Counted from the first letter of the stretch, positions 1-64,000 are shown. The stretch: 64,000 nt of DNA from Caecitellus pseudoparvulus (GCA_965644315.1 CBFFRQ010000068.1:186001-250000); one strand, 5' to 3'. A program made the numbers and translations. The notes: generated from the sequence alone by a model not told the origin.

Positions 1-2842
1 ACAGCAACCCGGAGCGTACCGACTGGGGTATCAACCCATGCCATTGGCAAAAGACAAGGGCCGACCTGCCGAGCCGCGCAGTTCCAGGCAGCCTTATGCC
101 CGGCACGACTGGAGGTCTGGCGCAGGTGCCGCTGAAGCCCTGCAAGGCGGACACGCCAAGGCAGGGGGGGTGGACCCGCAGGCTGCGGCGCGGGCAGCTG
201 CTGCAGACGCCCGCGCGAAGGCTGAGGCGCAAATCCGGGCCTTGGAGGCCGCACGCCGTGAAGCTGCCCAGCGACTGAAGGACGCCGCCCAAGCCAGGGA
301 GCGAGCCCGTAGGCAAGCCATGGCGGAGGCCAAGGCCGCCGAGGCCAGGCGCGCCAAGGCAGCATCAAGGGAAGCACGTCGGCGAGCCGAAGCGCTGTCA
401 GCACGCCGTGCGGCTGAGAAAGCTGCTCAGGCTCAAGCTGCAGAAGCGCTGCGACGTGCCAAGGCTGCAGCTGAAGCCCAGGCAGCTGCGCGCGCCCGCG
501 TCGCTGAGCAGGAAGCGGCACACGCCAAGGCACGAGCTCGTGCAGCCGCAAAGCAGAGGGAACAGGAGCGGGCCGAAAAGGCAGCCGCGCGGGAGCGGGC
601 AGCGGCGCGGGAGCGGGCAGCTGCCGAAGCTCGCAGGGCAGAAGCCGAGGCACGGCAGCGGGCGAAGGCGAAGGCCAGGGCGGCGGCTGGGGCCCGGCCG
701 CGGAGTGGCGCTTCAGACCGTTCACGGCACAGCGCAGGGTCCAGGCCCAGCACCGGGGCCAGGTCCAGCCACTCGGACCCAACTGCACCGGCGCACAGCA
801 AGCGCAGCGTGCAGTCCGCGGATCCCCAGGCGCGCCGTCGGGGATCCGGCGGGCGCCGAGTGGTGCACCTGCACGCCCAGGCGAAAGATGGTGCCCATGG
901 CGTGCGTCGGGAAGACGGCCGGCTAATGCTGAACACCGCCGCTGCGCATGCTGCGAGGGACAAGCTGGCCTCTGACACAAGTGTGCTGAAGCGACAGGAG
1001 GTGTTGCAGCATGCAGGGACAGTGCAGCGCAACGTGCAAGGCGCGGTCGCCGCTGCCCTTCAGTCAGTAGCCGCTGCTCGGGGAGCAGCGCCTGCTCCAG
1101 CACCTGAACCCAGCACCGGGCGAAGCAGGGCTTCTCTCAGCCAGGCACATGTTGATGCCCGAGCGGCGCTGCGTGCGCGGGTCAGGGGAGCCATGGGAGG
1201 AGGCCAGCCACCTCCAGGCATGTCTGAGCACAAGCACAAGCGCGCGGCGAAATCGAAGGCCCCAGCTCCAGCTCCAGCCCCAGCCCCAGCTGTAGCTTCC
1301 CCCAGTGAACAAGCACGTGCTGAGCGTGCGAAGGCCCGCGAAGCTGCTCGAGCGGAGATGCGTCGGAAGATTGCAGCTGACCGCAAAGCCGCCAAAGGGT
1401 CCAAGTCACTGGCCGTCGTTTTCGAGCCTCGGGTAGTTGGAGCGGGGCGGGGTGATGATGCGGAGCGACCGCCCACTGTGGACTCTGATGTCCAAGGCGT
1501 GCATGCTGAAGGCTTCGGTGCTCCGCCAGTGTCAGCCCCCACAACTCCCGGTGGGCACAAGGTCCCGCAGTATGCCGCGCCTGAGTCCCCCGCTGTTCGC
1601 GCTGCGGCGGCTGTTGGCGAACTCCTGGCCTTTGGGGGTGAGGGCTTCGCGCCTGACAAGGCAGCGCAGGGGCATGGCGGACGGCGAGGCACTGCCTTCA
1701 CTGCACAGGCAACCAGTGCTGATTCTCCCCCAATCGAGGGCCGGCGCGTGCCAAAGGCAGGAGAGCTGGGCTCCGCCCCGACCACCGCAGAGCGTAGAGC
1801 AGCACGGGCTTCACAGCGCACCTCGCTAACTTCCCAGCGCCAAGAAGATGCCAAGCGGATCGCGGCACTGAAGGATGCCGGGCGCTCAGAGCTGGCGCCA
1901 TCCAGGCACGCCCTGCGCCGGGGGGCGTCGCCCCCCACCCTGTCAGTGCCACACGAAGGAGCGGGGGGCGGAAAAGAGCCTGGCAGTGACGGGGAAGGTG
2001 GGGGCCATGAGGGCAAGACGACCCCAGAGGCCGCGAGCCTGCCGCCCTCTGCGGAAGCGTCCCCCGCCGCTGCTGCCCTGCAGCAGGCAGAGCAGCAGGC
2101 CCAGGCAGCCAAAGAGCAGTATGAGTATGTTAGCATGTTGGTGGACATGCACGCCACGTTGCATGCAGGACAGGGCGAGGACCTGGCCGCTGCCGTTGCA
2201 GCAGCCAGCGCTGGCGATGGAGGCGGCGCCGCTCGGGAGGCTCCCGCCCAGCAGGTGGCGGTGGACAGCGCACCCGGCCAGGAGGTGGACGAAGAGTGGC
2301 TCGATACAGACTCTGAGGCAGAGGACGCGGAGTTTGAGGCAGAAGCTGCTGCCATTGCCGGCTTGATGCAGGAAGGCGAAGAGAAAGATGAGGAGGCTGG
2401 GGCCGTGCCCGGGCGGGCCGCCCCGTCTCGACGACCACCCCAGCCGCCTGGCATGGGGGCCCGTGTGGGCCAAGATGTCGTCACTGCCCGGCGTGCACCC
2501 GTAGCAACTGGCATTCGACACTTGGTGGACGTGCAGCGCAGGGACACGCCCATGCACAAGGCTGAGGCTATGCGGGAGTGGCTCGAGGCCAAGCTGGGCT
2601 TCACAAAGTTCCTCACGGCCTACGATGCCCTGAGCAATGCCCCTCCTGGTGAGGCCCCCCACGAGGTCATGGCCATTCTCGGGGATGATGCCCAAGCCTT
2701 CGATGTGCTCATGGAGCTGACCGCTGTGGAGGCTCGACTGTACTCGGCGCCGCCTCAACGACCAAGTCGAGACTCTGCAGCACCCTCAGAACAAGGGGGG
2801 GCACGCATACTTTGGGAGGCTGGTCCACCTTCTTCTCCTTAA
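1..2842 (+). CDS. 3' part of a NIMA-related (NEK1-like) kinase; kinase domain presumably upstream of the window
   Basis: The frame is open from position 2 to TAA at 2840-2842. It encodes an Ala/Glu/Arg charged helical region, a disordered middle and a C-terminal module (HKAEAMREWLEAKLGFTKFLTAYDAL...VMAILGDDAQAFDVLMELTAVE) resembling the conserved NEK1 C-terminus. No kinase domain lies inside the window. Confidence 0.65.
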   Translation, partial: QQPGAYRLGYQPMPLAKDKGRPAEPRSSRQPYARHDWRSGAGAAEALQGGHAKAGGVDPQAAARAAAADARAKAEAQIRALEAARREAAQRLKDAAQARERARRQAMAEAKAAEARRAKAASREARRRAEALSARRAAEKAAQAQAAEALRRAKAAAEAQAAARARVAEQEAAHAKARARAAAKQREQERAEKAAARERAAARERAAAEARRAEAEARQRAKAKARAAAGARPRSGASDRSRHSAGSRPSTGARSSHSDPTAPAHSKRSVQSADPQARRRGSGGRRVVHLHAQAKDGAHGVRREDGRLMLNTAAAHAARDKLASDTSVLKRQEVLQHAGTVQRNVQGAVAAALQSVAAARGAAPAPAPEPSTGRSRASLSQAHVDARAALRARVRGAMGGGQPPPGMSEHKHKRAAKSKAPAPAPAPAPAVASPSEQARAERAKAREAARAEMRRKIAADRKAAKGSKSLAVVFEPRVVGAGRGDDAERPPTVDSDVQGVHAEGFGAPPVSAPTTPGGHKVPQYAAPESPAVRAAAAVGELLAFGGEGFAPDKAAQGHGGRRGTAFTAQATSADSPPIEGRRVPKAGELGSAPTTAERRAARASQRTSLTSQRQEDAKRIAALKDAGRSELAPSRHALRRGASPPTLSVPHEGAGGGKEPGSDGEGGGHEGKTTPEAASLPPSAEASPAAAALQQAEQQAQAAKEQYEYVSMLVDMHATLHAGQGEDLAAAVAAASAGDGGGAAREAPAQQVAVDSAPGQEVDEEWLDTDSEAEDAEFEAEAAAIAGLMQEGEEKDEEAGAVPGRAAPSRRPPQPPGMGARVGQDVVTARRAPVATGIRHLVDVQRRDTPMHKAEAMREWLEAKLGFTKFLTAYDALSNAPPGEAPHEVMAILGDDAQAFDVLMELTAVEARLYSAPPQRPSRDSAAPSEQGGARILWEAGPPSSP
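1259..1291 (+). repeat. Coding hexamer repeat (CCAGCT/CCAGCC)n encoding a Pro-Ala run
   Basis: cccagctccagctccagccccagccccagct translates as APAPAPAPAPA within the NEK1-like ORF. Confidence 0.8.
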
Positions 2843-2949
2843 CAATTCAACAAAGACTTGCGCCATCTTGCTGGCAGGTGCCTCTGCCTCACAACGAGCA
2901 CCCTTGTGAGACTCGCAAATGCACCACGCCAAGTGCTGAACGCGAGGCG

Positions 2950-5900
2950 ATGAGCTTGGTTGACTTGCCACCGGCCGCCTGGGGCACCTTGTTCGACTAT
3001 GATGACTACCCTCTCGTTCTGTATGCTTACCTGTGTGAGTTCCTTTGTTGAGCCACTTCGCTCGCAAGGCATGGGCTCAGCAACCGAAGCAATTTCCGCA
3101 CTGTTGCTGCGCAATAATGCTCTCAGGTCGCTGCAGCAAGGGCACACTCCGCGCTTTACTGCGAGGGGATCAGACTATATTTCGCCGTGTTCTTACTTCA
3201 GCTGTCGACGACGAATGGATCGTCCGTGTCACTCGTCGCCCGCAAAGCGACGATGCGCCGCACCAGCTGCCGGACTTGGACTGGAAGCTCGCCACAAAGC
3301 AACTCCGCCTGGTGGGCACAGGCAACACCCTCCTTCAGGCTGGACATGCAGCGGCTGCCGAGACGTTCTTCCAACGCGCCCATGAGGTTGCACAACCAAG
3401 CATAGACAGTGCAGACGCTGCGCCGCTGTTTGCTTGCCCAGATGACCTCTTGGTCAAGCCGCCAGGATACGAGCGGGAACCAGCGCTGCAGCCCACTGAG
3501 GCGCGCCAAGGCAGTGGCAAGCGACATTCTCGCCCAGTGCTCGCGAGAGCAGCAAGCACTGGCGCCTCGGGCGGGCCTTCCCGCAGGGCCCCGCCTCGCG
3601 CGCTCGGCTGGGCCAGCTCTGGCGAGCACCTGCCTCAGGAGAGGGGACATTGCCACTGGCTACAAGGCAGGCTACATCGGGCATGTCCGCGGGCTGGTGA
3701 CAACTGTAGGCGCACCCTACTTGATTGCGAGCGGGGGCTGCGCGGAGGCTGGTGTCCTCAGGTTCATGAGCCCGACATGTGGGCGCTTGTCTGCTGCTTG
3801 GGCCACAGGAATTGGGCTCGATCCTTCAATTGGGCTGTGTATGCTGTGCTAATGCTGATATGGGCTGCAATCTACACAGTCGTAGTCTTCTTCTTCAGCT
3901 ATGCTGCGCTCTGCATACCCGTGGTCGCGTGGCACACTGCATCTCAATTCGTCCTTGGGTTCTTTCAGCCAAATGATCTGGCGAAGGACTTCTCCGTCGT
4001 TGAGGAGAACATTCACACCGTGCAGGAAGGGCTTTGGGCTGCGCTCCAGGGCTTGGGATTTTACATCGCTCTCGTATTCTTCGGTCTGATCTTTGAGCAG
4101 GTCTCGGACCAAGTGCAACAGTTCACCGCGTGGCAGGCTTGGAGGCAGGTGTCGCGTGGCGCGTCTCATCTGGGGCAAGGAGACCAAGACACGGGCCCTT
4201 CCATGTCAGCGATCGGCTCTCTTGGCGTCAAACACGGCTCAGCGGAGGGTTCTGGGTCCCCGCACTCCTTCAGCCGCGCCCCCAACTCTCTCGCCGCCCA
4301 AGCTTGCACAGGCGAGGCAGCAGCGGCTGCGGCTGCACTGCAACACGTAGCAGTGCTACCACCTTCCCTTCGAGTTGCTCTACTCCTGAGGCAGGACCCG
4401 TTGAGTGTGCTGTCGCTCCCTCAACCTGATGTTGGTGACGCTGCGAAGGTGTGCAGCGAGCTTGCCAAAACTCACAGGCTGAACTGTGTCTTTCCCGTGC
4501 CGGAATACGCACTTGGCCTGTCTGATGACGAAAGGTCTGACGTTTATCGGCGGCAAACGGAGGGGGCCGCGTATGTTGCCCAGTTTGAAGGGTATTGCCA
4601 CACACCAGTGAGCCAGGTGGATCGGGAAGCAGCTCAGGATGCAGAATGGCAGCGTGGGGATGCGCCAAGCCCTGCCTGGCGTGGCAGCGCCAGCCGCTAT
4701 GCTCCACAAGGATACACTGTGTTCGGAACGGCTCGAGCTGCCGAGACTGCGCTAGACATGCTGTCACCTTGGCTCTCACCCAGCGCGAAATGGGTGCCCA
4801 GTTGTGCGGTCTTGGAGGAGGATGAGAGGCACGCCATCCACCACGCTCTGCTCAGGGCATGTGCCTTACGCACGGCTGACGATGCGAAAATGCTTCGCTT
4901 TGTTGGAAGCCGCGTTTTGGGTGGAAAAGGGGCTAAGATTCCCGAATCACCGTGGTGGGACAGTGCGGGCTGGCTGCGTTGGACGCAGGGACGAGGAGCT
5001 GGCACTGCAAGCGGCCTAGCGAGCGCAGATACTGACGCCTCAGCAGCTCGTGAGAATCGACCTCTCACACACATGTTGCATGGCTCTGAGTGGTATAAGT
5101 GGTGGCTGGGGTTAGAGGTTGCCCAGTGGCTTGAATCTGTGTGGTGCCAGAAGTGGCCGCTGCAACTGCACGTTTACGTCGCGGGGTCTGTGGTCACGGG
5201 GGAGTTTGCGTGGGTCCTTGAGCCTATTTTTGCACGATTGGCGGGCCAGTTTCCATCGTGCATGCCCAACCCGTTCCTGCGTACAAGGATCTCGCGCGAC
5301 GTGCCACGAGCTGCACCAAGAGCGGGAACCTTGATCTCGGCATTGCTTCAACGAGGGTTAAGGAACGGACTGCCGACGGACACGACTTGCGAGGGCGACT
5401 CACACGCAAGTCGCTGTGCCATGGAAGGTCTACTTCCATTGGAACACCGTAGCGAGCAGTGGGAGGGTATGGCAAGCCTTGAATTCGATACCCGTGATCG
5501 AAGGCTGGTTTTCAGGTGCCAAGAAGGCTGTCTGCCGGGAAACTTGAAACGGCCAGCGCCTGCGCCGTGGAGCGGCAGGTACTCAGGCCAGCATACCCTA
5601 TGGAGACTTGTTGCGCACCTCATACGCCATAAACCAGAGCTTCATAAGCGGTGGACGGAGGCAATCTGTGTCTGCAAGCCGGAAGAGTTCTTCTTCACCA
5701 GCAGCCCTGCGCCGGTGCTTCGTAGTGGGGCGTCACCTCGGAAGTTGCGGCGGAAGCAGCGTGCTCGCTTACAACCAGAACACATGTACGTCAAGTTCCC
5801 TATTCAGGCTCCCAGCGGTGGGGGGTTTGCTGGTTGCCACCACTTGCTGCTTGAAGCTCGGGCCGGCCATGCATGGGTACGATGGGGCAGCCAGTCAGCC

Positions 5901-8024
5901 CGCTCCCAGCTGCAGCAGCACACCGTCCGTTCACGCACAGACCAGATCCCAAAGCAGATGTACAAACATGAGCGGGAACAATGGTGCTCAACACTTGCCA
6001 TGCATGCTGACAACCAAGTTCTGAACAGGCGGAAAGGTTCGTGGCAGCGGCCGATGTTCATGGCATCCGCCACAACGATCAAAGACTCTGTGGACCTCGA
6101 TCCATGTTTGTGGCGGCTCGGTGGCTTTTTGTCCCGGGTGGGAGGAGCATCTGCCGTTTGGACAGCTGCACCAATCCCACCGCACGCTGGCCAGCAGAGG
6201 GGGCCGCGTGTGAGACCCAAGGCGCGATTCCCACAAATCATTGACGAGTCTGCTGAATGCGGCAATGCTGCAGCGAGTCGCATGCAGCAGTGGCTAGCTG
6301 CGGCGCCTTCAAGCGTGCAGGCATCTGCGCACTGTTGGGGAGTAGATAGCGATGCAGAGGAAGACTACTCAGACTTGTCTCTGGGCATGGATCCCCGGCA
6401 CTTGTCCCAGCCAGACACGGATGGTGCTGAAGGGCAGTTTGCCTGGGCTTGGGCGCTGGGGAAGCAGCTCCATGCCGACGAAGTTCGGCAACTCCCGCCC
6501 AGTGCAGAATTTGAGGCAGCACTTCCACTGACCACTTTGCCTGCTCTCCCTATTCCCGTTTTGGGTGAGCCACTCAACGCGTGGCTGCCTAGCAAAGCTG
6601 GCTTTCTTCAAGTAGACTGTGCACTGCAAGCACCCTTTCTTGGCTTGGCAGCCATCGGCACTCAAACAGCAACCTCATTGCAGACCCTAGCATTGGCTGC
6701 ACGACGGATTGTGGGTGGCAATCTTGGCATGCCTGTGCCCTGGTTAGAGCTGCGCATGCTCGCGTCTGCTTTGGCCATGAACCACCAACAGCTGCAACAA
6801 TCAAGGCAGACCAGGCTTGTCTGCGCAGGGATGAAGGAAGAAGTGCAATTCGCCCAAAGGGGTGTGTCTCTCAGTGGAGAAGCAGCTGACGCGGTGTTTT
6901 CTTCCGCAGTCGGAGACGTCATGCACTCCTGCCGACACGTCATAGCCATGCACCGGGCTGTCGGAATCCCTTGGCGCGGTGGTGACCACCTTCACCACTG
7001 GGAGGCAGCCTGCTCACATATTGCTGCTGTGCGAAGGCAAGGACTGCGCCTTCCGCCGCTGCCACAGCCTCCCTGTCCTCAAGCGCCTCCTTGCAAGCTG
7101 CGGCCTTGTGCTGCTGAGCGCAATGCGCTTCCATGTCAACCTCAACGTGCATCACCTCCACTACCCTCAAACAGCTCAACCCACTTTCTGCGGCTTGTTC
7201 TCCCCCCCACACTTGGTCTGTCAACAGGCGGCACGGCTGAGAATGCGTGGAGTGATGTGCTTGACGAGCTAAAGAAGGACGGGCTCCGCTTGCTGCAGAT
7301 GGATGAAGCCCACCCTGGCCTGCGGATTGGTGTGCGGGGCTTGCCCCCTTTTGACGTCTTACATCATGACTTCGAGCTTGTGGTGGAAGGTGGCTTTGCC
7401 GTTCCAAGCGACGATGAAGACGAGCAGATGGGTGGTGGCATGGGTGGTGAGTCGTCGGAATCTGACTTCAGTGACTCAGAAGAAGAGAGAGAAGGCGAGG
7501 ACATCGGCGAAGTGGACGACTTGCCACCACACGACGGTCACTTTGGGGCAGCCGAAGCAGCCGAAGTAGCGCGAGGAGGTGCAGCTGCACCTGCCAGAGT
7601 GCGAAGGCGCCGAGGAAGAGCCCATGGGCAGGATCAAATTGGTGCTGCACTTGATGAAGCTCTTGCGATTGACCTGGACAGCCCACACACTAAATTACCC
7701 GCTAACTTGCAAATTGCGGCCAACGGACAGACCAAGGTTCGTGTTCCAACTGGGATACCTTTGGCCTCTCCACCCAGGGTGCCAGCTCGACACGAAACCG
7801 AAGAGCAGCTTGAAGAACGCCTGGCAGCTCTGGGGGGTGCCCCCGATGAGCAAGCCCTCCGCTTGTCCCAAATGGACCATTTGACGCAAGAGCTGTTGAT
7901 GGAGATCGCCCGCTGTAGCGCAACATGGGACGCATTGCTGGCTGAAGGAATTCCGGACGACGTCCTGGCTGTCCTGCCTCAACTCGCCCAAGGGCCTTGG
8001 CAGGAACCGCTCGGCATTTTTTGA
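2950..8024 (+). CDS. Large (~1660 aa) protein with N-terminal F-box-like motif, TPR-like helix, Cys/His cluster and 2-3 TM helices
   Basis: Exon 1 is 2950-3034, the intron 3035-3126 (GTGAGT...CTCAG) and exon 2 3127-8024, which joins in frame. The spliced N-terminus MSLVDLPPAAWGTLFDYDDYPLVLYAYLCRCSKGTLRALLRGDQTIFRRV fits the F-box pattern. Also present: TPR-like GNTLLQAGHAAAAETFFQRA and hydrophobic segments at ~3830-3965 and ~4035-4095. Confidence 0.7.
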
Positions 8025-8025
8025 T

Positions 8026-10390
8026 TTACCACGCTTGGCCTTGCCCGATGTCACTAACAGGCACCCCCCCCAGCTCTTCCACTTGCGCCCGCAACGCGTC
8101 GTTCAGGGCAACCATGAACTGCAAGTCCTCGCCAGCAGCGGCAAGTTGCCTTGCTGCAAGCTCCAGCTTTGCTCGGAGCTCCTCGACCTCGGAAGAGGCC
8201 CCCTGCACGACTGTGCGGAACATCTTAAGCTCCTTGCTCTTTGCCCCCCGTAGCGCTGCTCTGTGAGCTGCACGAGCCTGTGCAAGGTCTGCCTTCGCCC
8301 GTCGCTTGGCTTCCTCCAATTCCAAGCTCAGCATGCTCTGATCTGCTTTAGCCTGCAAGAGCTCCAACTGAAGCTGCACCATCTCCGGCGACTCTTGGTG
8401 ACCGCTTGCGTCCACCTGCATCAAAGCTTGCTTCTTTTTCTCTGTGTCAGCAGTCAACTCGGCACGCTGTTTCTCGAGAGCCTCGGCCATTGCTCTCGCA
8501 TGCTCCTCGGCAAGGGCTTGCCGCTCCTCTTTGGCAATCTTCTCCCTAAGCTCGGCGTCCTCTTCGAGGAGCAGAGTGTGCGCGGCAGCTTCTTGTCGGG
8601 CCTCAGACTCTTCCCTCATCAGTACTTTGATCTCCGCCTTGAGCTGAGCCGCGGCTGCTTCACTTGTTTGGAGGCTGGCTTGGTCTTGCTCAAGCCCCTG
8701 GATGAGGCCGGCAAGCTCCGCTTTGTGCACGCCATCTTCGCCTCCATCTTGTAGTAGCTCTTGGTACTGCTCAAGCTTTTCCGCGATGCTGGACCGGAAG
8801 GATGCCATTTCCCTGCGCCTCTTGTCGTACAGTTTTCTTGCTTTGCCGCGTGCCTTCTCCAGAGCTGCGATCCGCTGCAGCGTGGCGACTTTCTCCTCCT
8901 TAATCGTGAGCATGACGCTCTTGATACGTTGTTCATCTCGCAGGTTCTTCGCCCTCTCTTGTTCGTACAGTTCTGACAGCTTGCGCTGTTTCTCCCAGTC
9001 TTGGGCTTGAGCCTCCTTTAGCGCCTCCAGCTTCTCCTCCATGTCAAGCACTTGCTGATGGGAAGGTCCCTCATGAGCACCGCCTTCGCCAGCTGCCTCC
9101 CTGGCCGCCTCAGCTTCCGCGAGAGCTTGACGAAGGGCCGTAATCTCCTCCCTCAGTTCTCGTATGACTTGCTGGGACACATCCTCGTTTCTCTTTGTCG
9201 TGTTTTTGATACGCTTGGCATTGGCGGCGTAGCGGAGAGTGGACAGCGATTCCTCGTAGTTGTTGTCTGCTGGGGAAAGTGTCGCAACCATGACAGTCAA
9301 GGAATTCCCACCAAGGCTGTCTTGCAGTAGGCGCGTCAGCTTCGAGTCTCTGTAGGGTATGTGCTTCTTCCCCTCTGCAAGGCCGTTGATGACTTGACCA
9401 AGGGTTGAGAGGGACTTGTTGATTGCTGCGCCTTCCCTCAGCCGCTCGCCTTCAGCGCCAGTCTTGCTCTGGCGCTCTGATCCTGCAAGGTCAACGAGGT
9501 TAATTCTTGCAGAGAGCTCTGTCGTGCGTTGCTTGCCGTCTCCAAGCTGCTCGACGTCCTTTTGCTTGATCTTCAAGGTGAAGCAGGAGTGAGAACGCGA
9601 GGACCGCGCGTTCATGCTGGTTGAAGCGACTCTGCGTACCCGATTCCCAGATTCAATGTACTGACTCACGCTCTCTGCAGAATCCACGACCAGCTCTGCC
9701 AGCCCTTGCACATAGATGCCCAGCTTGGGGTGCTGGCGAACTTCCAGCTTGCGGTCAGAGGGGTTCAACAAGTCCTTGATGACCTCATTGTAGATCTCTA
9801 GGTATGCTACTGTGATCATTAGCTCCTTGTCTGGGTTCTCCGCCTGCATGTCGCCCAAGAGCTTGAACAGGACCATGTTGATTCGGGGGATGATCCCAGG
9901 ATCAGTGTCGCTGCCCATCATGCTCCATGACTTTCCACTGCCCGTCTGCCCGTACGCGAAGACAGTTCCGTTGAACCCTTCAAGTGCTTGTTCAACTATG
10001 GGTTGGGCAAGATCTGCGTACACTTGTTCTTGGTTTGACTGCGGGTTCAACGAGAAACAGGGTGTGGGTGCCATCTCCATCACAGATTAGGCCCAGCGCC
10101 TCACCTCGGAGTCATAGCAATAGTCGAAGGCAAAAGACTTGCGGGCATCCCCGGCATGTCCAGGCGGGGCGTTCAAATGAATGGATGATCCGTCTACCTC
10201 GACAACGCTCTCGCAGCCAAGCTATGAAAGACAAGCCCATGTGGAAGTGGCAATGACCTCTACCACCATGAAACGCAAAGTCGAAACGCACCCCTTCCTC
10301 TCGTGAATTGAAAGGACGGACGCGAACAGCCACACGAACATTCGTGCTGGCACCCCCCACTTTGGGGCTGAGAGTGCTCTCGGCAGCCAT
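8026..10390 (-). CDS. Kinesin-3-like N-terminal motor protein (~742 aa) with coiled-coil tail
   Basis: Exons 10390-10292, 10221-10105 and 10038-8026, with GT-AG introns of 70 and 66 nt. Motifs: VRVAVRVRPFN, P-loop GQTGSGKS, SSRSH, LVDLAGSE, EGAAINKSL, HIPYRDSKLTRLLQDSLGGNS, and neck NEDVSQQVIRELREEI. Confidence 0.93.
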
Positions 10391-10459
10391 GGAGACTACA
10401 ATCGAAGCAGCGTGGCAGGACCTGGCCGCCAGGCTCTGCAGCAGGCAGACGCAAGGTGC

Positions 10460-11992
10460 TCAGGCTTGCTTCGAGACAGGTGCACTTGCTAAGAACTCTC
10501 CAGAAGGGCACTTTGACATTGCACTGCCATGCAGTAAGCCTGCTAAGGATGATTTCATCGCTGCTGCCGACTGCCAACCAAGCCCTCGTGCGCATTCTCG
10601 AATGTCGGCATCTTGCCACAGCTCGTCAACAGTCCTGGCAGTGTTCAGGGGCCATGAAGTGGACGAGTCGCGCAGATGGGTTCCTTCAATACCGCGCTGA
10701 ATCGCCGCCGCGTCGAAGTCTGCCCAAGGGCCGCTCCACAGCAGCCTGTACCAGCGGGAACACGCCGTCCGCAAAGACGGCACGCCCTTGCGCAGGGGCG
10801 GGACGTAATGGTATCGGTCAGAGTTCATCTTTTCGTTGGTCGTCATTCCCCAGGCAGCGTTGCCCAGCTGCTCGACCAGCAAGGCCCCTGTGAAGGCAAG
10901 GAAGATGCATAGCACAACTGCGATGCCACATGTCAGCCAAGCCAACCCGGACGTGCGAGCACTCCAGGCAGCTGCTAGCGACCACTCCGGGAAGGTAAGC
11001 AAAAACTGGAGCAAGCACAGCGAGGCACAGGCAAGGTGGAAGAACTCAGCGAAAACGAAGGCCAGGAATGCGCGGTGATTGCCAGCCGCGACGGGCCCGC
11101 CAGTCCACACACAGAAGTGATCCAGCCGCGCAACACACGATCCCTTCATGTGCTTGCTTCGGAGCGGCCGCACGGTTTCGCATGTCGAGCACACCTTTCG
11201 CCCATGCTCGTCGACTGTGCCATACTGCACAACCTGTGCGAGCCACAGCAGCCGTTCCCCAGGCCCTGCGGCAGCGCTTGCCAGGCTCGGGAGCCTTCCA
11301 GGCGGCGTATACAGCAGACGAATGTATAGAGCAAATGCGAGAGTTAGTGTGGCATACATAACACTCAGCTCCATCCATGCGTGGGGAACTGCGGTACTCA
11401 GGACGGAAAGCTGCGCGTTTCGAGCGCGTTTCAGGCGCACACGGTACCGCTCGCACTCACTGTGCTCCACGATGCAAAACCAGCCGCAAGCATGCAGTCC
11501 CCCCATAAGGACAAAGAAACTTGTCATATAAGCCCAAGCCCACTTCTGGGACCCTTGGGCCCGCAGTCTCCGCCGCTGATGCCTCGCAAGCGAGCAAGCC
11601 TTGGCTTTGTGGCCTTGGAGTGAGTCGCATGGTTCTGGACCGCTTCTTGGCACAACAGGAGCGCATGGCTGATCAGGAATGCCTGCATAGCTGCTGCTTG
11701 GGTGCGCAGCTTGCTTGGTCGCGCCTCGGTGCCGTAATGAACTGGCTGTCATCTCTGCCGGCGTCCCGGCGTGTCGTCGTGAAACGACGTGGCGGCTGCC
11801 AGCCGCGAGGAGCTGCTCGTCCGTGATGGTTGTCGAAGGCTGCAGCCTGCGCACCACATGCTGACTGTGGCCAGATGAACTGCCCTGCTCCACCGACACT
11901 GAGAGATGAAAGGTGTTATCAACAGAGTAAGAGCCTCCGGAGGCGGTACCGTCAAGCCACACGAAGCCCTCCGAGCTTGCCGCTGCCTCCAT
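10460..11992 (-). CDS. DHHC-family S-acyltransferase (palmitoyltransferase), DHFC variant
   Basis: 510-aa ORF with two TM helices, then CSTCETVRPLRSKHMKGSCVARLDHFCVWTGGPVAAGNHRAF, then two TM helices and the TTNE (TTxE) motif. Confidence 0.88.
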   Translation of the reverse strand: MEAAASSEGFVWLDGTASGGSYSVDNTFHLSVSVEQGSSSGHSQHVVRRLQPSTTITDEQLLAAGSRHVVSRRHAGTPAEMTASSLRHRGATKQAAHPSSSYAGIPDQPCAPVVPRSGPEPCDSLQGHKAKACSLARHQRRRLRAQGSQKWAWAYMTSFFVLMGGLHACGWFCIVEHSECERYRVRLKRARNAQLSVLSTAVPHAWMELSVMYATLTLAFALYIRLLYTPPGRLPSLASAAAGPGERLLWLAQVVQYGTVDEHGRKVCSTCETVRPLRSKHMKGSCVARLDHFCVWTGGPVAAGNHRAFLAFVFAEFFHLACASLCLLQFLLTFPEWSLAAAWSARTSGLAWLTCGIAVVLCIFLAFTGALLVEQLGNAAWGMTTNEKMNSDRYHYVPPLRKGVPSLRTACSRWYRLLWSGPWADFDAAAIQRGIEGTHLRDSSTSWPLNTARTVDELWQDADIRECARGLGWQSAAAMKSSLAGLLHGSAMSKCPSGEFLASAPVSKQA

Positions 11993-12115
11993 GCTCCAAA
12001 ACCAAAGCTGTGCTTGCCGGTGAGATGGGTCGATGGAAGGAGACAGGCTGTGTCAATGAGTGGTGGATGGGCCCATTATCGCGGTGCATTGAAGTTTGTT
12101 GCCCGTAGCAAGGTC

Positions 12116-15100
12116 TCAAGAGCTAGCACCCATCGCAGCCGCAAGCTGCTCTTCTAGCTTCTGCAGTCTGATGACCTTGCCCAGGGCTTGAATGCCCATG
12201 GTGACGGTACCAGCATCCATGCCTGCGAGAGAGTCCAGGCCGCCTTCCCCCTCTGCCGCGGACAGCACAGCGTGCAGCTTATGAAAGACGGCTTCTCCTA
12301 CCTCAGCAATGCATGCCGCCCGCAGCTCAGCAACCGTTTCTTGCAACCTCAGGACTTCTGGTGGCACGCCAGTCGTTGCCAATTGTTTCGCAGAAGACGA
12401 AGTACCTCGCTGCAGTGGGCTGATGTCTGCCGGTGGCGCCCATGGGGCTCCGGCAGATGTTCCCAGCGCATCACGGGCGGGCGGCGCAGCGGCTGTGAGC
12501 AAGGGACTGACCTCTGCAGCTGAACTGGCAAGTGATTTGTGAGTCAAACTCCCCCGCAAACTGCTCGGTTCCGATGCCTCTCCGCTTGTGTTTGCGTGTG
12601 CACTGGTTGTGGAGGGCGGGATGGCCGAGGACCAAGGGGTGCCGGCCGAGGAGCCGACGGAGCGAGGGTCGCGCCCCTCGGAGCCACCGGCGACAGTGCG
12701 GGATGTTGGTTTAGACTCAAGGGAGGCCTGTGTGTTTGCTGAAAATGCAACCCCCTTGGTTGTTGGGGTGCAGTCCAAGCTGGCACGCCGGAAGTTGCCG
12801 CCCACCCCGGCCTTGCTCGTGTACTGTGTAGATGCTGGTGTCGTGGACGCTGCTTGCGTTGTGGACGTCGCCGAGGTCCTCCTTGACGTTGTGGGAGCAA
12901 AGGCGGCTATCTCCCCTGTCGACGAGAGGAAAGGAGAGGGTGCGTCCTCAGGTGTGACGCTCTGCTTCAAAGCCTGGGGCAGAGACCCAACGGGAGCGCG
13001 GGCTTGGGCGACAGGGGCAGGCGACTGCAGTGGCTGCACGTCCAGCCGAGTTGGGGGAGCCGCACGAGCCCCAGAGCTCGCCGAAAACCTGCCACTGCTG
13101 CCAACACTACCTGTACCTGAGCCAGTGGACATGCCAAGCTGGTCAGTTGGAACACTTGAGCCGCCTGCTTTCAACGCAGAGGCCTCTTTGCTGGAACTTT
13201 GTGGTTTGCTACCACGCCCCGGGTGGCCAGCTGAGAGTTGCTGGTCACTCCGAAGGCCGCCTCCATCAACTTCCGAGATCGGCCCAGGAACTTGGGCAGA
13301 AAGGGACGAGGAACGACGGATACTGCTGGAGGCGGAGGCGCCTCCACCACCACTCCCGATTGACAGCCTGCGGGCTGAGCCGCCGAACCCTGCACGGCCA
13401 GACATGCGCTCAAATATGTTCACAAGTTGGTGCACTGGCTTCGCTCCTTCCTGGACGACACTAGACGCCTGGTCGGCACTGGCGCGCCGTCCAGCTGCTG
13501 CAGTGCGAGGAGCTGTCGGCGGCCTGGACGCTGTCTGCCATGAAGCAACGTGAGGGGCGCTTGCTCGACGAGAGCCTTGGGGGGGAGTCCACTGTCCACC
13601 AGCAAGCGGCAGCGCAAGCATGGGCGCTGCCGCTTCGTCCTGGGTCGCCGTCGAGGCAGATGAGTCTGACCTCACGCTGAGAGCGGGACCTGCGAGGCGG
13701 CCCGAGCCGCCAAGAGCGGCTGCTGCCCTCGCAGAGGGCGCTTGCCACGAAGCCGACAGCTCCGCATCAGACTTTATACTCACGTCATCTCCCTGCACAT
13801 CGGCAGTGGAGCCCATGGCTGCCAAGTCCACGGCACGGAACCTAGCTGCTTGAGCCTTGCGGAGGTCGGATACCTTTCCGTGGCCATTCAAGCTGGCATC
13901 CTGGGCAGCAGCGTGGTGGGGATATTCCGCGGAACGAACCCTGCGCAGGGGCAATGAAGCGTCCATCTCTGTTCCTGGGGCGTGCTTGCCTGCTTCACTT
14001 GACCCTGCTTGGAGTTCTCCTGGTCGTGTGACGACGCTAACCCGCGGAAGGCGTGCAGTGCTCGCTGGGGGCATGGGGGGGACAGCTACAGATTTGGGAG
14101 CGACAAATTCACCCGGAAACTCCTCTTCCTCTGAGGGCGGTGGCCTTGGTGCCCGTGTCACACTCTCTGCTGAGGCAGCACACTTCACCGGGCTGACATG
14201 CCGAGATGGCTGGGGGGGCACCTTCGTCCCTGTGGCGGGTCGATCAGAACTCTGGTTCTTCGAGCCGAGAGAGCGGTCGCTGCTGGTCCCCACGAATGAA
14301 CCCGAAACTTCCTGGCTGCCAGCGGCCAGTGGAGCGTGAAGGTCCGCCTCGAACACAGGAACGGAGCTGCGGTGAGGAGGGCCATCCACGGCAGCATCCA
14401 CCGCAGCTTGAACTTCAGACTGGATCTGAAGCAGGGGGTCCATCGGAGTCTGAGAAAGCATGCTCTGCGCCGTGCCTTGAGCAGCTTCGTACTCTGCTGC
14501 GGCCTCCGCAGCATCATCTTCATGCACGTACATCTCTTGAAGCATCTGCTCCCCATCCTCATCCAGAATAGGGTCACCGTTGCTGTCAAATGCGAGCTCA
14601 TAGTACACCTCTCTACCTTGCGTATCGTACATGCGGAGACCCTCCTCGTCCACAGCATCCGGGTCCCAACCATCGTCCTGACCGTCCCAACCGGCCCCGG
14701 ATGTGGCGTGTTCGTCATCCATGCCCTGCAGTCGGTCTGCGGGGGAGCTGCGCTCCTGAGTGCCTTTTGCTGTTGTCCATGACTGGTGTGTTCGCTCTGC
14801 TGCTTGTGGGGACCGATCATAATCGCTTGTGGACACGCCGTCGTCAGACAAGATGTGGTCGGCCAAGGCTTTTGGAGACGGAGCCTGGTCGTGCCGGGAA
14901 GCACTGGAGTCGGTTGAGAAGGTTGTTGGGGATGTGCTGGGCGTCAGGGCAGCCACAGACGCAGATCGAGCAGAACGGGTCGTGGGCGTTGGCATACCTG
15001 GGGAAAGCACTCCTGCAGAGCCAACTGAGCTGGACCGAGAACCCAAGCGGCCGTGTGTGCCATAAGGTCTGGCGCCATTGTCGCGCCGAGGAGAAACCAA

Positions 15101-17176
15101 TGAGTTCTTTCTCCAGGACAGCAAAGCTGGCTCTTCTGACATGCTGTCTTGCAATTGAGCACTGGGCCCGTCCAGGGTGCCGCCATCAGCGACCTGAGGC
15201 CGGGACGGGGACACCCCGGCGAGAGCCTCAGCCTCCTCCTCTCCGCCGCTGAGCCTGCCATGCAAATCCAGGGGCCGCGGCGCTGACGCGCGGCGGGAAT
15301 CCAAGCTTCCCCTTCGTGCCTCTTGGCTCAGCGACTGGCGCTGGCGCGGGGGGTGGGCATCCTGTCGTCCCAGCTGGGGAGGAGGTCCGGAAGGGGGCGG
15401 AGGCAGCGGCATATTAGTCGATGGATGACGCCGGCTATCCGCCTGTTTGGGAGTACTTGGTCCTTGTAGTTCAAAGGCTTGCCCTTGGCCCCCGTGGGGA
15501 CTCGGGGAGGGCACACCTGAGATGGATGCGGTGTTGTATATGGCGCTGAAGGAGCCCCTGACAGGCATCGCGGCCCCTCCCCCTCCTTGCCGCAGGCCAC
15601 GCCGAAAAGGAGAGGAACTGACGGACGAGTGCCCAGCACTTGAGTCACCGTGGTCGCAACTGTCTGACTCAGACGTGTGTGTGCGGGCAGCGGCACTGTG
15701 AGCACTGCCAGCAGTGTGCTGCTGCGTTGATGTCGAGGCTGCGGTCCCGGTCTGAGCGGATTTGGGAGTTGGGTACAGCTCTCTTCCGTCGTCCGTTGAC
15801 ACAGAACTTCGACGAGATGTGCCTGCCGGCTCAGCAGGTGCAAAGGCTGCTCCTGACGGCGTGGGCCAGGCTCGCGTGGCCCCTGCAGGTTTTCGGGGGG
15901 GTCCCCGGCCCCGTGAAGTTGGAGTTGGCCCCGGCTGTGTGTGCTCCAGCGCCGCTTTGTGGGCGTGTGGTGGGACGTGCACGCCAGGCTGCGTTGCAGT
16001 GGAAGCTTGGGCATCGGTGCCCTCAGCACGAGCGGCGGCGACAGCCGAGCTCATCAGGCGTTTTCCTTGCGCACCACGCATGATCGTCTCACTGACAAGT
16101 CCCACTGCTGCCCGTGCTGAGGACGCTTGAGCGCCTGATTCACTCTGGAACCATTTGATCAAGCGACTGACCCAGGACGTGTGGATGATGTCCTCAACGG
16201 AGGGCCGGTTCTCGGGGTCACTTTGCAGCATCCAGTCCACCATGCCGCGAAAATTCGCACTGTACCGTGTCTCATCGATGGGTGGATATGTCCCACGGAG
16301 AATCTTGAGGACCAAGGCGCCCAAGGACGCCGAACCGAAGGCGTGGCGCAGGGTAGCCATCTCATACAGCACACACCCCAGAGCCCAGACATCGCTTTTA
16401 TGATTGTATGGCTTCGACTCACACAGCTCAGGAGACATGTAAAAGGGGGTCCCAATCACGGTGCTTGCCATGCTCTTCATGGTGCCAGTGTCAGACAAGA
16501 CCTTGGCGATGCCGAAGTCCCCCAACTTCACCACCTGCTGGTTCCGAGTGAGGAAAATATTCTGGGTCTTCAAGTCGCGGTGCAGGACCCGGGCGGTCTT
16601 GTGCAAATAGGACATGGCCAGGCACATCTGTACAAACCACCACATGATTTGTTTCTCGGAGAAGTACTCCCCTGACTCTCTCTTTGCCTTGATCAGCTGC
16701 GACAGGTCACCGCCGTCGGCGTACTCCAGAACGATGTGCAGCGCGTCATCCTCAATGAAGCTTGCAAAGTATCCAATGATGTTGTCGTGGCGCAGGCGCT
16801 TCAGCAACTGCGCAAGGAGCAGAGAGGGCAGGTGTGGCAGCTGCCAGTGCTGGCGGCAAAGCACACCAGCGCCAGTTGCCAGCCTCGTGCACAGAGCTGA
16901 GAACGTAGCCGCCGCCGAGCGCTTCAGGGGGGCGCAAGGCGGCCTACAGCGCGTTCATATCTCTTGAATCCAGTGGTGGTGGGCTGCCTTCCTGCGCAGC
17001 AGCTGCTGGCTCACCTGAGCTTCTTTCAAAGCGTCTGCTCTGTCGCCAGAGCTCATGCTGTGCAGCTTGATACGCTTGATGACGAATCGCCGCGCTGGGC
17101 GCGCCCTTGTCTGCACTAAGATTGCCTCCCCGAAGCTTCCATGGCCTAGAACCTTGACTTTCTCGAAGGCTTGCAT
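12116..17176 (-). CDS. NIMA-related (NEK) Ser/Thr protein kinase with long disordered tail (~1617 aa)
   Basis: Exon 1 is 17176-17015 (LGHGSFGEA, VIKRI, KEAQ), the intron 17014-16808 (GTGAGC...GCGCAG) and exon 2 16807-12116. Motifs: HRDLKTQNIFL, KLGDFGIAKVL, IGTPFYMSPE, YNHKSDVWALGCVLYEM. The C-terminal module ELRAACIAEVGEAVFHKLHAVL is NEK1-like. Confidence 0.95.
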
Positions 17177-17187
17177 GCTTGGCCGTG

Positions 17188-17208
17188 GGTGCGGTGCGGT
17201 GCGGTGCC
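17188..17208 (+). repeat. (GGTGC)4 pentanucleotide microsatellite immediately upstream of the NEK start codon
   Basis: ggtgcggtgcggtgcggtgcc lies in the divergent NEK/TMEM184 intergenic region. Confidence 0.7.
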
Positions 17209-17624
17209 GTGGCGGCGGTGGTGGAGTGAAACGCCAGGGGCACTGGCGTTTCACACACACTTCAAGCGAGCCGCAAGCCCCCGGCAGCTCGTGCGCCACA
17301 CGTAAATACACAGATAGCAGCCCACCCTCGAGGCCCAGCTGTTCTTTTTCAGCAGGACTCATCCAAATACCTGTTTTTGATTATTTGGTGCACTGTTTCG
17401 AGGGCTCAACCCAGCACGCCTGGCACCGGGTGGAGCTTGGCGTGTGCCATACACGAGAGCAGCCGATCCCGGGGAGCCAAAAACCAAAACCCCGACGCTT
17501 GCTCCCTATGGATCTGCATCGCGTGCACCCCACTTGCCCTGGGACGCCTCATCCCTCACTTTTCAGCCCGAAGGGCTCCGCGCCCAGACAACCTTTCGGG
17601 GAAAGCCTCCTCCCTGGGGCAGGT

Positions 17625-19294
17625 ATGCCTGAGCAGCCTGCCCAGCTCAAAGAAGCTCCGCCAGAGGCTGGGATCGAGATGGCCGAACTGGGAACATCAC
17701 ACTCCAGTGGCGGTGGGCAGCCTCTGCTTGACAGCGGCGGTGAGGCGCAGGTGCCTGGTGCCTCTCGTGGGGCACAGCGACGCTGCTGCAGTACTTTGGT
17801 GCTGTCACGGAGCGTCCTAGTCGGGACATTGGTGCTTGTCTTGGCTGCCAGTGGCATCGCAATTTGGCAGCTCGTAGATCGGCATGCAGAGAACCATATC
17901 GTGGCTTGGTTCGTTGGAGGAATCTTCACAGCTTTGTCAGTGGTGTGTGCACCGCAAGCCCGCAGCGCAATGTCAGCCATTCGCGGAATTTGCCTTGCCC
18001 CTCCTCCCGCGCCAGCCGATCACGCTGTACGACATCACTCAGCACTGGATGCATTGGTACAGTGAGCGCCAAAGGTACTATGTGCGGATCCTTGGCATGG
18101 TGATCATTTACGCTGTGGAAAGCTGGACTGCTCTCCGCTTCAAGGTGGGTCATGTCTGGCGCTCCGCAATGCGCGCAGGGGGTTCACACCCAGCGATTGT
18201 TGACTTGTTATGCGCAGGAAGCGAGCTTGTACCTTGAGACTGCCCGCGATGCCTATGAAGCCTATGTCATCTACTGCTTCTACCAGTTGCTTCTGCTGTC
18301 CATCGGAGGGGAGCAGGATGTCATCCGGGCACTCAAGGCAGCTGGCAAAGCCCACAGCACCACGAAGAAGGCTCAGACTGCCAGCTCAGGCTCTGGTTTC
18401 CAGGCTTTGCAGCCCTCACCTTCACCCAAAGCTGTCTCTGATGAGGAAGCAGGTCCAAGCAGCCCCGATGCTGTCGAGGAGCATTTTGCAAGTCATGTCC
18501 CGCCCTTCTGCTGCCTCCCGAAGTGGAGACTGGGCTCCGACTTCCTGCACTGGACCAGCTTGGGAGTGTTCCAGTACGTTGTCCTCAAGTTGGTCGCAAC
18601 CGTCGTGTCTTTCGTCACGACAGCCACTGGAGACTACGGAAACGGGGAGTTTCATGCATTTGACAAGGCCTTCATCTACGTCTCGTTCACGGTGAATGCC
18701 AGCCAGATCTGGGCGATGTACTGCCTGGTTTTGTTCTATCATGAGCTCTTGCCTGCTTTGAAGCCCTTGGGGATCCTTCCCGTCGGGAAATTGCTGGTTA
18801 TCAAGGGTGTCGTGTTCTTGACTTGGTGGCGGGGAATCGTGCTGTCTGGGCTAGTCTTCGTAGGGTACATCAAGCCCACTCTCACATACACTGCCGATGA
18901 AGTTGCCGACGGCTTGCAGAACTTCCTCATCACCATTGAAATGCTTCTCTTTGCCGTGGCACACCACTTCGTATTCCACTGGACCGACTGCGCCCCACCA
19001 GGCAGCCCAGCCGCTGGAGGTGGGGGCGCCAGGCAGAGGTCTCTGCTGACATCTGTCGATGCAGCAGATGCCACGCCGACGCAGCAGTCCTTCCTCCAGG
19101 CTGCAGCATCCAGCATCTTGCCGACAGACATGGTTCATCACGGCAAACGCGTGCTGAGCCGCAAACGGGCAAACACTTTGGAAGACGGAGAGGAGGAGGA
19201 TTCTCAAGCGCGTCCTGGGGCCCTTCAGACTGGGCGGGCCACTCACTTGGCTGACAGTCGTAGCGCAAGGGTGGCTGCCGCTCGGCAGTCCTGA
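17625..19294 (+). CDS. TMEM184: TMEM184 / organic solute transporter alpha family membrane protein (~507 aa)
   Basis: Exons 17625-17942, 18016-18144 and 18218-19294, with two 73-nt GT-AG introns. Motifs: AWFVGGIF, ITQHW...QRYYVRIL, RDAYEAYVIYCF, GVFQYVVLK, NASQIWAMYCLVLFY, KLLVIKGVVFLTWW, GLQNFLITIEM. Confidence 0.92.
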
Positions 19295-19563
19295 GCTACT
19301 GCAGGCATTGCCGGGTCCAGGCAGCTTCAATGAACCGTGCTCCCATAGCCCCAAAGAGCAGCAGGCACCCCGACACCGTCTCGCAACTCCCATAATCACA
19401 CATCCCTTCACTGTTTGAGTGTGGAGTGCAACTCCACAGTTTCCTTACACGCCCATGCAGTCGTGTCATCCGTTTCCCATCGTGCAGCGACAGTCTGGGC
19501 AACGCCTTTGGGCAAGGTTCCGAGCTCACCCCTCCTTGATTGCAGCCATTGAAGCCAGAGTAA

Positions 19564-21977
19564 ATGAATTGCTGTAGGAGGGACCAGCCAGGCGTTTTCA
19601 GTTATCGCGGAGCCGAAGGTAAGGCCGGAGATCTGCATGCGATCCACAGCGCCCCGTTCAATTCCCGCTCACCACGCCAACGACCAGCCCTTCTGCTTCT
19701 CTCAAAAGCGGACGGCGCTCCTGCTGAGTACTCTGACTTGACTGTTACACACCTTGTGCTTCCTCCATTGCAGATGCTCTGGCCCACGTTGCCGAGTTCC
19801 TGCAGCCGCTTGAGGTGCTGGCTTTGAGCCAGACAAGCAAGGCCGCCCGCGAAGTCGCGTTGTCCAATCGCATTTGGAAGCGCATCATTGCCCAGCATGT
19901 GCTTGTGTTGGACTCTTCTGTCGTACGAGAAGTTCTGGCGCGCCCACTACCAGGGAACCACAGGCTTGCAAGTTCTGAGCTAAGCGGGAGCGCCCACCTC
20001 AGCTTGAGCGCTCGCTCGAGCAGCGCGCCGGGGGGCGGCAACAGCCCAGAGAGCCTTGACAGCACAACTACTGGAGCCGCAGCCCCACATTTTGACTCGC
20101 AGCATGCGGAGCAGTTGCCTGGGGACGACGAGGAGTGGCAGCCTTCGCCCCTGCCGACGCGGTACTTTTACAACAAGTACAACGAAGTCGCTGTGGCGAA
20201 CTTTAAAGTGAGACGGGCCGCAAAACAAGATGCCGAGGCTATGGGCCACATTCAACTTGCTCATGCTGTCTCTTGGCGGCTGGCCTGCTGCGTTGACTTT
20301 GTGCTGCACTTTCTAGGCCAGATCGGACCGGGAACTGGCTGCCTGCTGTCGGTCATTTTGCTCTGCTCGCGCATGGATAAGAGCTTTGGCAGCCTTGACG
20401 TTGACATGTATGGCACGTCAGTTGACCTGTCGTGGGCGGTGGCGCTGGCTCCGTTTATTTTGGGGAACATTCTGGCTGCACTCTCCTGGGTCTTGGCAGT
20501 TGGGATGAGGTATGGCTGCGCCAGTGACGAGACTTCCGTGGCAGCGGTCGTGCATTCTGCGCGCCGGAAAGGCCTCTGCAATGCCATGTGCTGCTGGAAC
20601 TTTGACAGCATCGGGTTCAATGCGTATGCGACAGTCGTGAACGAGATTGACGACGGAAACCTGCTGGGATCCTCTCGTTTCGCCACCCTGCGAAACCTGA
20701 GCTGGATCACAAGGCCGTGTGCTTCCTTCTTGATCCTCTGCATACCTGTGGGCTTGATAATGACGGCGGTGCTCATGGCAGTAAAGCTGGCCCAGGATGG
20801 CTTTGATTTCTACAGTGATGAAGCATCTCCACCAGCAAGCATCAGAGCTGATCCCAACTCGGGCATCTTGTGGTCAGTGGCCATAGTTCCTGTCTTGCTG
20901 CTGCTGGCATGCTGCTTACCCTGTGCAGTTTTGTGCAGTGGTGTTGATGAATCGAAAGAAGCCGCTGCAGCTGTTTGCGCTGCCTGCAGCTTGCCCCTTG
21001 CCCTGCCCCTTGCGCTTTGGTGTGCTTCCGCGGATGGATTGGAGGACATCGACGGGTACCTCGCGGCCATCCCGATGTTTATTCCACTTGGCATGGCCGT
21101 GTGCGGGGTGTTTATTGCCGCCGGTATCCACATTTCAGATGCTTGGAACTTAACTGAGGGCATCCTGGAGAGCTGTGGAGGAGGCTGTGCCGGGTTGATT
21201 GCCATCGGCTTCTTCACCATCCAGGTTGTCATGTGGGCAGACATCGGTACGCATGGAAAGCCAACCATCGCGGAATCGTACATGGAGTCCAACATTCCGC
21301 TCATTATCCTGCTCTCTGGTTGGGTCGGCTCGTCGTTCGCCCTTACCATGTCGACGTGGTCCCAACGAGCGCGCTCCGTCACCCCACCGTACACTGGAAT
21401 CGGGTGGACGAACGTACGCGAGGCAAAGAAGCGCTGCTATTGTGATGTGTACACGCACAAAGACACTCCTGCCAACAAGTTCCTTGTGAGTGTACGTGAG
21501 TGGCTACAGAAGCGCCAAGATGAGTCGCAGCAGTCCCCTGGACTGCTTCGATTAGACGAGTCAGCCTGCGCTGACCTCCTACATGCCGCTGAGCGGCAAG
21601 CTGCGGCCGCCAAGCTTGTCTCCCAAGGCAGAAATGCTGGTGGTATGCCAGAGCAGGCGCAGCATGACGTGGATGAGGACCATGACCACCCGCCTGTGAT
21701 GATGCGGAGGGGGCGGCGCCGACCAGGCAGGAGGCGTCGAGGCAATAACACGCAGTTCGCGGCTCGCGAACTTGTGCAGCAGCTGGATGATGGTGGCGGT
21801 CGGGCTGTGGCTGTGCAGCGCCGGGTAACTGCGACGCAGATTCAGGCTAGACAAGCACAAGCTGCCCGCCTGGATCGAGAGGATGTACTGGAGGATGTGC
21901 AAGCTGCAGTCCAGCGCCTGTCCGAGGAGATGCAGCAGATGAACCGAGTGCTCTCGGACTTGGAGCATGGGACGTAG
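19564..21977 (+). CDS. F-box domain + multipass (TMEM185-like) membrane protein (~752 aa)
   Basis: Exon 1 is 19564-19618, the intron 19619-19773 (GTAAGG...TTGCAG) and exon 2 19774-21977. The splice gives the F-box-like DALAHVAEFLQPLEVLALSQTSKAAREVALSNRIWKRI. About 8 hydrophobic helices follow, with repeated W-x-V-A-(L/I)-x-P motifs, then an Arg cluster and a coiled coil. Exon 1 is less certain than the rest. Confidence 0.75.
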
Positions 21978-22286
21978 GTGTGTGGATGCCCTTCCTTCCT
22001 GCTCCCATTGCACGAGTGTGGCGGGCCAGGGAGGTGGAGGGCTGGGACCTGGACATCAACGCCGCATCACTTTGCGAGCCCATGCACTTTGCTTCGAGCC
22101 GCAAATTGCAGCACAGCCACTTAGGTACCATAGGGAGCATGTCTGCTCAGAATAGTGCGAGGTGGTGGAGCTGGCACTGGCAAGCTTTTTGCTTTGTACC
22201 GCCACGCTCACTCGCAGGATCGCTGCCGCACCACAGCACAGCCAGCAAGCAGTTGTGCTTGATTCCGAACGGAGAAAACAAAAAGA

Positions 22287-24703
22287 ATGCAGGAGCCCGC
22301 ACCAGACCTTGCTTCGGGCGCAAGTATGGCAGCATCTTTGCCACGCGAGCCTTTGACTGAGACAGATAAAGCTGTAGCAGCTGAGGAATCAGCTGATGGT
22401 GTGGCAGCTTCTGCACATCCACCACCACGCCAAATTGGCACCCGGGGTGGTCTTGCAAAGGAGCACCGCCTTGAACTCCAGGCGCCGCGTCAGCAGCTCT
22501 CCGCTGAGCACAAACTGGAGCTCGCAGGGGCAGTGCACCGCATGCTGATCGGTGAAGATGTGAGCCTTGGCTTGCCGCATGACCTGCGTTGGCCTGTTGC
22601 AGCAGCTGCTTTCACGGGATGCATGCGCAGGAGCTAGTGGAGACTCCATTCGGGCCCCGAAAGCAAATCTACTTGGACTACACTGCTTCTGGGCGAGCTG
22701 TTGCTGGAATTGAAGACTACCTGAGAAGCGAAGTGCTCCCTGTGTACGCCAACACACATACCACCCACTCGCAGACGGGATTTCAGACCACCTTGTTCCG
22801 GCAAGAGGCCAGGGAAATGGTGGCACGAGCCGTGAACGCCAGTTCTGAAGATATCACTATTTTTGCAGGCTCCGGTGCGACGGGAGCGATGGCCGCCCTG
22901 ATCCGTGCCCTGGATTTAGCCAGAGTGCAGGACGGGTGCCCGCCTCCTCTCGTGCTCATCGGGCCCTACGCGCACCACAGCAACATACTGGGCTGGCGCG
23001 AAGCTGGCTGCATGGCAGTGATACTTCCTGAAGCCCCCGATGGGGGTCTGCACATTGGCGCTCTCGAGGCTGCCCTGCTGGCATCGTGGGGTTGCAGGGG
23101 TGGGTTGTCGACGAGCACGCCGTGCGGCAGCGAAGCGCACATCCGCGAAGCAATTGACGCAGCAGTGCATGGAACCTGGGTGATCTCTGAGGAAGAAAAG
23201 ATAAGCATCTGTGAGTGGAGTCGGGGTTTGGGGGTTCCTGTAGCCCAAAGCGACTTCGCTCCGCGGGCGCGGCGTCTGCGAATCGGGGCTATCCCAGCAG
23301 CAAGCAATGTCACAGGTGCATGCAACGACACGGTAGCTGTGACAGCCGTGCTGCACACATATGGTGCATTGGCAGTATTCGACTATGCTGCAGCTGCGCC
23401 GCACATTGGCCTGGACATGAACCCTTCCGGCCCGGTGGACTGGGAGACGCTGCAGTCTGGGGACAGCTGGCCACGCACCGCGGCTAGTGTGTTCATCGAC
23501 ACAAAGCGAGAGGGCCTGCTTCAGAAGGACGCCGCAGTCTTCTCCCCGCATAAGTTTGTTGGAGGCCCTGGAACACCAGGGGTGTTGGTGGCTAAACGCG
23601 CGATGTTCCGCAATGCCGTCCCGGTGACTCCTGGCGGGGGCACAGTGTTCTTTGTGAACAGGGAGGGTGCCCCGACGTACTTGGAGGATCCCATTGAAAG
23701 AAATGAAGGGGGCACCCCAGACATCTTGGGGAGCATCAGAGCTGGCTTGGTGCTCCGGCTGGCCTCGGAGGGCGTGGGCTACGACACAATGTCAGCCCTC
23801 GAAGGCGCCATGGACTCTGAAGCCCGCCGGCGGTGGGCAGCCCATCCAAACCTTTCTGTCTTGGGGCCCAGCCTGGAGAGTGGTTGCCCGACCGTCGGCA
23901 TCGTGTCCTTTGCCGTTCTCGCACCGGCAGCGTGGCTGCAGGCTGGAGGCGAGTGCGGCTGCACTCGCTGGAAACGGCAGCTACACTGGGGATTTGTGGC
24001 AACACTCTTGAACGACCTGTTTGGCATTCAGTGCCGTGGAGGCTGTATGTGTGCTGGCCCGTATGGGCATCAGCTGTGGAAGCTGGGTGAAGAAGACTCC
24101 CGAGCGATTCAAGCAGGCATGGAGGCAGGAGCAGAGCTGCTCCGACCCGGCTTCGTCCGCATCGCCCTTCCATTCCACTGCCCGAGGCATGTCTTTGACT
24201 TCATTTTGGATGCAGTCGAGTGGGTAGCTGACCATGGGGTTCACTTGCTGCGGCAGTACCGGCCAGATGCTGCTTCGGGCGCGTGGATCCACAGAAGCAT
24301 CGTGGGGGGATTCCGCCCTCGGCTAGCCCTGCAAAGCATGGCCTTCCACAAGGCTGGCTTTTCTTTCACCCCACAGCGAAGGTCATGGCACTCTTTTGTG
24401 GCTGCCGCTAGGGGAGGTAGTGCTGCATGCGATTCACGGTCCGATGTTCCGCCCAGCGTGGAAGCTGGCATCTTCAAGGCATACCTTCAAGTGGCCACAC
24501 TCGCGGCGGCAGAAGAGGATGGCTCGCTGTTCTCAGATGGCTACACTGCCACAGAGCTTGGGCTAGTCTCTGAGGACTTGCAGCGGCTACGGTGGTTTGT
24601 GGTTCCACAAGATGGGACTCCGGGCGCACGCCCGGCAGCAGCGGCCGGACTGGGAAACCTTCCGAGCCCTTCAACCCTTCTGGCTGTCCAAGGCCACCTA
24701 TAG
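22287..24703 (+). CDS. Class-V PLP-dependent enzyme, cysteine desulfurase-like (~781 aa)
   Basis: Exon 1 is 22287-22559, the intron 22560-22630 (GTGAGC...GCGCAG) and exon 2 22631-24703. Motifs: TPFGPRKQIYLDYTASGR, YANTH, HHSNILGW, ASNVTG, DYAAAAP, PLP-lysine FSPHKFVGGPG, EGGTPDI, and Cys loop CRGGCMCAGPYG. Confidence 0.9.
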
Positions 24704-25072
24704 CGTGCCTTCATAGTGTGGGATTTTGTGAATTAGGCCACAAGCTGCAAGGAAGGCGCACGAGGCTGTTGCTATCCACCCCTATGGTTGGGCCAGGCTT
24801 GCCCGAATGCACCCAGGAAAAGCCTGCTCAGAAAGCATGACCTCCTCAGCTCCTCGCCCATGCTGCAAGCTTTCTGCGCGGTTATCCTCGGCCCCTGCTG
24901 CCGAACCCTTGGGGCGTACATGCGTGGGCTGTGCGCTGGGCGTGCTGCACCAGAGCCACCCGCCCGCTACTTTCGCTGCTCCCCATAGCCATCTAGGAGG
25001 GCCTGCATCCCCGTCCGTGCGGGCTGTTTTACACCTCAGTGTTGTGTTTTGCCTGTCAATATCGCCGTTGCT

Positions 25073-27229
25073 ATGGACAGGTTCAACCCACACGCGGCTG
25101 CATTCGATCCGTCAGCAGGCGTTGGGCAAGGGTGAGTGACAACAAGCACTGATTCTTCTGAAATACACGCACGCGGCATTGTGCGGGGGCAGTTCTGTGC
25201 TCCCTCTTCTCGTCATGTCTCTGTAGGCGTGTCCTGACGCTTGATGTTGCCCTTCCCGTTTGAGATGTCGTGAAACTGGGCGCCAGAGTTTCATGGTGAA
25301 ACTCCGGCGCACGTTTGCGCACGTTGATCCTCTCGCAGGAAGCCCTGGAGCACAGCCCCGCCCACTTCTGCTCCAGATCCTGCCCCACCCCGATTCAACA
25401 TTTCCGCCCCTGTTTGGAGTGGTGCTGAAGCAGAGCCGACACCCGTTCCAACGCCTGCGTCCCACTTGGCCGCACAGAGTATGGGAGGGTACGCCACTCC
25501 CATCGCGCCTGCAGCGCACGATGCCGGCGCGCGAATGACGTATGACATGTCTGTGTTTGGAATTTCTGGTGAGCGTGAAGACGGGAAGGCTTCTTCGCTG
25601 TTCACAGACGCGGTGCTGGCACCTGCCCAGCGCGTGGGTGGAATGCGCTCCCTTGCCCTGCCGGACGACTTGGCAGGCATGTATGCTGCCCATGCAGCTG
25701 CAGCGGCAGCCAGTGCACCCCCCAGTGACCCCATCAATATGGCACTTCCAGATTACTTTGTGAGGGTGCTGCCCCTAGACGAGGATCGTGGTAGGCGTCG
25801 CACAACAGGCTCACTTGGGTACCTATCTTCCGTGCTGAAGGCAACCTCCTCCCGTGACGGCTTGACCTACGCTGTGAGGCGTGTGGATGGATTGACTGCC
25901 CACAAGCCATCGCTGGTGGCCATTTTGCAGGCTTGGGGAGCCCTCAAGTCCCCACATGTCGTCCCTCTGCGCGATGCTTTTGTGGCGAGAGTCAGTGACA
26001 TGCCGGGGGCAGGGGGTGGTGCAGGCCAAGCTCTCTTCTTCGTGCATGACTACCTACCGGGTGCGGTATCAATTGCTGAACGTGTAGTAGGGGCGGGGCA
26101 GCCTGGAGCGCCCTCGACCCCTGCTCTGCCAGAGTCGGTGTTGTGGATGTGGGCTTGCCAGTTAGCACTTGGGCTGAAGGCTGTGCACGCGGCAGGCCTG
26201 GCCCTCCGATGCATCAACGCGGCCCACGTGCTCATTGGTGAATTCCAGCGTGTGCGCTTCGCTTGTGCAGGGGTGATGGATGTTCTGGAAGTTGAATCTC
26301 CCTCCACACGGGCGGAGCAGCAGGCAGCCGATGTCGCTGCTCTTGGACGCCTGCTGCTGTCAATGTCAGTGCGGTGGGATGTGCAAGCTGCACCCACAGC
26401 CAGCCAAGAAGAGGCGTCAGCTGTGGCCATGGCAGCCGCACAGAAGACCTACTCTGCTGCCTGGGTGCAGATGTTGCAAGCAGCATTGGAACCGTCTTGC
26501 ACTGCAGCAGCTCTCGTTGTTCAGCTAGCTCCCGCGATGGCAGCGTCATTAGACACGGCATTTGCACAGGCTGATGGCCTCCATGCTGCTCTGGCTGCAT
26601 CGCAGTCGTCAGCGAGGCTTTTCCGCACAGCTGTGAAGCTCGGGCAGATCACGGAGCGCCCGGAGCATGCCGGAGACCCTGCTTGGTCTGACACAGGGCC
26701 TCGTTACGCCCTGAAACTCTTCAGAGACTTTGTCTTTCACCAGGTGGATGAGAGCGGGCGCCCTGTGTTGGACGCTGCACATGTGGTTGAGAGCTTGACC
26801 CGGCTGGACCTTGGGGACCGTACGCCGGTGCTTCTGTCTTCCCGGGATGGAGAAAACCTGCTGGTTGCATCGTATGAGACCCTGCGGCGCAACATGAACG
26901 AGGCGTACAATTCCCTAGCTAGCACAGCCGCTGGTCCTTCTGTTGATGCAATGGCAGCGGCAGCTGGGCAAGAGGCGCGGGCTGCACGGGTTCGGGAGCG
27001 AGCAGCCATGCACAGCTTGAGCACTGCACATGCTCAGGGTATGCCTCCATTCGCGCAGCCAACCAGGCAGGTGCCTTTTGGTCAACGTCCTGCAGTTCCT
27101 GGGGTTATACAGATGCCCCAGAGCTTCCAGCGGCCCCCCAACGTCCCTGCCCAGATTCCCATTCAACCTGGCCCAGCTGCAGGTGCCGCCCCGCGCTTCA
27201 ACACGGGTGCACCGGCTTTCCAGGGCTGA
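25073..27229 (+). CDS. PAN3: PAN2-PAN3 deadenylase subunit PAN3 (~649 aa)
   Basis: Exon 1 is 25073-25131 (MDRFNPHAAAFDP, PAM2-like), the intron 25132-25338 and exon 2 25339-27229. It has a pseudokinase domain (YAVRRV, HVVPLRDAF, FFVHDYLPGA, LKAVHAAGLALRCI) and the diagnostic C-terminal knob WSDTGPRYALKLFRDFVFHQVDESGRPVLDAAHVVESLTRLDLG. Confidence 0.93.
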
Positions 27230-27265
27230 TACTCTGCCAATTCAGCCACGTTTGCATTGTGCCCT

Positions 27266-30200
27266 TCAACCCTCGCTGCTGACATCGGCTTCATCGCATT
27301 GGGCCAGCTGGCAAATGCCACCGTCCAGGTCTTCCTCGATGACGCCAGCATCGGGTGTCACCGATGACAAACCCTGGGACCGAGGTGGCCCAACGGAGAG
27401 CATGCGCTCAGGAGCGCCCCTTCCTTGCGCTCTGTGGTGGGTGCAGTGCTGAGACTGAGAGTCAGCAGGCGCCAGCTGCCCCGCCTCAGCGAGAGCGGCT
27501 TCGTGTGCAGACGGCCAAGCAGGAATCACCTCGCGAGCTAGCGCTGCGCCCCCTGAGATATGCCCTGAAAGGTGCAGTCGCTTCGCAGATCTCGAGTGGG
27601 TCATGGCTCGCCTGGCTGTGTTTGCCCGCAGAAGGACATGACGGGTAGAAGTGGCAGCCCCCCTTGCGGCCTCTCCCAGAGCAACTTGCTGTGCTGCGTG
27701 GGCGGCAGCACCTGAGCCCATCTGCACCAAAGACAACAACTTCACATCCGAAATGCTCATTGACAGCCCAAATACTGCAGCATACTCCGGGTGCGCTTCC
27801 ATTTCGTACGATATCAAGCCAGACATGGTGGCCGGTCCGGACGCTCCAGCAGCTTGCTCTTGTGCCGCTTCCAGCCCTCCAGCATCTTGAATAATGGAAC
27901 TCAAACGCTCATACTCTTCTTCCAACGCATCAAGATCCTCATCAATGCGAGCAATCTCGTTTTGTAGTGCGCCAACACTGGCTTTGAAGCCCTGCAAGCT
28001 GCGCTGCAGCCTGGCACGCTCAGCCTCACTTGCCTCGTCTGTTGGGGCACCCTCAAGCTCAAGTAGCTGCCGCTTGGCTGCCAAGATGTACGCCGTTTGT
28101 CGAGCTTCTTCCCCACGAGCATCATCTTGCTGTGCCACCAGCGCATCCCCATGCTCCTCTACGAGCGCGATCGAGTCGAGCGCAGCGTGCACATCCTCAG
28201 AGCCGGGCGCCCGGTCCCGCGAGTGAACGAAGTCATGCGCCTTGGTATACCACTCCCATAAGTGGCCTTTTCCGCGTGCTAGCAATGACTGTTTTCCTTC
28301 AGCAATGACCCCATCGACGTCACTTGCAGGGATAGCCTGCCAGTACAACGGAAGGGCGCGGCGAAGCTTTACCTTCTGGGGGCAGCACCGCACGAGCACC
28401 GTCAAGAGCTGAACAAGCACATCGAAGAAGAAAGCTTTGAACACGAGACCAAGCACCAGAAGGATGCTTGCAAAAAACATTATGAAGCCGGCTGTCGTCG
28501 CGACCCGCTCGCTTAGGTTGAACTGATCACTGCCAATGGCCTGCAGGGAGGTCAAGCCCATGGATGCTGCAGAAGACAGGGACGAAAAGCTGGACGGCAG
28601 GGATCCATTGGAGGAAGCCAAGGTGTCAACGGCTTTGGACACGGCATCTGTGGGGGGGAATATGCTCGGGTTGCTCAGCACCCACATGCCCACCAGCAAG
28701 TGAGACAGGGCTGCAAGCGGCAGCAGCTGGGACATGGCGAGGGGGAGACGAAATGAAAAGCTTGGAGGGCGCTTATAGCAGTGGATGAAGAAGACAAGAT
28801 CGCACAGGAAAGTCAAGGAGATCATGGTGCAGGCAATAGGGAGCAAAAGCGGGATGGCCGTGGAGTACGTTAGCGCCACAAACATGGTCGTCAGCAGCTG
28901 CGCGTAGCGCTCATCAATGGCCATGCTGGGCCCTTCAAATAGCTTGTTAAAGTCTACTTGGGTCACTGTATCAGTGCGGCTGCTGTTGGAGGTGCATCCC
29001 CGATCCCGGCAGAGTGCGAAGCGGCGCATGAACACACGAGCAAGGACGGACAGCTGGGGCGTGACAGTCATGAGCAGCATGGTGATTGTGATGGCCACAC
29101 CAACACTCAAGTACCAGTCCTCTTCAAAGTCCCGGTGCGCGCCCCAGCCCAGAACCCACACTGCGTCGTCAAAGTGAGAGTTCACAAGCAGCACAATGAG
29201 TCCGGTGTTGACGACCTGAAAACCAAACAGCTTCAAGGCGGACGATTGTAGGCGACTGCCTCTCGATCGCCGGCCCTCCAGGTTCACTAGGAAGGATATA
29301 ATTGGCCGTGTTGCTGAGTTCAGCGCCAGGGTGAGCAGTGCCACACCGTATGTGATGCCCTGCACAGACAGAAACGTCTCCAACCAGTCCCAACACAAGG
29401 CCTCATGGCGCACGCCTTCAGGGAAGGGGAGGGTGAACATGTAGTTTTGAAGGGCAAGTGGGTTTGTAGAGTGGTTTGACAAGAGGGCCTTGCAGAAACA
29501 CTCCAACCGGCCAGCCTGCGTCTCGTTCCCAAACTGCGCAGCGTACGTCGGCGATGCCAGCAGCTCGTCATGCACGACGGCCTGCACATTTCCTGGGTCG
29601 GGGAACTGGTCACACTGGACAGACGGAAACTTCCGTTGTGTTGACCTCTTTTCCTCCTCGAGAACGAAAATCAACAAGAACACGCCGAGCAGCAGGGCGA
29701 GGGTGATGAGGCTGGTGGCAGCCTGCCGCACCCGCCGCTCGAACTTGGACGTGTTCACGTTCTCCCATACGATGTCGCTGGGCTCAGGGGCCCCTTTGCA
29801 CGCCGGTGCGAAGTAGTCATACTTTCTGCCCATGACCGCCACAGACTTCCCGCGTGCAGCGGCAGTTTTCAGGGCCGCATCCCCCCCACGCCGGATGATG
29901 CTCTGCCTCAGGCAGCACCTAGCGAGCGGGTTTCGTGTGAACTCCCGCTTTGCGCGCAAGGCTCCTTCCGAACTCTCAAAGGTCACGTAGGCACACTGAG
30001 CCACCGCCTTGTGTGGAGCTGGTGAGCCTTTCTCGCCCGCTCCGTTGCCACCCGCTCCGTGCATGGCTTCCCTGATTGCGCTGTCAACTTCTCGGACCTG
30101 CTGCACGAGCTTGAGCATTTTCTGGTAGGCATGATTTGCTTCGGCATTTGGCAGGCCACGGAGCCGTCTGCAACAGCCTTGGGGCATCTTACCTGCCCTG

Positions 30201-32036
30201 TGCATGGCTTCCAGTGCAGAGAAGGTCTCCGTGCCCTCGGTGCGGATGAGGTGCAGCTTCTCCACCGCCTCAAGTTCATACACGAGCTTGCCTCGTTCCG
30301 CGTGAAGCTGCAGCAAGTTGCTGCCTGCCATGCCAAAGTTTATGTCCACAACCCTCACTTGCTGGGGTTGTCGCTCTGTGGGACCCTGACCTTGCCCAGC
30401 CTCGCCGACTGTCGTCGGCACTGGGGGCGTGCTGGACAGGTGCTTTTCCAGAAACTCCTTGAGGTCTGCAGCCAAGACATCAACATCGTCATGTGCTGGA
30501 AGGGAGGGAAGAAAGACAGTGAAGTCTGACGCGGACATGTTCTCTTTCATCGTGCCCTCAGTCTTCTCCCAGACTGCAAGATTGCGGACGAGGTACAGGA
30601 ACACGACTATGCCAATCACGTCAAGAACAGCAAGCGTTCCGGAAATATCAGCTTTAGTTGACTTTCCCCACCATCCCAGGTCCACTTCCTGTGCGTAACA
30701 AGTCGCAACAACGACCAAGCGCTTGTTGGCTTCAACAGTGCAGTCTTCCAAGCCAGACCCTTCCCCCAACAGAGTGGAGTTGAAGGCTGCTCCACAGAAC
30801 AGACCATCACCTTCGTCGATCAACGTGAGACCGCTCTCCGTGTTACAATCTTCCGCTGTCTTCACCTTCCAAGAGTGCACGTGCCCGCTTCGGGGAGTCA
30901 GCGTACAACTCTCTTGTCCGAGGCAGACACGGGAGGCAATGAGCTGCGCATTCATGGACGCGCAATGCACCACCCCGTCGCTGCTTATGTTTGCAAAGGT
31001 GATGTCCAGATCACTGAAACTGGGCAGACCTCCGCCATCTTGGACAGCAGCGCAGCATGCGTCCCCGAAAAAGCTCCTGCCACTCGGAAGGTGCACCCGG
31101 CGAGACTCGCTCAAGTACGGAAAGGTCGTCGTGCAGCGGGGAGCTGGTGTCTGTTCAAACGGGCACCCGCAGTGTCCGGCTATGTCGCCAAAGTACGCTT
31201 CAATGCTGCCAATTTGGGCACCATCAGGGCACCCAACGTGCACCGTCGAGTCGAGAATGCCCGCTGAAACTGACACAGTACCAGCTGTCCCCGTCGTGTC
31301 GCCTGAATCTGCACCTGCTGGTTCGAACTGAGAAGAGCACTCTGTGTAGCCTTGGCCCAGGTTGCCGACCGTCAGCCGCGCAAGTGCTTGGGCGTCTGAT
31401 ACGACGTTGTCCTGCAGGCCATCGGCGTTGTAGAAGACAATGAACGCAGGCAGGCTCAACAGAGTTAGGCCGAAGAACACGAGGGCCATGTACTTCATGA
31501 ACTTGAACATGAGCGCAAGCCCCACGCCATAGGGCATGAAAGCGGACTGCTCCCGTGCTCCAAAAAGGTCAACCTTGTCCAAGCAGTCGTCTTCCTCGCC
31601 TTCAGCGGCGGCCGTGAGCTCCATGGTTCCGCAGGCTGAGCAGCGCTGCTTCTCGTGTGGCCTGCTGGCACAGATGGGGTGGCAGCCCACCCTTAAGTCC
31701 CAAAAGCCATGCTTGGACAGCGAGGTGACGAGTCGGCCTTGCCTCTCAACAGCCCGCACAAGCCTCGGGTGCGTGCTGCCAACGTGCTTCAGTGCCTGAA
31801 AACGGTGCCGAAACGCAGAAGTACAGCGGCTGATTGAGCACACGCAACCGGCAGCCCAAGCCTGTTGCAGGACCAACTTTAGGACACTCAGGGTCACATC
31901 GTACCTTTGTCACAGACACATGCTGCACTGCTGCCGGTTTGCCTTGAAAGTACAGCCCAGCCCTGAGCTCCTCGCTGGCCGGTTGACTTGGACGTGAGCG
32001 GGCGGTCTCAGTCCGCCGAGGCGCGGCCAGCTCCAT
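27266..32036 (-). CDS. TMEM63: OSCA/TMEM63 (CSC1-like) mechanosensitive cation channel with Cys-rich extracellular insertions (~1553 aa)
   Basis: Exon 1 is 32036-31905, the intron 31904-31796 and exon 2 31795-27266. Motifs: ASDFTVFLPSLP, CAYVTFES, APEPSDIVWEN, FQVVNTGLIVLLVN, ERYAQLLTTMFVALTYSTAIPLLLP. About 11 TM helices. Confidence 0.85.
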
Positions 32037-32348
32037 GGTCACAAACACCAGGCCTTGTACCGCACTGGCTGCAATTCGTTCATGATGCTTCGTTGTATGA
32101 GTCGTGGGCTTTCATTTGCTGCAGGAGTGTAGGTGCTGGGCCTCAGACTCCTGGTCCAGCTGCGAAGCCTGCCGGGGTCAAGGGGGGGAGGGGGGTGACC
32201 GAGTCAAAGAACCACCACAAAACACATCCCTTACGACTCTCCCCCACTGAAGACTCCCAGTACCTCTTTAGCTTGTTCGGCACCAGCTCCAGTGGCCGCT
32301 GTCGTGTGCGGAAATTGACCAGGGTGGCAAGCAGAAGAAGAAATCACC

Positions 32349-32606
32349 ATGCAGCGCATCATCCAGCAGCTTGTGGACCGAGTGCTTGTCGACTACCTTG
32401 CTCAGACTGCATTGTTCAGGGGGCTCGCCTCAAGGGCCGTAAACGCGAAGAAGACCGCTGCTGAGCGCTCCGTGCAAGCCGCCATGGACAGCCGCGTTGC
32501 TGCCGGAGAAGCAGGCCAACAAGCCACCTCGTTCCTGTCCAAGATGAAAGACGAGTTGATGAAGCTGGATGACCAGTTGGAAAAGGCGGCACGGAACGGA
32601 AGGTGA
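32349..32606 (+). CDS. 85-aa microprotein, NCBP2-AS2-like family (amphipathic N-terminus + coiled coil)
   Basis: Good start context (caccATGc) and coding-like codon usage. MQRIIQQLVDRVLVDYLAQTALFRGLASRA resembles my recollection of the N-terminus of small NCBP2-AS2-like eukaryotic proteins. Confidence 0.6.
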   Translation: MQRIIQQLVDRVLVDYLAQTALFRGLASRAVNAKKTAAERSVQAAMDSRVAAGEAGQQATSFLSKMKDELMKLDDQLEKAARNGR

Positions 32607-32995
32607 TGGGTATGGGCGTGCAGGGGTTGAGGAGCTGGGTCTTCTTTCGGCTTGATTCCTCAGCGCGTGTTTCGCTGGCCCAAAGTGGACCTTGTGGTGG
32701 GAGAGCCGCCTGGCTCATCATGGGGAGCGGACTCCCCTGACTTCGGCGCAAATGCGCCTGTGTGTGCCTGCTTGGTTAAAATGAACTGCTGATTCAAGAG
32801 AGACTAGGGGGGCGGCGCTCTCGTTCGTTCGGTTGATGCGGACGCGCATTCAGACTCAAGCTCAAACCAAACCCACTTGAATGAAGTCGTGACCTGCCCT
32901 GAGGCGATTACCGCTGGCCAGCATTTTGAGGAATATCGATGTGAGCTCCTCATTTTCTGGGTTTGTGGCCTTCGGCCGCCTCCAACACGCCACTG

Positions 32996-34900
32996 ATGCA
33001 AAAGATGAAGCGTCTCCTCGGTGGCAAGGCGTCAATTGGCGCTTTGGGCCTGTTCATGCTGTTGGACATTGTTCACTTTGCTCAGGCCATTCGCAACGAC
33101 CAGACGTACCTCGTCCCTGGCGAGTACGCTGCCCGGTACGCCTGTACTTGCGTTTCAGCGTTGAAACTCTCCTTGCTCATTCGCAACCACGCTACCCCCC
33201 TTCGAGCCAGGATTGATAGCTTTGGATTCGATGCTGGGGGTACTATTGATATTCGTGCAAAGATCTTGTCGCCAACTCCAGACACCAGGCAGTCTGCTCT
33301 GCAACTGGCAGTTTGCACGGAAACGGAGCTGTCGCACAGTGCGCTGACAAGGTTCTCTGCCGAGAGCTTGTGCCAGGGCGGTTTCAACATCTCATGCGCT
33401 CACACTGGAGCCCTGTGGAATGAGAATGGAACGTGGGGATCTCCCAGTTCCTCTTGGGCTGTGGAAGCCACGGCGCAGCACACCTCCACTTACATACTGG
33501 TGCTGCTGAATTGCAACTCGGCCAGCACACGCTTTCAGCTGCAGTACCACCTCGTGAACCCAGGTGGTGAAGAGCTGTCGACTGCCCAGATCCCTTTCAA
33601 GGCCATTTCAGCCGCGAGCCTGGTGGTGTGGATGTGTGTGCTCGTCTTCTTCGGCCTGGACGCAGGGGTGTGGTTGGCCAGCCTGCCAGGGGTCCGGGAA
33701 GACCTGCCAACCTTCCCGCTCGTCCACGCCTTCATGGGGGGGGCATTTTTCGTCCGTTTTTGTGCGTCCGTCTTGGACTTCTCGTATTGGCGCGAACTGA
33801 GCCGCGAAGGAGAAGTCAGCACAGCACTGTGGGCCAGCCGAACAGCTGGGACTGTTGCAGCACTTGCTGCGCAGAGCGCGGTGCTGCTGCTGCTTGGCAA
33901 AGGCTTGTCTCTCACCAGGCGGTCCCTCTCTATTTCTGAGTCCCGCGCTGTCGTCGTGGCTGTGTTCGTGCTGACCCTAGCCTACACGCTGTGGTTGGCT
34001 GCGCCAGGGTTCTTCACGCTGGCGTTTGTGTACGTCATTTTCGCCCTTGTGCTCAGGCTGGTGTACGTGACAACCAAGCGCAGTGGCAGATTTGCAGCTG
34101 TGGTTCACCGCGCGAGACTGCGCAGTGATGTGGCTGGGCGTGAGCATTCCGGCCTTGGCACCCAATCGCTTTCCAGCTTCCCCGGCGAGCCAAGGCAGCA
34201 ACGACCGGACGCCTCTTCTGCAGGCGACGGAGATTGGCTTTTCAGACTGCTGTACCCACACGACATGCGCGGCACGTTGCAGGCTCGGCAACTCCGCTTT
34301 TTTCTCGTCTTGGAGGCGTCAGCCATCGCCTGGCTTGTCCTTGAGCTGTTGTCCGCCACCCTCTCCACCGTCCTTGCGAATGAGCAAGCCGCTGGCTGGC
34401 AAGGAAGCGTGACAGCCCTTGTCATCCAAAGCAGCGCGATGTTTGCCCTCTTCTTGCACCTTCGAGTGGGTGTGTTGGGGGGTGCCGTTCACTTCAACGC
34501 AGATGCGTACAACGCAGAGACTCTGCTGTCGCCGCTCCTGCGGCACGAGCCTGGTGGGACATTGCAAGACCAAGAAAGCACGCCTTCGTCACCTCGAATT
34601 GCAGACCGTTCGTTTTGGCAGTCCTTGAGCCGTGCTTGGGAAGCTGCTGCATACGCGCCCGAGTCTGTCGCTCAAGCACAGTCCGCCTCCATACCACGTG
34701 GAGGCGCAGCGCCAAGGCGGCCTGCAGGCCATGTGAAGCACCTCAGCGTTGTCATCCTTAACCCAGATGCAACTGCATCCCTTGGCACTGTCGCAGTTTG
34801 GCGAGCGCCGGACCCACCTCAAGCCCAAACGGCAGGCAGGCGGGGATTCCTCGCGCCAGCTGCGAACAGACAGGGGTACGCCCCAGTCGCAGGGGAGTGA
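32996..34900 (+). CDS. GPR107/GPR108/TMEM87-like (Lung-7TM/GOST) membrane protein (~609 aa)
   Basis: Signal peptide, then a probable in-frame 75-nt intron at 33136-33210 (GTACGC...GCCAG) giving RIDSFGFDAGGTIDI. Lumenal domain includes YILVLLNC and YHLVNPGGEELS, followed by ~7 TM helices with LLLLGKGLSLTRRSL. Confidence 0.75.
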   Translation: MQKMKRLLGGKASIGALGLFMLLDIVHFAQAIRNDQTYLVPGEYAARYACTCVSALKLSLLIRNHATPLRARIDSFGFDAGGTIDIRAKILSPTPDTRQSALQLAVCTETELSHSALTRFSAESLCQGGFNISCAHTGALWNENGTWGSPSSSWAVEATAQHTSTYILVLLNCNSASTRFQLQYHLVNPGGEELSTAQIPFKAISAASLVVWMCVLVFFGLDAGVWLASLPGVREDLPTFPLVHAFMGGAFFVRFCASVLDFSYWRELSREGEVSTALWASRTAGTVAALAAQSAVLLLLGKGLSLTRRSLSISESRAVVVAVFVLTLAYTLWLAAPGFFTLAFVYVIFALVLRLVYVTTKRSGRFAAVVHRARLRSDVAGREHSGLGTQSLSSFPGEPRQQRPDASSAGDGDWLFRLLYPHDMRGTLQARQLRFFLVLEASAIAWLVLELLSATLSTVLANEQAAGWQGSVTALVIQSSAMFALFLHLRVGVLGGAVHFNADAYNAETLLSPLLRHEPGGTLQDQESTPSSPRIADRSFWQSLSRAWEAAAYAPESVAQAQSASIPRGGAAPRRPAGHVKHLSVVILNPDATASLGTVAVWRAPDPPQAQTAGRRGFLAPAANRQGYAPVAGE

Positions 34901-35073
34901 CATTTTCACACAGGAAGAAAGTCGTTCATGTGTTCCTTGTGTGTGGGGGGGGGTTGTGCCCTTCTGTGTCATGCTGTCTGCTTGGCACCCTCACGTGTCT
35001 TGAGCCAGGCGCACCCACCACGCCAAGTGACGTGGGGCCTTGTTGGGCGCACACAGGCAAGCGACCGGCATGG

Positions 35074-35880
35074 ATGGAATACCATCAGCAGGGAGAACTG
35101 GATCCTGAGAGTGCAGAGGCTAATCAGCCTGCCATTTCAGCTGCACCACCACAGCTAGCGCCCGAACGTCAGACAACGCGGAGCGGCTTGCGGGAGCCTG
35201 ACGGCGCTGAACCCTCCGACCGCTTCTCTTGGTTCCGAAGGCTGACCTTGCAAGACCAGCAGCGGCTGTACTGTGTAAACCTCTTGCTTCCATTCTTGCT
35301 GCTCTTCATCTTCCTGCTCGCTGTCCCTGCAGCAACTGGAGTCGGGTATGCTGCTTCTCGGTCCGGGCCTGATGCTCACGGGGCATCACGACGAGGCCGA
35401 TGGTTTGCTTCAATATTCGGAATAGCCTCCCCCGCATTGTTCATGCTGTTGCACTGCTTTGGGCTGTTCTGCCGTCTCCGTTGGCTGTTAGCCGGAGCCA
35501 CTGTCGCCAGCCTGCTATCAGCAGTGTACGTTGCCGTGGCGTCAGCGGCTGGATTAACAGCGGTGACAACCAGTGCAGCAGAAGCAGGTCTTGGGGGGGA
35601 TGAGGGTGGTATTGCTCTCGCGGCATCGGGGGGCAGCGTTATTGGGGCGCTGCTCCTGACCTTGACACCTTGTGGCCTCATGCTGTACGTCGGCGCCTCG
35701 CAAGCTTCCTTGGTGCGCACCTTGTGGGGCCACTTTGCCACAGACCCTCCTTCTGCAAGCACTGGTATTCGCTTGGAAGGGTCGTTGAGGGAGGGTATCC
35801 CGGTGGTGGCTCGAGAAGCACCAAGCGGGCAAGCAAACCCACCCGGCCCCGTGCCCATTGCGCCCCCTGTTCGAATGTAG
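35074..35880 (+). CDS. Hypothetical membrane protein, ~4 TM helices (268 aa)
   Basis: Fills the gap between two + strand genes. Hydrophobic segments LLLPFLLLFIFLLAV, FASIFGIASPALFMLL, LLAGATVASLLSAVYVAVA and VIGALLLTLTPCGLMLYV. No family recognised. Confidence 0.6.
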   Translation: MEYHQQGELDPESAEANQPAISAAPPQLAPERQTTRSGLREPDGAEPSDRFSWFRRLTLQDQQRLYCVNLLLPFLLLFIFLLAVPAATGVGYAASRSGPDAHGASRRGRWFASIFGIASPALFMLLHCFGLFCRLRWLLAGATVASLLSAVYVAVASAAGLTAVTTSAAEAGLGGDEGGIALAASGGSVIGALLLTLTPCGLMLYVGASQASLVRTLWGHFATDPPSASTGIRLEGSLREGIPVVAREAPSGQANPPGPVPIAPPVRM

Positions 35881-36008
35881 TCTACGGCCAGAATTACCCC
35901 AAACTTGTTTATGAATCACCTCTGTGAGCAATGCATGTGATGCCTCCGCGTCTCGCTTGAGCACCTGCTGCTGTGAGAGACAGCACGTTGGCAAGCAATT
36001 TCCGCAGC

Positions 36009-37442
36009 ATGGCCGAGGTCCACACAACAGCCAAAGCCAGCAGTGCTCCAGCGCCAAGCACACCACCTGCTGTGTTGATGGTGGGAACGGGTGAATACAC
36101 TACAGGGTACGGCGAGTCCTCTTCGAAAACGGACAAAGGGGCCGGAGGTGCGGCCTGCGAACCCGGCCGTCGCACTCCTGGCGAGCTGGCATGCACGCAC
36201 GCTTCCTCACCGAGCGCAGTGGTGGCAATCACGGTGTTTGACCTGCGCAAGCGCGGATTGGTCGGGGATGTCTACATGTGCGGCGTGAATGGCACGAAGT
36301 TCCCTGCCATTCGAGCCCACATGCAAGCCGCCATCGCGGAAGCCTACCCTCAACACGGGTTTGACATCTCCTGCGCCACGTTTCCTCCTGACGACCAGGT
36401 AGACCCACAAGCATACTTGACTGCCATAGATGCCCTGCCTGGCCGATCCATCGTCATCATTTTCACGCCTGATGATACCCACTTTGACATTGCCATGGCT
36501 GCGATTCGCAAAGGCCACCATGTGCTCGTGACCAAGCCCGCTGTCAAGACCCTGGCAGAGCACACCGCCTTGGCAGACGCAGCTCGGGAAGCGGGCAATC
36601 TGTGCGCTGTCGAAGTCCACAAGAGATGGGACCCGATGTACGCGGACGCGCGGGACCGCTTGCGGGCATCCGGTGACTTCTCGTTCTTGGATGCCTACAT
36701 GTCGCAGCCAAAGCTGCAGCTCAAGACATTCAAGTCGTGGGCCGGCATTGCATCAGACATTTCGTACTACCTGAACTCGCACCATGTAGACTTCCATGAG
36801 TGGTGCATGCAAGGGCGGGGGAGGCCGATTCGCGTGACAGCGAGCGCGGCCACGGGGGTGGGGCAGCGCCTGCTGCAAAGGCATGTCGATGACACCATCA
36901 CTCTGCTCGTCCAGTGGGAGAACCTCCCAAGCGGAACCCTTGGCACTGCCGTGTACACCGCCTCCTGGATCGCACCTTCAGCCGAGGTGCACTCCCAACA
37001 ACGCTTTTTCGCAATGACGCACGGTGGCGAAGTGAGGCTCGACCAGGCTCACAGAGGATACTCCGTAGCCACTGACAGTGCAGGGTTTGCCAGCGTTAAT
37101 CCTCTCTTCATGAAGTACACTCCCTCTGAAGGCACATTTGCAGGGCAAGGGGGGTACGGCTACCGGTCTTTCGAGGCCTTCATCCAGGCTGCAGTTGAGG
37201 TGAACGCGGGCAAAGCGCTTGCAAGTGACTTTGATGAGTCTGGGCAGCTGGCCACCATTCACTCCACGTTGCAGACGACTGCCATCCTCGAGGCGGGCGC
37301 TCGAAGCCTTGCTGCGGGCGGTCACCCTGTGACTATCCAGTATGAGTCTGCGACTGCCCTCCAGCCCCAAGCAGTGCAGCCACAAGACACCACAGAGAGA
37401 CCGCAGCGATCTTCCGATACAACGTCTGAGGCGGCTCCTTGA
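36009..37442 (+). CDS. Gfo/Idh/MocA oxidoreductase, D-galacturonate reductase (fungal GaaA)-like (~453 aa)
   Basis: Removing an in-frame 72-nt intron at 36148-36219 (GTGCGG...GCGCAG) restores [13 protein letters not shown]...[18 protein letters not shown]. Other motifs: [55 protein letters not shown]. Confidence 0.85.
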
Positions 37443-37852
37443 AGCTCGCCCACGATTGGCAATGCATGAACCTTCGTGAGACCACACCAACCTCTGGAAG
37501 TCCGCCACAAAACCCACCTCCAGTCAAATTGCCGCCATCTCATGGCACTTAAACCTAGGGCCTAAACCCAGCTGAGTGCCTCTTGCACATTGTGGGGAAC
37601 ACGGGGCACGCAAACAGCTGTGTTGGGCTTCTCCATCCAGTGGTGCCACCTACCCGCATCTGAGACAGGCTCGATCTTGAGACCATCGCGCTGCGTGTAG
37701 TGCTCAACCTCCCTCAGGCGCTTCATCGTTGTGCGTCAATGCCGCTTTCCTCGTCCCTCTTGCCACCTTGCTTTGAGCTGCTCAGCACACTCGCTCTTCC
37801 CCCTGAGCGTTTTTCAGGCTCATCACCCACACCGAAGTATCGTTGAAGCAAC

Positions 37853-40800
37853 ATGCCTGGACTCAACGGGAAGTTGACAGTGCACCTGCACAAGGCCAAG
37901 GGACTCAAGAAGCCCAATGGCTCACCTCCTGGCCAGGTCATGGTGCAAGTGCTGGTCAATGGCGCCTCTGTGTCCGGCAAGGCCCACGAGGCTGCCGGCG
38001 CCGACTGGCAAGAGAGTGTGGCTCTCGACGTCGCCGACGCGCCCCTGGGCGCGACAGCCCGCTTCATTGTTGTAGATGTCAGTGGCGACTCTCAAGATGC
38101 CTTGGGCAGCGTGTCCATGGCCTTGCCTGACAACTCCTCCGCCGCCGGAGTCTTCGATGCCGCATGGCACGACGTCGTCGCCCCAGATGGCAAGAGTCTG
38201 GCAGGGCAGCTCAACTTTGGAATGGAGTGGGCACCCAAACGCGCCTCATCCAGGGGTTCGTCCCGTAAGTCTCGTGTGCGCGCACTGGCATCGCGTGCCC
38301 CGCTTCAGGGCAGGAAGAGCCGGTAAACGGAAATTGCGCGAGTCGCTGTGCGACCTTTCATGTGCGCCATGCGAAGCCAAGCTCGGCGCTGGTACAGCTG
38401 CATGGTCCCACACGTTCTCACAATACCTTGTTGCTCAGGAAGTGGTTCTCGAAGTGGATCCCGAGTGTCATCGGCCGTTGGCAGCCTGCGAGGCATCGAC
38501 GAGCGGAGCACGCTGAATGGTACCTTGACCGTGTACCTGAAGAAGGCACGAGACCTCAAGGACGCGGACTTCTTTGGCAAGTCAGACCCCTACGTTAAAG
38601 TGGCCGTTGCTGAGGTTCAGGCTCAGTCTAAGGTCGTCGAAAACTCCACCAACCCCGAGTGGAACGAAGACCTTAAACTCAAGATCCGCGGCGCAAGCTT
38701 GGGCGCCTTCATCCACATGCACGTGATGGATGAGGATGGCGAGAAGGATGGGTCCCTGGGCGAGGTGAAGGTGCCACTGCCTGACCACCCCGATGCGGCG
38801 GGCGTGTTCGAGGCTGTGTGGCAGCCGGTGGTGGACGAGAAGGGCAAGCAGCACGGGGAGCTGTTGGTGGGCTTCAAATGGGACCCGGTGTCGGCGCAGC
38901 GCAGGCGCAAGCGCGAGCGTGCAGCTGCACGTGCTGCCGCCGAGGAAGCGGCTGCTGCTTCTGGCTCCGGGGCTGGTGCCCAAGCCATCGATGAGCGCAA
39001 GACTCTAAATGGGACCCTCACTGTCTACTTAAAGGAAGGGCGCAAGCTGCCCACAGTTGACTCAAGAGGGCAGCTTGATCCCTTTATCGTGGTGGAAGTC
39101 GAAGAGAAGGCCGTGACGAGCAGTGCCAAGAAGAATACGTCTGCTCCAGTGTGGAACGAAGACATGGTTCTGCAGGTGCAAGGTGCCAAGCTTGGAGCCA
39201 CTATCGTCATGAGCGTGCAAGACAAGGCTCCTGCAGGAGACACAGCTGTCGGGAAGTGCAAGATTCCTTTGCCCGACCACCCGGATGCTGCTGGAGTGTT
39301 TGATCCAGTTTGGCAGCCGGTGACTGGACCAAAGGGTGGGAGTAAGGGAGAGATTCTGGTGGGCTTCAAGTGGGATCCGATCTCTGCGCAGAGAGAAAGA
39401 CGCAAATCGCAGGAAGAGCAGAAAAAGCAGCTTGCCCCTCCGCCCGCTGCTGCGGTCGCTGCTGCACCTGCCGCCGCGGCTACTGCCCCAGTGGACGAGC
39501 GCAAAACCCTCAACGGCACCCTCAAGGTCCAGCTCAAGAAGGCACGAGACCTCAAGGACGCGGACTTCTTCGGCAAGTCAGACCCCTACGTCATCACATC
39601 TGTCGCTGATGCCAAGGTGCAGTCCAAGGTCATCCAGGACTCCACCAACCCCGAGTGGAACGAGGAGCTCACTCTGCAGGTCAAGGGCGCGCCCTTGGGC
39701 GCCTTCATCCACATGCACGTGATGGATGAGGATGGCGAGAAGGATGGGTCCCTGGGCGAGGTGAAGGTGCCACTGCCTGACCACCCCGATGCGGCTGGTG
39801 AGTTTGCGCCGGTGTGGCAGCCGGTGGTGGACGAGAAGGGCAAGCAGCACGGGGAGCTGTTGGTGGGCTTCGAGTGGGATCCGGTGTCGGCGCAGCGCAA
39901 GCGCGAGGCCAAGGTGAGAAAGGCCAAGGCTGCTGCCGAAGCCGAAGCAAAAGAAGAGCGAGAGGCTAAAGCGGCCCAGCAGGCAGCGGAGAAGGAGGCA
40001 GCTGAAGCAGCAGCCGCGAAGGAAGCCGCAAAGCAAGCTCATGAAGAGGCTGCGAAGGCTGCAGCAGCCGCCGCTGCTGCTGCCCCAGTGGACGAGCGCA
40101 AAACCCTCAACGGCACCCTCAAGGTCCAGCTCAAGAAGGCACGAGACCTCAAGGACGCGGACTTCTTTGGCAAGTCAGACCCCTACGTCATCACATCCGT
40201 CGCTGATGCCAAGGTGCAGTCCAAGGTCATCCAGGACTCCACCAACCCCGAGTGGAACGAGGAGCTCACTCTGCAGGTCAAGGGCGCGCCCTTGGGCGCT
40301 TTCATCCACATGCACGTGATGGATGAGGATGGCGAGAAGGATGGGTCCCTGGGCGAGGTGAAGGTGCCACTGCCTGACCACCCCGATGCGGCTGGTGAGT
40401 TTGCGCCGGTGTGGCAGCCGGTGGTGGACGAGAAGGGCAAGCAGCACGGGGAGCTGTTGGTGGGCTTCGAGTGGGAGCCTGTCAGTGCACAGCGCAAGCG
40501 GAAAGCCAAGGAGGCTAGGGAGAAGGCGAAAGCAGCGCAAGCTGCTTCAGACAAGGAGGCAGCTGAGGCACGCGCAGCTGAAGCCGCTGCTGCCAAGGAG
40601 GCAGCCGAGGCAAAGAAAGCTGCGGAGGAAGCTGATGCTGCAGCTGCCGCCGCTGACCTTGAACGTGAGCAGAAGGAGGCGGCAGCAGCTGCCAAAGCTG
40701 CTGAGGAAGCAGCGGCCAAAGCAGCAGCAGAGAAGGAGGCTGCAGCAGCCGCCGCCGCTGCTGCCCCAGTGGACGAGCGCAAAACCCTCAACGGCACCCT

Positions 40801-43800
40801 CAAGGTCCAGCTCAAGAAGGCACGAGACCTCAAGGACGCGGACTTCTTCGGCAAGTCAGACCCCTACGTCATCACATCTGTCGCTGATGCCAAGGTGCAG
40901 TCCAAGGTCATCCAGGACTCCACCAACCCCGAGTGGAACGAGGAGCTCACTCTGCAGGTCAAGGGCGCGCCCTTGGGCGCTTTCATCCACATGCACGTGA
41001 TGGATGAGGATGGCGAGAAGGATGGGTCCCTGGGCGAGGTGAAGGTGCCACTGCCTGACCACCCCGATGCGGCTGGTGAGTTTGCGCCGGTGTGGCAGCC
41101 GGTTGTGGACGAGAAGGGCAAGCAGCACGGGGAGCTGCTGGTGGGCTTCGAGTGGGAGCCTGTCAGTGCACAGCGCAAGCGGAAAGCCAAGGAGGCTGAG
41201 GCAGCTGCAAAGGCTGCCGAGGCGGAGGCTGAGAAGCAAGCCGAAGAAGCCCGTGAAGCCGAGGCAGCTGCTGAGGCTGAGCGCGTGGAGGCAGAAGCCG
41301 CTGCTGCAAAGGCTGCGAAGGAAGAGGCTGAAGCCGCTGCCAAGCGTGAGGCGGAAGAGGCTGCAGAAGCGGAAGAGGCGGCTGCCCGTGAACGCGCAGA
41401 GGCTGAGGCAGCTGCCAAAGCTGCTGAGGAAGCGGCAGCGGCTGTTCAAGCAGCGAAAGAAGCTGAAGCAGAAGCTGCGAAGGCTGCAGCAGCCGCTGCT
41501 GCCGCTACCCCAGTGGACGAGCGCAAAACCCTCAACGGCACCCTCAAGGTCCAGCTCAAGAAGGCACGAGACCTCAAGGACGCGGACTTCTTTGGCAAGT
41601 CAGACCCCTACGTCATCACATCCGTCGCTGATGCCAAGGTGCAGTCCAAGGTCATCCAGGACTCCACCAACCCCGAGTGGAACGAGGAGCTCACTCTGCA
41701 GGTCAAGGGCGCGCCCTTGGGCGCTTTCATCCACATGCACGTGATGGATGAGGATGGCGAGAAGGATGGGTCCCTGGGCGAGGTGAAGGTGCCACTGCCT
41801 GACCACCCCGATGCGGCTGGTGAGTTTGCGCCGGTGTGGCAGCCGGTGGTGGACGAGAAGGGCAAGCAGCACGGGGAGCTGCTGGTGGGCTTCGAGTGGG
41901 ATCCGGTGTCGGCGCAGCGCAAGCGCGAGGCCGAAGCTACCAAAGCCAGGGCTGCCGAAGATGTGAAAGCTGCGGAGGCTGCCGCGAAAGAAGCTGCCGA
42001 GCTTGCGGCACGTGAGGAAGCGGAGGCTGTCGCTGCTAAGGAAGCTGCTGAAAAGGAAGCTGCTGAAAAAGAAGCCGCAGAGAAAGCCGCTGCTGAGGCT
42101 GCAGCAGCGGCTGCTGTTGCTGAAGCCGAGGCCCAAGCAAAAGCAGCTGATGCTGCACGCCGGGCCGAAGCGGAGGAGGCTGAGGCTGCCGCCAAGGCGG
42201 CCTTGAAGGCTGCAGAAGAAGCCGCAGCTGCAAAGGCGGCAGCAGAGGAGGAAGCTGCAGCTGCCCAGGCTGCTGCCGCTGCCGCAGCATCCTCGGATGA
42301 TCGTCAGAAGCTTTCAGGCTCCTTGAAGGTTCAGCTGAAGCAGGCCCGAGGCTTGAAGGATGCTGATTTTATCGGCAAGTCCGACCCGTATGTGATCGTG
42401 AAAGTCGGGGATGCCCAGGCACGCTCTTCCACGAAGGATGGCACCACTGAACCTGTGTGGAACGAAGAGCTACGGGTGGATGTTGAAGATGCCGACCTTG
42501 GTGCACCAGTGTACGTGTCGGTCTTCGACGACGACGGCGGCAAGGATGATGCTTTGGGTGAATGCCTCTTGCCGCCGCTGCCTCGCGATTACGATGCTGA
42601 GCACTCAGTGAAGGAGGAGTGGATTCCTGTCATGGTGCCGACGGGGAAGAAGGGGGCAGACGGAAAGCCTGCCTTGAAGCAGCAGGGCGAAGTGCTCGTC
42701 GGGTATGTGTGGGAGCCCGAGGCAGTTCAGCGTCAGAAGCAGGCTGACGCTGTGGCTGCGAAGGCAGCCGCAGAGGCCGCAGAAGCTGAGGCTGAAGCAA
42801 AAGCTGCTGCCGACCGGGCTGCTAAAGAAGCTGCTGAAGCTGAGAAAGCAGCACAGACAGCAACTCAGGAGGAAGCCACCTCTCAGCAAGTCCGCGAACT
42901 GGCCAAGACGGAGGCAGGCCGCGCTGTCCTTGCAGATGCTGCACCTCGTGATGCGTTGGGGGGCGACTACGCTGGGGCCGATGATGAGGCGCTGGCCGTG
43001 GACCCTTCCATCGATGAGCGCCAGACCCTGAACGGAGACCTGGACATCCACCTGGCGGAGGCACGAGGATTGCGAGACACAGATTGGCTTGGCTCCTCAG
43101 ACCCTTTCGTGGTTGCAAGCGTGGCTGGCTCAAGGAACCCTGATGCAGGTGCCACGACGCCGCCCGAGACCAAGTCAAAGGTAGTGAAGGGCACCTCCGA
43201 GCCAAAGTGGGACGAAGACTTGAAGCTACGCGTTCGGGGAGCTCCCCTTGGCAGCCAACTGCTCATGAAGGTGCGGGATGATGACGGAGATGGTAAATTC
43301 GATGAGCTGGGGCAAGTGCAGATTCCCCTGCCCGAAAACCCTGACGCTGCTGGTAACTTCGCTGAAACTTGGCATGATGTTGTCGACGCGAAGTCTGGCA
43401 AGAAAGCAGGCCAGGTGCGACTTTCTCTCGTGTGGACCCCGGTGACTGCCCTCCGCAAGGCGGCACAAGACGCTGCCGAAGCCCCCACCGCTGCTGATGC
43501 AGGTGATGGCAGCTCAAAGGAGGATGACAAGCCATTGACTGGCACTCTTGTACTGCGCGTGCAGGCCGCAAAAGATCTGAAAGACGCGGATTGGTTTGGC
43601 AAGTCTGATCCGTACGTGGTTGCGTCAGTACCACAGAATCCTAGCAAGGCCGGAACTGCAGCTGGCCCGGGTGCAGCTGAGAGCAAAGCCGCTTCTCCTG
43701 ATGGCGCAAAGAGCGGCGCCGGAAGTGAGGAGGCTGCAGGCCAGGATGGGCCCACTGCCCGCACGAGTGTCAAGGAAGGCACAACTTCCCCAGTGTGGGA

Positions 43801-46800
43801 CGAGACTCTGCGTGTGGCAGTGGACGAGGTAGCGCCAGCAGAAGTGGTCACGCTGGAAGTATTTGATGAAGATGGCAAGAAGGACACCCCTCTTGGCACC
43901 GTCCGTGTGCCCTTGAAGGACATCCCCGTGGGCCCGGAAGAGAAAGGAGACCCTGTGTGGTACCCTGTGCACACAGACCCCGATGGCAAGAAGCAACAGG
44001 GGCAGCTCTTGGTGGGCATGACTTTCTACCCGCCAGGGGAAGAGCCCAAGGCTGCAGCTGGTGAGGATTCTCTCGCTGCTGGCTTGGACCTGGGCGATGG
44101 CTCGGCTGCTCAGTCTGGCCTTGCTGATGAATCTGATGATGAAGATGCCGAGGCCAAGCAAGAGAAGGACTTGACTGGACAATTGACCGTGCACGTGCAA
44201 GCGGCACGGGGTCTGCGGGACGCTGACTGGGCTGGCACCAGTGACCCGTTCGTTGTGGTAAAGGTGGACGAAGCCGAGCAGAAGACCGCAACTGTCAGCG
44301 GCACCACCGAGCCCGTGTTCAACGAGACCATGCAGTTCCCACTCACAGACGTCAAGCGGGGCAGTGTGTTGACAGCTGAGGTGTTCGATGAAGACGTTGG
44401 GGGAGGGCATGACTCACTCGGCACGGTGCACGTTCCCTTGGACAAGGCCATTACTGGCACGGACAAGGGCGAAGCAGAAGCCAAGTGGTACCCTGTGTAC
44501 TCAGATCCAGAGCAAACGAAGCAACATGGTGAGCTTCTCTTGGACTTCAAGTGGGACCCCGCCTGGGAACCAAACAAGGCGGAGGAGGAGGCAGCGGCAA
44601 AGGCAGCAGCAGAGAAGGAGGCTGCCGAGGCGGAAGCTGCTGCCAAGGCAGCGGCTGAAGCTGCTGCTGCTGCTGAGGCAGCTGCAGCAGAGGCAGCTGC
44701 CATCAAGATTCAGGCAGCAGCCCGTGGCCGCATGACTCGTGCAGAGCTGGAGGCGCAGCGAGCAGCTGAAGCTGAGCTGGAGGGCGGCGGGGAGCCTGAG
44801 CCGCGGTATGAGGGCCCTGATGAGCTGGACACTGCAGCACAGGCAACGCAGGTGGGCTTGCCCGAAGATGGACGAGTTTCGGGGACGCTTCTGGTGCAGA
44901 TCATTGCCGGCCGGGGGCTGCCGGACTCCGACGCTGTTGCTGCTACCAAGGGAAGTCAGCCGGTGCCGAAGGTTGACGAGTCCAAGTGCGACCCGTACGC
45001 TGTGGCCACTGTGCTGGGCAGCGACGAGACAGTGCGAGGGGAAGCCGCACATGACACTAGCGACCCGTCGTGGGACAATTCGTACATGATCGAGGTGAAG
45101 GATGTTCCTGTTCGTGAGGCTGCGTTGCGGCTGGAGGTGTGGGACGAGGACACCGTCGCAGCTTCAGCAAGGAAAGCTGCAGCGGCAGAAGCAGAACGCA
45201 ACGGGCAGGCTCCGCCCACCGCCGATGAAGATGGTGCTGATGACTTGCTGGGCGCCGTAACTCTGCCACTCGGGGACTTCTTGTGGCACAACGGCGTGGT
45301 TGAGGGGGAACTCGTGCGGCCCAAGGATGACAAGGCAGGGGAGTGGGTGAACTTGCGTGCACCACCCCTTGGGGCCTCGCCGCACTATGGGGACGAGGTG
45401 GGCCTGGTCAAGATCGCGTATGCGTGGCAGTGCACAGAGCGCACGGGAGAGGGGGCTGACGAAGCAGTCCCCGTGCCCGGCATGACTGATGATGAGGCAG
45501 CTTCCAAGATTCAGGCGCTGGCCCGTGGACGCAAGACCAGGCGCGAGCTCGCTGAGGCAGAAGCTGAGCGGAAGCAGAAGCTTGCGGATGAGGCGGCAGC
45601 AGCCGAGGCGGCTGCGGCGGCCGCCGCACAAGCGCTCAAAGAAGAGGAGGCAGCCATCCGTATCCAGGCAGCAGCGCGCGGTCGCATGGGGCGCAAAGCA
45701 GCCGATGACGCCCGGCTGGCCAAGCTCCGCGCAGAGGCTGAAGCGGCACAGGCCGCCGCCGCTGCTGCAGCCGCCAAGCTCATGGCCGAGAAGGACCCTC
45801 TGAACGAGCAGGCCCGCCAGGCACAGCGCCTGCTGCCGAAAGACGCTGTGGTCTCGGGCAATGTCCTGCTGTCTGTCAAGGACGGTGCGGTTCCCGCTGG
45901 CGCCGCTCCCAAGGTGCGACCCTCCAAGGCAGACCCGTTCCTCCTCATGTACGTGCTGGGTACGCCAGAGCTTGCTCAGAGCGACACGGTCGCAGACACG
46001 ACTGAGCCGGTGTGGGATGGCACGTACATTGTAAAGGTGGAAGATGCCCGTGTGCGGGACATGGTGCTGCGCGTTGAGGCTTGGGACGAAGACACCGTGG
46101 CCACGGAAGCTCACACAGCCTCAGGTGCGCTGCTTCCGCGCGCGAGCGGCGCCCCGGGCGGGGGGCCCTTGCCTGGCCAGGAAGAGCCACAGGACAAGCT
46201 CCAGGGTGTGGCCGTGGTGCCGCTAGGTGCCCTCGCTTGGCACCAGGGTGAAGTGGGGGGAGACATTGTCCGGGTGGACGATGGTGCCATGCTGCGCCTA
46301 CCTCTACGCCAGCCCCTGCCCAACCCGAGCGGAGATCCGTCCAAGCAAGAGTATGGCGAGGACACCGTCGGCTTCGTGAACTTGTCATACGGCTGGCAAG
46401 CTGATAAGCGCGCTGGGGGTGGTATTGAGGACGCCAAGGAAAAGGCAGCCACGGCGCCGGAGGGCCCCGAGGGTGACGCTTTGCGTCAGGCCGCAGACCC
46501 AACCTTGCAGCATGCCCCACTCCTGCTGCAGACTCCGCTGGATGACAAGCTGCTGCTTGCCGTGGAAGATGCAGTGCAGGCCCCTCCGGGAGGTGAAGGG
46601 GACGCGGCTCGCGCGGCAGCTGTGAAGACAGCAGCCACTGGACGAGGCAAGGGCGCAGTCACGGTGTCCCTGCTCGAGGCAGACCGCGTGCCTGGAGTGG
46701 AGGACCCCAGGTCGAGAGGACCAGCTGGCAAGTGGTGTGTTGTACCTTTTGTCGGGCTGGCCTCCTCCACACCAGCTGTGGGTGGTGGAGAGGACCCTGC

Positions 46801-49279
46801 CATTGGCCCACACCGCCACGCAGGAGCTCCGCGCAAGGCGGCGGGGGGTGGTGCGCGGTGGCCGCAGGATTTCGTCCTGCCCGTCGATACGACGGCTCGG
46901 GACACGCCGCTTGCTGAAGGCGTGGTGCTGGTTGGTTTGGCACCCGCCGGCGAGGAGGGTGCCCCCGAGTCCGCGCCTGTGACTGCTGTGGCGGCTGTCC
47001 CTCTGGGAGCTCTGATGCAGGAGGAGGGGTCGACAGAAGGCCCCAGAGCAATCTCAGGCAAGTGGACCCTCTTGGACCCTGACACGCTGCAGCCGCTGGA
47101 AGATGGCGGTGATGTCACGCTGAATGTGGCGTTCAGCCCAGGGGACGATGCCTTTGACGATGCAGTGGCGTCAGGCGGCGCCGGGCCGGCGCCGGGGCCC
47201 ACCCCAGAAGAGCTGGCTGAGGAGGCCCAGCGCCGCGCAGCTGAAGAAGCTGAGGAGGCTGCCCGCAAGGCAGCGGCAGAGGAGGCTGAGGAGGCTGCTC
47301 GCCGAGCAGCAGCTGAGGAGGCTGCCCGCAAAGCAGCGGCAGAGGACAACCCTCCGAACCCAGACGAAACTGCAGCCGCCACCGGCGTGGATGCCTTCTT
47401 GGAGGGTGGCAGCCCAGAGGCCTCCCGGCGGTCCACCCGGAGCAGGCGGAAGAACCGGCACCAGCCACCGGAAGTGCCCGCTGAGGCCATGTTTGGTGTG
47501 GGGACGGGAGTGGGGACGGGGTACCCCAAGCAGCTGCTGCCGCACCGCACAGCAGAGGAAGTGGACGCCACAGCAGACCGCTTCCAGACGCCAGGGCCGG
47601 GCTCGTACGCGCCGACGACCGACGCCCGCGGCAAGAGCGTCGTCTTCGGCGCAGAGGCCTCCGCCCACACCGCGTCCATGTACACGACCGCCGCCGAGTG
47701 GGATTTGATTCGCCAGACCAAGGGCCAGCGGGCCATCTCCCCCGCTTCGGCTGCCGTCATCGCGACGTCCTCCTTTGCCCACACGCCGTATGCGCATGGG
47801 GAGGGGACCCGGCCCGTGAGCCGGGGACAACGCCAGGCCGGCACAGGCGTGTGGGGGCACGCCCACCCCAAGGGCGCCTTCTTCGGGTCCACTGCCAGGC
47901 CGTGGCAAGCGCCAGCTCAGGGTGACGGCGTGCCAGGGCCTGGCTCCTACGCGCACGCTGACGCGACAGGGCTGCCGTCTGGGGTGCGTGCTGCCAAGCG
48001 CAAGGTGCGGCGTCGCCGTGGCCCTGACGGCACTGTGCGCACTGAGTATGAGGGTCCCACCGCCGGCCGCAGTGTGGACAGCACCAAACGGAACGCGCCG
48101 GGGCATTCATTCGGCTCTGCGCCCCGCATGCCGCGCAACGCGTGGGGTGCCAACGAAGCGGGGCCCGCCCCTGGCGACCACCAGCACGCTGACCGAGCTG
48201 TGCCCAGTCTGCAGCGTGGCGCCCGGCGCAAGGCGGGTGGGAAGGCGCCCCGTTCCGGCACAGGCCGCAGCGTTCGAGAGCGCGCGGCAGAGCACCCCAT
48301 CGGGCGCGGTGTGGGTGCGCTCAGTGACCGGCGGCGCGCGCCTGGGTACTCCTTCGGGCGTGCTGCACGTGAAGGCCCACGCAACCGAGACAGGGAGACC
48401 TTCCCTGCGCCGGGCGTGCACCAGGGCCCTGGCTTCAACTCCAGCATCGGCGCCAGCGCGCACGATGGGCGCCCGGACACGGCCCCCGATGGGCACGGCC
48501 GCACTGAGTACGATGATTACTCGCGCTACCCCTCCAGTGAGAGCAAAGCCCCCACCCGCGGCTCGCTCAGTGCACGGGAGCGTGTGGTGGGGCACACGCC
48601 AGCTCCGACCTTTGGTCGCGCGCCCCGCGGCATCAACCCAGGCGATGAAGATGCCTATGTGATGGACCCATCCGCGTCGTCTGGTGTGCGTGCCGCGCGG
48701 GCATCGAAAAAGTACTACGACACAGGGCCGGCGCCAGGGGACCACACTCCCCAGGATGACATGCAGTCGGCGCTGCGGCAGTCTGCTGCCACCCGGCGTG
48801 GCGCCGCCACGTCCTTTGGAGCCGAGGCCCGCTTCGCGCCCTCTGCATCACAGCGGGACCAGGCGGCTATGCCTGGCCCGGGGGCGCACGACGCCCACCT
48901 CGTCATGGCTTCGGGTGACCCTCACCTGGCACAGGACACGACCGTCCTCGTGCCTGAGCGCCGCTCGCGCCACGCGCCACACCCACCGAGCACGACCTCG
49001 GAGCGGTACTCGCAGTCCTCTGTCGGGCGCGCACCCCCCCAGCGCTCGGGCCGCTCCATGCGCTCGACGGGCGCGTCCACGGCGTCCAAATTCGCAGCGC
49101 CGCCAGATGGCGCAGCTCGCGAGTATGTCGTGCGCCCGGGACACGCCGCTAGCTCTGCCAGCCCCAGCCGGGGCCGGCGGCCGCCAGCGTACTCCTTTGG
49201 TACGTCCACTCGGGAGCACCCTTTCCTGAGTGAGGGTAGGGAGAAGTCGTATGGCTCGGCGTGGAAGCCCAGGCTGTAG
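37853..49279 (+). CDS. Giant (~3750 aa) multi-C2 domain protein with IQ motifs and C-terminal SHIPPO/PGP (ODF3-like) repeats
   Basis: Exon 1 is 37853-38264 (a C2 domain), the intron 38265-38438 (GTAAGT...CTCAG) and exon 2 38439-49279. It has about 14 C2 units (LKDADFFGKSDPYV...NPEWNE...MDEDGEKDGSLGEV type) with Glu/Ala/Lys helical linkers. Three IQxxxRGxxxR motifs lie at ~44700, ~45500 and ~45655, and PGPGSY/PAPGDH repeats at 47588-48889. Confidence 0.88.
39485..41932 (+). repeat. Four near-identical ~420-bp intragenic repeats, each encoding one C2 domain
   Basis: Copies begin (gtggacgagcgcaaaaccctcaac) at 39491, 40088, 40769 and 41513, giving spacings of 597, 681 and 744 nt, all multiples of 3. 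They differ at only a few sites and are separated by divergent EAAAK-type linkers. Much of the C2 at ~38540-38900 shares the same DNA sequence. Confidence 0.95.
47216..47345 (+). repeat. Coding tandem repeat encoding EEAARKAAAE-type single-alpha-helix units
   Basis: EEAQRRAAEEAEEAARKAAAEEAEEAARRAAAEEAARKAAAE, with repeated gctgaggaggctgc units. Confidence 0.75.
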
Positions 49280-49345
49280 AGGCCTGACAATGCAACGTGA
49301 CCTCGTGAGCTGACCATGGCGTGGGTGCTGGACAGGAGCGTGCAT

Positions 49346-49861
49346 TTACAAGGCACCGTCATTGTGGCGCAAGAACTTCGACCGCGGCATGCCAGTTGAC
49401 AGGCCAGACGTCCTATAGTTTCCGCTAGACGCAAACTCCTGTGCAGCCAGAGACGCAGGCAAGCTGAGCCGCGCCAGCCGGCCAGCCTCACGCAACCGCT
49501 CACCTTTGAGAAACGCCCGTGCTTCGCATGCTTTGGCTTTTCCACAACATGAACCACGCCTGTTGGAACGACCCCGTAGCTCCCGGATGAGGTTTGGTAT
49601 AGGGGGTGCTGCCTTTCCTTCTTCTGCTTGTAGTACTCTGTCGCAAAAACGCCCGCAAGGATGAAACGCAACCGAAACTTCTCCGGGCTACGGGCAGCCA
49701 CCCAACGCACCGAACTTCTCTTCCAGAGTCAGCTCATCATACGACTTTTCCATCGGCTGAGTCGCCGCAAGGTACTCCTTCATAGCTTCAGGAACCTCAT
49801 GGGGCTGCTGCCCAGCAGCAGTTGCGCTTGTCGCTTGCGCTGCGCCTGGCTCGGATGCCAT
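49346..49861 (-). CDS. PIERCE1: PIERCE1/PIERCE2 (FAP182)-like ciliary microtubule inner protein (125 aa)
   Basis: Exons 49861-49711, 49637-49504 and 49438-49346, with GT-AG introns of 73 and 65 nt. The product contains QHPLYQTSSGSYG...HGRFSKEFASSGNYRTSGLST, matching the Piercer pattern. The ORF track does not show it as a single ORF. Confidence 0.8.
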
Positions 49862-50248
49862 TGCCAGGTGTAGCCAAGGGAGTGGGGCTTCTATCTCGAA
49901 GACGAGAGCGTGCAGTTGTTGAGCGGTAGAGGTTGTGTGTGGGCGTTGTTCCGAGTGTTTTTGTCGATCGCTTAGAATGGTAATACGTAGCTTGCGATGC
50001 CAGTATTGGACCAAATTTGGCCGTGCGTGCAGCACATCATGCTCTTTGCTTTCTTCGCAGAGGGCAAGCGTTGGGACCCACTTCGCGTGCTCTTTGCAAC
50101 AACAACGAATACAGCAAATCCCCACAACCCAAGAGTTCCTAGCCGCGCACCCGGCAGGCCTTGCCTGCGGTTCGAGGGGCTGTTGGGCCGCGCCGCCTCT
50201 GCAGGCTTGTGCGAGAGGCGTGTCTGTGACCTGGCTCGCTGAGCCAAG

Positions 50249-53200
50249 ATGGCCAACTTGCAAGCATGTTTGGAAGAAGCGAAGGAACTGGTCACAGGCT
50301 CTAAAGAAGCCGATGCTTCCTCTCAGTTCAGGCTTTCATGCCTTTTGGAAGCTGCCTTTGGGGAGCTGCACCAGGTCAGCGCCAAGGTGTGTCTGCGGAA
50401 GTAGGCCGGGCCATCCTCTGCAGCTTGCAAGACACCTTTCTGCCGTCTGCCTACATGCAGGACATCAAGGGCAGCATCTGCAACACCCTCACAGAGTGCC
50501 ACGATGCATGTCTGACTGAGAGGGGCCTCACTTTCCTCTGCAGAGCCAGTCGGTCATCCCTGGCCCGAGTTGCCGCAGCGGCCTGTGGTCTTGCTGCTGA
50601 TGGCTCTCGGCGTGGCGAGGCACTGCTGCAGCAATGGACGCGAACTGCATTCGAGCGGAGCAGCTCACCGGCCCTGAAAGCGTGTGTACTGCGCCTCAAG
50701 CGTGCTCTCGCCACCCTCGCTAGCAAGCTGCTCCGCCCTTGCGCAGCCTGAGCTTGGAGCTGCTGGGCGCCTCCCTCTCACATGGCTTGGCTGCTGCGGT
50801 GAGCCGCAAGGCAGTCGCAGCCTTGGTCGTGCCACTGACCAAGGCACTGAAGTCAGCAGGCCCAGAGGCACTGGTTGGTGCCACTGTGACTGCCCTCGCT
50901 GCTGTGCTGCAGGCGCTCGAAGCTCAGCCTGACCCGGCCCTGGACCTGAGCGCTTGCTTGGGCTCGTTGTGCAGCGTGGTGACCAAAGACAAAGCGTCAG
51001 CGGCACTCAGACGATCCGTTGGCAGTGCGCTCACCGCTGCTGTTCCGGCGGTGCTTGCCAGTGGTTGGCGAGCTGCGGGGGCCTGGAAGTCTCTCCCGCC
51101 CAAGGGGTCCACGGACGCTCCGCGGACAGGCATGTTCGACGCCGCCCCCGTCCCTGCGCCGGGGTCCACCACCGTGCCAGGGGCAGCCACTCACATCGTT
51201 GAGGCGTGCCTGGCTGGGATGTGCGCTGCAGAGCCCGGCGTGCGGCGGGTGTGGGCTGCCACGTACGCAGGGTGGCTGGCCGGCAGCGTCCTGCACAGCT
51301 TGAAGCACGGCGCAGGCGGACTGCAGGGCGGGGAGACGCCGCCTCGTGAAGCACAGGACGGAGAAGGGAGCGATGATGACGCTGAGCCCGACAGGCCTCT
51401 GGACCTCCCTGCAGCTCTGGTGGCTGACGCGCACGCCTTTGGGCTCACACCGAGTGCGTGGGCGAGGCTGTGGGGCATGGACGCAGGCAGCGCAGACCGA
51501 GCCCGCCACCGAGACATGTCCGTGAGAGCGAGTGCTGGGAGTGCAGATGGGGATGCAGGCACGCCCGGCTCTGCCTTCGCTGGGGCTGTGAGCACTGGGC
51601 AGTCCACCAGCGACAAGGCAGCAGTGTCGCAAGGACACAGGCGGGGGTCGGATGCTGGTGCTGGCAGCACATCAGGGTCAACGTCCCGGCTAGGCCGACT
51701 TGGAGGCCTGTTCTCCCGCAAGAAGCGCGGGCTGGACGCTGCCTCCCTGCAGCAATTAGAAGCAGCCGCCTGGGTACGGGGGCTCGCTCCCCACCAAGCG
51801 CTCCTGCTCATCTCATTCCATATGCGGGCTGGCCCCCCTCCCAGCTCAGTCAGCCAAGGGTGGGCCACCATTGACGGTAAGTCGGGGGGGCCAGGTCACG
51901 GAGCAGCCTTCAGGGGATCTGGCTGGGGCGGCGGCGCTGTGCTGTCAGCTGCGGCGCAAGCAGCACACCCGGCAGCTGCCAACCCAGCTGCTCAGCAAGC
52001 CATGTTTTTGCAAGCCTTGGGCTTGGCAGCGACGCTCTTTCTGCGCAGCGTGCGCATGGATGCCATGCAGCACGCTGACGGCACGCTACCGCTCGTCTTG
52101 CTGGCCACGCTGCGGTGTGGGTTGTCTCCACGCCCTGCCGTCTGCACCCAGGCGCTGGCTGCTTCCGAACGCCTGGGAGCCTCTCTTGGCGCCCCAGGAG
52201 CTGGATTGCTCCTGGCTGGGGATGCAAGTGCCGGGAGTGACGTGTTTCACCCCCCCCCTGGCCCCTGTGACGGGGCTCCATGGGGCACGTCCCCCCTTGG
52301 CGAGGATGTAGAGTGGGGCACTGCCGGGCCACTCGCTACTCTCGCTCGCGCAGGCTGCGTCAACATGGTGCAGCGCGGACTCTTGGCAAGTCTGGGGAGC
52401 CCCGGGAGCAAGGACAGCCCGGGCTGGTGCATGTGGGTCGACACATTGGTGCAGCACTTGTTGGAGGCTGTTCTGCGGGGCCTGCGGTGGGGCTTCGCTG
52501 GCGATGTATTTGGACTGTCTGACACTTGCCCAGCCCCCAGCGTCCTCTCTCCCGTGGCAAGCTGGGAGCAGGGGCGAGGAGGTAGGCCGCTGGGCCCTGC
52601 TTCCTCTGCCGGGGCTTGCTCCGGCGGGCTACGTCGCAACCACCCAGCAGAGGCTTCCTGTGTGCTCCCTGGGACAGGGACGCCAGCTGAGCTCGCTGCC
52701 ATGGCTCCAGCCATGCCCTGGGCGGAGGGTCTGACACCCAACATGTGGCTTGCCGCATGCAGCGCGCTGTTGGCTGCGCTACCACACGCATCGGCCGCAG
52801 TGGCCTCGTCCTCATCGGGGGCCTTGCTTTCCCACTTACTGCCGTGTTCCTGCGTGGCGAGCAGCCTGCTCCCACCCGGGGGACGCGTGTGTCTGAACCC
52901 AGCTGCACGGATTGCGCGGGTAGCTGGAGGGGCTGCACCGATACCGCAGCTGCCCTTCACCGATGCAGCTGCCGTCGCTCCCGGCGATGCGCCTCTTTCC
53001 CACGTCTTTGCTTCTCCGATCCCCGCGATTGCCAGCGCTGGGTTGTCTTTGCTGGCCTGGGCGCTTCCTCACCATGTCACTGCAGTTCCCGCAGTTCTGC
53101 GGGTCGCCCTTTCCACGTGTACTGGCCTCGCCTCTCTCGTGGGGTCAGAGACATTCCATGCTTCCGCTGCAGCTGCGGCGGCTGCCTCTGTCATGTCTCA

Positions 53201-56200
53201 AGCCAAGCAGCACGGCTTTGTGTCAGGGCCTGGATCCAAGTCAGGCGCTTCTTCCGACAACACATCAGGTACGGTCCCCCTGCCGCCTTCACCCGACTGT
53301 GGTCCTTTCCAAGGGCCTGCTGCAGCTACAGGGGGGTTCAGCTGCCCTGGTTCCACAGGCGGAATGGCCAGTGGCTTGTCGGCCCTGCAAGCGCCAGAAG
53401 CAAGCAAGCTGCGCCAACTGGTGGGCGCGGCAGCAGTGGTGGCCTGTGCCGTCGGCGCATGCGTACATGCTGGCCCGCTTGCCATAGCAGCGCCTCGCAT
53501 CCAGGAGGCCGCCCTTGTTTGTGTGGCGGGGGCGCTGCCAGGTATTCTGGACGCAGCGGTGCAGCTGGTCACAGCGCATCGAGGCGTGTCACCCGCCTTC
53601 GCTGGTGGGGAGGTCGCCGCCATCGGGGCAGCGTTGCCAGGGGGGGTGAACGAGTCAGGCGTCGTCCCGTGGACGAGTCATGGCACAACGCCCAGCGGAG
53701 CTGCCTGGGCCACAGTAGCAGCAGATGCCGTGCGAGCCGAAGTGGCTGCTGCGTGTGGAGTGGCTGGGTGGAGACTTTGGGCAGCGCTGGCCTTGGCCCC
53801 TCGAGCCTGGTGGGCAACAGATGATCGTTCCCGCACATTTGCTCGCTTGCTGGAAGTCGAAAGTCGGTGTCTGCACGAGGGGCAGGAACCAAGCAGCGAA
53901 GACATCCATGCATTGTCGCCGCTGGCTGCAGGCACACTGAGGCTGTTGGTGGGAGCCCCTGGGAAAGGGCCAAAGCCTGGTCAATTGCGCGATACGCTGG
54001 CCACTATCGGCCCGTCTACTAGCTGCTCCGGCCCTACCGATCCCAGTTGCCTGACCTTTGAGTCGCTGGTTCGTGCACCGGTTGCTTGGAGGTGGGTTGC
54101 GGTGGCTTCAGCGGCTCGAGCAGCAAGCCTCATGCTGCACAGGCACGGTGCCACCCTTGGCCAGATCGACTCCACCTGGCTTGGCCCCTTCATGAATGCC
54201 TTGACTCACACAACGTCCCTCCTGACTGCTGGGGTGGCACTGCCCGGGTCTGCGTCTGCCATGCTAGCAGATGGATCACCTGGCTCGGGAGGCAAAGAGG
54301 CATCACCACACCCTCTACCAGCTGCACTATCAGCACACTTGGCGTCCAGTTGGGCTTGCCCGGCGATCCGCCTCGTGGGGGAGGGCGTTCGTCACGTCGC
54401 AGGGGTGATGTTGGCCGCCGTCGCTGCTCTGCCGGTCACGGCCCTGGGGGCGTCGCCAGCTGCCCTGCGTGCCCACGCGCTGCATGCCTCGATAACGAGC
54501 ATATCAGGCGGTTCTGTCCAACCAAGAGCGAAGTCCAGCCCATCTCCCCGGCCTGTAATGTCTGCTTTGGGGCTCTCCCTCCGCGTGTGCCTCGGCGTGC
54601 CAGAGACACCAGTGGAGGCCTTGTCCCTATTCCCAGCGGATGCAGTGCTGGGTCTTGGGCAAGCTTCAGTTGCTCCGCCGGGGCAGACATACTGGAAGGC
54701 TGCTCGCCTGGCTCTGGCGGCGGCTGGTCACCCGCTGGGAGCTGGTGCGTCGCCGGGCACTGCGTCTGGAGGAGCGTGGCCGCTGCCAGATCCCGTCTTG
54801 GGCGCGGGGTCCAGCCCTGAAGCCGGGCACTTTTCTCCTGTGCATGCAAGGCTCTTCACCCTTGACCAGCCATCGGGTGGGTGTGCTTTTGATCAAAGTT
54901 GGGGGGTCTGGACTGGAGCGCTTCCCCCCACGCTGCACTGTCCGCCCCCTCACTTGCTGGGCAGTCCCTCGAAACTTCCAGTTGGTTTGCGGCACGGCGT
55001 GGAAGTGAGCGCTATTCTTTTGGCATCAACTGCGCGGACATCTCTTGTGCAAGCTGGAGCTGTGCAGGCGTGCCCCAGCCACGCACGAGCTGCCACTGCT
55101 TTGCACAAGTTGCTCCCCAGCGGCACGTTGATCGGCGTTGGTAGCGCCGGTGAAGTCACATGGGACGGTGTCCTGTCCAGCCTTGCACTGCCAGACGCGA
55201 GGGGCGTGCAACCTGGGGTTTGGGGATTGACACCCCCTGAGTGGCTGAACGAGCACTCCTGGAGCCAATGCTGGGCCCTGCATTCCTCGCGGCTGTCCGC
55301 TCAGTCGAGCAGCGCCCGCCTTGGGGCTGCTGCTCTGGCTGCAGGGACAAAGCTGTTGTCCAAAGCGACAGACCAAGCGAAGCATGCCCTGCTGTCAGCG
55401 CTGCTGTGGCCCCTGAAGCCTGCAGGTGCTCGCGTCGCTGCCGCTACTTCGGGGCGCTTCACCCTGCACCCAGACGTTGCTGTAGGCCCTGCTCGGACGC
55501 TCATCGCTCGACTAGGGGTGGCGGCGGTACTGCAAGTGCTCGCAGACACGACCAATCTCGAGCACAAGGCAGCATCACCTTCCCCCTTGCCGCCCTGGCT
55601 GCCTGCTGTGCGAGGCATGCTGGGGGCCGGGGTGGGCCACGTGGATGTTGCTGTGCGGCGGGCCTCGGCGCAGGCACTGGGGGAAGTTGTTCGCCTCGCA
55701 GGGCATGTTCGTGGAATGGCCCAGCGCCTGCTCACCACCGTGCACAAGCAACTTGAAGCGGGAAGCGACATGTCTTCGGCAGTTCACTCGGGCGCGCTGT
55801 TCGCTCTTGCAGCAATGCTGCGTGGTGCGCGCGCTGTTGGTGGCCGCCGAGGGGTGCACCTGGACACTGCATGCGTGCAGAATGTTCTAGCCACTTTGTT
55901 TAAGGCTTGCACAGAGGTGAAGCAGCCGTTGCGGAGTTGGGCGCTTCACTCGTGGGTTGTCGCCTTGCAGAGCTTGCCTCCGCGGCTGTCCAGTGAGCCG
56001 TACGTTGCGTCGACCCTCTCGTTGCTCGAGGCACACACCGTTGCCTCGGGGGCCGTTGGTGCCGACCCCCCACCTTGCTCATTCATCGACGATTCAGCCT
56101 GTTCAGCAGCCGGCAACAGCGTGTGTGTACTGTCCCAGGGCGCCAGCGCGGCGGCGGGTGCTGTGTTCGAAGGAGGCGCCGCTTCGGGGCACTGGTTGTC

Positions 56201-59200
56201 CTCACCACTCCTCGGAGCAGAGGGGGGGGCCATCCTTCTCGCCAGTGCCCTTGACCCCCTTCAATCCGCAAGCCCCTGCTGCACTGCTGCCGGAGCAGCC
56301 TTCTCTCTTGTGGCAGAGAGCTCGTCGCTGCTGCACAAGGAGCGCGGGGAAGCACTCGCGCGCCCTGGGCTTCAAGGCGTGCTGGACGTAGAGGCAGCTG
56401 GCCCAGATGGCGGTGGAGCTTGTGGCGCCGGTCAGTTTACTCAGATGCGTCTGGCCTGCAGTGTGCTGCACTGCCGAGCCTTGCAGTGGGCCGTCATGGC
56501 GCTGGGCCCTGCTGCCGCCAACACCGCTTTGCAACAGGGCAGTTCCCTGGAGCATGCAACTAAACTGGCAGGGCTGTGGTCTGGAATCGCACTGGGTGAC
56601 GACGGGCACCTCCCTCCAGTTTCAGCTGCTGCGCTTGGCGTTTTACGTGCGTGGGTCCTCATGGCCCCGAGCTTGCTGCCTGCTGGACTGCAGCTGCTGG
56701 CCGCCAGGGCCACAGCGATGGGGGAGACTGGTGCTTCAATGGCAAGGATCGGCCGCCAGTCGCTTTGCTGCTCAGACCAGCAGCTCCGCCAATTTCCCAT
56801 TCCTGGCACGCTACTGGCATTGGTGCGCAGCTGGGGCGCCAACGTCGTGCCTGTGTCCGACTCGATAGCAGGGGGTGATCGCCTGCCCACCCTGTGGCGG
56901 GGTGAGTGCGATGGCCGGGTCTGGTGGGCGGCTGTCCAGCGCAAGCCCCCCAGCTGCGCGCTTGAGATAGGTCTCGCCACAGGCGCCTTGCCCTTCCTGG
57001 ACGCCATGAATGCTCCAAGCTCACAGCAGGGCACAGCAAGAGGTTCTGCTGAACCAGCCGAGGCCGATGGGGGTGGAGATGCAGCAGGCATGATTGCCAG
57101 TGAGGGTGGTGCAGTTGCAGAGGCGCACATAGCGAGTGGCGCCGCTGCAGCCCTGCGGGCCCATGGTGCGGTGGAAGGCGCGGCGGCAGCTGCCATGGCC
57201 GCTTCTGGGGCAACACAGGACAGCAAGAGGCACTGCCCTGCCGCTCGGGCGTCAGTCTTTCTTGGCCTCTTGTGCAGTGTGGATGGAGACGGCTTGACCT
57301 CAGCTCCCGCCCGTGCCGCATGCCTCTCCTGGTACTTCAGCATTGCTCAAGGTATCCTGTCCACTGCCCCCACTGTCCTGCCAGGAGTGAACGTTCCGGC
57401 CCTTGTACATAAGCCCAGGGCCACTGCATCGACGCTGAGCGGATTTGTTCTATTAGGTGGCTCCCTGCGTGATTTGCTGCAGGCGGACACGCTTGCCGCG
57501 CTGGGGGAGGGCTTGCGGCTGGTTGAGGGGCTGGAGTCAGTGTCTGGCTGTGTCGCTGTGCAGAGCGCTTGTGGGGGGATGGCGTTGGCTCTTGTGGCTC
57601 CTACACACCCGGGCAGCGGCGCTGTGGTCGCGGCCGGGCTGGCCGGGTATCCCGATTTGACAGTGGAGCACAAGGCCTCTGCGTGTGCTTTCCTCACTGG
57701 CACTGGGACATCGATACGCATCGATGAGCCAGCTTCAGTTGCTGAAGTCGTTTTCGGCGGTGCTGCTGGCCAACCCAGTGTGCCAGCTCCACACACTGCA
57801 TCCCTGCTACAGGTTGCGGCCATGGCTGCGGCGTCTGTGCTGGGCGTTGGACTCGCAGGAAGCACGCGATTGACTGATTCACACCAGTTCAAACTCACCA
57901 AAGCTGCTGTCGCTCATCCGGCGGCGTTGGGGGCAGCGGACAGAGCCGAGCTGATGCTCGCGTCCACTCAACTTGCGTGGGCATGCAAGCCAGACGATGG
58001 AGGCGGCGGTCGTGTTGCCCCTCCTGTTTTGCAAGTGGGAGAACACGCGCTTTCGACCGGGGACAGCAAGCTGGCTCCTGGCTCGGCGGGAGTGGATACC
58101 CCAGCCGAGGTGCTTGGCGTGCGACCTGGGTGTTTTGGAAGCCTGACAGGTACTTCTACCGGCTGGGCAAACCTGCTGCACCTCTCTGCCAAACGAAAGC
58201 CCCTGCCAGTTGCTGCGTCAAGTGGCTCAGCCACACGGGAAGCAATTGCAACTGCAGACCCTTTGGCAGAGGGAGGTTCGCCTCTTGCTGCTGTGCTTCG
58301 CCAAGGACACGCCTGCGTTGTCACGAGCCCAACGCTCAACTTGGCAGTTGCCACGCACTCAGTCTTGGGGTCTCTGCCAACTTGTTTGCTTCCAACTGTT
58401 GTGGAACTGTGTGCAGCAGGAGCGCTGCTCCCGGCATTGGCTCTGGCAGAGTGGTCCCACCGCCCGGGCAAAGGGGCTTCACAGCCAGGGCGTGCCCCAC
58501 AGCCCCAAGCTGCCGTCACTCCTTTGCTGGAAGGCTTGCTGCAGGCCATCAGCGCCCTGCTCAGCCAAGGGGACACCGCAGGCGGGGACCTCGGAGGGGT
58601 TGCCGAGGAAGGCGCCAGCGCCGGGCCCGGCCTCAGCCTGAGTGACCTCGGCGATCTGGGTGCCGACCTGCAGGCAGAGGAAGCCGTGGAGCCCCCTCCC
58701 GATCCCGCCACGGGCGAGGGGCTCAGTGCACGTGGTGAGGCCACGGCTGTCCCGGCATGCGTTGACCGCCAGCTTGCCATGGCTGTCGGCTCCATGGCCC
58801 TGCAGTGGGTGCTGGCTGCAGCTGCAGCTGAGCCTGGGGCACCTCCCCTTGCATGGCCACGCTCGTCCAACTCCCTGCGCCGCAGTGAGCCCCACCTCGC
58901 TTCGATGCTGCCTCACCTGGGCGGGGAGGGCACAGGCTCGTGGGCAGCGCCTGCCCATCGTGGGGCCCTCCTTGCGATTCTTTCTAGCGGGGGCCTGACA
59001 TCCCGGCGCTCCCGCCAGAAAGCCGTGGCTGCTTTGCAAGCTGCAGGTGCTCCGAGTACTGGCTGGACTCCAGGGCCGCTGGGCAGACCTCGCGCATCAG
59101 CGGTGTCGCTGCATGTGCCAGCCTCATCTTGGGCCGCAAGAGCAGCTTTGCATCTTGCGTGTGCAAGCTCGCCCGCTCTCTCGCACCATCTGCAGCAGCT

Positions 59201-60827
59201 TGTCGTTCCACACCTCTCGGTGGTGAACAGTCCCCGATGTTCAGTTGAGACTGTTGCTGTTGCCGCTACGGAGGCGCTCAGCGGCTTGAAGTTGAGCGCT
59301 GAACAAGAGTGTCACGATCTGCAGGCAAGTTTGACTGTGTGGGCGGCTGTGAACAGGAGGGTGGACCTCACAAGCGCAGATGCCAAGTGGCCGTCAGCAG
59401 CTGTGGGTCTTGCAGCCGGCCCTGCTGCACTGATGGATGCCATTCAGTGGCCAGTCGAGGATATTGCGTTGATCCTGGCATCAGGGCTGGCTACGTTCCC
59501 TTCTTCGAGTACGCCCACCCTCGACCTCGCGTTGCTGGCCGCAGTCGCTGGCGGGTTGCACCTATCGCCTGGAAAGGAAGAGCAGCCTCCACTCACTGCA
59601 CTTGCGCTGATTGGAGGAGTTCAGCGTGCATCTCATGGCACCCGCAGTGACTTGCAAGTGTTGGCAAAGTGCCGGTGCATTGGCGCGCTTGGCGACGCTT
59701 GCCAAGGAGCGTGGGCAGACGACGGCCTGTGCAAAAGCTTGCTTGGGCATACGCTCAGCAGCCTGAAAGCCGCTGATAACCACGACGTGCGTCTCTTGCA
59801 CGCCCATGCATTGCTTGTGAAACAGATTGTTCAAGGGCAGTCAGCCCAGCGATCCGGTCCACTGTGCATGGGGGCTCTGAGGGTTGCGGCCACCCTCGCC
59901 CACGCTGCGTGCGGATGCGCCTCTGACCCCTCAAGCCGCCCCACCTGTCTCTCCTTGCTCCGCTGCCTGGTGTCGGTTGTGGGGAGTATAAAAGTCGCAC
60001 CGGACAGCGCTGGGACAGCCAAAGCTGAGATTGAGTCAGCGGCTGCCATTCTACATGCTTGCTGCGACTTCGCCGCGAGCCCTGCTGGCACGCTGACTGA
60101 GGAGGGGCAGAGTCAATGTTGCCGTGCCTTGCTGTCCTTGCCAGCAAAGGCCCAAAGGCAAGGCAGCGATCTGCTTGCCATGGGAGCTCTCCTAGCACTG
60201 CAAAAGCACGACATTGGCCAACCAGCCGAAACACCACTGCGGCGCCTGGTGCGTGGCTCCACCTTGCGGCCGAGCCCGGCCACAGGGCTGCTGGCGATTG
60301 GTGCAGTGGAGGCCTGCCCCGCCCTTGCCTTGGAGATGTTCCCGCTGGTTGGAGCGTGTGTGCTGTGCGGGCTGTCTGTGGAAGCATTTGCGGCTTTCAT
60401 GCAGGGGCCGCTGCTGTCTGCGCTGACCACTGGCGAGGACACATTGCACTTTGCGCAGGCATTGCCCCACTTACTGCAGCCCCACTGCGCCGCACTCCGG
60501 ACAGGCACACATGCGGCTTGCCTGAATAAGGTATCGTTGTTGCTCGCCTCGGTAGACAAGCAGGCGTTCCGGGCAGCCTTCGCATCCTTGAGCGCGTCTG
60601 ATGCGGCTGCCCTCGAAGCGTCTGTGCGTGCCGCAGCATCGCAAGGCGCGGGGAGGCGTTCTCCCTCACAGCCTGCACCGAAAATGTCAGCTGCTTCTGG
60701 CGCTGCTGAAGGGAGGTCTTCCACTGCAGACGAACAAGCCTCCGAGGGGTGGTCCGAGACCGTTGCGCCTCGGCAACGCCGTGCACGACGAAAAATGGGC
60801 CTGGCAGGATCCCTGCGGAAAGCCTGA
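50249..60827 (+). CDS. HEATR5: HEATR5/Laa1/SWEETIE-like HEAT-repeat AP-1 accessory protein (~3475 aa)
   Basis: Exons 50249-50374, 50461-50681 and 50747-60827, with introns of 86 and 65 nt. HEATR5-like blocks: LTKALKSA, VRRASAQALGEVVRLAG, SGALFALAAMLR, LRSWALHSW...YVASTLSLL, and C-terminal AFRAAFASLS...ALEASVRAA. These are interspersed with long Ala/Gly/Pro insertions. Confidence 0.72.
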
Positions 60828-61151
60828 GACCTGTCCTCAATGCAGTGAACATTGTCCATACACAGGGCAATAGAGGCGCCCACCACCCTGAGCGGGCTGC
60901 CGTTCTGTGACTTGGCGGGCTGGTCTTCACAACTGATGCAACTTGCTTGGAACTGAGTGACACTCTCAAGCACGTTCAATTCCGCCTTCTGGCCACTCCA
61001 AACACGCGCCCCTAAGGTGGAACTCGTTTCCACATACTGAACGCTGAAGGTGACCCACTGAGTTGCCTGCGTGCAGGCGCCCCTCCCGCCGCAGGACAAG
61101 GCAGGCAACGCCGTTTCGTTGTGAAACCCCACTCCGCTCTCCCGCCGCACC

Positions 61152-64000
61152 ATGTCTGACTCAGGACAAGGCACCGTGTATGATTCCCTGCAGCTGACGT
61201 TTGATAGCAAGAATGACAACTGGTTTGTGTCGTACATCGCGTACGGCATCCCCAACTTGCTGTTGCTGGCGGTGGTTTTCGGCTTGCTCTGGCTGCAGGG
61301 CGCCAAGCAACGGTCCGTGTGGGACGTTCCGGGCTGGTTTCTGGAGAAATCGAAGAACGCCATGGCGTGGTTCTACCTTTCTTTGGCGTACTACCTTGCA
61401 TGGGTCTTCACTGCCGCCCTTCTTGTCGCACGGTGAGTGCTGGGCATGGTCGTATGTTGCCGCGACCCTTCAGCTCACCACCGTAGCCCCACCTTACTTC
61501 GCGCGTCATCCTCAGCGGCATCGTCCTTATGATTGAGACAAGGCCCCCCTTGATTGGCCTCTTTGTCATCACCGTCGGCCCTGCTGTCCTCCTTGCCTTG
61601 TACTGGCTGCCTCGGTGGGCTGCCAGCGGCTGGCGCCTGCACGGCGTCCGTGACGCTCCAGACTCTGTTCCCTCCGCTGGTTGCTGCCGTCTGCGGGCAG
61701 GGCTGCCAGCTGGCACATCCAGGGTCGTCGTGGCTGCTGGCATTATCTACGGCCTATTTGCCATCTTTGAGTTGTCCTTCATCTTCACGGGGAATGTTGT
61801 CGTGTCCACGGAGGCGCCAGATGGTAGCGGGTTTGAAGAGTCTTTGGGCTACAAGTATTCCTTCCTTGCAACTTCATGGATCATGCTGGCACTCAATGCC
61901 ACCCTTATGGTGGCTGCTGTCTTCATCTTTTCCTCTGCACCGCCGCAGTACCGCTTGAGCATCATGCTTGCTCGCTTTATGAGGCTTCATGCAGGGGCGC
62001 CGCCTTCCGCAGCCGACGGCACCGACTCCAGCGCCACGCACGAGCTGTCGGAGCGCTTCAACGCAACATACGATCGAAGTGTCGGATTCAGCCGTGGGGC
62101 GGCTGGGGATGACGCTGCAGCAGCTGACGATGAGGAGGCCGCAGAGGAAGCTGACGCCTCCGCTGCTTCGGTTCGCACAGCCGTCTGCCTTTACTCTGCA
62201 TCCCTCGTCGTTATCATCGCATACTCCCTGCTGAATTTTTTCCTGTCAGACAACCGCTCTGACGCCGGCAAGGCGCTCGGTTTTGTCGTTGCCTCTGCGC
62301 TCATCATCCTGGACAGTGCCGTGGCTCTCATGTATGTCGGCGGCCTTGTGCGTTCCCCCGGCAGAGTGGCTAGCGTTGTTGCCCTGTCCAGGGGTGCCGT
62401 GCTGATCTTTGGCGCCCGGTTCTGGCTTATTGGCCTGTCTCTTGTCTACGTGCTCATGGGCCTCTTCCTCGCAAATGCTGTCGTGGACCAGCACTACGCC
62501 CGGCTCAGGGAGGTGCAGGTGGTCAAGGCTCTTGGCGGCATTGATTCCCTGCTGTCTGGCAGCGACGCAGGTGGTGAAGAGGACGAAGATGCTGCCTCCC
62601 GCAAGGCATCTTTAGCCAAGGCGGAGAGCGTAGCAGCTGCTGCAGTCCGCTCTGGCGCTGCGACGCCCCGCAGGGGCAGCGCTGACAGCGAGGGCGCGGG
62701 CAGCGGGGAAGACCAGCCTGTCGAAGTGGCGGCGGATCATGGGCGAGGAAAGCGCCAAGATGGCCCCGGCAAGGTCCTTGTGCATGTGGTGAAGAGTGTG
62801 CTACATGTTCAGCTTGTTGGAGACCAGCAGGGCGTCGTTCCATGGGACGGCGCCTCGGGCACGGCAGCAGATGCCACGACGAGTGACGTTGAGTCGGGGA
62901 CGGACCGGCCTACTTCGGCAGCTGAGGCAGCCACGTCAGCACTGCAGGCTGAACACAAGCAGACGACAATGGAGCGCCTGGCAGCCCCAGAGGTGATTCT
63001 GTGCTACTTGACCCTGACTTTCGGAGGCCTCATTGCGCTGCTGGCGGCAGTGATGACTGGCAGCGCTTTGTTGCCCAGCGACAGAGTGCCAGTGTTGACG
63101 GGCACCCAGCCGCAATGGGTCTTCGGCATTGTGGCTGTGTTCTTCGTCCTTGCGTATCTTTTCGCGCTCTTTTCCTACCGCTTCTACGTGCACGACAACT
63201 GGGCCTTCAAGGGCATGGGGCTGAGCGTTGCGTTGGGCACGGTGGTCGCGTCTACGGTGGGCGGTGTGCTGATGTACGCAGCCACGACCTCGGCTTTCAT
63301 CCTGTGTGGGACAGTCTTTTTCCCCCCCGTTGTCATGCTCATGGCTGCAATGGTTGGGCAGTGGGCACGGGACGACTTCGACGTTCTCGTGCCTGGTGGC
63401 CTTGGTTGGTGTGTCCCTTTCACCCGGAAGGAGCACCGCATGCTGGAAGAGAAGTCAGGCGTGCCATGTCCCTTTGTTTGGCTTCAGCTGACTCGACCCT
63501 GTCGCACTTCGTCCCGCATGTCCGTGACCCCATCGGCGCCGACCACCGACGACACCGTAGCTGCGAGTGCCGGAGACTCTCCCACCGCCTCCGCTTCTGC
63601 GAGTGCCGCATCCTCAGATGCCCCATCTACCTCCCAGTCTGCCACAGAGCTGGACGAAGCTGCAGAGTACGATGCGCTGAATGTGCACCACCCGTGTCCT
63701 ACCGTGTGCAAGCCACGCGGCGCGTGCACTCCATACTGGACCGCTGGTATGTGGCGCAACAATGCGATGCTCCTTGGCGTCGTGCTCCTGGTTGCGTGCC
63801 TCATGGGCATGGGTGGAACAGCCGGCATCGGTTTTCCCCGTAGTGGCGGCGCAGCAGGATGGATCATTCCGGGAGCAGTGCTGCTGGTGATCCTCACTGG
63901 CCTGCCGTTGTACCACTACTTCAGTACTCTGGAGGCGTTTCACCCATTCCAAATCGTGACTTGCGTGCTGGCGCTCCTCGTGCACCTTGGTATCCACATC
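61152..64000 (+). CDS. 5' part of a large multipass membrane protein, possibly a DEK1-type (TML) calpain
   Basis: Exon 1 is 61152-61432, the intron 61433-61515 (GTGAGT...CTCAG), and exon 2 from 61516 appears open to the window end, which would explain its absence from the ORF track. It has more than 12 hydrophobic helices, including LGFVVASALIILDSAVALMY...SPGRVASVVALSRGAVLIFGARFWLIGLSLVYVLMG. No protease domain lies inside the window. Confidence 0.6.

Follow-up and report, generated by a model that had tools for sequence, protein, structure and literature searches.

In the window, the 64,000-nucleotide stretch of Caecitellus pseudoparvulus DNA that was analysed, the gene at positions 37853-49279 (plus strand, as for all coordinates below) combines an array of C2 domains, three IQ motifs and a basic tail rich in PG motifs. 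Judged by sequence comparison, this fusion is real, the parts belong to one gene, and the gene is under purifying selection. Both conservation of a single frame in another species and an excess of synonymous changes between strains argue for this conclusion. A metagenomic ortholog from a second species (L025; 51% identity over 2,678 aligned positions) contains the C2 array, spacers, IQ motifs, linker and tail within one open frame, with 47-67% identity in the C2 domains, 53% in the linker and 59% in the tail. In comparison to a strain that is 99% identical (L006), there were 19 synonymous changes and a single non-synonymous one in the tail, and 18 versus 5 upstream of it.

A single gene, probably of two exons, encodes a giant soluble protein

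The frame that opens with the ATG at 37853 and closes with the stop codon at 49277-49279 is interrupted by a single stop (38324-38326), located in a stretch of 174 nt that starts with GTAAGT and ends with CAG (38265-38438), the length of which is a multiple of 3. This stretch is probably an intron, given that its splice-site style and size are like those of the introns in the calmodulin gene of the same genome (GTACGT/GTGCGT...CAG, 73-145 nt). Exon 1 (37853-38264) begins with the ATG, and exon 2 (38439-49279) contributes 3,612 codons followed by the stop and is otherwise open. Removal of the intron yields a product of 3,750 aa, in agreement with the one polypeptide of about that size proposed in an earlier analysis of the same DNA (the sequence-only reading). 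A genome search found the gene in a single copy.

The predicted C2 array is acidic (pI 4.8) and the tail, already described as basic in the sequence-only reading, has a pI of 10.6. That reading had further stated that the protein lacks a transmembrane helix and a signal peptide. Indeed, a Kyte-Doolittle scan of the 3,750-aa protein detected neither: the maximum 19-residue mean is 1.39, which argues against a transmembrane helix, and the N-terminus is non-hydrophobic.

C2 domains are held on helical spacers of conserved length

The Pfam C2 family (PF00168, curated cut-off 22 bits) matches 12 stretches of exon 2 at 712.6 bits and one stretch of exon 1 at 23.4 bits, and an HMM built from the array units locates C2-0 to C2-12. 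C2-0, encoded by exon 1 (about 37862-38245), has degenerate Ca2+ loops and, the array's own units aside, is the C2 domain of the genome nearest to an array unit (E 9.7e-17 versus 8.5e-12 for the next locus). Pfam and the unit HMM delimit ten typical domains, C2-1 to C2-10 (38510-44575), which start at 38510, 39002, 39506, 40103, 40784, 41528, 42308, 43025, 43532 and 44168; C2-3 to C2-6 are near-identical, with 4-10 differences per 393 nt. They are followed by two atypical domains: C2-11 (44858-45400; 56% identity to the ortholog), which has long insertions within loop 1 and past the WDEDT strand, and C2-12 (45833-46390), in which the first Asp of loop 1 is missing. Unit alignment, AlphaFold and Foldseek point to a probable 14th, degenerate C2-like beta-sandwich without acidic loops, C2-13 (46508-47155). 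Its AlphaFold model is of low confidence (pLDDT 57.6); in Foldseek, every one of the best matches is a C2 domain (dysferlin C2A at E 6.5e-4), and the fold matches also include C2 domains of CEP120. This fold test is circular in part, since the alignment given as input was made up of C2 paralogs. Thus, from the approximately 14 C2 domains initially counted, 13 are recovered by Pfam and the last one is only probable.

The Asp loops that the sequence-only reading named as typical of Ca2+- and phospholipid-binding C2 domains could be located in part of the array. The full set of five acidic residues (D-x-D...SDP[YF] and D-[ED]-D...D) is present in C2-1 and in C2-3 to C2-10, and the acidic loops are partial or absent in C2-0, C2-2, C2-12 and C2-13. 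Loop-1 tips of the typical units are aromatic or hydrophobic (FF, FI, WL, WF or WA), and across the overlap with the ortholog (C2-6 to C2-10) both the acidic loop residues and the hydrophobic tips are kept. AlphaFold modelled C2-3/C2-4 as two beta-sandwiches with a pLDDT of about 90, and by sequence match the nearest solved structures to the repeat unit are C2A of dysferlin and myoferlin, Syt7, MCTP2 and E-Syt2. The typical units look like C2 domains of the Ca2+/lipid type, as in synaptotagmins and ferlins, rather than of the CEP120 type, and we regard them as putative binders of Ca2+ and lipid.

The domains are separated by spacers of 33-144 aa, the long ones being composed of about 50% Ala, 20% Glu and 15-20% Lys/Arg. 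By composition and AlphaFold, the region from C2-3 to C2-8 (39899-43024) holds long helical Ala/Glu/Lys spacers of 68 aa (39899-40102), 96 aa (40496-40783), 117 aa (41177-41527), 129 aa (41921-42307) and 97 aa (42734-43024). Spacer length is conserved in the ortholog, with 0-3 gaps, and the 129-aa spacer aligns gap-free. The Glu/Ala/Lys helices that had been predicted fit this composition, and the one spacer modelled by AlphaFold forms an unbroken helix of 62 residues (model residues 127-188) that joins two confident C2 sandwiches, at pLDDT 84-92. On a practical level, the gene is a natural source of rigid, EAAAK-like helical spacers in a graded set of lengths. The linker between C2-13 and the tail (47156-47488), an Ala/Glu/Arg helical repeat with a basic stretch, is built like the other spacers in both species.

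IQ motifs and a divergent PG-rich tail

Three IQ motifs had been noted previously, and all of them fit the consensus IQxxxRGxxxR, with three stretches matching Pfam IQ (PF00612, cut-off 20.3 bits) at 42.4 bits. The first one (IQAAARGRMTR) lies at 44708-44740 and the other two, within a helical Ala/Glu-rich spacer, at 45509-45694 (cores 45509-45541 and 45662-45694). All three are retained in the ortholog.

The C-terminal ~600 aa form the PG-rich tail (47489-49276). As the sequence-only reading had described, six PG motifs, starting at 47591, 47933, 48164, 48404, 48728 and 48872, alternate with SFG half-repeats (xSFGxxxR after each), and the tail terminates in the conserved motif RGRRxPAYSFGTSTREHPFL. 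Cryo-EM has shown that PGPGxY binds microtubules and occupies the outer wedge between protofilaments, and a motif spacing of about 40 aa fits the 8-nm tubulin repeat (PMC10105768); SHIPPO proteins are also found on non-axonemal microtubule arrays, e.g. the Giardia disc (10.1101/361105). The tail differs from a P-G-P-G-x-Y motif repeated every ~40 aa in both respects: only two of the six motifs are canonical (PGPGSY), the other four being PAPGxH or PGPGxH, with His in place of Tyr, and the intervals between motifs are 114, 77, 80, 108 and 48 aa. Nevertheless, all six motifs are kept in the ortholog, both PGPGSY being identical there, and no tail positions are better conserved between the two orthologs than the PG and SFG motifs, among them the His variants.

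When scanned alone, the tail matches Pfam SHIPPO-rpt (PF07004, cut-off 20 bits) at 29.7-30.5 bits, and the same domain scores 19.5 bits in the scan of the whole protein; canonical stand-alone SHIPPO proteins of the same genome score 57 and 44.6 bits, versus about 30 for the tail. Three of four tail homologs give a Pfam SHIPPO match at E<=1, and the match of the ortholog's tail to the profile falls short of E 0.01. In the ESM-Atlas, the 30 best named clusters retrieved with the tail all belong to SHIPPO-rpt families. No solved axonemal protein was matched in sequence by the tail or by a profile of four tail sequences. The earlier assignment of the tail to the SHIPPO type is supported by its score in isolation and its Atlas neighbours, but not by the whole-protein score, the four His variants or the spacing. 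The conservation of the His variants in the ortholog leads us to regard the tail as a putative divergent subtype of the SHIPPO repeat, and this variant of PGPGxY should be a useful object for structural study.

Homologs of the tail in L007/P0005 and L026 start near the position equivalent to 47489, and no C2 sequence was found in the 1.3 kb and 0.4 kb upstream of them, respectively. These stand-alone-looking homologs suggest that a gene for a stand-alone PG-rich protein was fused to a C2/IQ array gene in a lineage-specific manner; the gene would then be an example of gene fusion for which tail homologs of stand-alone appearance exist elsewhere.

A possible Ca2+-tunable link between membrane and microtubules

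The function we favour, tentatively and with slightly less than even confidence, is that of a soluble, very elongated, Ca2+-tunable link between membrane and microtubules, probably derived from fused PG-rich and C2/IQ genes, by a mechanism that we infer as follows. The basic tail would lie along a microtubule, be it axonemal, of the flagellar root or cortical, with the six PG motifs docking in the grooves between protofilaments in an STPG/ODF3L-like manner. The acidic N-terminal array would present about ten Ca2+-competent C2 domains, spaced out by stiff, fixed-length Ala/Glu/Lys helices, and upon a rise in Ca2+ its aromatic loop tips would enter an anionic membrane. The three IQ motifs, which flank the tail-proximal pair of atypical C2 domains, may bring in calmodulin-type light chains, which could provide a second Ca2+ input or stiffen the IQ segment. 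The net result would be a multivalent, Ca2+-tunable connection that resembles a zipper rather than one strut. Genes for radial-spoke proteins are present in the genome, indicating that the organism builds a motile axoneme. In protists, there is little understanding of how flagellar or cortical membranes are attached to microtubules and, if this proposal is true, a conserved fusion of C2 domains and PG motifs with calmodulin sites and fixed-length helices would represent a new Ca2+-controlled coupling of membrane and microtubules.

The protein could instead be a Ca2+ sensor or scaffold anchored to microtubules by its tail, without membrane tethering, in which the C2 domains and IQ light chains bind proteins or reshape the molecule with Ca2+, e.g. 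in flagellar beat or root-fibre mechanics. C2 domains of the CEP120 and RPGRIP1 type, from centrioles and cilia, have proteins or tubulin, not lipid, as their binding partners, and both are among the fold matches of C2-13; furthermore, the acidic array and the basic tail could interact with each other, and conserved spacer lengths would suit a ruler-like structural role. However, the typical units carry the full acidic loops and aromatic tips of synaptotagmin and ferlin domains, unlike CEP120, and we consider this explanation unlikely. We give similarly low weight to a tether or coat acting between membranes or on vesicles, with a disordered tail that contacts acidic lipids, another protein or the array and does not bind microtubules. 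The predominance and irregular spacing of the His motifs, the marginal SHIPPO scores of the whole protein and of the ortholog's tail, and the lack of a match to solved axonemal proteins would all be compatible with such a tail, but the preferential conservation of the PG and SFG motifs, the identity of both canonical motifs in the ortholog and the uniformly SHIPPO neighbours in the language model argue against it.

A further explanation concerns the gene product itself: the PG tail could be a separate product that starts from an internal Met (47489), or unseen splicing could end the C2/IQ part upstream, the fusion then being one of the ORF only. The start of the stand-alone-looking homologs near this position would be in line with two products, the Met (ahead of MFGVGTG) is conserved in the ortholog, and a publicly available 630-aa gene call spans the tail alone. 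We rejected this call as evidence of a separate gene, as it is artefactual, caused by a 100-N scaffold gap. Moreover, the linker is open and spacer-like in both species, and indels between the strains are in frame, linker included. Thus, we consider two separate products highly improbable and retain one protein, with a membrane-microtubule link as its candidate role.

We also considered a broader proposal, which strikes us as rather doubtful: that the gene belongs to a new class of giant soluble zippers between membrane and microtubules, controlled by Ca2+ and calmodulin and assembled at least twice in the lineage from IQ motifs and an array of C2-type domains on single helices of fixed length, here with a PG tail and in a second giant on the same contig (C68) with dynein-type microtubule-binding domains, and that the His PG motifs are a new lattice-binding SHIPPO variant. 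The giant ORF on contig C68, located about 823 kb downstream, matches Pfam IQ at 30.1 bits; neither C2 nor dynein stalk/MTBD was detected in it by Pfam. It is not a close paralog of the gene described here, as the best BLASTP match (E 0.006) falls within an IQ motif.

Comparison with known systems

The architecture had been put forward as undescribed, and neither the literature nor the protein databases provided a precedent: we found no paper combining C2 domains with SHIPPO/STPG, no description of a C2/IQ/PG-tail protein, and no long database protein that shares the IQ or tail parts. The sole proteins of 2,000-6,300 aa that match the array are the multi-C2 protist giants P0001 (Prymnesium parvum), P0002 and P0003, the last with 13 Pfam C2 stretches. 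Unlike the protein described here, they are without IQ motifs, PG motifs and Ala-rich helical spacers, and their alignments, at 24-32% identity, cover 3-18% of the query.

The PG-rich repeat proteins known to date form small filaments on axonemal microtubules. The tail resembles STPG1/STPG2 and ODF3/ODF3L in its repeated PGPGx[YH] followed by xSFGxxR, its basic and probably extended chain, its SHIPPO-rpt match when scanned alone and its SHIPPO neighbours in the Atlas. Known members of these families occur as separate, stand-alone proteins whose spacers measure about 40 aa, whereas here the PG module makes up the C-terminal 600 aa of a giant, with a spacing of 48-114 aa and four His motifs.

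The multi-C2 tethers known to date connect one membrane with another and have transmembrane segments as anchors. Ferlins (dysferlin, myoferlin, otoferlin) likewise carry several Ca2+/phospholipid C2 domains on one long chain, and C2A of dysferlin and myoferlin is the best solved match; they have 5-7 C2 domains, FerA/DysF modules and a C-terminal transmembrane anchor, in contrast to the approximately 14 C2 domains, IQ motifs and PG-rich tail found here. We rejected a ferlin identity, as the protein has no hydrophobic segment and none of the ferlin Pfam families (FerI/FerA/DysF). Extended synaptotagmins, tricalbins and MCTPs also contain C2 arrays, those of E-Syt2 and MCTP2 being among the top sequence matches, and the known ones are Ca2+-regulated tethers. 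They are held by membrane hairpins or transmembrane anchors, to which E-Syt adds an SMP lipid-transfer domain; neither an N-terminal membrane anchor nor an SMP domain was found here by Pfam and the Kyte-Doolittle scan, and an extended synaptotagmin or tricalbin identity was rejected. In contrast to extended synaptotagmins and MCTPs, the second anchor of the protein described here would be a microtubule rather than a membrane.

Gene model and putative intron

The reading frame of the C2/IQ/PG-tail gene (37853-49279, +) extends from an ATG at 37853 to a stop codon at 49277-49279 and is interrupted by a single in-frame stop at 38324-38326. This stop lies within a putative intron of 174 nt (38265-38438, +), which starts with GTAAGT and ends with CAG; as 174 is divisible by three, the frame runs on through it. 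The 30.6-Mb genome (G000) contains spliceosomal introns, and those of its canonical calmodulin gene (L012, G000:C69:1208680-1209417; at least four exons in an otherwise intron-poor genome, with no intronless calmodulin found) measure 73-145 nt and have GTACGT or GTGCGT...CAG ends. Given this likeness in size and ends, the segment looks typical for the organism and is probably an intron. Alternatively, translation could start at an ATG within 38265-38438, the sole effect of which would be the loss of C2-0, the single C2 domain encoded by exon 1 (37853-38264, +). Outside the array's own units, C2-0 is the nearest genomic C2 to an array unit (E 9.7e-17 vs 8.5e-12 for the next locus). With the putative intron spliced out, the model is 3,750 aa long, in agreement with the ~3750-aa polypeptide of the sequence-only reading. 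Searches used the two exons separately rather than a joined spliced sequence, and GC3 periodicity was uninformative as a coding test for this genome.

The C2 array, its spacers and the IQ motifs

Pfam detected one C2 domain in exon 1; in exon 2 its C2 match comprises 12 stretches and scores 712.6 bits. Using an HMM built from the units in combination with alignment, we resolved C2-1 to C2-10, all ten of them typical, the atypical C2-11 and C2-12, which carry long inserts, and one degenerate candidate, C2-13 (46508-47155, +). A low-confidence model of C2-13 (pLDDT 57.6) matched only C2 structures in Foldseek, a partly circular test since the input alignment consisted of C2 paralogs. Counting this candidate, the earlier estimate of about 14 C2 domains is fair. 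Units C2-3 to C2-6 are near-identical, differing at 4-10 of 393 nt, yet the spacers among them are unlike in both length and sequence.

The spacers measure 33, 37, 68, 96, 117, 129, 97, 25, 41, 94, 144 and 39 aa. In the long spacers Ala makes up about half of the residues, alongside Glu and Lys/Arg. Ala/Glu/Lys helices of the EAAAK type are stable monomeric helices. In an AlphaFold model of C2-3, spacer and C2-4 (mean pLDDT 85), a continuous 62-residue helix is predicted to join the two C2 domains, in keeping with the helical spacers proposed from the sequence. Three motifs matching IQxxxRGxxxR were found, also by Pfam (IQ, 42.4 bits), and neither a TM segment nor a signal peptide was detected in the protein, both as anticipated. 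The pI is 4.8 for the acidic array and 10.6 for the basic tail.

A probable divergent SHIPPO-type tail

The six PG motifs of the tail (47489-49276, +) and the xSFGxxxR half-repeats alternating with them lie where they had been read. The canonical form, PGPGSY, accounts for two of the motifs and the other four end in His, with a spacing of 48-114 aa, compared to ~40 aa in STPG1A. Against the Pfam SHIPPO-rpt cut-off of 20 bits, the tail scores 29.7-30.5 bits when scanned alone and 19.5 bits, just under it, in the whole-protein scan; the signal is distributed among several sub-segments. In the ESM-Atlas, the best 30 named clusters for the tail were all SHIPPO-rpt families (30/30; score 0.91-0.92). 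The genome also encodes canonical, stand-alone SHIPPO proteins, which score higher, at 57 and 44.6 bits, and BLASTP likeness of the tail to a canonical one is confined to the motif level (E 0.012), while sequence and profile searches of the PDB with the tail gave no real match. By these sequence measures, with the isolated tail and the Atlas clusters on one side and bit scores below the canonical proteins on the other, the tail is probably a divergent member of the SHIPPO family.

One canonical stand-alone SHIPPO protein, of 552 aa and 57 bits, is encoded at each of three loci (L001, L002 and L003, on contigs C159, C8 and C35). Two of these, oppositely oriented, are 99.5% identical through 3 kb, suggestive of either a recent duplication or haplotigs that were not collapsed.

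Conservation of the fusion

A metagenomic scaffold from a 99%-identical strain (L006; ENA ZHEN20-1 scaffold_533) aligns to window positions 41793-59279. In the tail, 19 of its changes relative to our gene are synonymous, each at a third codon position, and one is non-synonymous; upstream of the tail there are 18 synonymous and five non-synonymous changes. The indels of the scaffold keep the frame. A public 630-aa protein from this scaffold (P0004) might be taken for a separate tail gene, but we rejected it as an artefact because it is cut within the Ala/Glu repeat by a 100-N scaffold gap. The scaffold itself begins within the near-identical C2 repeats and the gap falls at about 47290, indicating that short-read assemblies break at these repeats; C2 copy number may be variable or collapsed.

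A metagenome scan seeded with the conserved C-terminus of the tail identified an ortholog in a second species, L025, whose ORF (at least 2,624 aa) is open from the contig edge through to the same C-terminus. The ortholog is 51% identical to our protein over 2,678 columns, in an alignment that takes in C2-6 through C2-13 with the spacers and all three IQ motifs, and then the linker (47156-47488) and the tail. By segment, the C2 domains are 47-67% identical, the IQ spacers 62-64%, the linker 53% and the tail 59%. The six PG motifs are all kept, His variants included, together with the SFG half-repeats and the last 20 residues. In the C2 units, the acidic residues of the loops and the hydrophobic tips are kept as well. 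Thus, a near-identical strain, an ortholog and even conservation together argue that the C2/IQ/PG-tail fusion is real. The 129-aa spacer aligns without gaps, a sign that spacer length is under constraint.

Between L025:30-1600 and window positions 41528-42733, the C2 units do not pair one-to-one: the L025 unit opposite C2-6 looks closer to C2-7, and the next one looks closer to the C2-1/C2-3 type. Turnover or conversion of units, with spacer length retained, appears to shape the evolution of the array.

A possible membrane-to-microtubule link

The typical C2 units have Ca2+ loops of the synaptotagmin/ferlin type with aromatic tips, and their nearest solved relatives are Ca2+/lipid-binding C2 domains; going by these family features, they would form the membrane side. 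Calmodulin-type light chains are the usual partners of complete IQ motifs, and the three motifs here would offer sites for them. The PG-rich tail would form the microtubule side: the PGPGxY motif binds microtubules and occupies the outer groove that separates protofilaments (PMC10105768), and arrays decorated by SHIPPO proteins include non-axonemal ones (10.1101/361105). The whole protein could then act as a multivalent, Ca2+-tunable link from membrane to microtubule.

We regard this link as the best reading, although a tentative one, as the PG motifs are mostly non-canonical. The tether originally proposed is plausible and partly supported: architecture, conservation and selection are shown here, and its mechanism is drawn from what is known of the families. 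The non-canonical motifs favour a rival, a tether with a tail that binds no microtubules, which has the SHIPPO signal of that tail against it. A second rival is a microtubule-bound Ca2+ scaffold without membrane binding; against it stand the loop residues and hydrophobic tips kept in L025. Two separately expressed products would fit the tail homologs described below, which have no C2 sequence nearby, and have against them the even conservation across array, linker and tail.

Genomic context

The genome looks like that of a heterotrophic flagellate, with a radial spoke and no LHC match; radial spokes imply a motile axoneme. A trypanosomatid origin, which the long ORFs free of introns might suggest, was rejected in view of the spliceosomal introns. 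No tektin match was found in the genome, in a search that the control genomes could not validate.

Upstream lies a GFO/IDH/MocA-type oxidoreductase (35973-37442, +; 45.2 bits), ~410 nt from the giant's ATG. Tail-to-tail with the giant is a short ORF (49402-49710, -) with a weak PIRC1_2 (Pierce microtubule-inner-protein) match (Pfam 18.4 bits, under the cut-off of 27). The open frame directly downstream (50739-60827, +; 3,362 aa) has only faint helical-repeat matches (TPR_LAA1_C, 14.7 bits; TAF6_C HEAT, 11.2 bits); its product is probably a large protein of the HEAT/ARM type.

Another giant gene of this contig (L010/L011, G000:C68:1072900-1086500, -; open frames of 3,168 and 959 aa) has a very regular ~173-aa repeat that is C2-like but without acidic loops. 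Pfam found an IQ motif (30.1 bits) and neither C2 nor dynein stalk. Pfam content and sequence comparison led us to reject it as a close paralog, and it is at most an analogous design.

Distribution and comparison with known proteins

In protein databases, neither the tail region nor the IQ/atypical-C2 region retrieved a relative of comparable length. With the tail as query, an exhaustive HMMER scan across 1.84 billion representatives returned only the giant's own protein and P0005, a tail homolog (locus L007). P0005 and a further homolog, L026, share the motif order and C-terminal motif of the tail, and no C2 sequence was found upstream in 1.3 kb and 0.4 kb, respectively. It therefore seems that the tail family exists elsewhere as separate ~500-aa proteins and is fused to the array in this lineage, a provisional view as the contigs are short.

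Literature searches joining C2 with SHIPPO or STPG found nothing relevant, in line with the earlier remark that no described protein of this architecture is known. The giant is a new domain architecture made from known modules and conserved in at least two species. Searches with the whole protein or the array matched just three giants, all C2-only; these are without IQ motifs, PG motifs and Ala-rich spacers, whereas the protein described here has all three.
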